64,000 nucleotides of DNA from Syntrophales bacterium (GCA_963662405.2 CAXXKT010000001.1:2400001-2464000), one strand, 5' to 3'. Shown: positions 1 to 64,000, counted from the stretch's first letter. The notes: a model not told the origin generated them from the letters alone. Program-made: numbers and translations.

Positions 1-1029
1 GATGAGAGCGGCTATTTCATGAGTGTTAACCGAGGGAAACAATCAGTTACCCTGGACTTGCGGACCCCAGAGGGAAAGCACCTGCTCAAGGAGATGGCGA
101 AGGAAGCCGATGTCCTGATAGAAAATTACCGTCCCGGCACCATGGATAAATGGGGGTTGGGGTATGATGAGATAAAAAAAATCAACCCACGTCTGATATA
201 TGCCTCCATTTCCGGGTTCGGGCACAGCGGTCCCTATATGGAGAAACCGGCTTATGACATTGTTGTTCAGGGAATGAGCGGCATTATGGGCATTACCGGA
301 CAGCAGGACGGCGTGCCGACGCGTGTTGGAACATCCATTGGCGATATCGTTCCCGCATTATTTACAACGGTCGGTATCATGATGGCACTCTATTCTCGCA
401 CCTTCACCGGTCAGGGCCAGCGGCTGGACGTAGCCATGTTTGATTCCCTGGTGGCTATTCTCGAAAATGCGCTGATCCGGTATCAGGCAACGGGGGAAGT
501 CCCCGAGCCCATCGGAAACCGCCATCCGGCCATTACGCCCTTCGATTCATTCGCCGCAAAAGACGGGTACCTCATCGTTGCCGCCGGTAATCCGAAACTC
601 TTTGAGAATCTGTGTAAAATTCTCAACATACCGGAATTGTTGTCCGACCCGCGTTTTAACGACCCCCATGTTCGCCACCAGCACCACAAAGAACTGAAAC
701 CGATTCTGGAGGAGGCCTTCTCCCGCTTTACACAGGCGGAGGTACTGGCACTGCTGGGCAAAGCCGGCATCCCCTGCTCACCGGTCAACAGGGTCGACCG
801 TATTATGACGGATCCCCAGGTGGCTGCCCGCGACATGCTGGTTGATGTAGAGCATCCGATGGCGGGCATTTTAAAACTGCCGGGGATTCCAATCAAGATG
901 TCCATGACACCGGGTGAAATCAAGGCGCCGGCGCCGCTCTTGGGACAGCATACGGAAGAAGTACTATCGGGGATCCTGGGTCTGACAAAGGAACAGATCA
1001 GCAGTCTGAGGGAAAGAAAAGTGATTTGA
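1..1029 (+). CDS. Class III (CaiB/BaiF) CoA-transferase, 5'-truncated by window edge
   Basis: Motifs VNRGKQSVTLDL, ADVLIENYRPG, SISGFG..GPY...PAYD, APLLGQHT; frame is open from base 1. Confidence 0.9.
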   Translation, partial: DESGYFMSVNRGKQSVTLDLRTPEGKHLLKEMAKEADVLIENYRPGTMDKWGLGYDEIKKINPRLIYASISGFGHSGPYMEKPAYDIVVQGMSGIMGITGQQDGVPTRVGTSIGDIVPALFTTVGIMMALYSRTFTGQGQRLDVAMFDSLVAILENALIRYQATGEVPEPIGNRHPAITPFDSFAAKDGYLIVAAGNPKLFENLCKILNIPELLSDPRFNDPHVRHQHHKELKPILEEAFSRFTQAEVLALLGKAGIPCSPVNRVDRIMTDPQVAARDMLVDVEHPMAGILKLPGIPIKMSMTPGEIKAPAPLLGQHTEEVLSGILGLTKEQISSLRERKVI

Positions 1030-1198
1030 TGTGATCGTCACTCTAATGCGACATCCTCCAACAGAAGCATTGCAATGGCATGTCATTTTCCGGGGGGGAG
1101 TTTATGTGAGAGGGGGTGATCACGGAGAGCAAAAAATTGAAGTGTCATTAAAGGCAAGTATGAGGGGTGAGGACAATTATTTAACAGGAGGAAAAGAT

Positions 1199-2473
1199 AT
1201 GAGAAAATTATTTTTCGGATTGATTGTACTGGTCCTGATGATGATGTTCGCTATGCCCGCAGCCGCGGTGGATATGAGCGTAAATGGAGAGTTTTATGTC
1301 CAGGGCTATTATGATGATAATGGTGACCTGCTGAAAGAGGAAACCGGCGCGAACGGTTCATCCAGCGCGTGGTACAACACACGTCTCCGTGTTGATGCGG
1401 TATTGACAGTAGATCCGTCCCTGAAACTGGTCACTCGCTTCGATGCACTGGAAGGATACTGGAACACTCCGGGTGGACCTGCAGAATATGATGCGGGGAG
1501 AGAGGACGACAATATCGATTTCGACCGTGCCTACATAGACTTGAAGACAAAATACGGTCGCTTCTTCGTCGGGTATCAGTGCGGTGGAACCTGGGGTACG
1601 TGGTTTGCCAACAAGGAAATAGATGTTGCAAGAATTAAATATTACTATTTCAATAAAGGTCTGGTTTGTGGAGGCATCATCGAAAAGAACCGGGAGGGCG
1701 ATCAGGGGACCGATCTAACCGATGCGGACAACGACAAGTACTACCTCTATGCCATCAAGTATTTCAAGGGTGGCCAAGTCGGCATTCTTTATGGAAACAT
1801 TGATTATGCAGCGTGGAAATCAACCGCACGCTTTGATATGCACTACCATCTCATCTATCCCTATTTGAAATGGAAGGTCGGAAACATATACGTCGAGGCC
1901 GAGTTGAACTATGCCTTCGGCGACTCCAAGGTGTGGGATGATGGTATCGCGGCGGACGATGTGGACAAGAAGGGACTTTCCTGGTACGTTAACGGCAAGT
2001 ACTCTTTCGGGAACGCGTATGTGGGGGGCCAGATTGCCTTCGTACAGGGTGACGATCCCGATACGGCCGATGAGGACGAATCCGGTCCCACCGGCTCCGA
2101 CTATGATCCCTGTCTGATCCTCTGGAACAGCGATCTGGTCAAATGGTCGGGTCAGAACCTTGGGCACGGGCCCACCTCTGGCGACAGCATGGCCAATAGC
2201 TGGCTGTATCAGATATATGCCGGGATGTCGGTGAATCCCAAGATCGATATCGTTGCTTCTTACTCGTACGCTACGGCCGACGAGGATGCGAACCTGGAAG
2301 ATGACGAGATCGGTTCCGAAATCGACGTTACAGCGACTTACAAGGTGTTCGAAAACCTCGAGTACATGGTCGGCTTCGGTTACTTTATGGCTGGCGATTA
2401 CTACAAGGCAAATAAGTCGGATGAGGTCGATAACGACTACGTTGTGATGCACAAACTGATCCTGACCTTCTAG
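1199..2473 (+). CDS. Outer-membrane beta-barrel porin-like protein
   Basis: AGGAGG RBS before ATG 1199; signal peptide; Tyr/Asp/Gly-rich beta strands; terminal Phe. Confidence 0.7.
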   Translation: MRKLFFGLIVLVLMMMFAMPAAAVDMSVNGEFYVQGYYDDNGDLLKEETGANGSSSAWYNTRLRVDAVLTVDPSLKLVTRFDALEGYWNTPGGPAEYDAGREDDNIDFDRAYIDLKTKYGRFFVGYQCGGTWGTWFANKEIDVARIKYYYFNKGLVCGGIIEKNREGDQGTDLTDADNDKYYLYAIKYFKGGQVGILYGNIDYAAWKSTARFDMHYHLIYPYLKWKVGNIYVEAELNYAFGDSKVWDDGIAADDVDKKGLSWYVNGKYSFGNAYVGGQIAFVQGDDPDTADEDESGPTGSDYDPCLILWNSDLVKWSGQNLGHGPTSGDSMANSWLYQIYAGMSVNPKIDIVASYSYATADEDANLEDDEIGSEIDVTATYKVFENLEYMVGFGYFMAGDYYKANKSDEVDNDYVVMHKLILTF

Positions 2474-2510
2474 TATCGGTTGCCAAACCGAACGTAAGGT
2501 CTACGTAAGG

Positions 2511-2548
2511 AAACGGCTCTGGGGATGAGCGTTTCCCCGGAGCCGTTT
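2511..2548 (+). terminator. Hairpin after porin gene
   Basis: aaacggctctgggga / tccccggagccgttt inverted repeat. Confidence 0.6.
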
Positions 2549-2744
2549 GAGGATTCTGGGCCTAGTGTTCGGTTGTATTCAAAATAGGCGCGAGGTGCAT
2601 TTTGCTCTTGATCTCAATCTGCCCCGAGGGGAGGACTCTTGCCGGGGAGCGTACCCTTGTTCATTACAAGGCACTCTTTTATGGTTTGAGGAGCATTCTA
2701 AACGCTTCAGGTGAACCGTCAGGATTGAAAGGAGAAGCGATACG

Positions 2745-3509
2745 ATGGATCTTAATTTAACGGGCCGAAAGGCACTGGTGACGGGTGGTTCCAAGGGGAT
2801 CGGACGCGCATGCGCCGAGATCCTGGCATCTGAAGGGTGCAGTCTGCATCTGGTTGCGCGGGAAGAGACGAACCTGCGACAGACACAGGAAGTGATCGAA
2901 TCGCAGTACGGTGTTGAGGTTACCATCCATCCCGTCGATCTGAGCCGGAGCGGTGAGATCACGGCACTTGCGGCAACGTGTTCCGATATCGATATTCTGG
3001 TGAATAACGCCGGGGCAATCCCGCGAGGGGATCTCTGGGAAGTCGACGAGCATCGGTGGCGCGAGGCATGGGATCTCAAGGTGTTCGGTTATATCAACCT
3101 GTGCAGGGCGATCTATCCACAGATGAGATCGCGCGAAAAGGGTGTGATCATCAACGTCATCGGCATGGCGGGCGAGCGGCCCCGTATCGAGTATATAGCA
3201 GGCGGCTCCGGTAACGCCTCCCTCATGGCGTTCACCAGGGCATTGGGGGCCCGAAGTCTGCAAGACGGGATCCGTGTTGTCGGTGTCAACCCCGGACTCA
3301 TCCAGACCGAGCGCCTGCTGAAGATACTCAAGGATGGTGCCCAGAGAAGGTTCAACGATCCGGAACGCTGGAAGGAACTGATGCCCTCGGATCCGACGCC
3401 GGGAGACCCTGGCGATATTGCCGGTCTGGTGGTATTTCTCGCCTCTGATCGGGCAAAATATATCACCGGTACCGTGATAACCGCCGACGGCGGCTCATCG
3501 GCGGGATAA
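2745..3509 (+). CDS. Short-chain dehydrogenase/reductase
   Basis: TGGSKGIG, DILVNNAG, GIRVVGVNPG, YITGTVITADGG. Confidence 0.9.
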   Translation: MDLNLTGRKALVTGGSKGIGRACAEILASEGCSLHLVAREETNLRQTQEVIESQYGVEVTIHPVDLSRSGEITALAATCSDIDILVNNAGAIPRGDLWEVDEHRWREAWDLKVFGYINLCRAIYPQMRSREKGVIINVIGMAGERPRIEYIAGGSGNASLMAFTRALGARSLQDGIRVVGVNPGLIQTERLLKILKDGAQRRFNDPERWKELMPSDPTPGDPGDIAGLVVFLASDRAKYITGTVITADGGSSAG

Positions 3510-3669
3510 CGGATCACGCACACACAGGATATTTCATCGGTTGGTGTTCCAAAAGGGGTTCATGCCCGTACGGTGCGACGGCCCCTTTGGCGGGATGATT
3601 CCAGTTATTATTGCTTCCCTTGACCTGCTTGCCGGACGATGGTCGTCGGCTCCGGCGACAGTGTGAAGC

Positions 3670-4287
3670 CTACTGGTTCATCATCTCCACCCCCAGGTCG
3701 AAGGCCGTGAGGTTGGCGGCCATCTTTTCCGCGGGGAGACTGCGTGCGAGGGCCGCCTGGAAATCATCCCTTCCGACGGGAAGATCACCCACGGCCGACA
3801 GGGCGCCGATCATAATAATATTTCCCAGGATGGAATTTCCCAGTTTGACCGCCTCGTCGGTGGCGTCGATAAACCAGGCACGGGCCGCCAGATCGGTCAG
3901 CATTTCCTTTATTTCGTCCAGCGATGGATAGGAAAGAGCTCCCGCAATGACGCCGGAGGGATAGATGGCCCGGGTGTTGGTCAGGACCTTCACCGCGGGG
4001 TTGCCGTAGCGGGCGAGTACCCGGATCGCCTCGATCGGCTCGAGGGTAACCACGACATCGGCTTTCCCCGCCGGGATCTGGGGACTCCAGGTCGATTCGG
4101 ACGAGACCCTGATATGGCTCATCACCGAACCTCCCCGCTGGGAAGCGCCGAAGGTCTCCCCGATGGTAACATAGAATCCCTGCTGGACCAGCATATTCGA
4201 AAACATGCGTGATGCCATGACATTTCCCTGGCCGCCGACGCCGGTGATAATGACGTTGTAAGGATCTTTGGGTAGTATTGCAGTCAT
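3670..4287 (-). CDS. iorB: Indolepyruvate:ferredoxin oxidoreductase beta subunit
   Basis: GVGGQG, GASQRGGSVMSH; directly follows iorA. Confidence 0.9.
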   Translation of the reverse strand: MTAILPKDPYNVIITGVGGQGNVMASRMFSNMLVQQGFYVTIGETFGASQRGGSVMSHIRVSSESTWSPQIPAGKADVVVTLEPIEAIRVLARYGNPAVKVLTNTRAIYPSGVIAGALSYPSLDEIKEMLTDLAARAWFIDATDEAVKLGNSILGNIIMIGALSAVGDLPVGRDDFQAALARSLPAEKMAANLTAFDLGVEMMNQ

Positions 4288-4290
4288 TGC

Positions 4291-6228
4291 TCAGGCCACC
4301 TCCTCCCGTTTGATCGCCCCTTGGGGGCAGATATCGGCGCAGACGCCGCAACCCACGCAGATGACCTCGTCAATCTGTGCCTTCTTTTCATTTTCATTCC
4401 ATATGAGTCCGGGACAGCGGAAGATACGGGTGCAGAGGCGGCCGCAGCCGCATTCCTCACCGAGACAGAGTGCCTGGTCCACCCGGACATCATAATCCTT
4501 TTTGTTTTTTCGCTGAGGGCTGAGGGCGCAGGCCTTGCTCAGTATCAGCACCTTGACACCCTTCGTGTCCTCGATCAGTTCATTCAGGGTCTCCCGAGTC
4601 CCCTCGAGATCGAAGGGATCCCTGATCTCGACCCGGGCCCCGATACCCTCGCATATCCGTGCGATATCGATCGCGGGGACCTCCTCGCCGAGGACGTTGT
4701 GGTCCAGACCCGGGTGGGGCTGGAAACCCGTCATCGCCGTCCCGTTGTTGTCCAGCACCACCAGGGTGATGTTCGATCTGTTATGAACGGCATTGACCAG
4801 GGCCGGTATGACGGCATGGTAAAAGGTCGAATCACCACAGACAGCGATGATGGGCTGGTTGAGGCCGAACTGGCCCAGTTTCCCGAAACCGCTGGCGATA
4901 CCCGTTCCGGATCCCATGGAGTGGAGGGTCTTGAGGGTGTGAAATCCGGTGGAACCGGTGGCCATGGTGTAGCAACCGATATCGCCGCAGACGAAACCCT
5001 TCCTCCCGTCCATCTCGAGGGCGTTGTGGATACTGAAGAAGGATGCCCGATGGGGGCAGCCCGGACAGAAGACCTGTTCCCGGTTCGGTGCACCGGAGGA
5101 GACGGAAAGCTGTGCCTTTTGCTGGTATTCCTCCGGGGCGGGGGTGTAATCGATCCCCAGCACGGAACTCAGACCCGCGATAACCAGATCGGGATTGAGT
5201 TCCCCCACCATTGGGATGGTCCCGTCGTTCTTCCCGTAGAATGTCTTGACGCCGATTGTTCCTGCCTGTTCGGCGGCCAGGATTTTTACCTGTTCTTCCA
5301 GAAAGGGGAGGACCTCCTCCACCACAAGAACCCGATCCGTTGTTGAAAGATGTCGTGCCAGCAGTTTCGGGGGGAGGGGCCACGTCGTTCCCATCTTCAG
5401 GAGGCCAACCCTCTCTTTCACGCCGAGGACATCGATCGCCTCCTTGCTGTACAGATAGCAGGCGCTGCTTGTGATGATGAGGAGCTCCGGGCTCTCCGGC
5501 CCCTCGTAGGTATTGAAGGGACAGTCTTCGAACAGCTCCCGCGCCTTCTCCACCTTCTTTTGTTGTTGCTCGTGCTTCCATTCCACGGGGCTGCTGATGA
5601 CGAGCCCTGTATCCTGGTCGAGGACAAATCCGTCATAGGTAAACGTGGCCGTTCGCTTCCCGTCGGGGAGTTTCCCGTAGGTGATATTCCCGCTGGCGTG
5701 AGACATGCGGGTGACGCTCCTGACGACCACGACCTGTCGGAGCTCCTCCGACAGGTCGAAGGCCCATTTCGTCATCTCCTTCGCCTCCTGGAAGGTCCCC
5801 GGTTCGAGGAGCGGGATCTCCATCAGGCGGGCGAAGTACCGGGACTCTCCCTCATTGACGCTCGAGAGCGCCCCCGGATCGTCACAGGTCACCAGGACGA
5901 ACCCTCCCCTGGTCCCCGAGCCGACGAGGTGGAGGAGAAAATCGGACGCCACGTTCACGCCGTTCTGTTTCATGACGCACAGTGTCCGCAGGGTGGCAAA
6001 TGAGGCCGCGGCCGCCACCTCGAGGGCCACCTTTTCGTTGACGGACCACTCAACGTAAAGGTTGCGCTCCTTGGCTACTTTCGAGAGGCTCTCGATGATC
6101 TCCGATGATGGGGTTCCCGGGTAACCGCTGGCGACATTGACCCCCGCCTCCAGGGCGCCCCGGACGATCGCCTCGTTTCCCATTACCAGGTAAGAAGCTC
6201 CTTCTTTCGTATCGGTCAAATAGGACAT
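4291..6228 (-). CDS. iorA: Indolepyruvate:ferredoxin oxidoreductase alpha subunit
   Basis: MGNEAIVRGA, GYPGTPSSEI, CPGCPHR, GDIGCY, GDSTF, C-terminal ferredoxin. Confidence 0.95.
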   Translation of the reverse strand: MSYLTDTKEGASYLVMGNEAIVRGALEAGVNVASGYPGTPSSEIIESLSKVAKERNLYVEWSVNEKVALEVAAAASFATLRTLCVMKQNGVNVASDFLLHLVGSGTRGGFVLVTCDDPGALSSVNEGESRYFARLMEIPLLEPGTFQEAKEMTKWAFDLSEELRQVVVVRSVTRMSHASGNITYGKLPDGKRTATFTYDGFVLDQDTGLVISSPVEWKHEQQQKKVEKARELFEDCPFNTYEGPESPELLIITSSACYLYSKEAIDVLGVKERVGLLKMGTTWPLPPKLLARHLSTTDRVLVVEEVLPFLEEQVKILAAEQAGTIGVKTFYGKNDGTIPMVGELNPDLVIAGLSSVLGIDYTPAPEEYQQKAQLSVSSGAPNREQVFCPGCPHRASFFSIHNALEMDGRKGFVCGDIGCYTMATGSTGFHTLKTLHSMGSGTGIASGFGKLGQFGLNQPIIAVCGDSTFYHAVIPALVNAVHNRSNITLVVLDNNGTAMTGFQPHPGLDHNVLGEEVPAIDIARICEGIGARVEIRDPFDLEGTRETLNELIEDTKGVKVLILSKACALSPQRKNKKDYDVRVDQALCLGEECGCGRLCTRIFRCPGLIWNENEKKAQIDEVICVGCGVCADICPQGAIKREEVA

Positions 6229-6242
6229 CGTACACCCTCCGT

Positions 6243-7373
6243 CTATGCAATCAGCCGTTCGAGGACCTGCGCGCTGATCCTCAGATAGGATTTTGTCTCA
6301 TTGTCGTTCGTATTGATCATTCCTTCTCTGTGTGCCTTTTCCAGGCCGCGTTTCTTCTTGTTCCCTGCCGCCCAGATGAGGTGCTCCCGATTTTCATCCG
6401 GGAGTTCGGACAGGGTCAGGTATCCCTCCGCCACTGCCTCGTCGACGATCTTTTTCCCCCGATCCGTCCTAACGATCAGGGTATTCATGTCGGGACGTCC
6501 CTCCATCACCCCCACGGAGATATCGGAGAACTCGGAGGTCATATCGATGCAGTATGAACAGCCGTTGGGGACGAGATTCCGAATCTCGTCGAGGGAGAAC
6601 TCCCGTTTCGTTCCGCTTTCACTGTACACCTCCAGGATTTCGGACGGAGGCGGGGGGATGTCGATTTTTCCGATCCGACCAATCTCGACCCGTTCGGCGA
6701 GGAAGGGCTCGAAGAGCCTGAAATCGATTGCCCAGGTACAGAACAGGCCGACGACAAGCCCGAAGGGGTCGACAAAGTCATCCGTGTTTAGCGGGTTCGA
6801 ACGCATCAGCGCCGTGGCCAGGACCTGGCAGGGTGTGCCGACAACACCGATATTCCGGTACCCGTCTTTCACCGCCCGATTGACTGCCGAGAGGGTCGGC
6901 GCCGCCGTATATTTCGAGGTGCTGCAGGCGCGGGCATCATCCGGATCGGTCACGAATCGGGGAACGGGGAGGAGCCCCTTCCGATCGGTCAGTGCCGCCC
7001 CTTGAATATATCCCTTTTTGAGGGCGAAGGAGATCAGGGCCGAAACGGTCCCCCCTGCCTGCGGGGTGATGTCCTTCAGGCGATCTCCGGCCCGTGCCGC
7101 ACTGATCGATTGATAGGGGCCGAGCGGCTCTCCTTCATATGGTCTGTCGAAGAGATATCGAGACATCGTATCGAGATCGACCTCCACCTTGGGACAGTAG
7201 GCAAAGCACCGCCCCTCGTCGATGACGCAGGGGAAGAGCACCGCCGTTTTGCCCCGGTAAGACCGGTAGTAGGGGCACAGATCCATGCAGGCCCCGCATC
7301 CGGTGCAGAGGCCGGCGTCAAGGACATATCTTCTCAGTTCTTCCTGTCCCCTCTTGAGAACTCGTTCTTCCAT
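6243..7373 (-). CDS. FrhB/FdhB-like (F420 hydrogenase/dehydrogenase beta family) Fe-S flavoprotein
   Basis: CTGCGACMDLCP, QAGGTVSAL, SKY, VVGTPCQ, GLFC, C..C.D...EFSDISVG. Confidence 0.85.
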   Translation of the reverse strand: MEERVLKRGQEELRRYVLDAGLCTGCGACMDLCPYYRSYRGKTAVLFPCVIDEGRCFAYCPKVEVDLDTMSRYLFDRPYEGEPLGPYQSISAARAGDRLKDITPQAGGTVSALISFALKKGYIQGAALTDRKGLLPVPRFVTDPDDARACSTSKYTAAPTLSAVNRAVKDGYRNIGVVGTPCQVLATALMRSNPLNTDDFVDPFGLVVGLFCTWAIDFRLFEPFLAERVEIGRIGKIDIPPPPSEILEVYSESGTKREFSLDEIRNLVPNGCSYCIDMTSEFSDISVGVMEGRPDMNTLIVRTDRGKKIVDEAVAEGYLTLSELPDENREHLIWAAGNKKKRGLEKAHREGMINTNDNETKSYLRISAQVLERLIA

Positions 7374-7628
7374 TCGAGAACCTCCCCGATTATTCTATGG
7401 TTGGCGTAAAAACCCGACTCCCAACCACCATCGGTAGATATACGTACCTGTTTATCCCGGCGGTGTCAATTATTTCTTCGGAGGGCAGGGGGGCGATTAC
7501 CCCGACCCCGAACTGGGAGAAATGAGAGCCCTTTACCCAAGTCTTTCCCATGGACACCCCCCCGTTTTTATGGTACGTAACTGCGGGGATTCCGTTAGGT
7601 ATTTCCTGAGTAACATGTGGAGATCGTT

Positions 7629-8476
7629 ATGGATATAAAAAGGGTCGGAATTATAGCAAACAGCAGCAAGGAAAAGGCCCCGGAATGCGCCCTGCAGCTC
7701 GCCGGGTGGCTTTCGAACAAGGGCGTTGAGGTTTTCTTCGAGGATGCAATAGCCGGGAAGATACAGGTCGCCGGTGTCTCAGGAAACAATCTGGCATCCG
7801 TGGTGGATCTCCTGGTGGTATTCGGCGGTGACGGGACCCTCCTCATGGCGGCACGGTTGACGATGGGATCCGATGTTCCGATCCTGGGGATCAATATGGG
7901 TGGTTTCGGGTACATGACGGTGATCAACCTGGACGAGATGCTCGGCGATATAGAGCTGGTCCTTGAGGGGAAGTACACCCTTTCTCAGAGGATGATGCTG
8001 AGCGTTTCCGTGGAGGGGGCTGAGCACCCGGCCCTCAACGATGTCGTCATCAATCGGGGGAGTCTTTCCCGGATGGTCAACCTGGAGACCTTTGTCGATG
8101 GAAAGTATCTGACCACCTTCAAGGCGGATGGTCTGATCGTATCCACCCCGACCGGTTCTACGGCCTATTCCCTCTCGTCGGGAGGGCCCATCGTGATGCC
8201 GGAGCTCAAATCTATTATCATCAATCCCATCTGTCCGCATACCTTGACAAATCGGCCTCTCGTGCTTCCCCCGAATCGGAAATCGAGGTGGTGGTCTGGG
8301 TCAAGGAGGGAAAGGCCTCGGTGACCCTCGATGGGCAGGATCTCTATATCCTCAAATCGGGTGATCGGGTGGCTATGCGGAAATCGAAGGATTGTATCAA
8401 CCTTGTGGAATCTCCCCACCGTGATTACCTGGAGATCCTGCGAACCAAACTGGGATGGGGCGGATTGCCCGGATGA
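7629..8476 (+). CDS. nadK: NAD kinase, frameshifted at C5 run 8268-8272 (probable sequence error)
   Basis: [27 protein letters not shown]; adding one C joins RPLVLPP to ESEIEVVVW...LRTKLGW. Confidence 0.9.
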
Positions 8477-8477
8477 G

Positions 8478-10160
8478 ATGCTGACGGAACTGAAGATACG
8501 AAATTTTGCCATCATCGATGAACTCCATGTCTCCTTTACCGGTGGATTAAATATGCTTTCCGGGGAGACGGGGGCCGGGAAATCGATCATTATCGGTGCG
8601 GTGAGTCTTCTCCTGGGAGACCGGGCTTCGAGCGATCTGGTGCGCTCCTCCGCCGATGCGGCCGTTGTCGAGGCGCTCTTTGATGTGAGGGACAATGCGG
8701 TCGTCCGCGAGCGGTTGGAAGAAGCCGGCATGGGGGAGGAAGAAGTACTATTGCTCAAGCGGGTGGTCTCGCGGGAGGGACGCAACAAGGTCTATATCAA
8801 CGGAAGCCCCGCGACCCTAGGGATGCTGGCATCATTCGGAGAGGCCCTCGTCAATATCTGCGGTCAACGCGAGCATCAGCTCCTCCTGGATATAGAGAAT
8901 CACATCGATATCCTCGATACCTTTGGTGGGCTGATACCCCTTCGAGACACGTTCACCGATCGGTACGCCGAATGGCAGGGATTGACGAAGAAATTGAATG
9001 GTCTGAAGGCGCAAAACGATGAAAAACTTCAGCGAGAAGAACTCCTCCGGTTTCAGTTGGACGAAATAGACAAGAGCGATCTCACGGTCGGAGAGGATGG
9101 AGCACTTCAGGACGAGAAGAGGGTCCTCTCTAACGCGCAGAGGCTTGACGAGTACGCCAGAGGCGTTTATGATACCCTGTATGCCGCCGAGGGGTCGATT
9201 ATCGAACAGCTGGGGGGTGTCGTCGATCATATCAGGAAGATCAGAAAGATAGATCCCGGGTTCGCGATAACCGATACGGAGGTCGAATCTCTCTTTTTCA
9301 ATCTTGAAGAGAGCGCCTTCGCCCTGCGGGATTACCTGAAAGGGATTACCTTCGATCCGGCACGACTGGAGGTAATCGAGGACCGCCTCGAGCTCCTGGC
9401 GAGAATCAAGCGGAAGTACGGAACGACGATTGAGGATGTTATCCGGAAGAGAGAAGAGATAGCGCACGAACTTGACGGAATAGCCTATCTCGGGGAAGAG
9501 ATTGCGCGGGTTTCGGAAGAAATCTCACGGAGGGAAGAGGTGCTTCTGGAGCGGGCGGGTGAACTGTCCGCGCGGAGGAAAGAGACCGCCGTAATCTTGA
9601 AAGAGACGATCGAGAGCGAAATCCGGTCGCTGCGGATGGCCGATGCGGTCTTTGAGGTGCGCTTTCGGGACCGGTCCGGGGAGCCGATGATCTCTTCTGT
9701 AAACCCGAAAGGGACAGACGAACTGGAGTTCTATCTATCCACCAATGTGGGTGAAGATCTCTTACCGCTCAATCGCATCGCCTCCGGGGGTGAGCTGTCA
9801 CGGATCGTGTTGGCCATGAAGAAAGCGCTGGCGGGGACCGGCGCCGTTGGTACGGTCGTTTTTGATGAGGTGGACAGTGGGATCGGAGGAGCCGTTGCGG
9901 AGGTCGTGGGGAAGAAACTGCAGGATGTCTCCCGACACCATCAGGTCATCTGCATCACCCACCTGCCGCAGATAGCCTGTTTCGGTGATACCCACTTTCT
10001 CGTCTCCAAGAGTGTGGAGGGGGAACGAACCAATGCCGCTGTTGACCTCCTCTCGGAGGAGGATCGTCTTGACGAGATCGCCCGGATGTTGAGCGGTATA
10101 GAGATAACGGAAAAGACCAGGGAACACGCATCGGAGATGCTGAGAATGTCAGGTCGATAG
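8478..10160 (+). CDS. recN: DNA repair protein RecN
   Basis: LKIRNFAII, SGETGAGKSII, ASGGELSR, FDEVDSGIGG, QVICITHLPQ. Confidence 0.95.
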   Translation: MLTELKIRNFAIIDELHVSFTGGLNMLSGETGAGKSIIIGAVSLLLGDRASSDLVRSSADAAVVEALFDVRDNAVVRERLEEAGMGEEEVLLLKRVVSREGRNKVYINGSPATLGMLASFGEALVNICGQREHQLLLDIENHIDILDTFGGLIPLRDTFTDRYAEWQGLTKKLNGLKAQNDEKLQREELLRFQLDEIDKSDLTVGEDGALQDEKRVLSNAQRLDEYARGVYDTLYAAEGSIIEQLGGVVDHIRKIRKIDPGFAITDTEVESLFFNLEESAFALRDYLKGITFDPARLEVIEDRLELLARIKRKYGTTIEDVIRKREEIAHELDGIAYLGEEIARVSEEISRREEVLLERAGELSARRKETAVILKETIESEIRSLRMADAVFEVRFRDRSGEPMISSVNPKGTDELEFYLSTNVGEDLLPLNRIASGGELSRIVLAMKKALAGTGAVGTVVFDEVDSGIGGAVAEVVGKKLQDVSRHHQVICITHLPQIACFGDTHFLVSKSVEGERTNAAVDLLSEEDRLDEIARMLSGIEITEKTREHASEMLRMSGR

Positions 10161-10202
10161 CCGGGTGCCGGGAACTGACGAAACGAAAGACGGGTAGTGG
10201 AG

Positions 10203-10658
10203 ATGTTGAGAAAGGCAAAGGTAAGCGACGTAAAGATCATTCATCAGATGATTAATTTCTCTTCAAACAAAGGGGAAATGCTCCCCCGGTCACTCATGGA
10301 TCTGTACGGCAGCCTGCGCGATTTCTTCGTCTCTCTCGACGATGACGGTTCCCTGATCGGTTTCTGTGCCATGCACATCTTCTGGGAAAACCTCGCGGAG
10401 GTCAGGTCTTTGTATGTACGAGACCAAAGCAGAAGGACGGGTGTCGGTAGAAAACTGGTAGAGGCATGTATCTCCGAGGCGATTACCCTCGATCTTTTGA
10501 GGATATTCACCCTCACCTATCAGACCGAGTTTTTCGAGAGCCTCGGTTTTGTGGTCACCGACCGATCCAAACTTCCCGAAAAGGTGTGGTCCGACTGTTT
10601 CAAGTGCTCGAAATATCCTGACTTCTGTGATGAAATCGCCATGATTGTCGAACTCTGA
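10203..10658 (+). CDS. argA: Short GNAT N-acetylglutamate synthase-like acetyltransferase
   Basis: MLPRS, LAEVRSL, LPEKVWSDC..C..Y...CDEIAM. Confidence 0.75.
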   Translation: MLRKAKVSDVKIIHQMINFSSNKGEMLPRSLMDLYGSLRDFFVSLDDDGSLIGFCAMHIFWENLAEVRSLYVRDQSRRTGVGRKLVEACISEAITLDLLRIFTLTYQTEFFESLGFVVTDRSKLPEKVWSDCFKCSKYPDFCDEIAMIVEL

Positions 10659-12123
10659 ATGGGGGGTGTGCACTCTTTCTCTCACCGACAGAGGGGGTCT
10701 CTCCATCCGGGTGATCGCCTGCAGTCCCCTGGATGAAGTCGACGGCCTGTTGCCGGTCCCAGCTACTACCGGAAACCGGCGGTGAACGAAACTCCCCGCG
10801 CTGTCTACAAGACAATCGATTGCCGGGGGGAGTATCAGGTCCCCCTCTTCGAATCCCCCGAGGAGGCGGCGCGGGTTTTCCAAACCTCTTACCGGCATTC
10901 GTTGCGGAAGAGACGAACTGAGGGCGAGGAACCGGCACAAATCCTTCACAAAAAGGAGCCGCATAACCATTACCAGGAGCCCGCTATGAAGTTGCTCCGT
11001 CTTTGTTGTCTGATCGTCATGCTGGTCGTGATCATTCCGATACCGGGGAACGCGGGTCAGGCGGTCACCATAGTGCACACAAACGATCTTCACTCCCATC
11101 TCCTTGGCTTTTCGCCCAACGTCGATTATACCCCCCTCACGGCGGGGGACGACCCGACCGTCGGTGGGTGGGCACGGATAGCGGGCGTGATCAAGGAGGT
11201 CAAGCGGAGCCGGACGAACCCGGTCCTGGTCCTTGATGCCGGTGATTTTCTGATGGGCTCGCTCTTCCCTATGCTGAGTCGGGAGGAGGCCTTCGAACTC
11301 AGACTGATGGGTGAGATGGGATACGATCTCGTCACCCTCGGCAATCATGAGTTTGATCTCAAGCCGGCCGGCCTGGCCCGGATCATCTCAACCGCTGAAC
11401 GTGCGGGGCGGATCCCCCCGTTAGTCCTTTCCAATGCGATCTTCAGTCGTGAAAGCGCGGCAGACGACGAACTGGAGAAGATCTTTGCCCGGGGGATTGT
11501 CCGGCCGTACCGGGTGATTGCAAGAGACGGGATCCGTATCGGTCTGTTCGGGCTCATGGGGAAGGCTGCGGCGGAGGTGGCCCCCTTCGCATCACCCGTC
11601 ACCTTTGATGATCCGATCACCGTCGCTCGCCAAATGGTCGAGGTGCTGCGGGGAGAGGAGCGGGCCGATATCGTGATCTGCCTGTCCCACAGTGGTCTTT
11701 CCGAGGACCCCGAACGCTCCGAGGATGAGATCCTGGCGCGCCAGGTCCCCGGGATCGACGTCATCATCAGCGGTCACACCCACACGGAGACCGATCTTCG
11801 AACGGTTAATAGGACCCTCATCGTTCAGGCCTGGTGTTATGGGAGACAGGTCGGGGTGCTGGACCTCACCGGTGACGGCAGCGGGGTGTCATTGGAGAGG
11901 TATCGCCGTATCGATATCGATGATTCCGTCGAGAGCGATCCCCGGATTGCCGGTATGATCGATGCCTTTGAGTCCCGTATAAACAAGGAATTTCTGGTAC
12001 CGAAAGGGCTTGCCTTCCGTCAGGTTATCGCCCATACCGCCTTCCCCAGAGCTGGTCGGGCAAATTTGGACAGGTGCATAAGTGGGAAAGTTGCTCTATA
12101 GTGGACGTAAGGAGGAAAGAGAT

Positions 12124-12426
12124 ATGAGCAAGAGACCGCGGAGGAACCATGCACCGTCCTTCAAGGCGAAGGTGGCATTGGAGGCACTGAAAGGGGACCA
12201 GACGATCGTTGAGCTTGCCGAGCGGTATCAGGTACACCCGAACCAGATCACCACATGGAAGAAGCAGTTGATGGATCACGCATCGGACGTATTTGGCAAG
12301 GGTCATAAGGACAACCAGGGTCCGGATGTAAAAGAACTTCACGCCAAGATCGGACAGTTATCGATGGAGAATGATTTTTTATCACATGCGCTCGGTCGCA
12401 TCAACGGAACGAGCGCAAAGCGATGA
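12124..12426 (+). CDS. IS3 OrfA (HTH)
   Basis: FKAKVALEA, ELAERYQVHPNQITTWK; T-TTT-TTA slippery site at 12375-12381. Confidence 0.9.
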   Translation: MSKRPRRNHAPSFKAKVALEALKGDQTIVELAERYQVHPNQITTWKKQLMDHASDVFGKGHKDNQGPDVKELHAKIGQLSMENDFLSHALGRINGTSAKR

Positions 12427-13253
12427 TCAAGAGAGAAAAGAGTGTGCCCATAACCCGTCAATGCGAACTCTTGGAGCTGTCCCGATCGAGTGTTTATTAC
12501 TCTCCGGTTCCGGTCAGCGCGAAGGATCTGGAGCTGATGCGTCAGATTGATGAGATTCATCTTCAGTATCCCTTCTATGGGAGTCGGAAGATTCGCAATG
12601 AGCTGTGGCAGAGAGGGTATGATATCGGACGTGATAAGGTACGTCGGTTGATGCGTCGCATGGGGATCGAGGCGTTGTACATCAAGCCGAGATTATCGAT
12701 AAAGCATCCCCAGCACCCGATATATCCGTATCTGTTACGGGGACTTGATATCATCCGTCCCAACCACGTATGGTCTGCCGATATCACGTATATTCCCATG
12801 GAACGAGGGTTCTGTTATCTGGTAGCCGTTATGGACTGGGCGAGTCGGATGGTCCTCTCCTGGCGGTTGTCGAATACGTTGGACAGTGCGTTTTGTGTGG
12901 ATGCGCTTGAAGAAGCACTCACCACGTATGGGCGCCCGGCTATCTTCAATACCGATCAGGGCAGTCAGTTTACCTCACAGGCATTCATCGATGTCCTTCG
13001 CTCTCATGATATCTCTATCAGCATGGACGGTCAGGGGCGATGGATGGACAATGTCTTCATCGAACGGCTCTGGAAGAGCGTCAAGTACGAAGATATCTAT
13101 CTGAAGGCATACGGTTCAATGAAAGAGTTGAAGAAGGGGCTTACCGACTATTTTCAGTTCTACAACGAGAAACGGTGGCACAATACTTTTGACAGAAAGA
13201 CACCGGCTATGGTTTATTTTGAATCACTACCACAGGGACAGGCTGCGGCATGA
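12423..13253 (+). CDS. IS3 OrfB DDE transposase
   Basis: WSADITY, FNTDQGSQF, DNVFIERLWKSVKYE. Confidence 0.95.
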   Translation: MIKREKSVPITRQCELLELSRSSVYYSPVPVSAKDLELMRQIDEIHLQYPFYGSRKIRNELWQRGYDIGRDKVRRLMRRMGIEALYIKPRLSIKHPQHPIYPYLLRGLDIIRPNHVWSADITYIPMERGFCYLVAVMDWASRMVLSWRLSNTLDSAFCVDALEEALTTYGRPAIFNTDQGSQFTSQAFIDVLRSHDISISMDGQGRWMDNVFIERLWKSVKYEDIYLKAYGSMKELKKGLTDYFQFYNEKRWHNTFDRKTPAMVYFESLPQGQAAA

Positions 13254-14343
13254 ACACAAACCCAGGGCAACTTCCCACTTATAAATCCCTGTTACCTGTC
13301 CAAAGAAACCGGACCACCTCTCCCCTCGAGGTCAGGGAGGATGAATGCAACCTGGGGAACCTGATTGCCGATTCCATTCCCTGGTATATCAACAGGCATG
13401 ACTCTGATCCGGACAACCCGGCCCCCCCGGTGGCGATTGGGGTGGTCAGCAACGGGGTGATCCGCGATGCGATCAAACCGGGGAAAACGGGCGGAATCGC
13501 CGTCTGCGACGCATTCCGGGCCATCCCCTTGGGGATCGGATTCGATGACCAGGCCTCGATGGGGTATCCCCTGATTTCCTTTTATATCTATCCCTCGGAG
13601 GTAAAAAAGGCCCTGGAGATACTGACCAGCATCTACCCCCTGAAGGGGCCCGATTATTACCTCCAGTCCTCCGGCGTCAGGTTCTCGTATAATCCTCACC
13701 GGATGATCTTTGACCGGATCACGGAGATATGGCTCGGCGATGAAAAAAAGGGCTACACCCGGCTGGATTATTCGCCCTCAAACCGGCGACTCATCCGGGT
13801 CGCCGCCGATATCTACAATGCCACCTTCCTGAAGATAGTAGGGGATTTTACCTGGCATATCCTGGATATCGTCCCGAAAGACCGGAAGGGAATCCCCGTC
13901 GACGACCTGCGGACCGTCCGGGTCGATGCCGATCGGCAGGCCCCGGGTATCCAGGAGCTTAAGGAATATATGGGTTTTCTGGAGTATATTCGGTCGTTCC
14001 CCGATGTAACGGGTGACGGTGTACCGGACATTCCGGAGAGATATCGGGGAAAATCGGGGCGCCAGATTATCGCGGCCAGTTGGAACCCCGTCAGCCTCCT
14101 GAAAAGGGGAACATATGTCACCTGGATCGCCGTTGGCCTTTCCCTGATCGTTATTTTGGTCATTGCCCTGCTCGCCGTCCGTATCCGACATATGGTCAGA
14201 CGATCGTAACTCAACCCCTTTTAGCGATGATATAATATGCCTTGACAGTGAGGAGGGTGTCGTTGTAGGTTTGGAAAAGCGGTGTGCGATTGCACCGGAG
14301 AGCCATTTGGAATCCGAATTGGCTACATGGCGGAGAGTATACG

Positions 14344-14381
14344 AGGGACCACCATGCTCTGCGGGGTGTGGTGGCCTTTTT
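14344..14381 (+). terminator. Intrinsic terminator-like hairpin upstream of the slyD-like gene
   Basis: ccaccatgctc / ggggtgtggtgg stem (with GU pairs) followed by ccttttt. Confidence 0.5.
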
Positions 14382-14432
14382 GTATAAAATTAAGAAGCAT
14401 TCTGTAAGATACCGAGGAAGAAAGGATAGGAT

Positions 14433-14918
14433 ATGTCGAACACAATAACATTGGGGGACACGATAAGCGTCCATTACACCGGAAGGCTCGAGAACGAAGA
14501 GGTCTTCGATTCCTCCGAGGGACGTGCGCCCCTTGTCTTTACCGTAGGGGCGGGACAGCTCATTAAAGGTTTCGATGATGCGGTTATCGGTATGGCCTCC
14601 GGGGAGAAGAAGACGGTCACGATTTTACCTGAAGAGGCTTACGGCGAAAGGCGGGAGGACCATATTGTCGATTTCCCGAAGGCGAACATTCCGCCGGACT
14701 TGGAGCCCGAGATCGGCATGGTCGTCCAGATGTCGGATCAATCGGGGCGTCCCATTCCGGTGATCGTGACGGAGATACTCGATGATGTGGTTAAATTGGA
14801 TGTCAATCACCCCCTTGCCGGAAAGACCCTCATGTTCGATATCGAGATCGTCGAAACAGGACTCCAACCTCACTGCCAGACCTGTTCAGGGGATTGCGGC
14901 GGGTGCTGCGAAGGCTGA
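14433..14918 (+). CDS. slyD: FKBP-type peptidyl-prolyl isomerase (SlyD-like, Cys-rich tail)
   Basis: VHYTGRL, GAGQLIKGF, PEEAYG, DVNHPLAGKTL; tail HCQTCSGDCGGCC. Confidence 0.85.
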   Translation: MSNTITLGDTISVHYTGRLENEEVFDSSEGRAPLVFTVGAGQLIKGFDDAVIGMASGEKKTVTILPEEAYGERREDHIVDFPKANIPPDLEPEIGMVVQMSDQSGRPIPVIVTEILDDVVKLDVNHPLAGKTLMFDIEIVETGLQPHCQTCSGDCGGCCEG

Positions 14919-15014
14919 GGCGCCAGCGAAGGGTTGGATTTTTCTTTGAGCCCCCTGGATGTTGTTCCGCCTGTCTGGTATGAATAACGGGGTGTATCGG
15001 TTGTGTGGTGAGTT

Positions 15015-16196
15015 GTGCGGACGAAGGTACTGTTGATTTTTCTTGTGGTATTGTGTGTCGCGGGGTGTGCGATCAGAGCGCCGGAGCAAGAGCAGGGGCC
15101 CCTTGTCCCCGTGTCCCCCGGAGCGATCCCCCCCTTGGTTGATGATCTCGACCGGACATCCCTGGAGTTGGCGATCGACCGAAGTAAGGAGTACTACGAC
15201 CGACTTCCCGTTGAACGGACCGTGCGTTTCGGAGACCGCCTGTGCACCGTCGGGGAACTGAAAGAGTCCCTCCACGCGTTCCTCGATATTCTCAGGACGT
15301 CTGATTCGGACAGGGAGAGGATAGAGAGGATCGGCAAGGCCTTTGATGTCTACAAGAGTCCCGGAAGGGGCGAAGCAGGGGTCCTCTTCACCGGATACTA
15401 TGAACCGATCCTTGACGGTTCCCTTCAGCGGACGGATACATATCGCTATCCCATCTACCGAACACCTGACGATCACATTGCGATCGACCTCGGGACCTTT
15501 AAAGAGAAATACCGGGGAGAGCGGATCATCGCCCGGGTCGAAGAAGGGAACATCGTCCCCTACTATACCCGGGAGGATATCGATGTCAGGGGGTGTCTTG
15601 CCGGTAAGGGCCTCGAGCTTCTCTGGCTCTCCGATCCCATTGACATCTTTTTCCTCCAGATCCAGGGATCCGGGGTCGTAAAGCTCCCCGACGGTAAACT
15701 CGTCCAGGTCAGCTACGAGCAGAGTAACGGTCACCCCTACAGCAGTGTGGGGAGGATCCTGGTAGAAGAGGGAAAGATGACCTTAGGAGAGGTGTCTATG
15801 AAAGGGATCAAGAGATACCTCAGGGATCATCCTGATGAGATCTTTGAGATCCTGAGTCGAAATGAGAGTTATGTATTCTTCCGTATCGTTGACGAGGGTC
15901 CGGTGGGGAGCCTGAATGTGACGGTCACCCCGGGGAGGTCCATTGCCACGGATGCGAGCCTGTTTCCCAAGGGAGCGATTGCCTTCGTCCGCCTCCGAAA
16001 GCCTGTTATCGATGAAGAGGGTACCATTGTGTCGTGGGAGCCCTTTTCACGATTTGTCCTCAATCAGGATACCGGGGGGGCGATCAAAGGCCCCGGAAGG
16101 GTTGATCTGTTCTGCGGAAGAGGGAGAGACGCGGAGATCATGGCGGGGCATCTGCGGCAGGAAGGTGAGCTGTACTTTCTCGTGAAGAAGAGATAG
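15015..16196 (+). CDS. mltA: Membrane-bound lytic murein transglycosylase A (lipoprotein)
   Basis: Lipobox VAGC, FTGYYEP, FFLQIQGSG, QDTGGAIKG..RVDLF. Confidence 0.92.
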   Translation: MRTKVLLIFLVVLCVAGCAIRAPEQEQGPLVPVSPGAIPPLVDDLDRTSLELAIDRSKEYYDRLPVERTVRFGDRLCTVGELKESLHAFLDILRTSDSDRERIERIGKAFDVYKSPGRGEAGVLFTGYYEPILDGSLQRTDTYRYPIYRTPDDHIAIDLGTFKEKYRGERIIARVEEGNIVPYYTREDIDVRGCLAGKGLELLWLSDPIDIFFLQIQGSGVVKLPDGKLVQVSYEQSNGHPYSSVGRILVEEGKMTLGEVSMKGIKRYLRDHPDEIFEILSRNESYVFFRIVDEGPVGSLNVTVTPGRSIATDASLFPKGAIAFVRLRKPVIDEEGTIVSWEPFSRFVLNQDTGGAIKGPGRVDLFCGRGRDAEIMAGHLRQEGELYFLVKKR

Positions 16197-16732
16197 ATTG
16201 TTTGTTCCGTTTCCATCGCCTGGCCGTTTGTGAACGTTAAGGCATGATCGGGGGTTGTCCCGAGATCGATCTCGGTTTTGATTTTGCGCGGCAGTGGTGG
16301 CCATACGAGGATAGATATAAGGGCTTGGAATCTAAAGTTTCTCCATGCCGGGGTTGTGCCGAGGATGAAAGCGATCAGGTGAGGCGAGGTCGGGAAATCG
16401 TGAACCATCTGACGGCCGAATGCCTCATATCCGTCACTTCCAAGAGGCGGTTGATGGTGTCAAACGACTGCGACAAACCTCATTGCGGAAACTGTACCGG
16501 AGTCCCTTTGTCTTGTGGTTATTGGGTTTGCGGTAAATTTTGCTTGATTGTTCATTTCCTTTGTGTTAGGTGCATTTTTACAGTTTCTGCTGGTGTCGGA
16601 GTAGTGGTTTGGGATCTTTCACGGGAAGATCGTCTGATGTGGTGATGTGAGCGAGAGATGAGATAGTGCCGTCCCGGTATGTCTCAGGTGCTGGATTTAT
16701 AACCGTACATAACTATCCAAGAGGAGGGAAAA

Positions 16733-17002
16733 ATGACGAAAGCCGAATTAATAGCAGCAATTGCCGGAGATGCGGGGATTACGAAGGCTCAGGCCACAAA
16801 GGCCCTGGACTCGTATATCGACCATGTAACCAAAGAACTCAAAAAGAATGGTAAGCTGGGCTTAGTCGGTTTCGGGACATTTTCGGTTGTGAAGAGAAAA
16901 GCGCGGACGGGCCGTAACCCCCAGACGGGAGCGGAGATTCAGATTAAGGCGAAGAATGTTATCAAATTTAAACCCGGCAAGACGCTTGCTGATAAGGTTT
17001 GA
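16733..17002 (+). CDS. hup: DNA-binding protein HU
   Basis: MTKAELI, GFGTF, ARTGRNPQTG, FKPGK. Confidence 0.95.
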   Translation: MTKAELIAAIAGDAGITKAQATKALDSYIDHVTKELKKNGKLGLVGFGTFSVVKRKARTGRNPQTGAEIQIKAKNVIKFKPGKTLADKV

Positions 17003-17015
17003 TCGTTGCGGTTTT

Positions 17016-17051
17016 ATGGCCCCTGGTTTGAGTATCAGGGGCCATTTTTTT
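17016..17051 (+). terminator. Rho-independent terminator after hup
   Basis: atggcccctg / caggggccat followed by T run. Confidence 0.85.
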
Positions 17052-17112
17052 GTCCTCCCGTTTCGTTTTCGCCGATTGACACACCTCCTTTCAACGGATA
17101 TTGCAGGTGCCT

Positions 17113-17904
17113 ATGAATATCGGTGAAGAATTGTCGCAGCTTCCCATTTTCCCAGTATTGAAGGAGGTCGGTACATGTGCTGACCGGATGGGGTGCGGTG
17201 CGTATGTCGTGGGTGGATTGGTACGAGACCTGTTTTTGCGGCGTGAGACCGGTGATGCCGATGTGGCGATAGAGGGGGACGGCGTTGCGTTCTCGTCACG
17301 GTTCGCAGCCGATCACGGTGCATCCCTTACCCTCTACCGGAAATTCAGAACGGCACGCCTTCTTCTCCCGTCCGGGATCAAGATTGATGTCGCCACGGCA
17401 CGAATTGAGTCCTATGAACGGCCCGCAGCCCTCCCTATCGTGAAGCCCGGTGCGATAGAAGATGATCTGTATCGCCGAGACTTTTCCATCAATGCACTCG
17501 CGGCCTGTTTGAATGCCGGTTGTTGGGGGGATCTCCTCGATCCCTTTGGGTCAAGGCGGGATGTGGCGGCCGGGTTGATTCGAGTCCTGCATGGCAGGAG
17601 TTTCATCGATGATCCGACGAGGATATTCCGGGCCCTGCGATTCGAGCAGCGCCTTGGCTTCAGTCTGGAAAAGGAAACTCGGCGATATCTGCAACAGGCC
17701 GTGTCGGCGCATCTCGTGGAGAGGCTATCCGGTTACCGGATAGCCTCGGAGCTGAAGCTTGTCATGAGAGAGGAGGAACCGCTTCCCATTATACAACGGC
17801 TCGAAGAGAGCGGAGTCCTCTCATCCGTTCGTAAAAGGGGAAGGAAGAGCGGGGATGTACGGAACCTGCTCAGCAGGATAGATGAAGTAAAATTGAATAT
17901 TTGA
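17113..17904 (+). CDS. Class II tRNA nucleotidyltransferase core (short)
   Basis: VVGGLVRD..L....D.D, DVATAR, DDLYRRDFSINA, SFIDDPTRIFRALRF. Confidence 0.8.
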   Translation: MNIGEELSQLPIFPVLKEVGTCADRMGCGAYVVGGLVRDLFLRRETGDADVAIEGDGVAFSSRFAADHGASLTLYRKFRTARLLLPSGIKIDVATARIESYERPAALPIVKPGAIEDDLYRRDFSINALAACLNAGCWGDLLDPFGSRRDVAAGLIRVLHGRSFIDDPTRIFRALRFEQRLGFSLEKETRRYLQQAVSAHLVERLSGYRIASELKLVMREEEPLPIIQRLEESGVLSSVRKRGRKSGDVRNLLSRIDEVKLNI

Positions 17905-18038
17905 CAGGGAACCCCCTTTTTTGTTATAGGGTCGCTTCGATAGCCCTTGCGTCGGGTTGCAAAGCGGCGAGGGGGAGGGGTGCCTGTGTGCTTCCCTCCC
18001 GTGAATAGTCTGTCATGATATATGTCTGAGGAGATGTT

Positions 18039-19028
18039 GTGGAAAAGAAACGAATCTTGAGCGGTATGCGCCCCACCGGAAGGTTGCATCTGGGTAATCT
18101 CCACGGGGCTCTTCAAAACTGGATCAATCTTCAAAATGCGGGTGTCTACGACTGCTTTTACTTTGTCGCCGACTGGCACGCCCTGACGAGTGATTACAAG
18201 GATACGAGTCTCGTCAAGGATTACTCCCTCGATATGGTCGTTGACTGGCTGAGCGCGGGTCTGGATCCGGAGAAAAGCACCCTTTTCGTCCAGTCGGAAG
18301 TCAAGGAACACGCCGAACTGTTTCTGCTTCTTTCCATGATAACCCCCCTTTCCTGGCTGGAGAGAAATCCGACCTACAAGGAGATGCAGGACGAACTGTC
18401 CAACAAAGATCTCTCGACCTTTGGCTTTCTCGGGTACCCGGTTCTCCAGGCGGCGGACATTATCATGTACAAGGCCTACGGGGTTCCCGTGGGCGTGGAC
18501 CAGCTTCCCCATGTAGAGCTCACGCGCGAAATCGCCCGGAGATTTAACTTCCTCTATAAGGAGGTTTTCCCCGTTCCCGAGCCCCTGCTGGCTGAGGTTC
18601 CCAAACTGATGGGACTTGATGGACGCAAGATGAGCAAATCATACGAGAATACCATCTACCTCCGGGACCGGGGGGATGTGCTCAGGGAGAAGGTCAGTTC
18701 GATGTTTACCGATCCCCAGCGGATGAGAAAAAAGGACCCGGGGCGTCCTGATGTGTGTAACGCTTTCCCGTTCCATACGATCTATTCTTCGTCTTCAGAA
18801 GCGAACGAGATCGCGGACGCCTGCAGGAAGGCAGAGATCGGCTGTGTCGAATGTAAGAAGCGCCTTGCACAGCGTATAGGAGAGGGAATGTCACCCATAC
18901 ACGAACGGCAACAGTATTACCTGAATCACCTGGAGGATGTGCGGGAGATCATAACCGAAGGTGTGCGAAGGGCAGCGGGAATAGCACGCCAGACGATGGA
19001 ACAGGTACGGGAAGCCATAAAAATATGA
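18039..19028 (+). CDS. trpS: Tryptophanyl-tRNA synthetase
   Basis: SGMRPTGRLHLGN, YPVLQAADI, KMSKS. Confidence 0.97.
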   Translation: MEKKRILSGMRPTGRLHLGNLHGALQNWINLQNAGVYDCFYFVADWHALTSDYKDTSLVKDYSLDMVVDWLSAGLDPEKSTLFVQSEVKEHAELFLLLSMITPLSWLERNPTYKEMQDELSNKDLSTFGFLGYPVLQAADIIMYKAYGVPVGVDQLPHVELTREIARRFNFLYKEVFPVPEPLLAEVPKLMGLDGRKMSKSYENTIYLRDRGDVLREKVSSMFTDPQRMRKKDPGRPDVCNAFPFHTIYSSSSEANEIADACRKAEIGCVECKKRLAQRIGEGMSPIHERQQYYLNHLEDVREIITEGVRRAAGIARQTMEQVREAIKI

Positions 19029-19765
19029 CGGACAGTGCCGCCTATCGGATCAAGTTGGACATATTTGAAGGTCCTCTGGACCTGCTGCTCTACCTCATCA
19101 GAAAAAACGAAGTTGATATATACGATATCCCCATTGCGCTTATAACCCGCCAGTATATGGAATATATCGATGTGATGAAGTCTCTCAATCTCGACCTCGC
19201 CGGCGAATACCTGCTTCTTGCCGCGACCCTGACCCATATCAAGTCGAGGATGCTCCTCCCTCCCAGTGCGGAGGAAGAGGAGGGTGAAGAGGAAGACCCC
19301 CGGGAAGAACTGGTGCGCCAACTCCTGGAATACAAAACCTTTAAGGAGGCGGCACTGGGACTGGGCCGGATGAAGATCCTGGGGCGTGATGTTTTCACGA
19401 GAGATCGGGTTGCTGAGGATATTGAGGAAGACGGGGAACCGTCCATTCGAGAGATCGGGATTTTTGAGCTTGTCGAGGCCTTCCGGAGGGCTACAGCCGC
19501 CGTCATCCAGCATGACATGATGGAAATAGATGTCGAAAAGATATCACTCGCAGAACGGATCAATGATATAGTGGATGAACTGCAACGGCGGGGGGGGGCG
19601 CTCACCTTCACTGATCTGCTGGGGGAGAGGGACAGCCGCAGGAGGCTTCTCTATACCTTCTTGGCGATCCTGGAGCTGATGAAGCTGAGAGTTATCAAGG
19701 CGTATCAAGCGGTCCCCTATGGCACTATTCGGATACAGCTTGTGGGGGGAGTGACGGATGGATAA
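19025..19765 (+). CDS. scpA: Segregation and condensation protein A
   Basis: FEGPLDLLLYLI, DPREELVRQLLEY, FLAILELMK. Confidence 0.95.
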   Translation: MTDSAAYRIKLDIFEGPLDLLLYLIRKNEVDIYDIPIALITRQYMEYIDVMKSLNLDLAGEYLLLAATLTHIKSRMLLPPSAEEEEGEEEDPREELVRQLLEYKTFKEAALGLGRMKILGRDVFTRDRVAEDIEEDGEPSIREIGIFELVEAFRRATAAVIQHDMMEIDVEKISLAERINDIVDELQRRGGALTFTDLLGERDSRRRLLYTFLAILELMKLRVIKAYQAVPYGTIRIQLVGGVTDG

Positions 19766-20279
19766 CCTGAAGGCCATCATTGAGGCCATTGCCTTCGTCT
19801 CCGATACACCGGTGACCCTGGGACTCATCGAGAAAGTCCTTGATGAAATCCCCCGGCGGGACATTGTTTCGGCACTGAACGAATTGATCTGGGAGTACGA
19901 AAAACGAGGTGGAGGGATTGTCCTCCAGGAGGTTGCCGGCGGGTACCAGTTCCGGACCGGTGAGTCTCTGGCTCCGTGGGTCTTGAAGCTCAAGGGACAG
20001 AGGCCGACGGAACTGAGTCCGGCCGCCATGGAGACCCTGGCGGTTGTCGCCTATCGGCAACCGGTCATGAAGGCGGAGATCGAAGAGGTGCGGGGCGTGG
20101 ATGTCAGCGGTATCCTGCGAGGTCTTTTAGAGAAGAACTTGGTGCGGATCATGGGAAGAAAGAACGTCCCGGGGCGGCCCATTATCTATGGTACCACCGG
20201 AACGTTCCTTGAGACGTTTGGCTTGAAGACCCTTTCGGATCTTCCCACGCTGAGGGATTTCAAGGAATTGGAAGGGTAG
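19758..20279 (+). CDS. scpB: Segregation and condensation protein B
   Basis: LSPAAMETLAVVAYRQP, GRPIIYGTT..FL..FGL. Confidence 0.95.
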   Translation: MDNLKAIIEAIAFVSDTPVTLGLIEKVLDEIPRRDIVSALNELIWEYEKRGGGIVLQEVAGGYQFRTGESLAPWVLKLKGQRPTELSPAAMETLAVVAYRQPVMKAEIEEVRGVDVSGILRGLLEKNLVRIMGRKNVPGRPIIYGTTGTFLETFGLKTLSDLPTLRDFKELEG

Positions 20280-20285
20280 GCCCGT

Positions 20286-21017
20286 ATGGATGAACGTCTT
20301 CAGAAAATACTGGCTCGATGCGGCGTATCATCTCGGCGCGGCGCGGAACAGATGATGCGTGAAGGCCGGGTCAGTGTGAACGGGGTAACCGTGCTCCAGC
20401 CGGGGGCAAAGGCGGATACCGCGCGCGATAGTATACGGGTTGACGGGAAGATCATATCAGAAGCGGCGGTTGGCCCTGTGTATCTGATGGTGCATAAGCC
20501 GCGAGGCTATGTTGTGACCCTGCACGACCCTCAGGGCAGGCCGATCATTACCGACCTGCTCCGGGGTGTGCGGGAGCGGGTCTTTCCCGTGGGACGGCTC
20601 GACTACGATTCTGAAGGATTGCTTCTGATGACCAACGACGGAGATTTTTCACATCGGCTCCAGCATCCCGCATTCAAGATTCCCAAAACCTATATGGTGA
20701 AGATCCAGGGAAACTTGATGCGAAGCGACCTTGAGGCCATTCGAAAAGGGGTCATGCTGGAGGATGGCTTTTTCAAGCCGGTCTGGGCCTCTGCGGAGAA
20801 GCACAACAGGAAGAGCTGCTGGGTGGAAATGACCATAGTGGAGGGGCGTAATAGGATCATACGGAGACTGTTCGATTCGCTTCACCATCCCGTTGTCAGG
20901 TTGATTCGAACCGCCATTGCCGATATTGCTCTGAGTGATCTGCAGAGCGGAGAATATCGGTATTTGCAGAAGAGAGAGGTGCAAAGATTGATCGAACACG
21001 CACAGGTTGCGCAATAA
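20286..21017 (+). CDS. rluB: rRNA pseudouridine synthase (RluB family)
   Basis: S4 domain ERLQKILA; GRLDYDSEGLLL; EGRNRIIRR. Confidence 0.85.
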   Translation: MDERLQKILARCGVSSRRGAEQMMREGRVSVNGVTVLQPGAKADTARDSIRVDGKIISEAAVGPVYLMVHKPRGYVVTLHDPQGRPIITDLLRGVRERVFPVGRLDYDSEGLLLMTNDGDFSHRLQHPAFKIPKTYMVKIQGNLMRSDLEAIRKGVMLEDGFFKPVWASAEKHNRKSCWVEMTIVEGRNRIIRRLFDSLHHPVVRLIRTAIADIALSDLQSGEYRYLQKREVQRLIEHAQVAQ

Positions 21018-21090
21018 ACGAACTCACCTGAAAAATAGTGAAAATTATCTTGACTTTAATGCCAAAATAAATAATATCAATGAACAAATA

Positions 21091-21103
21091 GTTCGTAACG
21101 AAC
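21091..21103. promoter_or_regulatory. Palindrome GTTCGTAACGAAC upstream of ihfB
   Basis: Identical to 53144-53156; lies just downstream of a TTGACT/TAATAT promoter-like pair. Confidence 0.5.
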
Positions 21104-21149
21104 GTTGAGAAGTTTTTTAGTCTACTTTGAAAAGGTAAGAGGGGGTCTT

Positions 21150-21431
21150 ATGAATAAATCCGAATTGATAGATGCCTTAAGTAAGAAAGAGGGCTTAACA
21201 GAAAAACAGGCTGCGGATGTGGTTGGTTTGGTTTTCAAGGGGTTCAGTAACCAACTGAAGGAAGGCGGCCGGATAGAGATCAGGGGGTTCGGGAGTTTTG
21301 TAGTCCGGGACTACGGCTCGTATACCGGAAGAAACCCGAAGACGGGTGGAACCATCCATGTGGCCCCTAAAAAGCTCCCCTTTTTCAAGGTGGGAAAAGA
21401 ACTAAAAGAAAGAGTGAATGCAGGTAGATAG
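21150..21431 (+). CDS. ihfB: Integration host factor beta subunit
   Basis: RIEIRGFGSF, GRNPKTG, PFFKVGKELKERV. Confidence 0.88.
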   Translation: MNKSELIDALSKKEGLTEKQAADVVGLVFKGFSNQLKEGGRIEIRGFGSFVVRDYGSYTGRNPKTGGTIHVAPKKLPFFKVGKELKERVNAGR

Positions 21432-21497
21432 GTAGATCGGTAGCAGGGCTTTGGCTGCTGACCCCGAAGAAACGGGGGGTGGCGTGTGTATCATTTA

Positions 21498-21531
21498 AGA
21501 GGGGAGTCTATCTCCCCTCTTTTCCTTTTTT
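21498..21531 (+). terminator. Terminator after ihfB
   Basis: aagaggggag / ctcccctctt followed by T-rich tail. Confidence 0.8.
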
Positions 21532-21611
21532 GATGCCGCAATCGTTGAAGGTATTGCATCTCGCGCGGGTATTCCCCTCAGCATAGACCTGTGTACACAG
21601 GTAACACGTAT

Positions 21612-22931
21612 ATGCCATCAGGAACATTTTATATTCAAACCTTTGGCTGTCAAATGAATGTTCACGACTCCGAGCAGATGGGACAGCTCCTGTGCGAGGC
21701 GGGGTATGTCGAGGCCGACGAGGCACTTGGGGCGGATATTATCATCGTCAACACCTGTAGCGTCCGGGAAAAGGCGGCCCAAAAGGCCTACAGCCAATTA
21801 GGAAGATTTAAAAAGCTCAAGAAGGAAAAACAAGATCTTATCCTGGGGGTGGTCGGATGTCTCGCTCAGGAGCACGGGAGCGAGTTTTTTCGAAGGGCCC
21901 CCTATCTCGACTTCGTTATTGGTACCCACAATGTCCATCGCGCTCCACAGATCATAGAGGCGGTGCGTCGTGAAAAAGCGCGAATCTCAGAGACCTCCTT
22001 TCAGCCCTCGGTTCAATCTCTCGGTATCCGCGTTCTTCCCCCCGATGGAAGAGTAAGTGCCTTTGTCACGATCATGCAGGGGTGTAACAATTTTTGCTCT
22101 TATTGTATCGTGCCGTATGTGAGGGGGAGAGAGGAAAGCCGGGAGAGCGCCGATATTGTCGATGAGATTCGATTTCTCGCCGCGGGCGGTGTCAAGGAGG
22201 TCGTTCTCCTCGGGCAGAATGTCAATTCCTACAGCGGTGGGGGGGTAAGGAATGTCGGTTTCCCGACCTTGTTAAGAATGATTGACGATATAGAGGGGAT
22301 AGAGCGGATCCGTTTCACCACCTCGCACCCGAAGGATCTTTCGAGTGATCTCGCCGCCTGTTTTGCCGATCTTGACAAGCTGTGTGGCCATATTCACCTT
22401 CCCGTCCAGGCCGGTTCCGATTATGTCTTGAAGAAAATGAAAAGGGGGTATACTGTTGAATCGTATCTGGAGAAGATCGTTATGTTGCGGGATGCCTGTC
22501 CGGATATCAGCATTACCTCCGATATTATCGTTGGATTTCCGGGTGAGACAGAGGGTGATTTTCAAAAAACGGTTGACCTTATGAAAGAAGTACGATTTGA
22601 TAGCACCTTTTCTTTTCGGTATTGCGACCGCCGTGGCACGGCTTCCGAGGGGTTCCAGGGAAAGGTCCCGGAAGCGGTCAAACAGGAGCGGTTGTCCCGG
22701 CTCCAATTGCTCCAGCGGGAACACAGCCTGGAGAAGAACCGGTCTTTGAAGGGACGGGTGGTGGATGTGCTGGTGGAGGGGGGCAGCAAGAGCGGCGGCA
22801 ACGATGTGACGGGGAGAACCAGGGGAAACAGGATTGTCAACTTTGCAGGCCGCACCGATATGATCGGTCGGACCGTACCTGTCAAGATTGTCCGGGTGTA
22901 TATGCATTCCCTGAGAGGAGAGAAGGAATGA
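21612..22931 (+). CDS. miaB: tRNA methylthiotransferase MiaB
   Basis: TFGCQMNVHDS, NTCSVRE, CNNFCSYC, C-terminal TRAM domain. Confidence 0.95.
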   Translation: MPSGTFYIQTFGCQMNVHDSEQMGQLLCEAGYVEADEALGADIIIVNTCSVREKAAQKAYSQLGRFKKLKKEKQDLILGVVGCLAQEHGSEFFRRAPYLDFVIGTHNVHRAPQIIEAVRREKARISETSFQPSVQSLGIRVLPPDGRVSAFVTIMQGCNNFCSYCIVPYVRGREESRESADIVDEIRFLAAGGVKEVVLLGQNVNSYSGGGVRNVGFPTLLRMIDDIEGIERIRFTTSHPKDLSSDLAACFADLDKLCGHIHLPVQAGSDYVLKKMKRGYTVESYLEKIVMLRDACPDISITSDIIVGFPGETEGDFQKTVDLMKEVRFDSTFSFRYCDRRGTASEGFQGKVPEAVKQERLSRLQLLQREHSLEKNRSLKGRVVDVLVEGGSKSGGNDVTGRTRGNRIVNFAGRTDMIGRTVPVKIVRVYMHSLRGEKE

Positions 22932-23443
22932 AGGAGGGAGAGTCATTGGTAGAAGTGAGGGTGTTCGGGTTGGCCATGGATCCTGTGACCAGTACCCCCA
23001 TTGTGATACTCAAGGATCTCGAAGAAAAGCGGGCTATCCCGATATGGATAGGGCTTTTTGAGGCGAGTGCTATTGCGACGCAGATGGAAGGGGTCAATCT
23101 GGCGCGGCCGATGACGCACGATCTCATGAATGAGCTGTTAAATATTCTTGATGCAAAGATCCTCAAGATCGTGATCAATGATCTGAGGAACAACACCTTT
23201 TTTGCCGTCATTCATCTTCTAAACGGGGAAATTCCCATGACGATCGATTCCCGTCCGAGTGATGCGATCGCCCTTGCACTTCGGGCCAATGCACCTATTT
23301 TTATTGATGAAAAGGTTATTGAGAAATCAACGAGTATTGATTTTGGCACCAAAACCAAGGACCTGAATAAATATTCCAAGGAACAGCTCAAGGAGTTTCT
23401 GGAAAATCTTTCTTCTGAAGATTTTGGGAAGTATAAGATGTAG
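22928..23443 (+). CDS. Bifunctional nuclease family protein (DUF151)
   Basis: IPIWIGLFEA, RPMTHDL, IDSRPSDAIALALR. Confidence 0.9.
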   Translation: MKEGESLVEVRVFGLAMDPVTSTPIVILKDLEEKRAIPIWIGLFEASAIATQMEGVNLARPMTHDLMNELLNILDAKILKIVINDLRNNTFFAVIHLLNGEIPMTIDSRPSDAIALALRANAPIFIDEKVIEKSTSIDFGTKTKDLNKYSKEQLKEFLENLSSEDFGKYKM

Positions 23444-23556
23444 TTGATGGACCGTGAGGCTGTCAAGCGGTAATGAACCTCGATTCTTCACAGGATGATG
23501 TCAATCGGGTCCTTGAGAGAGGACTCGGTTGTTTTTCGGATGGTGGAGGTGTTGCT

Positions 23557-23790
23557 GTGAAAGAAGAGACGAGGCGGCTCTACCTTAAGGCCGGCGACGA
23601 GGTGATCCATGCCAGGTATCCCGAATGGGGATCCGGCCGCGTCGTGGAGGAGAGAAATTCCGGTGTGGTCGGCGGGATGTCCTATGTAAAGGTAGCTTTC
23701 CGCGATGGACGGACGCGGATCTTTGATAACAACTTTGCCAATTCCTGTTGCTGTTACTATGCCGGCATCAGGAAGCGTTCCCCCGAGTGA
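23557..23790 (+). CDS. Small hypothetical protein (DUF3553-like)
   Basis: GGAGGT RBS before GTG; GDEVIH..YPEWGSG.V; CCYYAGI. Confidence 0.55.
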   Translation: MKEETRRLYLKAGDEVIHARYPEWGSGRVVEERNSGVVGGMSYVKVAFRDGRTRIFDNNFANSCCCYYAGIRKRSPE

Positions 23791-23797
23791 TCATGAA

Positions 23798-24730
23798 ATG
23801 GCCGCAAAATCGAGTCGGATAGAAGATGCGATCAGGGATTTTGGCTTTCATATGGAGGTCGAAAGAAACCTGTCGCACCATACGATGAGGAGTTATCTGT
23901 CAGACCTGGAACAGTTCAGGTGTTTTCTCCTTGAACGCGGAGTTGATCGGCCCGGTGACGTCGATCAGATGGTAGTGCGGAGTTTTCTCGCGATCCTCTA
24001 TCGGGGAAAGACGAAAAAGGCCACGATTTCACGGAAAGTGGCAAGCCTCAGGGCGTTCTTTCAGTTTCTGGTTCGGGAAGGGTCGGTACGATACAATCCC
24101 GCCAAGATGGTTCAGGCACCGAAGATAGACAAACACCTCCCATCTTTTTTAAGTATAGACGAGGTTTTTTCCCTTCTGAAGGTAACGTTTGAACCGGGAG
24201 TGACCGGTTTGAGAGACCGGGCGATTATTGAATTTCTCTATTCGGTTGGGGTGCGGGTGAGTGAACTGACCGGGCTGAATGTCGGCGATGTCGATTTTTC
24301 CAGCAGTCTGGTGAAGGTCAGGGGAAAAGGGAGAAAGGAACGAATTCTCCCTGTCGGTGGTCCCGCGCTGTCGGCCCTGGGGGAGTATCTCCGCAGTCGC
24401 ACCGATACGGGAATGAAAACAGAGGTCGAAGAAGATATCCCTCTTTTCCTCAACCGGCTGGGCTCACGCCTGACCCCGAGGAGCGTGAGGAGAATTATCG
24501 ACAAGTACGTGACCCTCGGTGGTATCGGGAAGAAGATCAGTCCCCATGCCCTCAGGCATACCTTTGCGACCCACCTCATGGATGCGGGTGCCGATCTGCG
24601 GGTCATACAGGAGCTGCTGGGACATGAAAGCCTGTCGACTACCCAGAAGTATACCTCCGTCAGCGTGACGCGGTTGATGGAGATATACGACAAGAGCCAC
24701 CCACGGGCTCGAGGAGAAAAGATGTTATGA
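23798..24730 (+). CDS. xerC: Tyrosine recombinase XerC
   Basis: [44 protein letters not shown]; upstream of hslVU. Confidence 0.92.
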
Positions 24731-25335
24731 ATACTATGCGGGGAACGACCATCGTAGCGGTGAGACATAAGGGGAAGGTCGCCGTCGCAGGCGACGGCCA
24801 GGTAACCCTCGATACGATAGCATTGAAACATGGCGCCCGAAAGGTGCGGCGGTTGTATCACGATAAGGTGATTGTCGGATTCGCAGGGGCCACGGCGGAT
24901 GCCTTTACCCTTTTTGACCGCTTCGATCAGAAGCTCGAACAGTACAACGGCAACCTCCTGCGGGCCGCGGTAGAGCTGACCAAGGACTGGCGGACGGATC
25001 GGGTCCTGAGACACCTCGAGGCCCTGATGATAGCGGTCAGCGAGGTTGATTTCCTGATCATATCGGGGAACGGAGACGTGATCGAATCGGACGACGAGGT
25101 TTTGGCGATCGGCTCCGGCGGTCCGTACGCTTTGGCCGCGGCGAGAGCCCTGATTGGGCACTCGGACCTGAGTGCGAAAGAGATCACCGAAGAGGCCATG
25201 CACATCGCCTCCGAGATCTGCATATTTACAAATGACAGGATCCGGGTGGAGGAACTGGATGTGGCCGAGAACGTCGCCGAGCAGGAGACAGAGGGCACAA
25301 AAGACGGCACGACAAAGACAAAAATAAAGGATTAG
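24727..25335 (+). CDS. hslV: ATP-dependent protease subunit HslV
   Basis: [27 protein letters not shown]. Confidence 0.97.
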
Positions 25336-25345
25336 GTAGGATCGG

Positions 25346-27668
<2,323 letters not shown>

Positions 27669-27690
27669 AAGCATCGTGGAGAAAGGTATC

Positions 27691-28878
27691 ATGAAAACAG
27701 AAGAACTGATCGTGCAATCGAGTCGATACATCATGGGGACATATGCCCGTCTCCCGATTGCCCTGGTACGCGGGAAAGGGGTGCGGGTGTGGGATGCGGA
27801 TGGAAAGGAGTATCTCGATTTTCTGTCGGGGATTGCCGTGTGTGCCCTGGGTCACTCAAATCCGTTGGTTTCAGAAGCGATCTGTGAACAGGCCGGGACC
27901 CTGATGCACGTCTCCAATATGTACCATATCGAACCGCAGATTCGCCTTGCCGCCTTCCTGGTGGAGCACTCCTTCGCGGACAAGGTCTTTTTCTGCAACA
28001 GTGGCGCGGAGGCCAACGAGGCGGCCATCAAGTTGGCACGAAAATATGCCCACGAGCATATGGACGGGAATAGGCACCGTATCATCAGCATGAGGAATTC
28101 CTTCCACGGGCGGACCCTTGCCACCCTCACGGCGACGGGCCAGGAACGGTTTCACGAGGGTTTTGACCCTCTTCCGACCGGTTTCGACTATGTCCCCTAC
28201 GACGATCTGATATCCCTCGAACGGGCCGCCACGGATGATGTCTGCGCGGTGATCCTCGAAGCCGTTCAGGGTGAAGGGGGGATTCGGGTCCCGGATGAAC
28301 GGTATCTGGAGGGGGTGCGGAGAATCTGCGACGATAGGGATATCCTGATGATCCTGGATGAGGTCCAGACGGGGATGGGAAGGACGGGGGATCTCTTTGC
28401 CTATGAGAAAAGCGGTGTGGTTCCGGATATCATGACGCTGGCAAAGGCCCTGGGAAACGGTTTCCCGGTCGGGGCCATGCTGGCCACCGATGAGGTCGCG
28501 GCATCTTTTACGCCGGGGAGCCATGCCTCGACCTTCGGGGGAAACCCCCTGGCTATGGCGGCGAGTATCGCGGTCGTTGATACCTTGATCAACGGAGGAG
28601 TACTGGATAACTGCCGGAAGATGGGGAAATATCTCCGTGAGAAGCTGGGAGGATTGAAGGAACGGTATCCGGTGATCAGAGAGGTGCGAGGGCGGGGACT
28701 CCTCATCGGCGTGGAATTGACGATAGAGGGGGCGGATATCGTGAGGGGATGCATGGAACGGGGGTTGCTTCTGAACTGTACCTGCGGTAACATCCTACGC
28801 TTTGCTCCTCCCCTGATTATTACAGCGGAAGATGTGGATCGAGCGGTTGGTATTCTGGACGAGGTGATGGGAGAATGA
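27691..28878 (+). CDS. argD: Acetylornithine aminotransferase
   Basis: NSGAEANEAAIK, SFHGRT, DEVQTG, AKALG. Confidence 0.93.
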   Translation: MKTEELIVQSSRYIMGTYARLPIALVRGKGVRVWDADGKEYLDFLSGIAVCALGHSNPLVSEAICEQAGTLMHVSNMYHIEPQIRLAAFLVEHSFADKVFFCNSGAEANEAAIKLARKYAHEHMDGNRHRIISMRNSFHGRTLATLTATGQERFHEGFDPLPTGFDYVPYDDLISLERAATDDVCAVILEAVQGEGGIRVPDERYLEGVRRICDDRDILMILDEVQTGMGRTGDLFAYEKSGVVPDIMTLAKALGNGFPVGAMLATDEVAASFTPGSHASTFGGNPLAMAASIAVVDTLINGGVLDNCRKMGKYLREKLGGLKERYPVIREVRGRGLLIGVELTIEGADIVRGCMERGLLLNCTCGNILRFAPPLIITAEDVDRAVGILDEVMGE

Positions 28879-29804
28879 TGATAAAAGATTTGCTCACGAT
28901 ATACGATCTGGATGTCGATGATTGTGACGAGATATTTACAAGAGCGCGGCGGCTGAAAGATCTCCTGCAAAGAGGGGTGGCGCATGAGTCGCTGAAAGGG
29001 AAGACGCTCGGGATGCTCTTCGACAAATCATCCACGCGGACACGTCTGTCTTTCGAGGCCGGGATCCACCAGTTGGGCGGTATGGGGATATTTATGAGCC
29101 GACGCGACATCCAGCTGGGGAGGGGGGAACCGATCTTCGACACGGCACAGGTCATGTCGCGCTACATCGACGGAATCATGATTCGGACCTTTGAACAGGG
29201 CCTCGTCGATGAATTCGCCCGCTATGCGACGATTCCGGTGATCAACGGATTGACCGATCTTCTCCACCCTTGTCAGGTCCTGAGCGATCTCTTCACCATT
29301 ATAGAGAAAAAGGGCGGATACGAAGGGTTGAAGATCGCCTATGTCGGGGACGGCAATAACATGACCAACTCCTGGATCAATGCCGCGGCCCGGCTCCCGT
29401 TTTATCTGTCCATTTCATGCCCCGAGGGGTATCACCCGGATAAGACGATCTTGGAGCGGGGAATCCGGGAGGCGAAACAGGGAATAGAGATCCTGCGCAC
29501 TCCGGCCGATGCGGTCGCGGATGCCGACGTAATCTATACAGACGTCTGGGCCAGTATGGGGCAGGAGGGTGAGCAGGAAGAGCGAGTGGCAGCGTTCCAG
29601 GGGTATCAGGTGGATGCGGCACTGCTCAGGTGTGCGAAAGGTGACGCCATCGTGATGCACTGTCTCCCCGCACACCGTGGTGAAGAAATTACCGCCGATG
29701 TGATCGACGGGCCTCAGTCCGTGATCATTGATCAGGCGGAGAACCGCCTGCACGTACAGAAGGCGATTATGGAAATTCTTATGTCTGGAGGAAATGAAAA
29801 GTGA
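28875..29804 (+). CDS. argF: Ornithine carbamoyltransferase
   Basis: STRTR, HPCQ, WASMG, HCLP. Confidence 0.96.
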
Positions 29805-31009
29805 AAAGCGATGTCAAAAAAGTAGTCCTGGCATACTCGGGAGGACTTGATTCCTCGGTGATTGTCAGGTGGTTGATTGAAACGTACGGATGTGAGGTGA
29901 TCACCCTGACCGGGGACGTGGGGCAGAAGCAGGAGCTCGACGGCCTTGAAAAAAAAGCGATTGCCACGGGAGCGGTCAAGGCGTACATCGAGGATCTTAC
30001 CGAAGAATTCGTACGGGACTTTGTTTTCCCCGCCCTGAGGGCCAATGCGATATATGAGGGGAACTATCTCCTCGGCACCTCGTTGGCGCGGCCGATCATA
30101 GCCAAGCGCCAGATTGAGATCGCCCATCAGGAAGGGGCGGACGCCGTCTGTCACGGGGCTACCGGGAAGGGGAACGACCAGGTACGCTTTGAGATGACCT
30201 ATATGGCGCTTGATCCGAGTATCAAGATCATCTCGGCCTGGAAGGACGAGCACTGGACCCTGCATTCACGGGAGGCGATGATAGACTATGCGGAGAGATA
30301 CAATATCCCCATCAAGTCGACAAAGAAAAGCCCCTACAGCGAAGACAGAAATCTCCTCCATATCTCACATGAGGGAGGTGTCCTTGAGGACCTGTGGCAG
30401 GAACCGCCTGAGGATATGTTTGTCATGACCGTTTCCCCGGAAAATGCTCCGGACCGACCGACCTATGTGGAAGTCTCTTTTGAACAGGGGAACCCCGTAG
30501 CGATCGACGGCAAGGCGATGTCCCCGGCACGGCTCCTCGATTGTATGAACTCCCTTGCCGGTGAAAACGGTGTCGGCCGCGTCGACATGGTGGAGAACCG
30601 TTTTGTGGGTATGAAATCACGGGGGATCTACGAAACCCCTGGCGGAACGGCCCTTTGGGCGGCCCACCGGGCCATGGAAACGATTACCATGGATCGGGAG
30701 GCGATGCTGATTCGTGATTCCGTTATGCCCAAGTATGCGCAGATCATATACAACGGTTTCTGGTACTCCCCCGAGCGGGAGATGCTTCAGAAGATGATCG
30801 ATGAAGCACAGCGGAGTGTGACAGGGACCGTTCGTCTGAAACTGTATAAGGGGAATTGTATCCCGGTGGGTGTCAAGGCCCCGGTGTCCCTCTACAGTGA
30901 AAAACTGGCCACCTTCGATGAAGATGATGTGTATGATCAGAAGGATGCCACGGGATTCATCAGGCTCAATGCGCTCAGACTGAAGATGCAGGCGCTGCTG
31001 AAAAAATAA
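29801..31009 (+). CDS. argG: Argininosuccinate synthase
   Basis: [33 protein letters not shown]. Confidence 0.97.
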
Positions 31010-31032
31010 CCGGCGGTAGACGGAGTTCAACG

Positions 31033-32427
31033 ATGCCCGGAAAGAAAAAGCCGTGGGGAGGACGGTTTTCCGAACCCACCGATAAACGGGTGGAGGAGTT
31101 TACCTGCTCTCTCCATTTTGACCAGAGACTCTATCCGTATGATATCGCGGGATCTATCGCGCATTGTCGGATGCTCGCCGCGCAGGGTATTGTCTCTTCG
31201 GAAGATGCCGATGCGATCGTCTCCGGACTCCAGGGGATCTTGAAGGACCTGAAAGCGGGGACGCTTCCCCTCCCCTCCCATCTGGAGGATATCCATATGG
31301 CGATTGAGGCGACCTTGATCGACCGTATCGGTCAGGTGGGAGGGAAGCTTCACACGGCACGGAGCAGAAATGACCAGGTATCCCTGGACATGAGACTCTA
31401 TCTGCGTGATGAGGTCGATCGGACCCTCGATCTGATAGCGATCCTCCAGACGACCCTTGTCCGCGTTGCACGGCGGGAAATCGATACGATTCTTCCCGGA
31501 TACACCCACATGCAGCGGGCGCAGCCCGTTCTCCTTGCCCATTATCTTCTCGCCTACTGGGAGATGCTGGAGCGGGATGCGGGGCGCCTCAAAGGGTGCC
31601 GGGAGCGGATCGACGTTTTGCCGCTGGGATCGGCGGCCCTGGCGGGAACGGGGTTTCCCATAGACCGGCAATATGTGGCCGGTCAGCTGGGTTTTCCGGC
31701 GGTATCGAAAAACAGCATGGATGCGGTTTCAGATCGGGACTTCGTTGCTGAATTTGTTTTTGACGCCTCACTTGTGATGATGCATATGAGTCGCTTCTGT
31801 GAAGACCTGATACTCTGGTCCGGCGATGAGTTCGGGTTTGTCACGATCTCCGATGCCTTTACCACGGGGAGCAGTATCATGCCTCAGAAGAAAAACCCCG
31901 ACGTGGCCGAACTCATACGGGGGAAAACCGGACGCGTTTACGGGGACCTGACGGCAATCCTGACCCTCATGAAGGGACTTCCCATGACCTATGATCGGGA
32001 TCTCCAGGAAGATAAGGAACCTCTTTTCGATGCAGTCGATACCGTCACGGCCTCCCTTGCGGTCCTGGCGGAGATGGCCGAGAACCTCACCTTCAACCGG
32101 GATCGGATGATCGAGGCCGCCACCGGAGGATTCTCCACCGCGACGGATATTGCCGATTACCTGGTGATGAAAGGAGTTCCTTTCAGGGAGGCGCACGGTA
32201 TCGTGGGGCGTATTGTGGGGTACTGTGTTGAAAAAGGAAAGAATCTATGCGATCTTGACATGGGGGAGATCCGCCTCTTCTGGGAAGATGCAGATGAGGG
32301 GATCTATGCGCGCATGGAAGTGACCGGATCGGTCGATGCGCGAGGTATCATTGGTGGAACGGCCCGGAAGGCCGTATTCGCAAGGATAGAGGAAATAGAA
32401 TCTCAGACAGTACATGAAATCCTTTGA
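31033..32427 (+). CDS. argH: Argininosuccinate lyase
   Basis: WGGRF, HTARSRNDQ, GSSIMPQKKNPD. Confidence 0.97.
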   Translation: MPGKKKPWGGRFSEPTDKRVEEFTCSLHFDQRLYPYDIAGSIAHCRMLAAQGIVSSEDADAIVSGLQGILKDLKAGTLPLPSHLEDIHMAIEATLIDRIGQVGGKLHTARSRNDQVSLDMRLYLRDEVDRTLDLIAILQTTLVRVARREIDTILPGYTHMQRAQPVLLAHYLLAYWEMLERDAGRLKGCRERIDVLPLGSAALAGTGFPIDRQYVAGQLGFPAVSKNSMDAVSDRDFVAEFVFDASLVMMHMSRFCEDLILWSGDEFGFVTISDAFTTGSSIMPQKKNPDVAELIRGKTGRVYGDLTAILTLMKGLPMTYDRDLQEDKEPLFDAVDTVTASLAVLAEMAENLTFNRDRMIEAATGGFSTATDIADYLVMKGVPFREAHGIVGRIVGYCVEKGKNLCDLDMGEIRLFWEDADEGIYARMEVTGSVDARGIIGGTARKAVFARIEEIESQTVHEIL

Positions 32428-32440
32428 AAGGGGTGTGCGT

Positions 32441-32887
32441 ATGACAACGGGGAGGAGGATATCGATATGCTGCGTAATAGCAATCAGTTCCCTGGCCCTG
32501 CTGTGTGTCGGGTGCGGGAAAAAGGGAGATCCGCGCTATCCCGATAACAGCTATCCCGTGAAGGTTGAGGATCTTGCGATATCTTTCGATGGGGAAAAGG
32601 CCATCTTGGAGTGGAGCATACCCGGGCGGTGGGACCGGGCGGGGTATGCCCGGATCTTCAGGAGTGCACTCAAGGCACAGGGGAGCAGTTGTCCGAACTG
32701 CCCCCGGATATATGCCATCCTGGACTATCTTCCCCTTCGCGACGTACGATCGACAGAAAAGGGAATATTCAGGTACGTGGATCGAAATATCAGAGAGGGA
32801 TTCCTCTACTCCTATCGGCTGGTCATCTGTTCCTCCTCCGGGAGATGTGGGGAGCAGTCCAATACGGCCGATAAAGAGATCCCCTAA
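32441..32887 (+). CDS. Putative lipoprotein (fibronectin-III-like)
   Basis: Lipobox VGCGKKGDP; CPNCP; lies between argH and lysA. Confidence 0.65.
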   Translation: MTTGRRISICCVIAISSLALLCVGCGKKGDPRYPDNSYPVKVEDLAISFDGEKAILEWSIPGRWDRAGYARIFRSALKAQGSSCPNCPRIYAILDYLPLRDVRSTEKGIFRYVDRNIREGFLYSYRLVICSSSGRCGEQSNTADKEIP

Positions 32888-32908
32888 GAGTGGGACGAAC
32901 GGTAAACC

Positions 32909-34180
32909 ATGCATTATTTTAATTATGCGGAAAATCATTTGTGGTGTGAGGAAGTGCCGGTTTCCACGGTGGCACGGGCGGTGGGGACGCCCTTTTATCT
33001 GTACAGCCACCGGACCCTGAAAAAACACTTTGAGGTCTTTGATTCGGCCTTCAAGGAGATTCCTCATCTGGTGTGTTTTTCCGCGAAGGCCAATTCCAAC
33101 GCGGCTATCCTCAGGATATTCATCAATGAGGGGAGCGGTGTGGATATCGTTTCCGGGGGGGAACTGTATCGGGCCCTTCAGGCGGGAGCCGACCCGGGTA
33201 AGATCGTCTATTCGGGGGTGGGGAAACGAGAAGAGGAAATTCGCTACGCCCTGGAGAGCAATATCCTCATGTTTAACGTTGAATCGCAGCAGGAACTTGA
33301 TGCGATCGATGCCTGCGCCGGAAGGATGGGGACGGTTGCGCGGATATCACTGCGGGTCAATCCCGACGTTGATCCCCTGACGCATCCTCACATATCCACC
33401 GGGATGAAAGAAAATAAGTTCGGGATCGACATCAAACGGTCCCTCGAGGAATACCGGCGCGCCCAGCGATTGGCTCATGTGGAGATCGTCGGGGTGGATT
33501 GCCATATCGGGTCGCAGATCACGCAGGTTGCTCCCTTTATTGATGCCCTGGATCGGCTCAAAGAATTGGTGGTGTCCCTCCGGAGTGAGGGGATTACGAT
33601 CCGGTACCTGGATCTGGGCGGTGGGCTGGGAATCACCTACGATCAGGAGACCCCTCCCCATCCGGACGATTATGCCCGGGCCGTTATGGATAAGGTCCGG
33701 GACATTGATTGTACCTTTATCCTCGAACCGGGCCGGGTGATCGTGGGAAATGCAGGGGTCCTGATCACCGAAGTCTTGTATACGAAGAAGAACGAGGAGA
33801 AGACCTTTGTGATCGTCGATGCCGGGATGAATGATCTCTTGAGACCCAGCCTCTACGATTCGTTTCATAAGATCCAGCCCGTTCATGTCAAGGGGCGTGA
33901 AGGCGTCATCTCCGATGTGGTGGGGCCGATTTGTGAGTCAGGGGATTATCTTGCCCGAGGGAGAACTATCCCTCGCCTCGAGCGGGGTGATCTGATAGCG
34001 GTCATGAGTGCGGGTGCCTACGGTTTTAGTATGTCTTCAAATTACAACTCCCGTCCGCGGGTTCCCGAGGTGCTGGTTCGGGATGCGACGTTTCATGTGA
34101 TCCGAGCCAGAGAGACGCGTGCGGACCTGGTACGGGACGAGATCATTCCCGATTTTCTCCGTGAGGAAGATCATCGGTGA
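32909..34180 (+). CDS. lysA: Diaminopimelate decarboxylase
   Basis: KANSN, HIGSQI, DLGGG, EPGR, CESGD, SNYNSRP. Confidence 0.96.
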   Translation: MHYFNYAENHLWCEEVPVSTVARAVGTPFYLYSHRTLKKHFEVFDSAFKEIPHLVCFSAKANSNAAILRIFINEGSGVDIVSGGELYRALQAGADPGKIVYSGVGKREEEIRYALESNILMFNVESQQELDAIDACAGRMGTVARISLRVNPDVDPLTHPHISTGMKENKFGIDIKRSLEEYRRAQRLAHVEIVGVDCHIGSQITQVAPFIDALDRLKELVVSLRSEGITIRYLDLGGGLGITYDQETPPHPDDYARAVMDKVRDIDCTFILEPGRVIVGNAGVLITEVLYTKKNEEKTFVIVDAGMNDLLRPSLYDSFHKIQPVHVKGREGVISDVVGPICESGDYLARGRTIPRLERGDLIAVMSAGAYGFSMSSNYNSRPRVPEVLVRDATFHVIRARETRADLVRDEIIPDFLREEDHR

Positions 34181-34216
34181 TAAATACAGCGTCAATTTTC
34201 AACAGGAGGAAGAGGT

Positions 34217-35092
34217 ATGTTTACAGGTGCAATAGTCGCGATTGTAACCCCATTTAAAGATGGGAAGGTGGACGAGGAGGCGCTCAGGGAACTGATCGAG
34301 TTCCAGATAGATTCTGGAACCGATGGCATCGTCCCCTGCGGGACGACGGGAGAAAGTGCAACCATGTCTCATGAAGAGCACGACCGGGTCGTCGAGATCA
34401 CCGTGGATGCCGTCAACAAGAGGGTGCCCGTCATCGCAGGGGCCGGCTCCAACAGCACCAAGGAGGCCATCCGGCTTACCGAACATGCCTACAAGGTGGG
34501 GGCGGACGGAACACTCTTGGTGACCCCGTACTACAACAAACCGACACAAGAGGGGCTGTATCAGCACTACAAGGCGGTGGCCGAGGCCGTACCGGTCCCG
34601 ATCGTTCCCTACAACGTACCGGGCCGGACGGGGGTGAATATCCTCCCGGAGACCGCCGCGCGCCTTTCACAAATCAGTAACATCGTTGCCATCAAGGAGG
34701 CGACGGGGGATCTGAAACAGGTCAGCAAGGTGGTGGAACTGTGCGGTGACGACCTGACCGTCCTGTCCGGTGATGACTTTACCGTTCTTCCCATCCTGGC
34801 GGTGGGGGGGAAGGGGGTTATCTCCGTCGTGTCCAATGTTGTCCCGGGGGATATGGCAGCCATGATCGATGCCTTCGAGGCGGGGGATCTGGAGAAGGCG
34901 CGCGCGCTTCATTACCGGATGAGCCCGATCATGTATGGGTGCTTTCTGGAGACCAATCCCATCCCGGTCAAGAAGGCCCTCGTGATGATGGGGAAGATCC
35001 AGGATGAGATCAGACTTCCCCTGTGTAATATGTCAGATGCGAACCATCAGAAATTACGTGAGATCATGATCGATTACGGTCTGATCAAATAA
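34217..35092 (+). CDS. dapA: 4-hydroxy-tetrahydrodipicolinate synthase
   Basis: GTTGE, PYYNKP, YNVPGRT, IKEA. Confidence 0.97.
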   Translation: MFTGAIVAIVTPFKDGKVDEEALRELIEFQIDSGTDGIVPCGTTGESATMSHEEHDRVVEITVDAVNKRVPVIAGAGSNSTKEAIRLTEHAYKVGADGTLLVTPYYNKPTQEGLYQHYKAVAEAVPVPIVPYNVPGRTGVNILPETAARLSQISNIVAIKEATGDLKQVSKVVELCGDDLTVLSGDDFTVLPILAVGGKGVISVVSNVVPGDMAAMIDAFEAGDLEKARALHYRMSPIMYGCFLETNPIPVKKALVMMGKIQDEIRLPLCNMSDANHQKLREIMIDYGLIK

Positions 35093-35094
35093 GG

Positions 35095-35910
35095 GTGAAT
35101 AACGTGACAAAGGTAATCGTTACCGGAGCCGCCGGCAAGATGGGAGGGCGTATCATTGCCCTTATCCAGGGAGACGACCGGATGGAGCTTGTGGGGGCGT
35201 TGGAACAGAAGGGACATCCGCTCATCGGAAAAGATGTTGGCTCGTTTCTGGGGCTGGGAGTAACCGGTGTCGCTCTTGGAGATGATCTGGATGGTTGTAT
35301 CGACCAGGCCGATGTTGTTATTGATTTCACGAGTCATACTGCATCGCTGGATCACCTGCGAGTAGCGGCCGAGCACGGCACGGCGATCGTCATCGGTTCC
35401 ACGGGATTTACACCGGATGAGATGGAAAAGGTGGCTGATCTCTCTCGCGGGACACGGTGTGTCTTTGCTCCCAACATGAGCGTCGGTGTGAATGTCATGT
35501 TCAAGGTCCTCAAAGAGGTGGCCGGTATCCTGGGGGACGCGTATGACGTGGAGATCGTCGAGGCACACCACAACCAGAAAAAGGATGCCCCCAGCGGGAC
35601 GGCCGTGAAGATGGCCGAGGTCATAGCCGAGGCCCTCGGCAGGGATATGGGGGAGATCGGCGTATACGGTCGCAGGGGGATGATCGGGGCCCGTCCGCAG
35701 GCGGAAATAGCGGTTCACACCGTCAGGGCGGGAGATATCGTTGGTGAACACACAGTCCTCTTCGGCGGCATGGGTGAGCGGCTGGAGTTCACCCACCGCG
35801 CCCACAGTCGCGAGAATTTCGCCCGGGGAGCGATCCGGGCTGCGTTATGGATTGTCGATAGAGGAAAGGGCCTGTATGATATGCAGGATGTCTTGGGACT
35901 GAACGGCTGA
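35095..35910 (+). CDS. dapB: 4-hydroxy-tetrahydrodipicolinate reductase
   Basis: GAAGKMG, EAHHNQKKDAPSGTA. Confidence 0.96.
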   Translation: MNNVTKVIVTGAAGKMGGRIIALIQGDDRMELVGALEQKGHPLIGKDVGSFLGLGVTGVALGDDLDGCIDQADVVIDFTSHTASLDHLRVAAEHGTAIVIGSTGFTPDEMEKVADLSRGTRCVFAPNMSVGVNVMFKVLKEVAGILGDAYDVEIVEAHHNQKKDAPSGTAVKMAEVIAEALGRDMGEIGVYGRRGMIGARPQAEIAVHTVRAGDIVGEHTVLFGGMGERLEFTHRAHSRENFARGAIRAALWIVDRGKGLYDMQDVLGLNG

Positions 35911-35926
35911 AGGCGGAGGGACCTCC

Positions 35927-36451
35927 ATGGAGGATGGTTTCATCTGTTTTCTGGGGATCGGCTCCAACAGGGGTGATCCGGTCCGGAACTGCGCCGCTGC
36001 ATGGAGATATATATCCGCTATAGAGGGAATCACGGTCCTGAAGCGGTCATCGCTCTACCGGACGCAGCCGGTGGGTGTTGTGGAACAGGACTGGTTCGTC
36101 AATGGTGTCATTGAGGTGCGGACCGCGCTTTCCCCCCGCTCACTTCTGGGGTTTCTCCTGGACGTGGAAGATGTGATGGGGAGAGTCCGAACCGTCAGAT
36201 GGGGGCCGCGGCTCATCGATATCGATATCCTCCTCTATGGGCAGGTGATCGTTGATGAAACGGAACTCGTTGTCCCGCATCCCCGGCTTCATACGCGGCG
36301 GTTTGTGCTGGTGCCTCTGAGTGAGATAGCACCACATGCCGTTCACCCCGTATTCGGCCTCTCCGTCAGGGGCCTCGTGGAGCGGCTTGATGATACGAGT
36401 ATCGTTGAATGGTTGAGCAGCGAGTGGGACCACTCAGGTGATGTGATATGA
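35927..36451 (+). CDS. folK: 2-amino-4-hydroxy-6-hydroxymethyldihydropteridine diphosphokinase
   Basis: GIGSN, RWGPRLIDIDIL, PHPRL..RRFVLVPL. Confidence 0.95.
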   Translation: MEDGFICFLGIGSNRGDPVRNCAAAWRYISAIEGITVLKRSSLYRTQPVGVVEQDWFVNGVIEVRTALSPRSLLGFLLDVEDVMGRVRTVRWGPRLIDIDILLYGQVIVDETELVVPHPRLHTRRFVLVPLSEIAPHAVHPVFGLSVRGLVERLDDTSIVEWLSSEWDHSGDVI

Positions 36452-36705
36452 TTCGTTTAATAATTGCGGCCATAATCGTATATGTGGTATACCGTCTCTC
36501 CAAAGGGGTGTTTCACCCGAGGGAGAAGGTGTCGGGTCGTCCTTCCGGGGAGGTGCACCGGATCAAGGGGGAAGAACTCGTGAAGGATCCCTGTTGTGGC
36601 ACCTACGTTCCGATAAGCAGTGCCTATACGACAACCCTGAACGGCAAGACCCTGTACTTTTGCAGTAAGGAATGCCTGGAGAAATACAGGCGGGAACAGA
36701 GGTGA
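36448..36705 (+). CDS. YHS/TRASH-domain membrane protein
   Basis: N-terminal TM; DPCCGTYV...YFCSKEC. Confidence 0.8.
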   Translation: MIRLIIAAIIVYVVYRLSKGVFHPREKVSGRPSGEVHRIKGEELVKDPCCGTYVPISSAYTTTLNGKTLYFCSKECLEKYRREQR

Positions 36706-36714
36706 AAGGAGCGC

Positions 36715-37362
36715 ATGAAGTTTTTTATCGATACCGGCAACATTGATGAGATCAAAGAGGGACTGAACCTTGGAATGGTCGACGGTGTCACGACGAACCC
36801 CTCTCTCGTGGCAAGGGAAGGAAAGGATTTTGATACCGTCATCAGGGAGATATTGGGGATAGTGACGGGACCGGTCAGCCTTGAGGTGGTGAGCGAGGAT
36901 GCCGAGGGGATGGTCTCTGAAGGGAAGGCGCTCGCAGCGCTGGCCGAGAACGTGGTGGTGAAGGTCCCCATGACGACCGAGGGGTTGAAGGCCACCCGGT
37001 CGCTGTCGGAGCTGGAGATCGCCGTGAACCAGACACTGATCTTTTCGCCGGTGCAAGCCCTTCTTGCCGCCAAGGCGGGTGCGCGGTACGTGAGTCCTTT
37101 CATCGGGAGGCTCGACGACATCTCCCAGACGGGAATGGATCTGGTGGAGCAGATACTCACCATATTCGATAACTATGCCTTTGATTGCGAGGTGATCGTC
37201 GCCAGTGTCAGACATCCCCTCCACGTTCTCCAGGCGGCGCTTCTCGGGGCCGATATCGCCACGATCCCCTTTAAGGTGATACAGCAGCTGGCCGGACATC
37301 CCCTTACCGATATCGGGATTGAGAAATTCATGGCCGACTGGCGGAAGGTTCCGAAGGGATGA
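36715..37362 (+). CDS. fsa: Fructose-6-phosphate aldolase / transaldolase
   Basis: [26 protein letters not shown]. Confidence 0.9.
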
Positions 37363-37363
37363 C

Positions 37364-37981
37364 ATGTTCGATTTTCTGAAAAATCTTCTCGATAAGGTGA
37401 CGAACCCGAAGGCGAGCGCGGAGATATTCAATCTTCCGAACACGATCACCCTCCTGCGATTGGCGGTGATACCGGTGCTCTTCCTGCTCCTCTTCTCTCC
37501 GGGGAGGATCCTGAGCATGATCATAGCGGTCCTCTTTATCATCGCCTCGATTACGGACCTCATAGACGGGTACATAGCGAGAAAATACAATATCGTGACC
37601 ACGATGGGAAAATTCCTCGATCCCGTGGCGGACAAGCTCGTGGTCACCACGGCCATGATCATGCTGATCCCTATCGGGCGGATACCGGCCTGGATCGTCG
37701 CCCTTATCATCATGCGAGACCTGCTGGTCGATGGGCTCCGGAGTATCGCCTCGGCGGACGGCCTTGTTATCGACGCGAGCAGGTTGGGAAAGCAAAAGAC
37801 CTTGTGCCAGGTGGTCGCGGTGTCGGCGCTGCTGATTCATTACGATACGGTCTTCGGTATCGACGCGCATGCGGTCGGGATGGTGGTCCTTGTCCTCGCC
37901 CTTGTACTGACCGTCTGGTCCGGTGCCGATTATTTCAGGAAGTTTTATGAGCAAAAAATCGGGAAACAGCAGGCGGGGTGA
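37364..37981 (+). CDS. pgsA: CDP-diacylglycerol--glycerol-3-phosphate 3-phosphatidyltransferase
   Basis: NLPNTIT, DLIDGYIAR, GKFLDPVADK. Confidence 0.95.
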   Translation: MFDFLKNLLDKVTNPKASAEIFNLPNTITLLRLAVIPVLFLLLFSPGRILSMIIAVLFIIASITDLIDGYIARKYNIVTTMGKFLDPVADKLVVTTAMIMLIPIGRIPAWIVALIIMRDLLVDGLRSIASADGLVIDASRLGKQKTLCQVVAVSALLIHYDTVFGIDAHAVGMVVLVLALVLTVWSGADYFRKFYEQKIGKQQAG

Positions 37982-38038
37982 AAAGTTTTCGTTGACAACG
38001 GGGCCGTATTTTATTAAGAGGTCTTTCACAGAAATCAA

Positions 38039-38113
<75 letters not shown>

Positions 38114-38120
38114 TTTTTTT

Positions 38121-38196
38121 GGCGGCATAGCCAAGTGGCTAAGGCAGCGGTCTGCAAAACCGTTATTCACCGGTTCGAGTCCGGTTGCCGCCTCCA
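38121..38196 (+). tRNA. tRNA-Cys(GCA); integration site
   Basis: GGCGGCA...TGCCGCCTCCA, anticodon GCA. Confidence 0.97.
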
Positions 38197-38197
38197 A
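38152..38197 (+). repeat. attL (46 bp, 3' half of tRNA-Cys)
   Basis: Identical to 47698-47743. Confidence 0.95.
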
Positions 38198-38211
38198 GAA
38201 ATAACAAGGGG

Positions 38212-39417
38212 TTAGCCTACAACGGCTTGCCCCTTGTTTGTTTCAGGGTGCGTATAGGGTGCGTTTGGTTGCGTGTCCAGTTCGTCAATGTCCGATCTGC
38301 TTTCCTTTGGAAGCCATTTGTAATAAGTCCTATATGTGATTTCCGTTGTCGAATGACCCATTTCCTTGCTTACCTCTGCCAGGGAATCCCCTTTACTCAA
38401 TCGCAAGGTAGCATAGGTGTGCCTCATATCGTGCGGGGTCCGTCTTCTCAGTTTTGACTTATCCATGCCCCGGTTCCATACACGATGAATGAAGTTGCCA
38501 TAATTCAAGGGTGTACCGTCTTCATTGTTGAAAACCCATTCCGGCATAGACTTCCATCCCTGTTTAAGCGTTCTCTCTGCCATGTACTTTTTATGCTGTG
38601 TGAGAAGCTCTGCAAGTTGTGAGGTCATTCTTACGTGACGACGGCTTGACCGGCTCTTAGGGGTCGTTATTTTGCCCCGCGTGATGTTCCTTTGCACAAG
38701 TATCAACTTTTGATAGAAGTCAATATCCCCCCACTGTAGGCCGATAATTTCACCTATTCTGAGACCGGTTCTAAATCCACAAATGACAAGGGGATAATAT
38801 GTCGGATACTCTTTTAAGAATGTCTGTTCAAGTTTTGCGCGCTCTTTCCATGACAAAGGGTCCGGTTCTTTTACTTGCCGTTCATCTTCGGGTTTCGGTA
38901 TGGGAACCCCTCGCGCAGGGTTTGAAGAGATGAAACCATCAGGATTCACGGCATGCCTTAAAATTGCGCTCAGACAGTTTTTTATATTCCTTGCCGTGCT
39001 ACTCCTTAACCCTCCCTTGATCTTTTCGCTTATAAGGTCGCTGATCATTCGTGACGTGATTTCATCAAGGGGTTTCGATCCAAAAGCAGGTAAGAGGGTT
39101 TCATCAATTATGAGTCGATAGCTACGGTACGTAGAATGCTTCAGAGATAGGAGGGCAACTTTTTTATACCAACCGGTTTGAGATTTGCCTTCAGAGTCTT
39201 TCCAGCCGTCAACATATTCCTTGAGGGTAGGGGGCTTAGAGGATTTATCATCAATCCCCATTTCTCCCAGGGTCAATTTTGCTTCGATCTTCCTTGCGGC
39301 CTCCTGGGCAATACGCTTATCATGCCCCACCTTCTTTGATTTGCGTTTCCCGTTGTGATTGATAAACAACCACCATTCCCCGGACCCTTTGACCTTTTCT
39401 TTGACCTTGACTCCCAT
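38212..39417 (-). CDS. Tyrosine integrase
   Basis: TGLRIGEIIGLQWGDID, K, HDMRHTYAT, MGHS..EITYRTY; adjacent to attL. Confidence 0.95.
   Translation of the reverse strand: MGVKVKEKVKGSGEWWLFINHNGKRKSKKVGHDKRIAQEAARKIEAKLTLGEMGIDDKSSKPPTLKEYVDGWKDSEGKSQTGWYKKVALLSLKHSTYRSYRLIIDETLLPAFGSKPLDEITSRMISDLISEKIKGGLRSSTARNIKNCLSAILRHAVNPDGFISSNPARGVPIPKPEDERQVKEPDPLSWKERAKLEQTFLKEYPTYYPLVICGFRTGLRIGEIIGLQWGDIDFYQKLILVQRNITRGKITTPKSRSSRRHVRMTSQLAELLTQHKKYMAERTLKQGWKSMPEWVFNNEDGTPLNYGNFIHRVWNRGMDKSKLRRRTPHDMRHTYATLRLSKGDSLAEVSKEMGHSTTEITYRTYYKWLPKESRSDIDELDTQPNAPYTHPETNKGQAVVG
38245..38263 (+). repeat. Putative integrase arm-type sites (left)
   Basis: AGGGTGCGTATAGGGTGCG, identical to 47604-47622. Confidence 0.75.
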
Positions 39418-39480
39418 AATTCACCCCTTTTCAAGGGGCCAGGACACCCGCCCCGGCCCCTTTCTCGAATCTGTGATTGT

Positions 39481-39873
39481 TTATCCCGCCCCATATAGTC
39501 CGCCCCGAATTAACGTTAAGTGAGGGGCAGAGGTTTTTACCTTTTCAACTACAGGTTTTTGATCTTCTTGCCATTTCTTATACACATCTTGCCATTCTGC
39601 AAGTCGTTGCTTGCCTACTTTAACATTTTCCTTATGCCGGACTAGCCATTTCCTGCTAAACCTCAAACCCATTTCCAGAAAGGCTTTATCCATACCGCTC
39701 TGATTTGGATGTGTTTTCTTTCGCTCAAGCCACTCCTTTATTTCTTGCCGACAATCCCTTACCCCTTTTTGATGTAGGGCAATCCTGTTTTTTTCAATAG
39801 CGATAAAGTCTTTAAGGTATTTTTCACGACCCTCTTCAAACTGCTTCCATTCTTCCGATACATAAAACCGCAT
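39481..39873 (-). CDS. Hypothetical helical protein (130 aa)
   Basis: AAAGGAGAGGAG RBS before ATG 39873; no recognisable family. Confidence 0.65.
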   Translation of the reverse strand: MRFYVSEEWKQFEEGREKYLKDFIAIEKNRIALHQKGVRDCRQEIKEWLERKKTHPNQSGMDKAFLEMGLRFSRKWLVRHKENVKVGKQRLAEWQDVYKKWQEDQKPVVEKVKTSAPHLTLIRGGLYGAG

Positions 39874-39886
39874 TGCTCCTCTCCTT

Positions 39887-40055
39887 TCAAAATAGAAAAC
39901 CCCCCGAAGACTTCTCAAGGCCATAGGGGACCGCCCCCCACGTTACCGGGGAGGGAATCTTCAGGGGGTTTTGGGTGGTCTGTAGCTTTTTCATGGCCCT
40001 ATGGTTTGAGATTGAATGTAATGCTGTATATACAGCTATACCGCATGGAGGTCAA
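39887..40055 (-). promoter_or_regulatory. Sigma70-like promoter and structured leader with 35-aa uORF
   Basis: TTGACC-17-TATATA; uORF 39994-39887; two interleaved complementary stems. Confidence 0.6.
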
Positions 40056-40091
40056 GAATTTTGTGTTGCAATACAGCAAAAAATACCATAA

Positions 40092-40256
40092 ATGATACCC
40101 ATGGATAAAAAACATGTAACATTCAGAATTGACCCGGCAATTGTAAAAAAAATGAAATTCCTTTCCGTAGAAAAGGATAGGTCTCTAACTGACTTATTTC
40201 TTGAAGCCATTGAAGACCTCCTGAAAAAATATGAAAAGCCTAAGCGAATGAAATAA
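40092..40256 (+). CDS. Ribbon-helix-helix DNA-binding protein (below ORF-track size cutoff)
   Basis: MIPMDKKHVTFRIDPAIVKKMKFLSVEKDRSLTDLFLEAIEDLLKKYEKPKRMK, a beta-strand plus two helices pattern. Confidence 0.75.
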   Translation: MIPMDKKHVTFRIDPAIVKKMKFLSVEKDRSLTDLFLEAIEDLLKKYEKPKRMK

Positions 40257-40285
40257 CTTACTGCCTTTTTCGCCAAGGGGGAGTT

Positions 40286-40708
40286 ATGGATTTTAATAAG
40301 CCGGTCAAATATAGTAATTATATTTCTGGATTTTTGGCCATATGCCTATTTATTGTTTTGCCGTTTTTTATCTTAATGGATACTTGTTCTACATCATCTC
40401 CGCCCCCCACACCTGAACAAATTGCTGCTAAGCAATTACGTATGGATGATATGGACGCACGGACATGGGCCAGAATATATGTCAAAAATTCACTTAAATC
40501 GCCTTCAACAGCTAAATTTCCAAACGTGCTCGACTATATAGTCGCAAGAGCAGCAGACGAAAAAGGCAATATCATAAAGGATACATGGATAGTCTCTAGC
40601 TACGTAGATGCTCAGAATAGTTTCGGTGCAATGCTGAGAAGCAGATGGTGTGTTACGCTTAAAAAAGTAGGTGACAAGTGGATTGCACTTGACGTTGATA
40701 TACGATAA
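40286..40708 (+). CDS. Hypothetical single-TM protein (satellite accessory gene)
   Basis: N-terminal TM; LKSPSTAKFP and YVDAQNSFGAMLR motifs. Confidence 0.7.
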   Translation: MDFNKPVKYSNYISGFLAICLFIVLPFFILMDTCSTSSPPPTPEQIAAKQLRMDDMDARTWARIYVKNSLKSPSTAKFPNVLDYIVARAADEKGNIIKDTWIVSSYVDAQNSFGAMLRSRWCVTLKKVGDKWIALDVDIR

Positions 40709-40865
40709 TCATGTCTTAAGGATTAAATTTGTCTCTAAGACGCGCCTTCTTAGCCTCCCCTCTAAAAGTCGATTCTGGGCGGCTTTTCTAATGTCAAAAC
40801 CGCCATTCTGTCGGATTTGTTGCAGTCGTTTTACAAATCGGCAATTTTCGCCGTTTTCAAAGAAC

Positions 40866-40900
40866 AAAATGGGAGGGGAGGGGTGTTTCCACCCCTCCCC
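40866..40900. terminator. Hairpin between convergent transcription units
   Basis: ggggaggggtg-tttc-cacccctcccc. Confidence 0.55.
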
Positions 40901-41062
40901 CTGAAACAGCGAGCAGGGGGAGCGGCCTTGCCCGCTGTTTTTGTGTGCCGATTCACGTTCGGAGGTACGCAATCGGCCGCGAGTTTTGCTGAAACCAGGT
41001 AACTCGAAACCTGGTCGCCGCCTGCGGGATAGCCCGCCCCCGGCGCAGGGTAGTCAATACGC

Positions 41063-41422
41063 TTATTCAATCCGCCCCTGTGCGAAGATGCACAGGGCAG
41101 TATTGCTTGACGAATCGACTGTAAGAGAAGTTGCTGCCGTCAACACCATCCCGCCGTTTCGAAAATCCCATTGCAGTGAGGTATTCGCGGCCATTGCAAC
41201 AGGACCTAGCAAAGCCGTTGTGACTGCTGCGCCTGTCTTCCCTTCGCCGATGGTGATACTCTGAGCACCGGCCCCGTTGTTAATGGTGAGATGGTCAACA
41301 ATGATCGACGTTCCCGCCGCCGGAGCCGCTTTTAATACTTCACACCCGGACGCATCGGCGCTCGTGGCGTTCAAAATCCACCCGAATTTTCCGGGAGCTG
41401 GATTCGTTACAGTAATAGCCAT
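41063..41422 (-). CDS. Putative virion structural / head accessory protein
   Basis: Ala/Thr/Gly-rich beta-type sequence downstream of capsid gene; role inferred from position. Confidence 0.55.
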   Translation of the reverse strand: MAITVTNPAPGKFGWILNATSADASGCEVLKAAPAAGTSIIVDHLTINNGAGAQSITIGEGKTGAAVTTALLGPVAMAANTSLQWDFRNGGMVLTAATSLTVDSSSNTALCIFAQGRIE

Positions 41423-41435
41423 AATTCACCCCTTC

Positions 41436-41942
41436 CTATGCCAGGCACGTAGGCATCCTGTTCGCGGGATATCGCGGTTCCAAGATTGCGAATACAATCG
41501 CCTGTCCGGTCGCTCCACCGGGATCGGTGAAGTCAAGCGTCAACCACTCTTCACCATTCGCAACATCCATCTCAGAGGCCATGATATCGACAACCAGCAT
41601 GTAGTTGTCATAGGTGCCGTGAGTGAGCGTGAGTGCCGCGCTCGTACTCCAGGCAGTGAGAACGTCACAGGAAGCAGTACTTCCCGCAACCGCCGTTCCC
41701 TGTGCCGCACCGCCAAAGGCGTAACGGAAGGTCAAGGCCGAAGTGCAAGCCGCATCACTCGCGCCTGAATACAGATACAACACCGGGCTTGCCGTCCCGA
41801 TATCGTAAAGCTGAATCAGGTAGGTGCACCGATGAAAATTCTTCATACAAATACTGTCCGAAAGGTTGGAAGCTGCATTATCGAAGTCGATATCAACACC
41901 AACCGGGACGGGTTTAAAATTTTCGATGAAAATCATGTTCAT
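41436..41942 (-). CDS. Putative head decoration protein
   Basis: Immediately downstream of capsid gene; Ala/Thr/Asp-rich; role inferred from position. Confidence 0.55.
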   Translation of the reverse strand: MNMIFIENFKPVPVGVDIDFDNAASNLSDSICMKNFHRCTYLIQLYDIGTASPVLYLYSGASDAACTSALTFRYAFGGAAQGTAVAGSTASCDVLTAWSTSAALTLTHGTYDNYMLVVDIMASEMDVANGEEWLTLDFTDPGGATGQAIVFAILEPRYPANRMPTCLA

Positions 41943-41992
41943 TTACCTCGTATATGTAGTGCCGGGACCCGAAGGCCCCGGCGTGTTTATTG

Positions 41993-43306
41993 TTATCGAG
42001 CACCAAGAACCACGAAGGGGCTTACCGTCGTGCTTCCGTCTTCAAGGGTCAGAGCCTCATCCCAGAGGGGCTGGCCGTCGTGCCGTTCTATGATTCTTGA
42101 CAACAACTCATCCGTGGTAAAGTGAACATGGATTGACGTGTCAAACCTCATGCCCTCCCGGAGTCCCACAACGTACTGTGAGAAGTCACAGAGCATGATA
42201 TCGCCCTTATTCCCAAGAACTTCCGTCTTTTCCGTGAACAAAACCGGCCTCGTGAGGATCTTGAATTGACCGTTACTTTCAGTCATAACGGGTATTCTGT
42301 CGCCTCCGGTGCCAACGGCAATGCTTAAGGTCAATAGTTGCGGTATCGTGGATTGGTGACACACCCATACAGAGTTTTGGAAGCTCCCCGCGAACATCCT
42401 CGCCATCATGTTTGTCAAATTTTCGTACACGATGGTATCAGCCGCCTGGCCGTTTTCAGGGTCAACCTCTATGGTGCAACCAGCATTCAGGATACCCAAC
42501 GGTCCACCTGCCGCGCCGATCCCTTTCAAAAAGGCTTTATCCCGGTACCAGGCAAGGCCTTTTCCACACAGGGTTTCAATCTGTGACATCCCGCCGGGAG
42601 TATCCGCATTCAGCTCAGAGCTGAACCGAATCAAACCCGTCAATTTTTTCGCGTTCAGGGTCATGCTGCGAGCTTTCGGGGAGTTTTCGCTTATCGTGCC
42701 AAGCTCTGCTGTATAGGACGCGGTAAACCCGCCGAAAAGAGCTGTTGAATGATCCCCAATTGACATAGCTGGAATCTTGATTTCATTGCCCTTCATAGGC
42801 TGAACGAAACATCTCGGCATTACCAATTCATTTTCCAGTGATACCGCGTGAATCCTAGCGGCCTGCTCGGAGGGTACCAGAAAGCCCCCATCACTCGGAA
42901 CCGTTTCACTCATGGAATTGAGTAGAAGGCCCGGATGGTGACGGCCGGAAAGCGCCGCTGCGAAGAAGTTCGTTGTCTCATCTTCCCACTTGTACCCGCC
43001 GCTTCCAAACAGGCTTTTATAATCTTTTGCCCCGTTCGGGGGTATCAGAGTGCGGGCACCGTCAAGCCGGTATTCGCTGCCATTGCCTCTATCGGTAAAA
43101 TTCATGTTCTGAGGAAGGCTAAGCGGCTTTTCGGGAAGATATTTCCGCTCGTCTTCAATAGCGGATTCCATTTCGCCTATAAGTGAAATTTCCTGAGCAT
43201 TCAAAGCCCGCCCTTCTTTAACCGCCTTTACCTGAATATGTCCGATTTTCTCAGACAGTTTTTTTATATTTTCCCGTGTCTCTTCTTCGATATGCATATT
43301 ATTCAC
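41993..43306 (-). CDS. HK97-family major capsid protein
   Basis: N-terminal delta-like helical region; SDGGFLVP, AKKL.GL...S.EL, FLKG.G...PLGILN, DFSQY, R.DGQP. Confidence 0.9.
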   Translation of the reverse strand: MNNMHIEEETRENIKKLSEKIGHIQVKAVKEGRALNAQEISLIGEMESAIEDERKYLPEKPLSLPQNMNFTDRGNGSEYRLDGARTLIPPNGAKDYKSLFGSGGYKWEDETTNFFAAALSGRHHPGLLLNSMSETVPSDGGFLVPSEQAARIHAVSLENELVMPRCFVQPMKGNEIKIPAMSIGDHSTALFGGFTASYTAELGTISENSPKARSMTLNAKKLTGLIRFSSELNADTPGGMSQIETLCGKGLAWYRDKAFLKGIGAAGGPLGILNAGCTIEVDPENGQAADTIVYENLTNMMARMFAGSFQNSVWVCHQSTIPQLLTLSIAVGTGGDRIPVMTESNGQFKILTRPVLFTEKTEVLGNKGDIMLCDFSQYVVGLREGMRFDTSIHVHFTTDELLSRIIERHDGQPLWDEALTLEDGSTTVSPFVVLGAR

Positions 43307-43517
43307 CTTTCAATTTTGTTTTATTTTTATGTATATAAAAAAGCCGATACAGCGTGAAACATCTCGCATCAAACTGGATCGTTCCGCCCGGTTTCCGCCT
43401 TTCCTTTTGACAACCTCCCGCTGTCCTGGGTTCGTCAGCATCCCGCTGATTTATCCCTAAGGTTCGGCATCCCTCAGACTTCCATTTCACAGCATCTCAC
43501 TGTTAAAGGCATGGCCC

Positions 43518-43868
43518 TTAGACAATTCTTTCATAACCGCCGCCGCTGATTCGCAGTTGCAGGTTCGTCTGAAGATTTAAAAGCTTCCATATTTTCAAAA
43601 ATTCCCCCGTTGCCTGTCGCTGCGTATTGAGTAACGGGTGTTGCCGGGCTATCTTTGACCGCTCTGACTTTTTGCTTAATCCCTCTTCCCGGATAATTCG
43701 CCCGCACTCATCCGCCTGGTCCATCGCTTCAAGACCCCGAAGGAATAGCGCAATTTGACCCGGAGCACGGACGGACCGGCCCACATAAAAACTGAATAAT
43801 TCCTTTGCCTTTTCGCTTAAATGTTCCGGTGGTTCCGGCCATTTATGTTCATTTTCTGAGCTTGTCAT
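43518..43868 (-). CDS. P27-family terminase small subunit
   Basis: PEPPEHLSEKAKE, IREEGL, QHPLL. Confidence 0.75.
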   Translation of the reverse strand: MTSSENEHKWPEPPEHLSEKAKELFSFYVGRSVRAPGQIALFLRGLEAMDQADECGRIIREEGLSKKSERSKIARQHPLLNTQRQATGEFLKIWKLLNLQTNLQLRISGGGYERIV

Positions 43869-43902
43869 ATTGTTTCCCCTGTCACTTTTTGGTTTTTTTA
43901 TT

Positions 43903-43989
43903 CCCCCAAAAGTTTAATTATGCGATTTTGGGCATTTCGAAGCCAGCGCGGTTAACTCGGCATTGCTTCCAGAGATTTGAATGCCCCCC
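43903..43989 (-). other. Putative cos-like packaging site
   Basis: Minus strand GGGGGGCATTCAAATCTCT...ACCGCGC...CAAAATCGCATAATT...GGGGG just upstream of terS. Confidence 0.5.
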
Positions 43990-44007
43990 TTGTTCTCCAT
44001 TCAGAGG

Positions 44008-44811
44008 TCATTTATCCCACCACTTGCCCTTTTCATCTTCCGGCCTGTCTGTTACTTCCCGGAGATACCGGCCCACCTTTTCAAGCTTGACTACCTTTTC
44101 CAGGCAACCCGTTCTCCGGTGAAACTCTACCCGGACCTTTGCCCGGTTCTCTCCATCCTTCGGGGTCCGCTGTATCATCAAAACGCTGTCGCTTTCCTGA
44201 GAGACAAACGAGCTATCCCGGATTGATTCATAAGACAGGTTGCCCTCTGATTTGCCCTTCACGGTATGGCACAAGAGAAAGATAATCAGGCCATTATCCA
44301 CCGCCAGGCTCTTCAGTCGTCTAATGACCGCGCCGATATCAAGGCTTGGGTTCCGGCTCCTGGCAATGTCAAACAAGTAATGAAGGTGATCGATGAAGAC
44401 CACGCGGGTATGGTACTTGATAAACGATTCAAGGATTCTGTCTTCTAACCACTTCATGTCGTGTGCTTTTAGTTTTGACGGCATATAGACAAACGGGACT
44501 TTCTGAAACTGTGACAGGAATTGACGCGCCGGGACTTCATAGGAAAACCACAGCGGGAAGATTTGCTGTTTTATCATTTCCACCGTGAAGCTCTGACAAA
44601 GGAGCGTCTTTCCCCCTTTGGTGTAACCTGATACCGCGTACACCTCCCCGGCCTGAAAACCCTCAATGTAGCGGTCAAGGGTAGGGATACCGCTCTTGAC
44701 GGTAACCACCGGCTCCGCCGTGCTCTCCAAGGCAAGGGAAAGCTCCGGCGCACTTATGACCCGATCCTCACCTTGATAGTTTTTTAAGCTCTCTTGCCGT
44801 TTCGCGGTCAT
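44008..44811 (-). CDS. DnaB-like helicase, C-terminal ATPase domain only
   Basis: SGIPTLD.YIEGF..GE, SGYTKGGKT (Walker A), VFIDHLHYL, IRDSSFVSQESD. Confidence 0.85.
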   Translation of the reverse strand: MTAKRQESLKNYQGEDRVISAPELSLALESTAEPVVTVKSGIPTLDRYIEGFQAGEVYAVSGYTKGGKTLLCQSFTVEMIKQQIFPLWFSYEVPARQFLSQFQKVPFVYMPSKLKAHDMKWLEDRILESFIKYHTRVVFIDHLHYLFDIARSRNPSLDIGAVIRRLKSLAVDNGLIIFLLCHTVKGKSEGNLSYESIRDSSFVSQESDSVLMIQRTPKDGENRAKVRVEFHRRTGCLEKVVKLEKVGRYLREVTDRPEDEKGKWWDK

Positions 44812-45118
44812 TCAAGATTTCCTTTCTCAATGTTTCAATCGTGTTCATGTCCTCTGCTATCAGGCCCCGGATTAACTCTTGCATGTCCGGCTCTGCGCCC
44901 TCCGCCAGGGCAACCTCAATGCCTATTAGTTCCGTCAAGACCTGCATGTGCTCCCGGCTTTCCCGTTCATATTCCCGGTAAAGTTCCCCCACGTAATCAC
45001 TCTTAGGGATGTTTCCTTCCCGCTCCTGTCTCTCTTTCTCCGCAACCTCCGCCCGTTCTTTCTCTGACAGGAAAGGGGCAACTTCCTTGAATGCCTCTTG
45101 ACGGTTATTCCCAACCAT
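44768..45118 (-). CDS. Hypothetical acidic helical protein
   Basis: Overlaps both the initiator and helicase genes. Confidence 0.6.
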   Translation of the reverse strand: MVGNNRQEAFKEVAPFLSEKERAEVAEKERQEREGNIPKSDYVGELYREYERESREHMQVLTELIGIEVALAEGAEPDMQELIRGLIAEDMNTIETLRKEILNDRETARELKKLSR

Positions 45119-45752
45119 CAGCGGCCCCCTTCGGTTCGTCTATTTCGTCTTCCCACCGGCCTTGATTCAACCAGGTGGAAGCGTGGGGGATATACTTCTT
45201 GTCCTGCCATTGCTCAGAGTGTTTATGCAGTTCAAGGATTGAGAGAAGTTCATCAAGGGGGGGAAGGTCCCCGTTTCTTTTCTTCCAGGCCTTCCATGCT
45301 GCATCTTTTCCCACCTTCCGAGGATACGCTTGCCAGAAGGTGAGGAAATTTGACGTATATATATTTTCTTTCTTTACATTCTTGTATGTTGCCACTTGTT
45401 TGTCGTTTTGCGTGTCGTTTTCGTTTTCTTCGTTCTGGTAAGTGTTCCAATTCACTATGGTAATTATCGAAAATTTGTTTGTCGTTTTGCGTGTCACATT
45501 TCCGGCCTTTTCCAGAAATTCAAGGATAGTGCGGATTTCCCGGATTGTAAGGCCCGTTTCCTCGGAAGCTACCCGTAACCCAAAGATGAATTGTCCCGGC
45601 ATCAGGTGCACAACCTGCAACCCCACAATCGCGTCGTATTCCTTGTGGGATGCTTTCATCAGGCAGTAGGTCCAGAAAGCCCATAGCTTGTGATTCCTAA
45701 CCCAACCGGCATCAAGGGACCTGCGCCACAATTTGACATAGCCTTGATTCAT
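45105..45752 (-). CDS. Phage-type replication initiator (replisome organiser-like)
   Basis: GYVKLWR, winged-helix N-terminus, ITIVNWNTYQ; FWQAYPRKVGK..A...W, PHASTWLNQGRWEDE. Confidence 0.85.
   Translation of the reverse strand: MNQGYVKLWRRSLDAGWVRNHKLWAFWTYCLMKASHKEYDAIVGLQVVHLMPGQFIFGLRVASEETGLTIREIRTILEFLEKAGNVTRKTTNKFSIITIVNWNTYQNEENENDTQNDKQVATYKNVKKENIYTSNFLTFWQAYPRKVGKDAAWKAWKKRNGDLPPLDELLSILELHKHSEQWQDKKYIPHASTWLNQGRWEDEIDEPKGAADGWE
45396..45495. repeat. 21-bp direct repeat (putative iterons) inside the initiator gene
   Basis: TTGTTTGTCGTTTTGCGTGTC at 45396-45416 and 45475-45495. Confidence 0.75.
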
Positions 45753-45955
45753 TTTCCGGCTCCTAGCTGGTATGCGTGCGGATCGTCGAACCTTGTATTG
45801 AAGAGGACTGTTAACTCTTCCTCAGTCGTCTTAACCCGTCCCTTATCATTTGCCAGTTCCGCGATTAACAGAAACATGTTCGCGCCCAGGGGGTTTTGGT
45901 GATATAGGCGGTCGTACCGTTTCTTGAATTTCCTATTAGGTTTGAAAGTTATCAC
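45749..45955 (-). CDS. Hypothetical protein
   Basis: 4-bp overlaps with both neighbours. Confidence 0.65.
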   Translation of the reverse strand: MITFKPNRKFKKRYDRLYHQNPLGANMFLLIAELANDKGRVKTTEEELTVLFNTRFDDPHAYQLGAGK

Positions 45956-46170
45956 TGCAAGTCCCTCAATGTTTCATTGACAATACTATCCACTTGGTCA
46001 TCTTCCACGGCGAACGATTCAAGGTAGGCATCAATCCAATCGTACTTAATCAAGATTGTGCCGCTCGGTATGCGGGAATGCCTCAACCCATCCTTTAGCC
46101 AATCCCGCATGGTTCTTTCGCTTATTCCGGCGTATTGTGCAGCGAGTTTTATTTTTGCCCAACCATTCAT
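45952..46170 (-). CDS. Excisionase/AlpA-like HTH protein
   Basis: AAQYAGISERTMRDW. Confidence 0.75.
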   Translation of the reverse strand: MNGWAKIKLAAQYAGISERTMRDWLKDGLRHSRIPSGTILIKYDWIDAYLESFAVEDDQVDSIVNETLRDLQ

Positions 46171-46188
46171 GATTTGCCCCGTATTACC

Positions 46189-46392
46189 CTAACCCCGAAA
46201 AACCTCACTCGGATTTACATCAAGGTAGCTTGCAACTTTCTTTTCGATGTCAGGTGTTCCGATCCCATACTTGATAAGTGTAGATATCCGGCTTTCAGGA
46301 ATATCTGTTTCAAAAGCGAGCTGCCTTTGGGATATTTGCTTTTTGAAGAGCAGCATTTTCAAGGTTTCGTTTGGCCTGTATCTCGTACCCAT
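46189..46392 (-). CDS. XRE/Cro-like HTH regulator
   Basis: ISQRQLAFETDIPESRIS...KKVASYLDV.PSEVF; CAGGAGG RBS. Confidence 0.8.
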   Translation of the reverse strand: MGTRYRPNETLKMLLFKKQISQRQLAFETDIPESRISTLIKYGIGTPDIEKKVASYLDVNPSEVFRG

Positions 46393-46477
46393 GAGTAACC
46401 TCCTGAAAAAGTATTTCTTAAAAATGGAAGCAAAATTTTTTTGCCTTTCTACTAAGGGTAAAAATGTAACAGGATTT

Positions 46478-46709
46478 TCATAGTTTTTTCTTTATTCGCG
46501 CCACCACATTTCTAACATTAACCTCAGTCAAATCAAGCATTTGGGCTATTGCGCGATATGTTTTACCAGCAACCAAAAGTGTAACAATCTGCTGTTCCCT
46601 TGGTGTTAATTGTATGCGCCGTTTGGGTGATGGAAACTTGCCGTGACGTGGAACACCGATAGTTATTTCTCTTTGCGGTGTTTCCTGCTTTTTTGTTCAA
46701 GGCTTTCAT
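46478..46709 (-). pseudogene. LuxR-type HTH protein (array unit 0), one extra base in T6 run 46689-46694
   Basis: MKALNKK joins QETPQREITIG...LTPREQQIVTLLVAGKTYRAIAQMLDLTEVNVRNVVARIKKKL only if one base is removed. Confidence 0.65.
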
Positions 46710-46770
46710 AAGCTCACTTCGGTAATCCTTGCCTTTCTACTAATAGTAAAAAAGGGGGTCAAAAACGTAA

Positions 46771-46908
46771 CTATTTGAGGTATTTTACCTTCATGCGCTT
46801 GAGATGATTTCTGAGATTTGCCCTAGTAATATTCAGTAGTTCTGCAATTTCGACCCTCGAAAAACCTTTTTCTGAAAGCGTAGCAATTTTCATCTCCATT
46901 TCAGTCAA
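46771..46908 (-). CDS. Mini LuxR/sigma-region-4-like HTH protein (unit 1)
   Basis: LTEMEMKIATLSEKGFSRVEIAELLNITRANLRNHLKRMKVKYLK; AAAGGCAAGG before TTG. Confidence 0.65.
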   Translation of the reverse strand: MTEMEMKIATLSEKGFSRVEIAELLNITRANLRNHLKRMKVKYLK

Positions 46909-46953
46909 ATGAACCTTGCCTTTCTACTAATAGTAAAAAAGGGGCTAAAACCG

Positions 46954-47085
46954 TCAAGATTTTAGGTATTTTTTCTTTGCATTTGCGTAGTGAACACCAA
47001 GGGTGTGCCTTGTTATTCTTAGCATTTTGCACACCTCGCCCCTCGACAGACCCCTTTCTAAAAGCGTCAAGATTTTCATCTCCAT
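46954..47085 (-). CDS. Mini LuxR/sigma-region-4-like HTH protein (unit 2)
   Basis: MEMKILTLLERGLSRGEVCKMLRITRHTLGVHYANAKKKYLKS. Confidence 0.6.
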   Translation of the reverse strand: MEMKILTLLERGLSRGEVCKMLRITRHTLGVHYANAKKKYLKS

Positions 47086-47142
47086 TTCCGTTAAATGAAC
47101 CTCGCCTTTCTACTAATAGTAAAAAAGGGGCTAAAAGCGTCG

Positions 47143-47280
47143 CTATTTAAGGTGTTTTTTCTTCATCCTGTGCAAATGGTCACGCAAACTTTTTTTTGAA
47201 ATATCCAATAGTTCTGCAATTTCAGCCCTTGAAAAACCTTTTTCTGAAAGCGTCGCTATTTTCATCTCCATTTCAGTCAA
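47143..47280 (-). CDS. Mini LuxR/sigma-region-4-like HTH protein (unit 3)
   Basis: LTEMEMKIATLSEKGFSRAEIAELLDISKKSLRDHLHRMKKKHLK; TTG start overlaps the upstream TGA (TTGA). Confidence 0.65.
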   Translation of the reverse strand: MTEMEMKIATLSEKGFSRAEIAELLDISKKSLRDHLHRMKKKHLK

Positions 47281-47534
47281 ATGAACCCCGCCAGGAACAC
47301 TCGGCCTCTTGCCAAAAACTCCTTGACAGTCTCAAATTCCATTGATTCCCTCCTACTTATAGGAAAAAATTGTAAAATCTTGCGTTTTGCTGAACGAATC
47401 TGATAGCTTACCTGCTCGCTCGATAATTTAAGATAAACCCCGTATTGGTTGGCTGAAGATAATCTTGATGCAATCTGCTTGTAGGTAAGACCCTCGAAGT
47501 AGAAAAGGTGGAGACACTTGTTTTGAAGGGGAGT
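47277..47534 (-). pseudogene. Sigma-70 region-4-like HTH remnant (unit 4), no start codon before the HTH
   Basis: TPLQNKCLHLFYFEGLTYKQIASRL...QVSYQIRSAKRKI; internal AGGAGG plus ATG gives a 21-aa ORF coupled to unit 3. Confidence 0.5.
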
Positions 47535-47603
47535 TCACTTAGAAATTGACTCTTATCGACTTATAGACTATGTTTTTCACAGCACCATGCAAGGTGCGGC
47601 AGT

Positions 47604-47622
47604 AGGGTGCGTATAGGGTGCG
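47604..47622 (+). repeat. Putative integrase arm-type sites (right)
   Basis: Same 19-mer as 38245-38263. Confidence 0.75.
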
Positions 47623-47697
47623 GATTACGGCAAAATATACGCAATTTGTGATAGCCAAGGGCTAGTAATATCGGTAACTTAGGGTGGCTCCTGTGTC

Positions 47698-47743
47698 CTG
47701 CAAAACCGTTATTCACCGGTTCGAGTCCGGTTGCCGCCTCCAA
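47698..47743 (+). repeat. attR (46 bp)
   Basis: Exact copy of the tRNA-Cys 3' half. Confidence 0.95.
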
Positions 47744-47842
47744 TTGTAAGGTGGGGGATAGGCCTCTGGCGTATCCCCCATCGTAGTCTTATTCGTGCCC
47801 TTTGTTCTGTTGTCCTGCCTGCCGATCTTGGAGGAGAAAGCT

Positions 47843-49219
47843 ATGGCCTTCGAAAAGAAGATCTTGTGTATCGGGGCGGGGTATGTGGGCGGCCCGACAA
47901 TGGCGATGATAGCCCATAAGTGCCCCCGGTACAAAGTCACGCTTGTCGATACCAATCCCGATCGTATCGCCGCATGGAATTCCGACACGCTCCCCATATA
48001 CGAACCCGGCCTTGATGCGATTGTAAAAGGTACGCGCGGTCAGAACCTTTTTTTCAGCACCCGGGTCGAAGAGGAGATCCGGGAGGCGGAGATTATCTTT
48101 GTCAGCGTCAATACCCCGACCAAGGAATTCGGCGCCGGCGCCGGTATGGCCGCGGATCTTCAGTATTGGGAAAAGACGGCCCGGCAGATACGAGAGGTAT
48201 CACGATCCCCGAAGATCATTGTCGAGAAGAGCACTCTCCCCGTGAGAACAGCCGTGGCGATGGAACGGATACTGACCGCCACCGACAACGGGGTCCGTTT
48301 CGATGTCCTCTCCAATCCGGAGTTCCTGGCCGAAGGGACGGGGATACGGGACCTGGAGTTTCCCGATCGGGTCCTGATCGGGTCGCATGAGACGCCGGAG
48401 GGTATCAGGGCCCGGGATGAACTGGTTGAGATCTATGAAAACTGGGTACCCCGTGACCGTATCATAACATCCAATATCTGGAGTAGCGAGTTGTCGAAGC
48501 TCGTCTCGAACGCCTTCCTGGCACAGAGGATATCCTCGATAAACGCCATCTCCTCCCTGTGTGAACAGACGGAGGCGGACGTCAGCGAAGTGGCTCGGGC
48601 GGTGGGTATGGATAGCCGTCTCGGGAACAAATTCCTGAATGCCAGCATCGGGTTCGGAGGATCATGTTTCAAAAAGGATATCCTCAATCTGGTTTACCTG
48701 TGTCGCCAGTATGGCCTCGATGAGGTTGCCGATTATTGGCACGGGGTGGTACGGATTAATGAATACCAGAAAGAACGATTTATCCTGAATATGCTGCGAG
48801 CCATGTTCAATACCCTCGTGGGCAAGAGGATATGCCTCTTCGGCTTCGCTTTCAAGGCCGACACGGGTGACACGCGGGAAAGCCCTGCGATTGCCGTATC
48901 CAGAAGGCTTATCGAGGAGCAGGCCGATCTGGTAATTACCGATCCCCGGGCCCTGGCGAACGCCGCGGCGGACCTTGCCGACCTGCAGGAAAAGGTAACC
49001 TTCGTTGCGGAGCCGTATGCGGCGGCCGCAGGGTGTGACGCCATAGCCGTCATGACCGAGTGGGATATCTACACCGCGCTGGATTTCGAAAAGATATATG
49101 CAACGATGCAAAAACCTGCCTTCATCTTCGACGGCAGAAATATCCTCGATCACCAGAGACTCTTCACGATAGGGTTCAATGTCTTTCCTGTCGGGAAACC
49201 CCCGATGACGCACTTTTAG
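47843..49219 (+). CDS. ugd: UDP-glucose 6-dehydrogenase
   Basis: GAGYVGGPT, EKSTLP, NPEFLAEG, GFGGSCF, GFAFKADTGDTRES. Confidence 0.93.
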   Translation: MAFEKKILCIGAGYVGGPTMAMIAHKCPRYKVTLVDTNPDRIAAWNSDTLPIYEPGLDAIVKGTRGQNLFFSTRVEEEIREAEIIFVSVNTPTKEFGAGAGMAADLQYWEKTARQIREVSRSPKIIVEKSTLPVRTAVAMERILTATDNGVRFDVLSNPEFLAEGTGIRDLEFPDRVLIGSHETPEGIRARDELVEIYENWVPRDRIITSNIWSSELSKLVSNAFLAQRISSINAISSLCEQTEADVSEVARAVGMDSRLGNKFLNASIGFGGSCFKKDILNLVYLCRQYGLDEVADYWHGVVRINEYQKERFILNMLRAMFNTLVGKRICLFGFAFKADTGDTRESPAIAVSRRLIEEQADLVITDPRALANAAADLADLQEKVTFVAEPYAAAAGCDAIAVMTEWDIYTALDFEKIYATMQKPAFIFDGRNILDHQRLFTIGFNVFPVGKPPMTHF

Positions 49220-49304
49220 GGAACGGTATCGGGAAATGATACCCAGGAGAGGATATCATTTCCCGGAATACAGCATTCTTTTCCCTTCCCGGAGGAGGCA
49301 AGAG

Positions 49305-50171
49305 ATGCCGATGGATATCTTGACCGGCGGCACCACACCCTGTGGTAAACAACCGATGATCATTATCCTTACCGATCTTGACGGGACCCTTTTGGATAGC
49401 GAAACCTACTCCTGCCACGCAGCCTCCGAGGCCCTGCAGGCGGTTGCCGATCTCCGAATTCCCCTTGTGATAATGAGCAGCAAGACGAGGAGTGAAATCG
49501 AATCGGTGCGCCGCGATCTGGGCAACCCTCATCCCTTTGCCTCGGAAAACGGAGGCGGCCTTTTTGTCCCGGAAGGATATTTTCCTTTCCCCACCCCGTA
49601 CACCCGCAGGGTGGAGGGATGCCTGGTCGTCGATATCGGCGTCTCCTATACGCGCCTGACGGTGTTTCTCGAGGGAATCGTCCGGGACCATTCACTCCCG
49701 GTCAGGGGGTTCCACTCGCTGTCGGTGGAAGCGGTTGCCCGCCTCGCCGGGCTTCCGCTTGAGTCGGCCGCACGGGCGAAGGATCGTGAGTACGACGAAC
49801 CCTTTCTGTTTGACGGAAATGAAGAGCAGTGGGGCCTGCTGGAGGAGATGACCGCGACGGAGGGCCTGACACTCACCCGCGGGGGACGGTTTCACCACCT
49901 GAGCGGCCCCCATGACAAGGGGACCGCCGCTCGCATGCTTGTCGAGTGGTATCGATGGTGGTATCCGGATGCCCTCATTGTCGGGCTGGGGGATGCCCCC
50001 AACGACCTGCCATTTCTGAAGGTGGTTGATTGCCCCGTTGTCGTTCAGCGACCCGGCGGGATCGTCGAGATGGGAGAGGATCTCCCGGGATTGTCGCACA
50101 CCAGCCGACCCGGTCCGGCGGGGTGGAACGAGGCCGTTCTCGAACTTATTCGCAAGGGCACATCAATCTAA
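49305..50171 (+). CDS. HAD-IIB mannosyl/glucosyl-3-phosphoglycerate phosphatase (MpgP/GpgP-like)
   Basis: TDLDGTLLD, SSKTRSE, ENGGG, REYDEPF, GGRFHHL, GLGDAPND. Confidence 0.85.
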   Translation: MPMDILTGGTTPCGKQPMIIILTDLDGTLLDSETYSCHAASEALQAVADLRIPLVIMSSKTRSEIESVRRDLGNPHPFASENGGGLFVPEGYFPFPTPYTRRVEGCLVVDIGVSYTRLTVFLEGIVRDHSLPVRGFHSLSVEAVARLAGLPLESAARAKDREYDEPFLFDGNEEQWGLLEEMTATEGLTLTRGGRFHHLSGPHDKGTAARMLVEWYRWWYPDALIVGLGDAPNDLPFLKVVDCPVVVQRPGGIVEMGEDLPGLSHTSRPGPAGWNEAVLELIRKGTSI

Positions 50172-51397
50172 CGTCGGGCAGCCCGGGTTATATGATCCTT
50201 GAGCAGATACAAGCCCAGGAGATACGGTTTCTGAGACAGGAAGGCCCGTGACTGATTCTTGACCTCCTGCTCTGCGAAATCGACGCTGTATCGGAATGTC
50301 GTATAGTCAAAGGCGAGGCTGCGTGCAAAATACAGGGGTTTCAGGGCATCGATTATCTCCTTCCGTTGCCCTTCCGACGCGTCGTCAAAGAGGAAGAAGA
50401 GCCGGTAGACGATCTGCGACCAGAGCATGATGTCCATGTCATAGTGATCGATGGCAAACATGTTGCGGACCCTGTTGTAGGCATAGGTGCTCAAGTACTG
50501 CCTGAGCAGGTGCTGGTATTCGCCATACTCGCTTCGACACTGGTTCTTGAGAGCCATGACATCTATCGAGAGTACCTGCGGCTCCATCATCTTCTTGAGG
50601 CCGTACCGGGCGACCGGCCGTGTGTCGGGATAGGGATAGGACAAACCTTCGTGTGGCGTCTCCAGCCATGCCTTTCGATGCTTCAGGAGGAGTGAAAAAA
50701 GGGTATAGACCACCTCCTCAAACATCCTGCCGAGTTTGGGGGAGCTTGCGTTGTGGATCTTATTCCCGAGTCCCGACTGGCAGATCTTGAAGTCACCGAA
50801 GAGTGCGGTCAGCGACATGAAGATGTCGACGCCGTACTGCCTCGTCATTTCATTCCAGTCCTGATCGAGCCAGTATTGAGAGAGTCGCGAGGAGAAGGCG
50901 AAGTCTCCCCCGATCGGCTGTCTGACGTCAGCCCCCGCGAGTGAAAAGACGAGCGGGTAACAGAGGTGGTTGGTAATCGTACCGTCGAACTGGTGCCGCG
51001 AATAGAGGGGAGTGACGAGATCATGCCCCCGTTTGATAGGGTATCCGAGATATTTGATCCAGTCAGGTGTAATCGACCGGAGGTCCGCGTCGACGACGAT
51101 CATGATCCGTGAGTCCACATCTCTGCAAAATTCGAAAAGATTGAAAAAATTGTTCCCCTTTCCCGTGATCCCTTCCGGTGTGGTAATGTATCGCTTTTCG
51201 ATTTTCCCCGGCACCATTGTTGAGAGAAAGACATCTTTCGTTCCATCCATGCTGTTGTTGTCACAGTTGACGATGGCACACCTGGCGTCGGGGAAGTACT
51301 TGGCAAGGCCTTCTCCCGCCACCTTGGTCACGTAACCGATGGTCGCCGCTTCATTGTAAGAAGGGATCCCGACCACGACATCGAAGGTCTCACTCAT
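50168..51397 (-). CDS. Glycosyltransferase, glucosylglycerate synthase (Ggs)-like
   Basis: VVGIPSYNEA, GKGNN, VDADLRSITPDW, DGTITN, RQPIGGDF, GVDI. Confidence 0.7.
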   Translation of the reverse strand: MSETFDVVVGIPSYNEAATIGYVTKVAGEGLAKYFPDARCAIVNCDNNSMDGTKDVFLSTMVPGKIEKRYITTPEGITGKGNNFFNLFEFCRDVDSRIMIVVDADLRSITPDWIKYLGYPIKRGHDLVTPLYSRHQFDGTITNHLCYPLVFSLAGADVRQPIGGDFAFSSRLSQYWLDQDWNEMTRQYGVDIFMSLTALFGDFKICQSGLGNKIHNASSPKLGRMFEEVVYTLFSLLLKHRKAWLETPHEGLSYPYPDTRPVARYGLKKMMEPQVLSIDVMALKNQCRSEYGEYQHLLRQYLSTYAYNRVRNMFAIDHYDMDIMLWSQIVYRLFFLFDDASEGQRKEIIDALKPLYFARSLAFDYTTFRYSVDFAEQEVKNQSRAFLSQKPYLLGLYLLKDHITRAARR

Positions 51398-51422
51398 AGC
51401 GTTTCCCTGTCATTTCACCTTT

Positions 51423-52802
51423 CTACCGGGTCTTCGCGGTAAAGAAGGCGGTCTCTTTTTTGACGGCATCCTGTATATCGCTCAGGATATCAGGTTGTTT
51501 CATGATAATCCGCTCCCACGAAACGGTTTGCGGGATCTCGAATATCCGGGTCTTGCTGTGCTCTTCATAGGCGATAAGGTCGTCGATCAGACCGGCTCCC
51601 CTATACCTTTCAAACCGCTTATCACTGGCGAGGAGATGGAGGAGATTATCGCTGACGAGATGAAGGGGTGAGGTGATGGATTCACCGGCGGCCAGGATGG
51701 CATCTCGGAACACCCCTTTAACCATCGCCTCCTCCGCGTCCCGGTCGTAGTCGAGATTGGAAAATGAGGCATTGTCGGAGTATTTCTTGATCAGTTCATC
51801 GGCCATGTTCAGGTAGGTTGCCGTGATGTCACGGACGAAGTAATTGGATATCTCGAACCCCTCCTCGACGACCAGTGTCCAGAGCAGCGTGGTCACGATG
51901 TCCGTCGCCATCTTATAGAGCCCCGATTGCGGGTCAGCCTCCGAGAGGGGCTGATGCTTGTGCTCGAACGGCCCGGGGGAGAACTGGACCTGCGCAATGT
52001 TGTTCGCCTTCCGGTAGGCCTCAATCAGTGTGAAGAGCTCGACCCCCCAGTTGGTGGCGAAATGCATCCGCTTCAGGAGATTGATCTCAAAGGCCACCTC
52101 TCCGGAGAGCTGATAGTTGAATGCCGTCAGGTAATCGACGAGGTTGATGAATTTTTCATCCTCCGACTCCCTGAATTTGAGCTTGAGGGCCAGGAGAAAC
52201 GGATCGAGGAGGAGACGCTTTATCCTCCCGTACATCCGATTATCAGCGACTCTGATGTAGGATGCCTTGGAAAACTGGTAATTCAGGGCGACAACGGGGT
52301 AGAAGAGGCGATTGAGCTGGCGATAGTGAAAAGTCCTGATATCGGCGTCAATGACGCCGATATAGTTTGCCCCGATGGCCTGTGCCACACCGAAGGACAT
52401 GAACATGTTCCTGCCTTTTCCCGGTTGCCGGGAACCGGGGCTGAAACTGTCGATCTTTTTGTACAGTTCCTTGAATCGCTTCCCCTCGTTGTGCTGTATG
52501 ATGTGATTACGGATTCCCTGTTCCTTGAGGAGCAGGGCAAGCTCAATCGCCTCCTTGTCGGTAGCGGCGTCGAGCCCGAATATGATCTTCTTGAGATATG
52601 AAATCCTGCCGAGCTGTTTGAGGATATTGATAAAGACGGGGCGGTTCTCCTCCGCCGTGAATTCTGTTGCAAGGGTCGGAATAACCAGGACCGCCTTATA
52701 TCCCCGGAGGGCCGATCGTATCTTGGGGGCAAGGTTCTGGTTATCTTTGTCGAAGAGGTATAAGGTTGTGATGTTTCTGCATTTCTGAGAAAAATTAATC
52801 AT
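51423..52802 (-). CDS. Glucosyl-3-phosphoglycerate synthase (GpgS)-like glycosyltransferase
   Basis: GKGRN, DADI, YGRIKRLL, LSGE, WGVE, EHKHQPLS....SGLYKMATDI. Confidence 0.75.
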   Translation of the reverse strand: MINFSQKCRNITTLYLFDKDNQNLAPKIRSALRGYKAVLVIPTLATEFTAEENRPVFINILKQLGRISYLKKIIFGLDAATDKEAIELALLLKEQGIRNHIIQHNEGKRFKELYKKIDSFSPGSRQPGKGRNMFMSFGVAQAIGANYIGVIDADIRTFHYRQLNRLFYPVVALNYQFSKASYIRVADNRMYGRIKRLLLDPFLLALKLKFRESEDEKFINLVDYLTAFNYQLSGEVAFEINLLKRMHFATNWGVELFTLIEAYRKANNIAQVQFSPGPFEHKHQPLSEADPQSGLYKMATDIVTTLLWTLVVEEGFEISNYFVRDITATYLNMADELIKKYSDNASFSNLDYDRDAEEAMVKGVFRDAILAAGESITSPLHLVSDNLLHLLASDKRFERYRGAGLIDDLIAYEEHSKTRIFEIPQTVSWERIIMKQPDILSDIQDAVKKETAFFTAKTR

Positions 52803-53143
52803 ATCTTTTCCTCCTGAAATCAGAGTCTGCCATAAGATAAACGGTGAGAGAGAATGCCTGCTTCCGGACGGCAGCGTGGATTTACGGCGTGATGGTAAAA
52901 TCGGTGGCCATCACGATTTAAACAACAAACCTCTTCTTCAGGTAACAGATTTTCTTACAAAAAACAAGATTTCTTTCGTTCCTTCCGCGATCGTCCATGA
53001 GCCCGATGACGTGGAGGATAAAGGGGTTGACAGCCCCGCGAGATAAGAATATGTTTGCGCCTGCGTTGCGGAGTGCTTTCTGCCTGAGATGATCTTATAC
53101 CAGAAATACCATCCGATTTCTGATTAACAAAAACGAAATTTAT

Positions 53144-53156
53144 GTTCGTAACGAAC
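53144..53156. promoter_or_regulatory. Palindrome GTTCGTAACGAAC upstream of acyl-CoA synthetase
   Basis: Identical to 21091-21103; just upstream of the RBS. Confidence 0.5.
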
Positions 53157-53174
53157 TGCTATGAGAGGAGAGAT

Positions 53175-55270
53175 ATGAAGACATTTTTTCAACCGGATTC
53201 GATTGCCGTTATCGGTGCCAGTGATCGCGAAAGAAGCCTGGGTGGCCAACTTATAACGAACCTCCTGTATGGATATAAAGGGGACATCTATCCGGTAAAC
53301 GCTAAATATGAGGAGATTCAGGGGGTCAGATGCTTTCCATCACTCGAGGCTATTCCCGGTCCCGTTGATGTGGCCATTATTATCGTTCCGGCCCCCGCCG
53401 TACCCGAAGTGCTGGAGTCCTGCGGTCGTAAAGGGATCGTGCGTGTCATGATTCAAAGTGCCGGTTTCTCCGAGGTCGGTGATGAAGGACGGGTGTTTCA
53501 AGAGCGATGCACGGCAATTGCGAAGCGGGAGGGTATCCGAGTCTGGGGTCCCAACTGCATGGGATTAGTTGATATTCCCCGGAAACATTGCTTTTCTATC
53601 ATGCATCCCCGTGTTTACGCCGACGGCCTGATCCCGGGAAGGATTTCACTGATCGTTCAGAGCGGGATGCTCTCGGCCGGGTTTCTGACGGATTTGATGA
53701 GCGAACGAGCCATCGGTGTGGGGAAGGCCTGTTCCATCGGCAACAAATCAGATGTGGATGAGTGCGACATACTCGAGTATCTCATCGGCGATCCCGAGAC
53801 CGATGCAATCGCCCTGTATCTGGAATCGATTCCTCGGGGGCGGCGGTTGATGGAGATCATCTCCCGGTCTTCCAAACCGATCGTTATCCTGAAGGGAGGG
53901 AAGAGTTCCGCCGGGGCACGGGCCGCGATCAGTCACACCTCCAGTCTGGCGGGAAATGCCCGGCTTCAGGATAGTGTTCTTGCCCTGGCCGGGGTGACGA
54001 TTGCGCACGATTTTCAGCAGATGATGGAAATGGCGCGGGCCTTGGCTATGATCCCCGATACCCCCTCTGATTGCCGTACCGCTATCCTGACCTTCAGCGG
54101 CGGTGCCGGAATCCTCTCCTGTGACCTCCTCGAAGAAGAGGGTCTGCAGATAGCCCGGTTCTCTCCTGAAACAGGCAAAGAGCTGGCCGGGATCTTCCCC
54201 GATTGGCTCCCCCCCGCGAATCCCGTCGATCTTTTCCCCACCTTCAGCATCCAAGGGCAGCAGGCGGCATTTGCCGACTCCTTCGCGGCGGTTGTCAAGG
54301 ATCCCCAGGTGGACGTCATATTCATGCACTATTTTGCCGGGCTCCATGGGAACTTTCAGGGGATGCGGGAGATGAAAGAGATCGCCGACAGGGAAGGGAA
54401 GGCGTTGCTCATGTGGGTTATCGGGCGACGTGAAGGGGTGCGAACGTTCCGGGAGGAGGCTCAGAAGTGCGGGATTCCCCTGCACAGTGAGTTGTCACGG
54501 GCCGTCGAATGTCTCGCGCCGCATCGCGATACCAACGTCGGGAACAGAGGCCTGTGCGCGAGACGGGGAACGCACAAGCGAGTTTCCCCGAGGTTTCAGA
54601 TCTCTTGCGGGAGGGTGACGGCGCGGAGATATGGGACGAATACGCGAGTAAACGCCTCCTTGAAAGATGCGGTATCCCCGTGGTGGAAGAGCGAATCGTT
54701 TCCACGGTCGCCGAGGTGGAAGGCGCCGCAGCCGATTTGGGCTTCCCGGTTGTCATGAAGGGTCTCATCCCCGGCCAGGTGCACAAGACCGAGTCTGGCC
54801 TCGTTCGTCTGGGTATCGCCACGCCGGAAGACCTCATGAACGCCTATGACGACCTGCAGCGCATTGTGGCGGCGGACCGCGGTCGTGTTGTGATCCAACG
54901 GCAGGTAAAGGCCGATTATGAACTAATTGCCGGTTTCCTGCGCGACGACCAATTTGGTCCTTGCATCATGTTCGGCCTGGGGGGTATCTTCTCGGAGATC
55001 GAACAGGATGTCGCCTTTGCCCTGGCTCCTCTCCACAGAGAGGATGCAATCGGCCTTGTCCGGCGAATCCGGGGCAGGAAGTTGTTCGGTGGGTTCCGGG
55101 GGATGAAACCGCTTCAGGAGGATCTGATGGCCGATATCCTCGTCAGGCTGGGTGATCTCGGTGCTTCCAGCGAGCGAATCGAACAGATCGATATCAACCC
55201 CCTCGTGGTGTCCCGTGGTATCCCCACGGCGGTTGACGCCACGACCGTTGTCGCAGAAGATAAAGGGTGA
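53175..55270 (+). CDS. Acetate/acyl-CoA ligase (ADP-forming), fused alpha-beta, frameshift near 54516-54520
   Basis: SIAVIGAS, GPNCMG, SHTSSLAG, NPVD; ATP-grasp HKTE, DDQFGP..MFGLGGIF, DINPL in the second frame. Confidence 0.88.
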
Positions 55271-55373
55271 TACCCGTTTTCGGGAGGCGTCGTGATGAGA
55301 GGAGCCCGGTATGTCGATACAACCGGCATTCGGGACCAGTAAGACGGTACGGGGCCCTTATCGGAGGAGATTC

Positions 55374-56603
55374 ATGCCGGTGAAAATCTTTTATGGATGG
55401 TGGATTGTCGCCGCCTGCTTTTTCATAGCCTTCTATGTGAGCAGTGTGATCTTTTACGGTTTTACCGTTTTCTTCGAACCGCTCGTCAGGGAGTTCGGGT
55501 GGAGCTACACTCAGGTCTCCTTTGCGTCGAGCCTTCGGGGTCTCGAAATGGGGATACTTGCCCCGTTGATCGGTATGCTTGTCGATCGATTCGGCTCCCG
55601 AAAACTGCTCCTCGCCGGAACCGTCACCGTGGGGATCGGGTTACTCCTGATGAGCACCACGAAATCACTCCTCATGTTTTACGTTGCCATGGTGCTTATT
55701 GCCTTTGGGGGTGGGGGGTGCACCAGTGTGGTCACCATGACCGCCATCGCGCAGTGGTTCAAAAAGAATATCGGCAAGGCCCTTGGCATCATGTCGGCGG
55801 GATTTGGGGCCAGCGGGTTGATGCTTCCTCTGATCGTCTGGCTTGTCGATGCGTACGGCTGGAGGACGGCCCTCGTCATCCTGGGGGTGGGCATGTGGAT
55901 CGTCGGCATTCCGCTGACGCTTGTCGTCAGGGATTCACCGGAACCGTACGGATATCTTCCGGATGGCGTGTCATCCGATGATACGTCTCTTCCCCCCACT
56001 CCCCGGGAACGATCACGGGTACGGATATGGGATGCCTTGAGAGAGAAGACTCTCATGTATCTCAATCTGGCGGAAGGATTGCGGTTTATGGTCCTTGCCT
56101 CGGTCGTCATCCACATTATGCCTCACCTGAGCACTCTGGGCATCCCACGTCCGACTGCCGGCGTGATCGCCGCGGCGATTCCGCTGGTCAGTATCGCCGG
56201 ACGCTTCGCCTTTGGATGGCTGGGGGATTTGTTCGATAAGCGGTATGTCATGTCGCTGGCCTTCTCCTTCATGGCAGTCGGGGTTGTTTCCCTGAACTAT
56301 ATAGATGCTCTGCTGGGACTTACTCTTTTCTTCCTCTTGTTTCCGGCCGGATTCGGTGGCCTCTCCGTCCTGCGCGGTACGGTCCTTCGGGAGTATTATG
56401 ACGCGTACACCTTCGGCACGAGGATGGGCATCATGATGGGATTCGCCGCCGTGGGCGGGATCATCGGTCCCACACTGACCGGCTGGGCCTTTGATATGTT
56501 CGGAAATTACAGGCTCGTGTGGTTCTGCTTTTCCGCTTTTCTCCTGCTGCCGGTTGTATTAGTGCTGAACATCCGGACGCACGTCTCCGTGGGCGGAGAG
56601 TGA
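55374..56603 (+). CDS. MFS transporter
   Basis: FYGWWIV, G.LVDRFGSRK, GWLGDLFDKR; about 12 TM segments. Confidence 0.92.
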   Translation: MPVKIFYGWWIVAACFFIAFYVSSVIFYGFTVFFEPLVREFGWSYTQVSFASSLRGLEMGILAPLIGMLVDRFGSRKLLLAGTVTVGIGLLLMSTTKSLLMFYVAMVLIAFGGGGCTSVVTMTAIAQWFKKNIGKALGIMSAGFGASGLMLPLIVWLVDAYGWRTALVILGVGMWIVGIPLTLVVRDSPEPYGYLPDGVSSDDTSLPPTPRERSRVRIWDALREKTLMYLNLAEGLRFMVLASVVIHIMPHLSTLGIPRPTAGVIAAAIPLVSIAGRFAFGWLGDLFDKRYVMSLAFSFMAVGVVSLNYIDALLGLTLFFLLFPAGFGGLSVLRGTVLREYYDAYTFGTRMGIMMGFAAVGGIIGPTLTGWAFDMFGNYRLVWFCFSAFLLLPVVLVLNIRTHVSVGGE

Positions 56604-56719
56604 TGTCCTGCGGGCATGAGGTTTCGCCTGCCCTTCCCGATCCGATATTCAGGATGTTGAGACAATCCTTTGGTGCGAGATAGAGCTGTACATGCTGGTG
56701 AAGACTATGTGCCGCTCGG

Positions 56720-56860
56720 CGCTGGGAAAAGATTTCTTGCAGCCCAAAACCGATACCGACGGACACGGCAGAAACCAAGAGGGTGGCCTTTGCAAGGTCC
56801 AGGCCGAGCCCGAAGAGTATGACAGGAGAAACGGCAAGGATAACGAGCCATTTCGACAAC
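56720..56860 (-). pseudogene. MscS mechanosensitive channel fragment
   Basis: ...LFGLGLDLAKATLLVSAVSVGIGFGLQEIFS, after which similarity stops. Confidence 0.55.
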
Positions 56861-57042
56861 ATATTGAAGCTATGCCAAGAACCCCTTAAATTCAAGAACA
56901 AGTTGTTTTCCGGGGGGGCTTTGGGGCTCGGCCTGAATATCGCGCTTTTTGTGTGAAGACGAAGTATTTGATTCGTTAGTTGACACACCGGGGAGGTTGC
57001 CATACAATTCATCGCTGACTATGAGAGGCGTGAGAGTGTTCC

Positions 57043-57504
57043 ATGCGTCTGGATGTGTTGTATCCGGGGCGAAGGCGCTCTACCGGTGTCGATATCGTTG
57101 TCTATGACGACGACGGGACGGGAGGTCTTCCCGGGACGGAACTCTTCAGAAAGACCTTGACCTCCGTTCCGACGGGGTGGACCACCACGACGATCACGGG
57201 AGTGACCGTAACGAGCGGTGATTTCTATATCGCTGTGGAAAAGGATGACGCGAGTCAGTCGATCTATATCGACGATGACAGCAATCCCACGGGGAGAAGC
57301 TACTGGCACAACGGTTCCGCATGGGTGGTTTCCTCGTATACTGCGGCGATACGTGCCGAGGTAGTGAATGACGCAACCTTCGACCGGACTAACAATATTG
57401 TCGGCCTGACCCTGGCAAGCCCCGCCACGGGGGTGGCACTGCGACGACCGATGACAACGGCAATTACAGCCAGGAAGTTTCTGAAGGCTGGAGCGGAACG
57501 GTGA
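57043..57504 (+). CDS. Fragment of a secreted beta-sandwich protein (possible remnant)
   Basis: VVYDDDG.GGLPGTEL...GDFYIAV...GRSYW; no signal peptide. Confidence 0.4.
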   Translation: MRLDVLYPGRRRSTGVDIVVYDDDGTGGLPGTELFRKTLTSVPTGWTTTTITGVTVTSGDFYIAVEKDDASQSIYIDDDSNPTGRSYWHNGSAWVVSSYTAAIRAEVVNDATFDRTNNIVGLTLASPATGVALRRPMTTAITARKFLKAGAER

Positions 57505-57630
57505 CGCCCTCCATGGAGGGGTATGAGTTCTGGCCTGCCCCCCGGAACTACGATAATGTTACAGAGCCGGTTACTGGTCAGAACTTTGTCGGGTTTTAAG
57601 TTCTGCCCGGGATCGTAGATCGTTCATCGT

Positions 57631-58791
57631 ATGATTTTCCACATAGACATGGATGCCTTTTACGCGTCGGTCGAGGTGCTGGATAACCCGGACCTCAGGG
57701 GCCGGTGCGTCATCGTGGGGGGACAGTCCGGGCGGGGAGTCGTCTCCGCCGCGAGCTACGAGGCGCGGCGGTTCGGGGTCCACTCCGCCATGCCGATGTT
57801 TCAGGCACGGAAACGATGCCCCGATGCGGTCTTCCTGTCTCCCCGGATTGCACGTTACCGCGAGGTCTCGGCCCGGATCATGGCCATCCTCCGTGCCTTT
57901 TCCCCCCTCGTCGAACCGATCTCCATTGACGAGGCCTTTGTCGATGTCACCGGCTGCGAGCGGCTTTTCGGCGGGGTCGACAAGATCGCCCGCCGCATCA
58001 AAGAGATGATCAGGGACGAGGTGGGCTTGACCTGCTCCCTGGGGGGTGCGCCGAACAAGTTCATGGCGAAGATAGCGTCCGATATGTATAAGCCGGACGG
58101 GCTGACCATTATTCCCCCGGATGCCGTCGACCGGTTCATCACATCGCTTCCCATCGAAAAGATTCCCGGTGTCGGGACCGCCACCCATGAGAAGCTCAGA
58201 CTCATGGGGGTGAAGACACTCGGTGACATCAGACGGTATCCCGAGGACACCCTGGTCAGGAAATTCGGAAAATTCGGTCATCGCCTTGCCGATTTTGCCC
58301 GTGGCATCGATCGATCGCCCGTGATCCCGGACGATGAGGTAAAATCGATCAGTGCCGAGGAGACGCTCCCCGCGGATACCGACGATCGGGATCTGATCGG
58401 GCGGTACATCCTGGGGCAGGCCGAGCGGGTCGCGCGGGAACTGCGAAAGGCGGGGGTCGGGGGACGGACCATCACGGTCAAGCTCAAGGACGCGGATTTC
58501 CGGCTGGTCACCCGGAGCGTGACGATCAGAGAGACCATCCAGTCCGCTGATATCATTATCAGAGAGGCCTTTCATCTCCTCGACCAGTACCAGATGACGA
58601 AGAAGATCAGGCTGATCGGCGTCGGTGTCTCCACCCTTGCGCCCCTCACGGAACCGGTCCAGATGGATCTCTTTCAACAGGATGATCGAAGGAAATCCCG
58701 GCGGCGGAAGCTGGATCAGGCGATCGACGAGATCACCGATCGATTCGGCGGGGGCGCCATCAAACGGGCCAGCCTCACGGAGCGAAAGTAG
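57631..58791 (+). CDS. dinB: DNA polymerase IV
   Basis: HIDMDAFYASVE, SYEARRFGVHSAMP, SIDEAF, KPDG. Confidence 0.96.
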   Translation: MIFHIDMDAFYASVEVLDNPDLRGRCVIVGGQSGRGVVSAASYEARRFGVHSAMPMFQARKRCPDAVFLSPRIARYREVSARIMAILRAFSPLVEPISIDEAFVDVTGCERLFGGVDKIARRIKEMIRDEVGLTCSLGGAPNKFMAKIASDMYKPDGLTIIPPDAVDRFITSLPIEKIPGVGTATHEKLRLMGVKTLGDIRRYPEDTLVRKFGKFGHRLADFARGIDRSPVIPDDEVKSISAEETLPADTDDRDLIGRYILGQAERVARELRKAGVGGRTITVKLKDADFRLVTRSVTIRETIQSADIIIREAFHLLDQYQMTKKIRLIGVGVSTLAPLTEPVQMDLFQQDDRRKSRRRKLDQAIDEITDRFGGGAIKRASLTERK

Positions 58792-58893
58792 GCGCGGCCG
58801 CATTTCTCTGAAACGAACACCCCCGTGTGGTATAATTTCCCTATCCGGAAGCACAGATACGAGGAGGACCGTCACGAATTCAGGAGTTTTCCC

Positions 58894-59811
58894 ATGAATC
58901 GCAGAGACTTTCTCAAAAAGGCGTGTTTCGCCGGGATCGGCCTGTCGATTCCCGGTACCCTTCATTCCCTTGTTGGCAGTCTGTATGCGTCCGAATACGC
59001 CGATATCGGCGTCGCCCGTGCGATACATCCCGGAGAAAGAACGGCCGTCGCCGTCACGAAGGCTGCCATCGATGCGATCGGGGGAATCGAGCGATTTATA
59101 TCGAGGGGGGATATCGTCGTCAAACCGAATATCGGATGGGACGGAACGCCCGAACTGGCCTCGAACACGAATCTGGAGGTCGTGGGCAGCGTGGTGCAAC
59201 TCTGTTACGACGCGGGTGCCGGGAAGGTCAAGGTTTTTGACAATCCCTGCGTTGATCCTCGAAGAAGTTACAAACAGAGCGGTATCGCTGACGCCGCTTC
59301 GGCGGTCGGGGGGGAGGTCAGCTTCATGGACGAACGGAAATTCAAGAATGTGGCGATCGGTGGTCGTTTCCTGAAAAAATGGCGACTGTATACCGATGTC
59401 CTTGAGGCCGGCAAGGTCATCAATATCCCCATCGCAAAGGTCCACGGCTCCGCCACCCTAACCCTGGGGATGAAAAACTGGATGGGGATCATGGGGGGAT
59501 CCCGGTGGATGGTTCACCAGGATCTGGATCAGGGCATCGCCGATATCTCACGGTTCATGAAACCCGTGCTGGTCGTGCTGGATGCCATCCGAATCCTGAC
59601 GGCCCACGGGCCACAGGGCGGTGATCCCCGATATGTCAGAACGATGAACACGGTCATTGCGGGGACCGATCAGGTGGCCGTTGATGCCTATGGGGCGGAG
59701 GCGCTTTTCCATCTGAAGGGGAGCACGCTGTCGTATGTGCGCATCGGCCATGCGACCGGTCTCGGGACGATGGACCTGTCGCGGTTGGCTATCAGAGAGG
59801 TCGCTGTATGA
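58894..59811 (+). CDS. Tat-exported DUF362-family protein
   Basis: RRDFLK, VVKPNIGWD, INIPIAKVH...TLGMKN, DQVAVD. Confidence 0.85.
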   Translation: MNRRDFLKKACFAGIGLSIPGTLHSLVGSLYASEYADIGVARAIHPGERTAVAVTKAAIDAIGGIERFISRGDIVVKPNIGWDGTPELASNTNLEVVGSVVQLCYDAGAGKVKVFDNPCVDPRRSYKQSGIADAASAVGGEVSFMDERKFKNVAIGGRFLKKWRLYTDVLEAGKVINIPIAKVHGSATLTLGMKNWMGIMGGSRWMVHQDLDQGIADISRFMKPVLVVLDAIRILTAHGPQGGDPRYVRTMNTVIAGTDQVAVDAYGAEALFHLKGSTLSYVRIGHATGLGTMDLSRLAIREVAV

Positions 59812-59870
59812 TCGGTATCATTCTCTATCCTGCACCCACGACCCCGTGACGCGGGTCCTCATCGGGGGGT

Positions 59871-61432
59871 ATGAAGACACAGACTGTTCGCACCCTGAGA
59901 CGCCTTTCCCAGGCACTATTCCTGATCCTCTTTCTGTTCCTCTTTATCCGGACGGAATCGAAGGGCCTGGATGAACTGGGATACCCGGTCAGGATCTTCC
60001 TCGATTTCGATCCCCTCATTGCCCTCTCAACACTCCTCTCCGCCCACGCGCTTGTTACGGGATTTCTCTTTTCCGTGATCATGATCGTCCTGACCGCCCT
60101 TCTGGGGAGGGTCTTCTGCGGGTGGATCTGTCCCCTGGGGACGCTGCACGACGCGGTCGGGTCCTTCAACCGGAGGCGATCCGTGCCGATTCGCGCCAGC
60201 TGGCATACGCTGAAATACGCCATTCTCTTCTTTCTCCTCGCCTCCTCTCTTGTTACGGCCCAACTGGCCGGTATCATGGACCCGATCAGCCTTTTGATCC
60301 GCTCCCTGTCGCTCAGTGTCTATCCTCTCCTCAACTACGGTGCCCGGGCCTTTTTCGATACCCTCTACTCCCTGGATATCCCAGTGATTACCGACGGTCC
60401 CGAATGGATCTATGGTTTCCTCAAAAGGGGTGTACTTTCGTTCCAACAGCCGTATTTTCTCCAGGGGACCTTCATCGGTGTCCTGTTTGCTTCCATCGTG
60501 GGGATGAATCTCTTCGAGCGGCGGTTCTGGTGCCGGTATCTCTGTCCCCTCGGAGCGCTTCTCGGGATCTTCTCCCGCTTTGCCCCCCTGACACGGTCGG
60601 TGAGCAAGGGGTGTACCTCATGCGGCCTCTGCCGGAAGGTCTGCCCCAGCGGTGCCGTCATCGATAAAGACGGAAGGTGGAGAGGGTCCGAATGCCTGTA
60701 CTGCATGGATTGTGAGGATCTGTGCCCCGAAGGGGCGATTCGTTTCGGATGGAGAAAGGGCGGCGAGAAGGTCCCCATCGATCTTTCACGCCGGCACGTC
60801 TTTGCGTCTCTCATCGCGGGCGTTTCCATCGTTCCGCTCTTGCGCATCGTCCCCCAGCCCCGGAAGGGGTGGTTTCACCCCACCCTGATCAGACCCCGGG
60901 CGCCTTGGAGGAGGATGAATTTCTCCGGCGGTGTGTCCGGTGCGGGGAGTGCATGAAGGTCTGCATCACGAACGGTCTCCAGCCGACCCTCCTTGAGGCG
61001 GGGCTGGAGGGGATCTGGAGCCCCCGGCTCGTCCCGCAGATCGGCTACTGTGAGTTTCGCTGTACCCTCTGTGGTCAGGTATGCCCCACGGGGGCGATAA
61101 CGGAACTGACGGTTTCCGAAAAGGAGCGGGTGAAGATCGGCCTTGCGGTGATCGACCCGGAGCGGTGTCTCCCGTACGCCTACGACATCCCCTGTAGCGT
61201 GTGCGAAGAGATGTGTCCCACGCCGGAGAAGGCGATATGGCTGGAGGAGGTGAACATACAGTCTCTGGATAAAGGGGATTTCATCCTGAAAAGGCCAAAG
61301 GTGGATGTGGAGCGATGTGTCGGCTGCGGCATCTGCGAGGCCCGCTGCCCGGTCCGGTCCCGCCCCGCGATCTCTGTGATCAGTACAAATGAATCCCGGT
61401 CGGATGGCAACCGGTTCCTGGTCAATCCATGA
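59871..61432 (+). CDS. Membrane polyferredoxin (NapH/MauN plus MauM-like), frameshift at C4 run 60894-60897
   Basis: GRVFCGWICPLG, RFWCRYLCPLG; adding one C restores IRPPGALEEDEFLRRCVRCGECMKVC. Confidence 0.85.
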
Positions 61433-61462
61433 TGATTGGGATGCCCGGCCGGAAAGGAACGG

Positions 61463-61732
61463 TCATCGATCCCCCTCGATATCCCGCAGACGGGGGTCAT
61501 TGTTCGTGAGAATGGTACAGGATTGCATGGTCTCGTCAAAGACGATCACTGCCCTGCCTGTTGCAAGCTGTCTTTTGACCTGTTCGATCTTCCGTTCGAA
61601 GGGGGCATCCGTTGTCCCGTAATCGGTCCCCTCCCGGGTGACGAACTCTTCGATTACCGCCTCCAGGATCTCAGGGGATAACCGATCATACGGCACCCGC
61701 ACACCCCCCGTATTGTCTCGCGCTTGATTCAT
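61463..61732 (-). CDS. YheU/UPF0270-family protein
   Basis: LSPEILEAVIEEFVTREGTDYG. Confidence 0.85.
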   Translation of the reverse strand: MNQARDNTGGVRVPYDRLSPEILEAVIEEFVTREGTDYGTTDAPFERKIEQVKRQLATGRAVIVFDETMQSCTILTNNDPRLRDIEGDR

Positions 61733-61803
61733 GAAATCCGATCGTGTGTGTCACCGGCGAATGAGCGTTTAACCCATGCGCGCCGTGATATTCCCGCTTA
61801 CGG

Positions 61804-62529
61804 CTACCCTTCGGCAGGAACCGCTTTCGGTGCGGACTCCGGGGTCGTGAACTGTTTCATCACCCACCCGAAGTCTCCGGTCGGCAGCTTGACAAACAGC
61901 CACTCGGGCGCCGTCCCGTGGATCTCCAGGGTCGTTCCCTGGGGCACCTGGAAGGTGATGGCGTTGTTCGTGCCGGGGCCCGATCGCACATTCAGCATGG
62001 GCGGTAGCACCGCGACCTCGTCGACTGCCGGTGTGGCGGACTGGTAGTCAACGGGCGGTTTTGAGGATGCCTCATAGGGGGGATCAACGACGATATATCC
62101 CCGGGGGACCCTCTTATAGTATGCATCACCGTAGTAGAAGTACTGGACGCCGTTGGACCAGAATGAGACATGTCCGGCGGGCAGCTCCACGACAACTCCC
62201 CCAAGGGGTGGTGGTGCCACGACGTACCGGTTTTCGATGTGCCGGTAGTATCTCCCCTGATGATAGTAATATTGAAGTCCCGCGATGGTCAGCAGGGTGA
62301 AGCCCAAGGGGAGGAGGGGACTGATGCGATGCTGGCGATACCGTATGACAGGACGCGGATGATGACGTACGGGGGGAGGTTTCGGGTGGTGGTGACGCAC
62401 AACGGGGCGCGGCGGATGCTTTCTCGGAGCGGCCCAGGCAAGTGTGTCAGGCATGAGGACAGTACAGGCAAAGAGGGCCGCGAGGCCGGCCGCAGAAAAG
62501 CTCCGTATATATTGACCTGTTGTTTTCAT
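61804..62529 (-). CDS. Secreted His/Pro-rich protein with C-terminal SH3b domain
   Basis: Signal peptide; YYY..G.YY repeats; LNVRSGPGT...GWV. Confidence 0.75.
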   Translation of the reverse strand: MKTTGQYIRSFSAAGLAALFACTVLMPDTLAWAAPRKHPPRPVVRHHHPKPPPVRHHPRPVIRYRQHRISPLLPLGFTLLTIAGLQYYYHQGRYYRHIENRYVVAPPPLGGVVVELPAGHVSFWSNGVQYFYYGDAYYKRVPRGYIVVDPPYEASSKPPVDYQSATPAVDEVAVLPPMLNVRSGPGTNNAITFQVPQGTTLEIHGTAPEWLFVKLPTGDFGWVMKQFTTPESAPKAVPAEG

Positions 62530-62809
62530 TGTTCCATACCCCCTTTTGTCGATGATATCTGTATAGTCGTTCGCGCGCGGTGAAAAGTTACAGGGTACCC
62601 CGGCTCATCCCACGGCTATCACTTTTTTTGTAATCTATCACTGAGCAACCTATTTATCAACGGATCATTCGAGACTGCGCACAAGAAACCCCTTTCACGT
62701 GTCTCCCCATTTCCCTTTGTGAGCGATCTCATCTGATGGCGAAATAGGGATTGCGACAATGGTGAGGAAGGTGTAATATTTCAATTTAATAAGGTAAAAA
62801 GGGGGGGGT

Positions 62810-63229
62810 ATGCGACTCGCGGTACTGGAGACGGAGAAATGCGTCGGTTGCCAGAGCTGCATGTTTGCTTGCTCGCGAAGGGTGGGGGAGGCCGGACTTG
62901 CCCGCTCTTGTATCGGCGTCCGGTCGATCGGGGGGATGGAACGGGGCTTCTCCGTCATTGTCTGCAGGGCGTGTAGTGATCCCCCGTGTGCGAAGGTTTG
63001 TCCCACCGGCGCCCTGGTCCCGCGGAAAGAAGGCGGCGGGGTTCGGGTCCTTCCGGACACCTGTATCGGGTGCGGCCACTGCAGAGATGCCTGCATCATC
63101 GGAGCGGTCTACTGGAATGACGAAACCAACAAACCGATGATCTGTCTCCACTGCGGCTATTGCGTCGACTTTTGTCCCTACGGCGTCCTGGGGATGCAGA
63201 AGAGGGAGGTCGAAAATGTTGAAGAATGA
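62810..63229 (+). CDS. 4Fe-4S ferredoxin-like subunit (AOR-associated)
   Basis: Four Cys clusters, e.g. CVGCQSC, CRAC..PPCAKVCP. Confidence 0.85.
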   Translation: MRLAVLETEKCVGCQSCMFACSRRVGEAGLARSCIGVRSIGGMERGFSVIVCRACSDPPCAKVCPTGALVPRKEGGGVRVLPDTCIGCGHCRDACIIGAVYWNDETNKPMICLHCGYCVDFCPYGVLGMQKREVENVEE

Positions 63230-64000
63230 CCCGCTCGGGAACATCCTCTATATCGACCTGACGCGCAGGACCTTCCGGGTCGAAAAGAGACCCGAACTCT
63301 TTGAACGATATCTGGGGGGAACCGGCGTTGCCACGCAGCTCCTTCTGGAGGAGTGTCCCGAGGGGTGCGATCCCCTGGGCCCGGACAATCCCATCATCTT
63401 TGCCGTCGGCATCCTGACGGCCCTCTTCCCGCTCGCATCGAAGACCGTTGCCATGTTCAAGTCGCCGCTCACGGGAAACCTGGGCGAGAGTCACTGCGGG
63501 GGACGGAGCGCCGTCTCGATCCGTATGGCGGGATACGGTGCCATCGTGATCACGGGGGCGAGCAGCATGCCTGTCTATCTCTCCATCCAGGCTGGCCGGG
63601 TGCATTTCCGCGATGCCTCCACACTCTGGGGGATGGGGAACTTCTCTTCAGGCCGGATCATCCGCGAGAGGGAAACGGGGTCGGGTGAGAGGACGATCAT
63701 GCGCATCGGCAAGGGTGGAGAGAAAATGATTACTTACTCTTGCGTGATGACTGAGACCTTTCGCCATTTCGGGCGGTTGGGGCTGGGGGCCGTCTTCGGA
63801 AGCAAGAAACTGAAGGCGATCGTTGTTGCCGGGAAATCGTCCCTTCCGACCTCCGATAAAAAAATATACCGGAAGCTCTACGACGAGGTCTACAAGGCCG
63901 CCGTCGAATCGCCCGTGATGAAGAAATACCACGACTTGGGGACGGCTGAGAACATTGTTCCCCTCAGTAAATTTGGGGGACTCCCCACGCGCAATCTGAC
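63216..64000 (+). CDS. Aldehyde:ferredoxin oxidoreductase family (W/Mo), 3'-truncated by window edge
   Basis: NILYIDLT, YLGGTGVA, DPLGPDNP, KSPLTGNLGESHCGG, GRLGLGAVFGSKKLKAI. Confidence 0.9.
   Translation, partial: MLKNDPLGNILYIDLTRRTFRVEKRPELFERYLGGTGVATQLLLEECPEGCDPLGPDNPIIFAVGILTALFPLASKTVAMFKSPLTGNLGESHCGGRSAVSIRMAGYGAIVITGASSMPVYLSIQAGRVHFRDASTLWGMGNFSSGRIIRERETGSGERTIMRIGKGGEKMITYSCVMTETFRHFGRLGLGAVFGSKKLKAIVVAGKSSLPTSDKKIYRKLYDEVYKAAVESPVMKKYHDLGTAENIVPLSKFGGLPTRNL

Follow-up and report, generated by a model that had tools for sequence, protein, structure and literature searches.

A tandem array of helix-turn-helix (HTH) mini-genes of the three-helix LuxR/sigma-region-4 type lies at the head of a small integrated island in the window, the whole 64,000-nucleotide stretch of Syntrophales DNA that was analysed, with positions counted from its first letter. 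The units are truncated relatives of an uncharacterised phage protein family, new here, which combines a four-cysteine (Cys4) module with a LuxR/sigma4 HTH. Our preferred reading, held at a little under even confidence, is that the units mimic helper-phage regulators from this Cys4-HTH family, or act as decoys for them, binding DNA without the putative activation module.

The island (38198-47743, 9,546 bp) is located at tRNA-Cys and has perfect 46-nt att repeats (Table 1), with a GC content of 0.40-0.54 compared to 0.53-0.59 outside. As an earlier note on this DNA had stated, the array is co-oriented with, and upstream of, the cro, xis-like, DnaD-like, DnaB-like, terS-like, and capsid genes. 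The 19-nt repeat AGGGTGCGTATAGGGTGCG near both ends possibly represents arm-type sites of the integrase. Among the 16 island ORFs outside the array, Pfam and PHROGs recognised no TerL, portal, protease, HNH, or adaptor gene. Seven of these ORFs match neither collection and may conceal distant versions of TerL, portal, or adaptor. Since an integrase and att repeats, regulators, replication genes, terS-like and capsid genes, and small size are combined, with no tail or lysis genes seen, the island is by its gene content a PICI-like phage satellite in the broad sense. It shares with PICIs and capsid-forming PICIs (cfPICIs) an integrase at one end, tRNA att repeats, AlpA/xis-like and Cro-like regulators, replication genes, terS-like and capsid genes, and a size of about 9.5 kb. 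In the passage of PMC10085698 on SatelliteFinder, cfPICIs have 9 to 11 of 11 core components and a median length of 14 kb. That class requires at least 9 of the 11, including terL and a head-tail adaptor/connector, and neither tail nor holin genes, whereas no TerL, portal, protease, or adaptor was recognised here; also unlike PICIs, the island has its integrase and its regulators at opposite ends. Two other kinds of element were considered and rejected: an integron cassette array, as the sole integrase, at the far end, is a tyrosine integrase of phage type and the ORFs are mutually homologous, and a diversity-generating retroelement, as there is no reverse transcriptase among the ORFs and the differences between units are not confined to adenines.

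Table 1 Features of the island and of the HTH array in the window
Feature	Position	Strand	Details
attL	38152-38197	+	3' part of tRNA-Cys (tRNA 38121-38196); perfect 46-nt direct repeat of attR
Tyrosine integrase, 401 aa	38212-39417	-	Pfam Phage_integrase 72.8 bits; phrog_1 E 6.9e-71
19-nt repeat AGGGTGCGTATAGGGTGCG	38245-38263, exact copy 47604-47622		Repeat search
HK97-type major capsid protein, 437 aa	41993-43306	-	Pfam Phage_capsid 111.5 bits; phrog_10
Small-terminase-like protein, 116 aa, weak	43518-43868	-	Terminase_4 20.4 bits (cut-off 24.7); phrog_83 E 1.1e-5
DnaB-like helicase ATPase, 267 aa	44008-44811	-	DnaB_C 50.5 bits; phrog_19
DnaD-like replication initiator/loader, 215 aa	45105-45752	-	phrog_2514 E 1.3e-28; phrog_270
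Excisionase/AlpA-like HTH, 72 aa, weak	45952-46170	-	HTH_17 21.7 bits (cut-off 27); phrog_66 E 9.1e-6
Cro/C1-type HTH, 67 aa	46189-46392	-	HTH_26 22.7 bits (cut-off 22); phrog_1468
Fourth linker copy (37-nt element)	46439-46475	-	Diverged copy (65%); between U4 and cro, then hairpin GCAAAAaaaTTTTGC
U4	46478-46709	-	Longer copy, HTH frame 46481-46693; without Cys4 module
Linker after U3	46724-46770	-	Native 3' flank of family gene; TACTAtTAGTA palindrome and GAAAGGCAAGG
U3 mini-ORF	46771-46908	-	45 aa, TTG start
Linker after U2	46910-46953	-	TTGACG-16-TACTAT; sole linker passing the sigma-70 consensus scan
U2 mini-ORF	46954-47094	-	46 codons from first codon TTA (not a start); 43 aa from ATG at 47085
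Linker after U1	47096-47142	-	Repeat analysis
U1 mini-ORF	47143-47280	-	45 aa, TTG start
21-codon ORF MEFETV...	47277-47342	-	AGGAGG 7 nt upstream; in-frame tail of U0
U0	47343-47534	-	Start-less fragment, sigma-70 r4_2-type subtype, 10-residue insertion; TGA 47535-47537
attR	47698-47743	+	Perfect 46-nt copy of the tRNA-Cys 3' end

The earlier note had described three tandem units of about 186 bp with two diverged flanking units, and Tandem Repeats Finder gives the same picture, with a repeat at 46727-47292 (period 186, 3.0 copies, 72% matches, score 571). A repeat search of the window finds three copies of 172 nt at spacings of 186 and 186, and in all the array consists of five co-oriented minus-strand HTH copies (U0, U1, U2, U3, and U4). 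U1, U2, and U3 are intact ORFs of 43-45 codons each in one common reading frame (186 nt being 62 codons), and every linker holds two to four in-frame stops. The mini-proteins are basic (pI 9.8-11.3). U1 and U3 are preceded by a Shine-Dalgarno-like GAAAGGC(A/G)AGG 5 nt before their TTG start; U2 reads TTA at this site, and its translation is doubtful because its ATG lies at least 14 nt from the Shine-Dalgarno-like GAAAGGCGAGG. The TGA of the 21-codon ORF overlaps the TTG of U1 (TTTGA), so U1 translation is possibly coupled to this upstream ORF. No minus-strand terminator-like site was found within the array, and Rfam has no match in the array or in seven phage loci.

Both flanking copies are broken, as had been reported, so decay is under way in this region, which weighs against our preferred reading; that they are of the same general type is accurate only in part, as U4 is longer and has a full HTH while U0 is of another subtype. 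U0 has no start codon, with a TGA at the expected start position, and its HTH is sigma-70 r4_2-like (Sigma70_r4 23.3 bits, r4_2 22.8 bits in Pfam), distinct from that of U1-U4. U4 keeps the family linker 'QREITIGVPRHGKFP' (motif QREITIGVP) and the LuxR HTH. Its HTH frame has no in-frame start, and an ATG ORF at 46563-46709 is one base out of frame, the break falling across an A6 run (46689-46694). Programmed frameshifting was rejected, as slippage by -1 on the A run ends at a stop codon. U4 is treated as a pseudogene because joining the frames would take a +1 shift, and a run of six As is short for slippage.

Short reads are poorly suited to assembling 186-bp repeats whose linkers are nearly identical, and Logan contigs from runs X1-X3 are interrupted at each of the repeated linkers, and only there, as would be expected if the copies were collapsed or expanded variants of one gene. 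Nevertheless, the repeats are not an assembly artefact, and such an origin has next to no probability. Every unit is present in X1-X3 with 0 differences and 0 gaps, including the A6 frameshift of U4; these runs are not independent, since all come from one sample, probably the source sample. The three distinct cores each have their own contig at the low depth of the flanks, and overlaps fix their order. The cores also differ by 22-39% and are therefore not collapsed strain variants of a single locus.

The peptides of the three cores match those given in the earlier note, and the assignment to LuxR/sigma4-like HTHs holds. With a gathering threshold of 23.5 bits, Pfam GerE (PF00196) matches U1 (26.7 bits), U2 (23.9), and U4 (35.3), with U3 just below (21.8), so that two of the three mini-units pass; Sigma70_r4_2 matches units as well. 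The AlphaFold model of U1 (pLDDT 91.9) has three helices (H3-13, H18-24, H29-44), and its best PDB matches are the LuxR/GerE DNA-binding domains of VpsT, NarL, GerE, and SdiA (TM 0.80-0.88 on the query, rmsd 0.7-1.0 A), with Foldseek E-values that are weak (0.08-0.5) because the query is short. The units cover GerE profile positions 3/4-44 of 57 and the protein ends straight after the recognition helix; the fourth helix of a LuxR/GerE domain is absent from the U1 model. In NarL and GerE structures the last helix of this domain supports dimerisation. LuxR/sigma4 HTHs are typical of transcription factors.

The family from which the units derive was defined in this analysis (members include P0008, P0004, and P0070) and comprises phage proteins of about 100 aa in which an N-module with four cysteines is followed by a 'QDYVxQRExTIG' linker and, at the C-terminus, the HTH. 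A profile of U1-U3 searched against 1.84 billion representatives yielded 290 matches at E <= 1e-3, and an N-terminal CxxC...C...C was found by regular expression in 36 of the 73 proteins of at most 160 aa among the best 150 of these 290. In alignment A4 the units are 47-56% identical to P0008 over the HTH, a range also given as 46-56%. BLASTP aligns U4 to P0008 at E 6e-23 (51% of 65, linker motif included) and U0 to a 137-aa Cys4 protein of G332:C81 at E 2e-11 (44% of 55). Four window units are the top matches to the family profile (A5) among 339 order genomes (E 4.7e-15 to 2e-13), and the window units carry the family signature LTxxExxI.TLLxxGxxRxxxxxxLxIxxxxLxxH...KKK at the extreme C-terminus. 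The linker motif QD(Y)VxQRExTIGxP is present in U4 (QETPQREITIGVP) and absent from U1-U3 and U0, which begin two codons before the HTH. Because the Cys4 module, CxxC-x(3-14)-C-x(3-10)-C, is absent from all five window copies, they are truncated derivatives and not full family members; a profile search of the whole genome for the N-module found nothing (best E 0.15).

The genomic setting of the family is viral. The top-scoring Atlas cluster is 100% viral, with a score of 0.91 and 182 shared features, and a search with alignment A7 led to ten loci, of which L103, identical to L102 in its match statistics, was not treated on its own. Of 148 ORFs around the A7 matches, 127 were compared to PHROGs and 21 distant ones (in L102, L104, L106, and L107) were left out. 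Terminase, portal, head-joining, or capsid genes adjoin the family gene on the same strand in nine of ten loci compared to PHROGs, which include G332:C81, the exception being L107, which has no annotated neighbours. The family gene is upstream of terS/TerL in L100, L101, L102, L106, and L108, and directly upstream of portal in L099 (at 55 nt) and L105. Two of the ten loci (L104 and G332:C81) have it between TerL and portal, which is not the usual place of a late activator and counts against our preferred reading. Genes of full-length members are thus placed within the packaging/head module or at its start, in uncultivated phages, and the family is a candidate late or packaging regulator. Its N-terminal part has no Pfam or NCBIfam model, the N-module is modelled with moderate confidence (pLDDT 64-85), and matches to the family protein in BFVD and in a PDB sequence search are limited to the HTH half. 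P0008 and the G332 protein have no tblastn match in INPHARED (50,697 GenBank phage records), P0004 and the G332 protein as single queries found nothing in IMG/VR, and a search with alignment A6 recovered generic HTH proteins only.

No second tandem array was found anywhere searched, and the genome itself contains no full-length relative and no cognate or helper phage; both results count against the preferred reading. The units match only the array itself and four weak sites in long ORFs of the same genome. Of 100 relatives, 25 have matches, all those listed being in open frames of 95-963 aa (best E 1.8e-7). When the DNA of 45100-47700 was compared to 300 order genomes, the array was never matched; 20 genomes match in the xis, orf68, or DnaD part, except for G252, where the match is 60 nt on the att side. 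Family profile searches of the order (339 genomes) and phylum (400 genomes) returned no tandem copies. The ORFs of the units are absent from a collection of 5.8 billion proteins, whose word-indexed search did not recover even the genome's own copies, and this too weighs against the preferred reading. Pattern searches gave 111 hits in IMG/VR and 125 in GTDB species contigs, none of them confirmed. JGI metagenomes gave at least 590 pattern hits, of which three (L038, L039, and L040) were confirmed among the matches listed; L040 and L038 were rejected as relatives, both being ordinary ECF sigma factors. There is also no unit in ten IMG/VR loci with a related DnaD-like gene (best hmmsearch E 0.048), in a second PICI-like element on contig C2 of the same genome, or in G252:C59.

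Divergence among the units is concentrated in the recognition helix, as previously reported. U1 and U3 are 92% identical in nucleotides over codons 1-25 and 56% over codons 26-40, and U2 is 68-71% and 40-42% identical to either of them over the same segments. At 40-56% identity, the recognition-helix segments are about as unlike one another as they are unlike a foreign phage gene. The repeats are in this respect mosaic: the recognition segments of U1 and U2 are 40% identical, each is 58-60% identical to that of phage locus L099, and the flanks of U1-U3 are 87-89% identical in the same comparison. Near-identical flanks around divergent cores suggest that either the flanks evolve in concert or the cores have been exchanged. 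A tree of 85 HTH domains (45 columns) has a backbone without resolution and fits joint as well as separate origins of U1/U3, U2, and U4.

The substitution pattern indicates that the mini-ORFs evolved under purifying selection. The earlier note had remarked on frames that stay open despite many substitutions and had proposed dN/dS as a check. Over 3 x 135 nt of ORF there are no indels despite 22-39% substitutions, and whole-ORF dN/dS is 0.16-0.25 (Fisher tests of synonymous versus non-synonymous changes, p = 1.5e-4, 1.2e-3, and 9.5e-4). In the recently shared N-part of U1 and U3 there are five synonymous changes and one non-synonymous (binomial p = 0.0027). When substitutions were simulated at random, the share of copies free of stops was only 25% and 13%, and none of 20,000 had an amino-acid identity as high as that observed. 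Some of the dN/dS signal could stem from a time when the cores sat inside full-length phage genes, and dN/dS is not computable in the recognition-helix segment because synonymous sites are saturated there (pS 0.81-0.88).

These results bear on whether the array is functional at all. It could instead consist of att-proximal partial duplications or fragments of a phage-type regulator gene, left by illegitimate or homologous exchange and now functionless and decaying. Two broken copies out of five, a U2 without a start codon, and the loss of the N-module from every copy all fit such scars, as do the lack of any array relative (in the 100 relatives, 300 order and 400 phylum genomes, GTDB species set, IMG/VR, and JGI metagenomes) and the absence of the ORFs from the protein collection. 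We nonetheless consider this origin improbable, given the purifying selection, which includes the young U1/U3 pair, the ORFs free of indels, the Shine-Dalgarno-like motif conserved in position before U1 and U3, and the possible coupling of the U1 start to an upstream ORF with its own AGGAGG.

The linkers are the best-conserved part of the repeat, with 84-90% identity between units (42-45 of 50 nt) compared to 61-78% for the ORFs. Each repeat consists of the HTH-coding part plus the gene's own 3' flank: in L099 the end of the family gene and its downstream flank are colinear with unit plus linker, and the linker is thus a native 3' flank. Its core TTAGTAGAAAGG occurs exactly four times in the 3.8-Mb genome, always inside the array. 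Sigma-70-type promoters and terminators are not above shuffles (four promoter-scan hits versus 3.0 expected), and a common motif downstream of family genes is not above background except in L107 and L099, a post-hoc pattern.

The selected part of the array may be this DNA and not the proteins, a reading that we regard as unlikely. The repeated linker would be a promoter or operator captured from the flank of a phage regulator gene, its four tandem copies pointing into the satellite operon, and the helper's Cys4-HTH regulator or the satellite's own Cro would switch the satellite on; the HTH ORFs would be duplication passengers. The conservation of the linker fits this at least as well as it fits a role for the proteins, and so do the confinement of its core to the array, an 11-bp palindrome (TACTAtTAGTA), the fourth copy directly upstream of cro, and the colinearity with the flank of a family gene 55 nt upstream of portal. 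According to PMC3753634, the DNA bound by Ltr activators is a repeat region that lies upstream of terS, which is consistent with such a site. However, passenger ORFs would not show five synonymous changes to one non-synonymous, nor stay open; only one of the four linker copies (after U2) passes the sigma-70 scan, in which the number of hits is not above shuffles, and the downstream motif is at background in other phage loci except the two named. A cis-acting linker is also compatible with decoy proteins.

In the preferred reading, the mini-proteins would keep predicted sequence-specific DNA binding without the Cys4 module, which probably mediates activation, oligomerisation, or contact with RNA polymerase. 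Because DNA binding is predicted to be kept and the Cys4 module is absent, they might occupy the DNA sites of helper regulators as competitors or partial mimics. Transcribed with, and ahead of, the cro-xis-rep-terS-capsid operon, the mini-genes could give the satellite several specificities with which to influence how late or packaging genes are expressed in helpers of more than one type. The earlier note had likewise proposed that the units mimic or compete with helper regulators. This gains support from their homology to a family beside packaging and head genes; the proposal's other elements fare less well, as diversifying selection is not computable and the tree does not tie the units to different helpers. 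Its suggestion that the array records past helpers is speculation.

The packaging-gene neighbourhood also allows that the family is a DNA-binding accessory of cos/pac sites or head assembly, with the HTH copies blocking or redirecting helper packaging. This would suit the two loci with the gene between TerL and portal and those with it next to terS/TerL or HNH-terS-TerL (L106 and L108), and satellites commonly redirect packaging, according to PMC10085698 (on terS) and 10.1101/2024.04.22.590561. Against it, neither the units nor the family are similar to any terminase or known packaging factor, and the satellite has its own terS-like gene. HTHs of the LuxR/sigma4 kind also belong typically to transcription factors, and we consider a packaging role very unlikely.

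The principle is known: satellites carry their own version of a helper regulator, as with P4 delta/Ogr, or of a DNA-binding domain from the helper, as with PLE CapR, and by analogy the array resembles both. P4 delta comprises two Ogr-like halves in one chain. Passages in PMC8628076 describe delta as an ogr homologue, both proteins promoting P2 and P4 late genes, and in PMC8096241 as a 'mimic' competing with Ogr. As in P4, the satellite would have its own duplicated, small helper-phage regulator for use on late genes. Unlike the array, delta and Ogr are zinc-finger proteins (PF04606, which matches neither the units nor the family in domain scans), and delta keeps the whole fold in one chain, whereas the array keeps the HTH alone, with Cys4 dropped, as separate mini-ORFs with differing recognition helices. 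In the Vibrio cholerae satellite PLE, CapR was domesticated from one DNA-binding domain of helper-phage proteins; it binds the promoter of the helper's capsid operon, represses it, and so tunes late expression of the helper (PMC8096241). CapR, however, derives from a T5orf172/Bro-N-type homing-endonuclease domain with a zinc finger, is single-copy, and has a demonstrated function, whereas the array has LuxR/sigma4 HTHs in five copies with a putative function.

A further comparison is with the Ltr late activators of Gram-positive phages (RinA, ArpU, and LtrA-C). PMC3753634 describes them as small and basic, with DNA specificity determined by the C-terminal part and with genes that adjoin the packaging module; the LtrA family is sigma70_r4-like. 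The window units are likewise basic and sigma4-like, and in phages the genes of their relatives adjoin terS, TerL, or portal. In contrast, a Cys4 module is not described for Ltr proteins, the hosts here are not Gram-positive, and the family gene is inside the late cluster in two of the ten loci. The RinA, ArpU, and DUF1492 models match neither the units nor six family members, for which Pfam and NCBIfam return only Sigma70_r4, r4_2, and GerE.

The statement that no described satellite has such a module agrees with our database and literature searches, in which no satellite, and no PICI, was described with an HTH array of this kind. P4 delta and PLE CapR are known cases in which a satellite copied or domesticated one helper regulator; here one satellite keeps several truncated DNA-binding domains of a single candidate regulator family of phages, encoded separately and differing in their recognition helices. 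It is conceivable, if doubtful, that the array is a library of specificities. Gene conversion would keep a uniform scaffold (the linker and the part coding for helices 1-2), into which recognition-helix cores would be swapped by recombination with regulator genes of successive helper phages, and the linker would be the site at which a helper's full-length regulator fires the operon. This would let a single satellite recognise the sites that control late or packaging genes in several unrelated helpers and either blunt or exploit them; if true, it would be a new means for satellites to broaden their range of helpers. For experiments on how a satellite copes with several helpers, the array offers a few proteins of 45 residues and a single DNA element of 50 nt. 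Should the units be no more than decaying scars, the biology would be ordinary, but family and satellite would still count as new annotations.

The profile search also recovered fused multi-HTH repeat proteins, with 12 matched stretches in P0001, seven in P0018, five in P0006, and four each in P0002, P0003, P0005, and P0010. Like the array, these have tandem LuxR/sigma4-type units with a conserved scaffold and variable recognition helices; unlike it, they are single polypeptides of other families, whereas the window units are each closed by stops.

The earlier note described three tandem HTH repeats of about 186 bp on the minus strand, and this layout is borne out by Tandem Repeats Finder, the open reading frames, and Pfam. 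A repeat search recovered three 172-nt copies at spacings of 186/186. Every tandem copy contains one open mini-ORF (U1 to U3), in one common reading frame, with 2 to 4 in-frame stops in each 50-nt linker between units. U2 has TTA in place of the TTG start of U1 and U3. The HTH frame of the flanking piece U4 has no in-frame start, and its ATG ORF is offset from that frame by one base, across an A6 run. On the other side, the frame of U0 continues as an ORF of 21 codons, which has an AGGAGG site and whose TGA overlaps the U1 TTG. The array is not an assembly artefact, a concern raised earlier, since all units and the A6 run are present without differences in Logan contigs of three runs, which are interrupted only at the repeated linkers; the runs come from one sample, probably the source data of the assembly, and are not independent. 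The two broken copies and the start lost in U2 are what a decaying array would show, a reading that we consider unlikely.

Features of the array, its island, and related loci (window positions unless a locus is named)
Feature	Location	Strand	Remarks
Tandem repeat, 186 bp	46727-47292	-	within 46441-47540; 3.0 copies, 72% matches, score 571 (Tandem Repeats Finder)
U1 mini-ORF	47143-47280	-	45 aa, TTG start
U2 mini-ORF	46954-47094	-	43 aa from first ATG at 47085
U3 mini-ORF	46771-46908	-	45 aa, TTG start
U4	46481-46693	-	linker motif QREITIGVPRHGKFP and full LuxR-type HTH, GerE 35.3 bits
U4 ATG ORF	46563-46709
A6 run	46689-46694
U0	47343-47534	-	start-less fragment, sigma-70 r4_2-like HTH, preceded by TGA
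AT-rich hairpin	46409-46446	-	GCAAAAaaaTTTTGC, then TTCCATTTTT; between last linker copy and cro
46-nt repeat, copy 1	38152-38197		3' end of tRNA-Cys
46-nt repeat, copy 2	47698-47743
19-nt repeats	38245-38263; 47604-47622		AGGGTGCGTATAGGGTGCG, exact
Lowest-GC stretch of island	39500-41000		GC 0.40-0.41
Plus-strand gene	40286-40708	+	140 aa, phrog_13160 (function not annotated)
Rfam matches below threshold	40833-40959		Moco 24.9 vs 36; BjrC80 32 vs 80
Second PICI-like element	L053 5345-10368 (= G000:C2:23344-28367)		another replicon, same genome
HTH-only frame of genome G404	L095 15115-15285 (= G404:C86)	-	57 codons, at contig end
GC-rich elements	L100 ~3080-3130; L101 ~3800-3850; L102 ~10370-10410		GGATAAC...GGGGACC.GTTACCCC
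GC-rich elements	L099 ~4560-4620; G332		GGCCGCAGT.GA.TC.GCGGGGAA
GC-rich elements	L096 just downstream of 2811	-
GC-rich elements	L105 ~3290-3330

Pfam GerE matches U1, U2, and U3 at 26.7, 23.9, and 21.8 bits (cut-off 23.5), and Sigma70_r4_2, HTH_8, and HTH_23 also match the mini-ORFs. The AlphaFold model of U1 (pLDDT 91.9) has three helices, without the fourth usual in LuxR/GerE domains, and among PDB structures it is matched best by LuxR/GerE DNA-binding domains (TM 0.80 to 0.88 on the query, rmsd 0.7 to 1.0 A). The HTH similarity for which a structural check had been proposed is seen in both comparisons. The mini-ORF sequences have been under protein-level constraint, the recent period included, because whole-ORF dN/dS is 0.16 to 0.25 (Nei-Gojobori), Fisher tests give p = 1.5e-4, 1.2e-3, and 9.5e-4, codons 1 to 25 of U1 and U3 are 92% identical with 5/6 differences synonymous (binomial p = 0.0027), and random substitution simulated at the observed divergence kept no more than 25% and 13% of copies free of stops, with the observed amino-acid identity reached in 0/20,000 trials. 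The divergence of the recognition helix between units (codons 26 to 40; 40% to 56% nucleotide identity) is real, although positive selection cannot be shown there; the dN/dS comparison suggested in the earlier note upholds constraint on the whole ORF and gives no computable signal in this helix, where synonymous sites are saturated. The units are basic (pI 9.8 to 11.3).

No close relatives of the units were found in their own genome, 100 relatives, 300 genomes of the order, a word-indexed protein collection, IMG/VR, GTDB species contigs, or those matches from JGI metagenomes that were listed. Run against 1.84 billion representative proteins, a profile of the units gave 290 matches at E <= 1e-3; among the best 150, 73 are at most 160 aa long, and 36 of these 73 have an N-terminal CxxC...C...C motif (regular expression). 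Sequence reading and alignment define a family of ~100-aa proteins with, in order, a four-cysteine (Cys4) module, the motif EAExYxxQDYVxQRExTIGxP, and a C-terminal HTH (LTxxExxI.TLLxxGLxR...) terminating at ...KKK(Y/H). Over the HTH, the window units are 46% to 56% identical to the member P0008, whose alignment with U4 includes the linker motif (E 6e-23). U0 matches the C-terminal end of a protein of 137 aa from genome G332 (E 2e-11). Since this protein joins a family N-terminal part (Cys4-QDHVSQRE) to an HTH of sigma4_2 type, the family has two HTH subtypes, both present in the array. The N-terminal part of the family has no match in Pfam, NCBIfam, or PDB sequences, source names are generic (e.g., 'NarL/FixJ', 'CsgD'), and all (100%) of the nearest Atlas cluster is viral. 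No Cys4 module is encoded in the genome of the window itself (best E 0.15). Other profile matches (P0001, P0003, P0006, P0018, P0002, and P0010) have a LuxR/sigma4-like HTH repeated 4 to 12 times in tandem, with recognition helices that vary; in P0001, which is 740 aa long, 12 stretches match, and P0001, P0003, and P0006 have a C-terminal tail in common (IVNLM.TK.AS.EQV..). These are fused polypeptides, whereas the window array is a split counterpart. P0007 is a 48-aa stand-alone HTH, and its 90%-identity cluster also lists the dissimilar 557-aa P0154, possibly through an artefact of gene calling or clustering.

In a PHROGs scan of nine IMG/VR loci and one genome contig (G332:C81), the family gene is single-copy throughout and adjoins packaging/head genes on the same strand in 9/10 loci. 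It lies directly upstream of portal in L099 and L105, directly upstream of an unassigned ORF and TerL in L106, and 0.5 to 3.3 kb upstream of terS/TerL in L100, L101, L102, and L108; in L107 it has no annotated neighbours. In two loci it lies between TerL and portal, namely L104 (followed by a head-tail joining gene and portal) and G332:C81 (HNH-terS-TerL-...-member-portal-protease), a position that would suit a family of packaging-site binding proteins, with the HTH-only copies binding helper packaging sites, a reading that we think very improbable. Conserved GC-rich elements that follow the family gene in phage loci may represent structured RNA or sites related to cos/pac; an Rfam search of them gave no match. 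A comparable HTH-only frame was seen in just one (G404) of 400 phylum genomes. It has no visible ATG/GTG/TTG start, is directly beside an apparent tRNA (judged by eye), and may mark the edge of another integrated element.

Since the 3' end and downstream flank of the L099 gene are colinear with unit plus linker, the linker is the native 3' flank of a family gene. The 186-bp unit comprises the HTH-coding part, from two codons before the conserved 'LT', and this flank. Between U4 and cro there is one more linker copy, the fourth, which has diverged; the genome has four occurrences of the linker core TTAGTAGAAAGG, none of them outside the array. Were the conserved linker a captured promoter/operator, amplified fourfold, a helper regulator would switch the satellite on; this main rival to a role for the mini-proteins, partly compatible with it, seems rather unlikely to us. 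Identities are mosaic: the flanks of U1 to U3 are 87% to 89% identical, whereas in the recognition segment U1 and U2 share 40% identity and each shares 58% to 60% with the foreign L099 gene. Gene conversion may have homogenised the flanks with the cores staying distinct, or diverse phage alleles may have supplied cores by exchange; the tree (U1 and U3 sisters at 100/99, U2 and U4 elsewhere) has a backbone without resolution and favours neither history.

The array stands at the head of an island of 9,546 bp with a perfect 46-nt direct repeat at both borders, in which GC falls to 0.40-0.54. Downstream, on the minus strand, are genes for a Cro/C1-type HTH, an excisionase/AlpA-like HTH (weak match), a 68-aa ORF, a DnaD-like initiator, a DnaB-like ATPase, a terS-like protein (weak match), an HK97-type capsid protein, several unassigned ORFs, and a tyrosine integrase. 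No TerL, portal, tail, or lysis genes were recognised in the island. Broadly defined, the island is a PICI-like satellite; it falls outside the SatelliteFinder cfPICI definition of 9 to 11 of 11 components (PMC10085698). The units are co-oriented with the satellite operon, and no terminator-like sites were found between them. An AT-rich hairpin where array meets operon, below the GC criterion of the scan, is a weak candidate for a terminator-like or regulatory element. Just inside each island end, the 19-nt repeat, made of two AGGGTGCG octamers, may be an integrase arm-type site. Possible accessory cargo, namely the sole plus-strand gene and some small unassigned ORFs, sits in the lowest-GC stretch; the Rfam matches there are probably due to chance.

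The units are truncated, constrained, basic domains of a phage family tied to the packaging/head module, and are predicted to bind DNA. The mini-proteins would bind the DNA targets of the family and, without the Cys4 module, would be unable to perform its role. Because predicted target binding is kept without this module, they may act as competitors or partial mimics of helper-phage regulators, with several specificities, a proposal to which we give slightly less than an even chance. Satellite use of helper-regulator copies or domains is already known in principle. P4 delta versus P2 Ogr is a precedent for a satellite version of a helper regulator (PMC8628076; PMC8096241), PLE CapR, a DNA-binding domain domesticated from a helper, represses the helper's capsid promoter, and SaPI PtiA acts on LtrC (PMC8096241). 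Ltr activators are small and basic, with a C-terminal part that sets specificity for repeats upstream of terS, and one Ltr family is sigma70_r4-like (PMC3753634). The novelty lies in copies that are domain-only and separately encoded, differ in their recognition helices, and derive from a Cys4-HTH phage family not yet characterised. No second tandem array of HTH mini-ORFs was found in the collections searched, nor a satellite with such a module in the literature searched, in agreement with the statement that none had been described.

The second PICI-like element carries no HTH array. Its genes, labelled by eye from ORF translations, encode an integrase (408 aa), a 277-aa ORF, an AlpA-like protein (92 aa), a 90-aa ORF, a DnaD-like protein (255 aa), and a primase/helicase-like protein (574 aa). 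The orf90/DnaD part is 82% identical at the DNA level to window positions 45389-45945.
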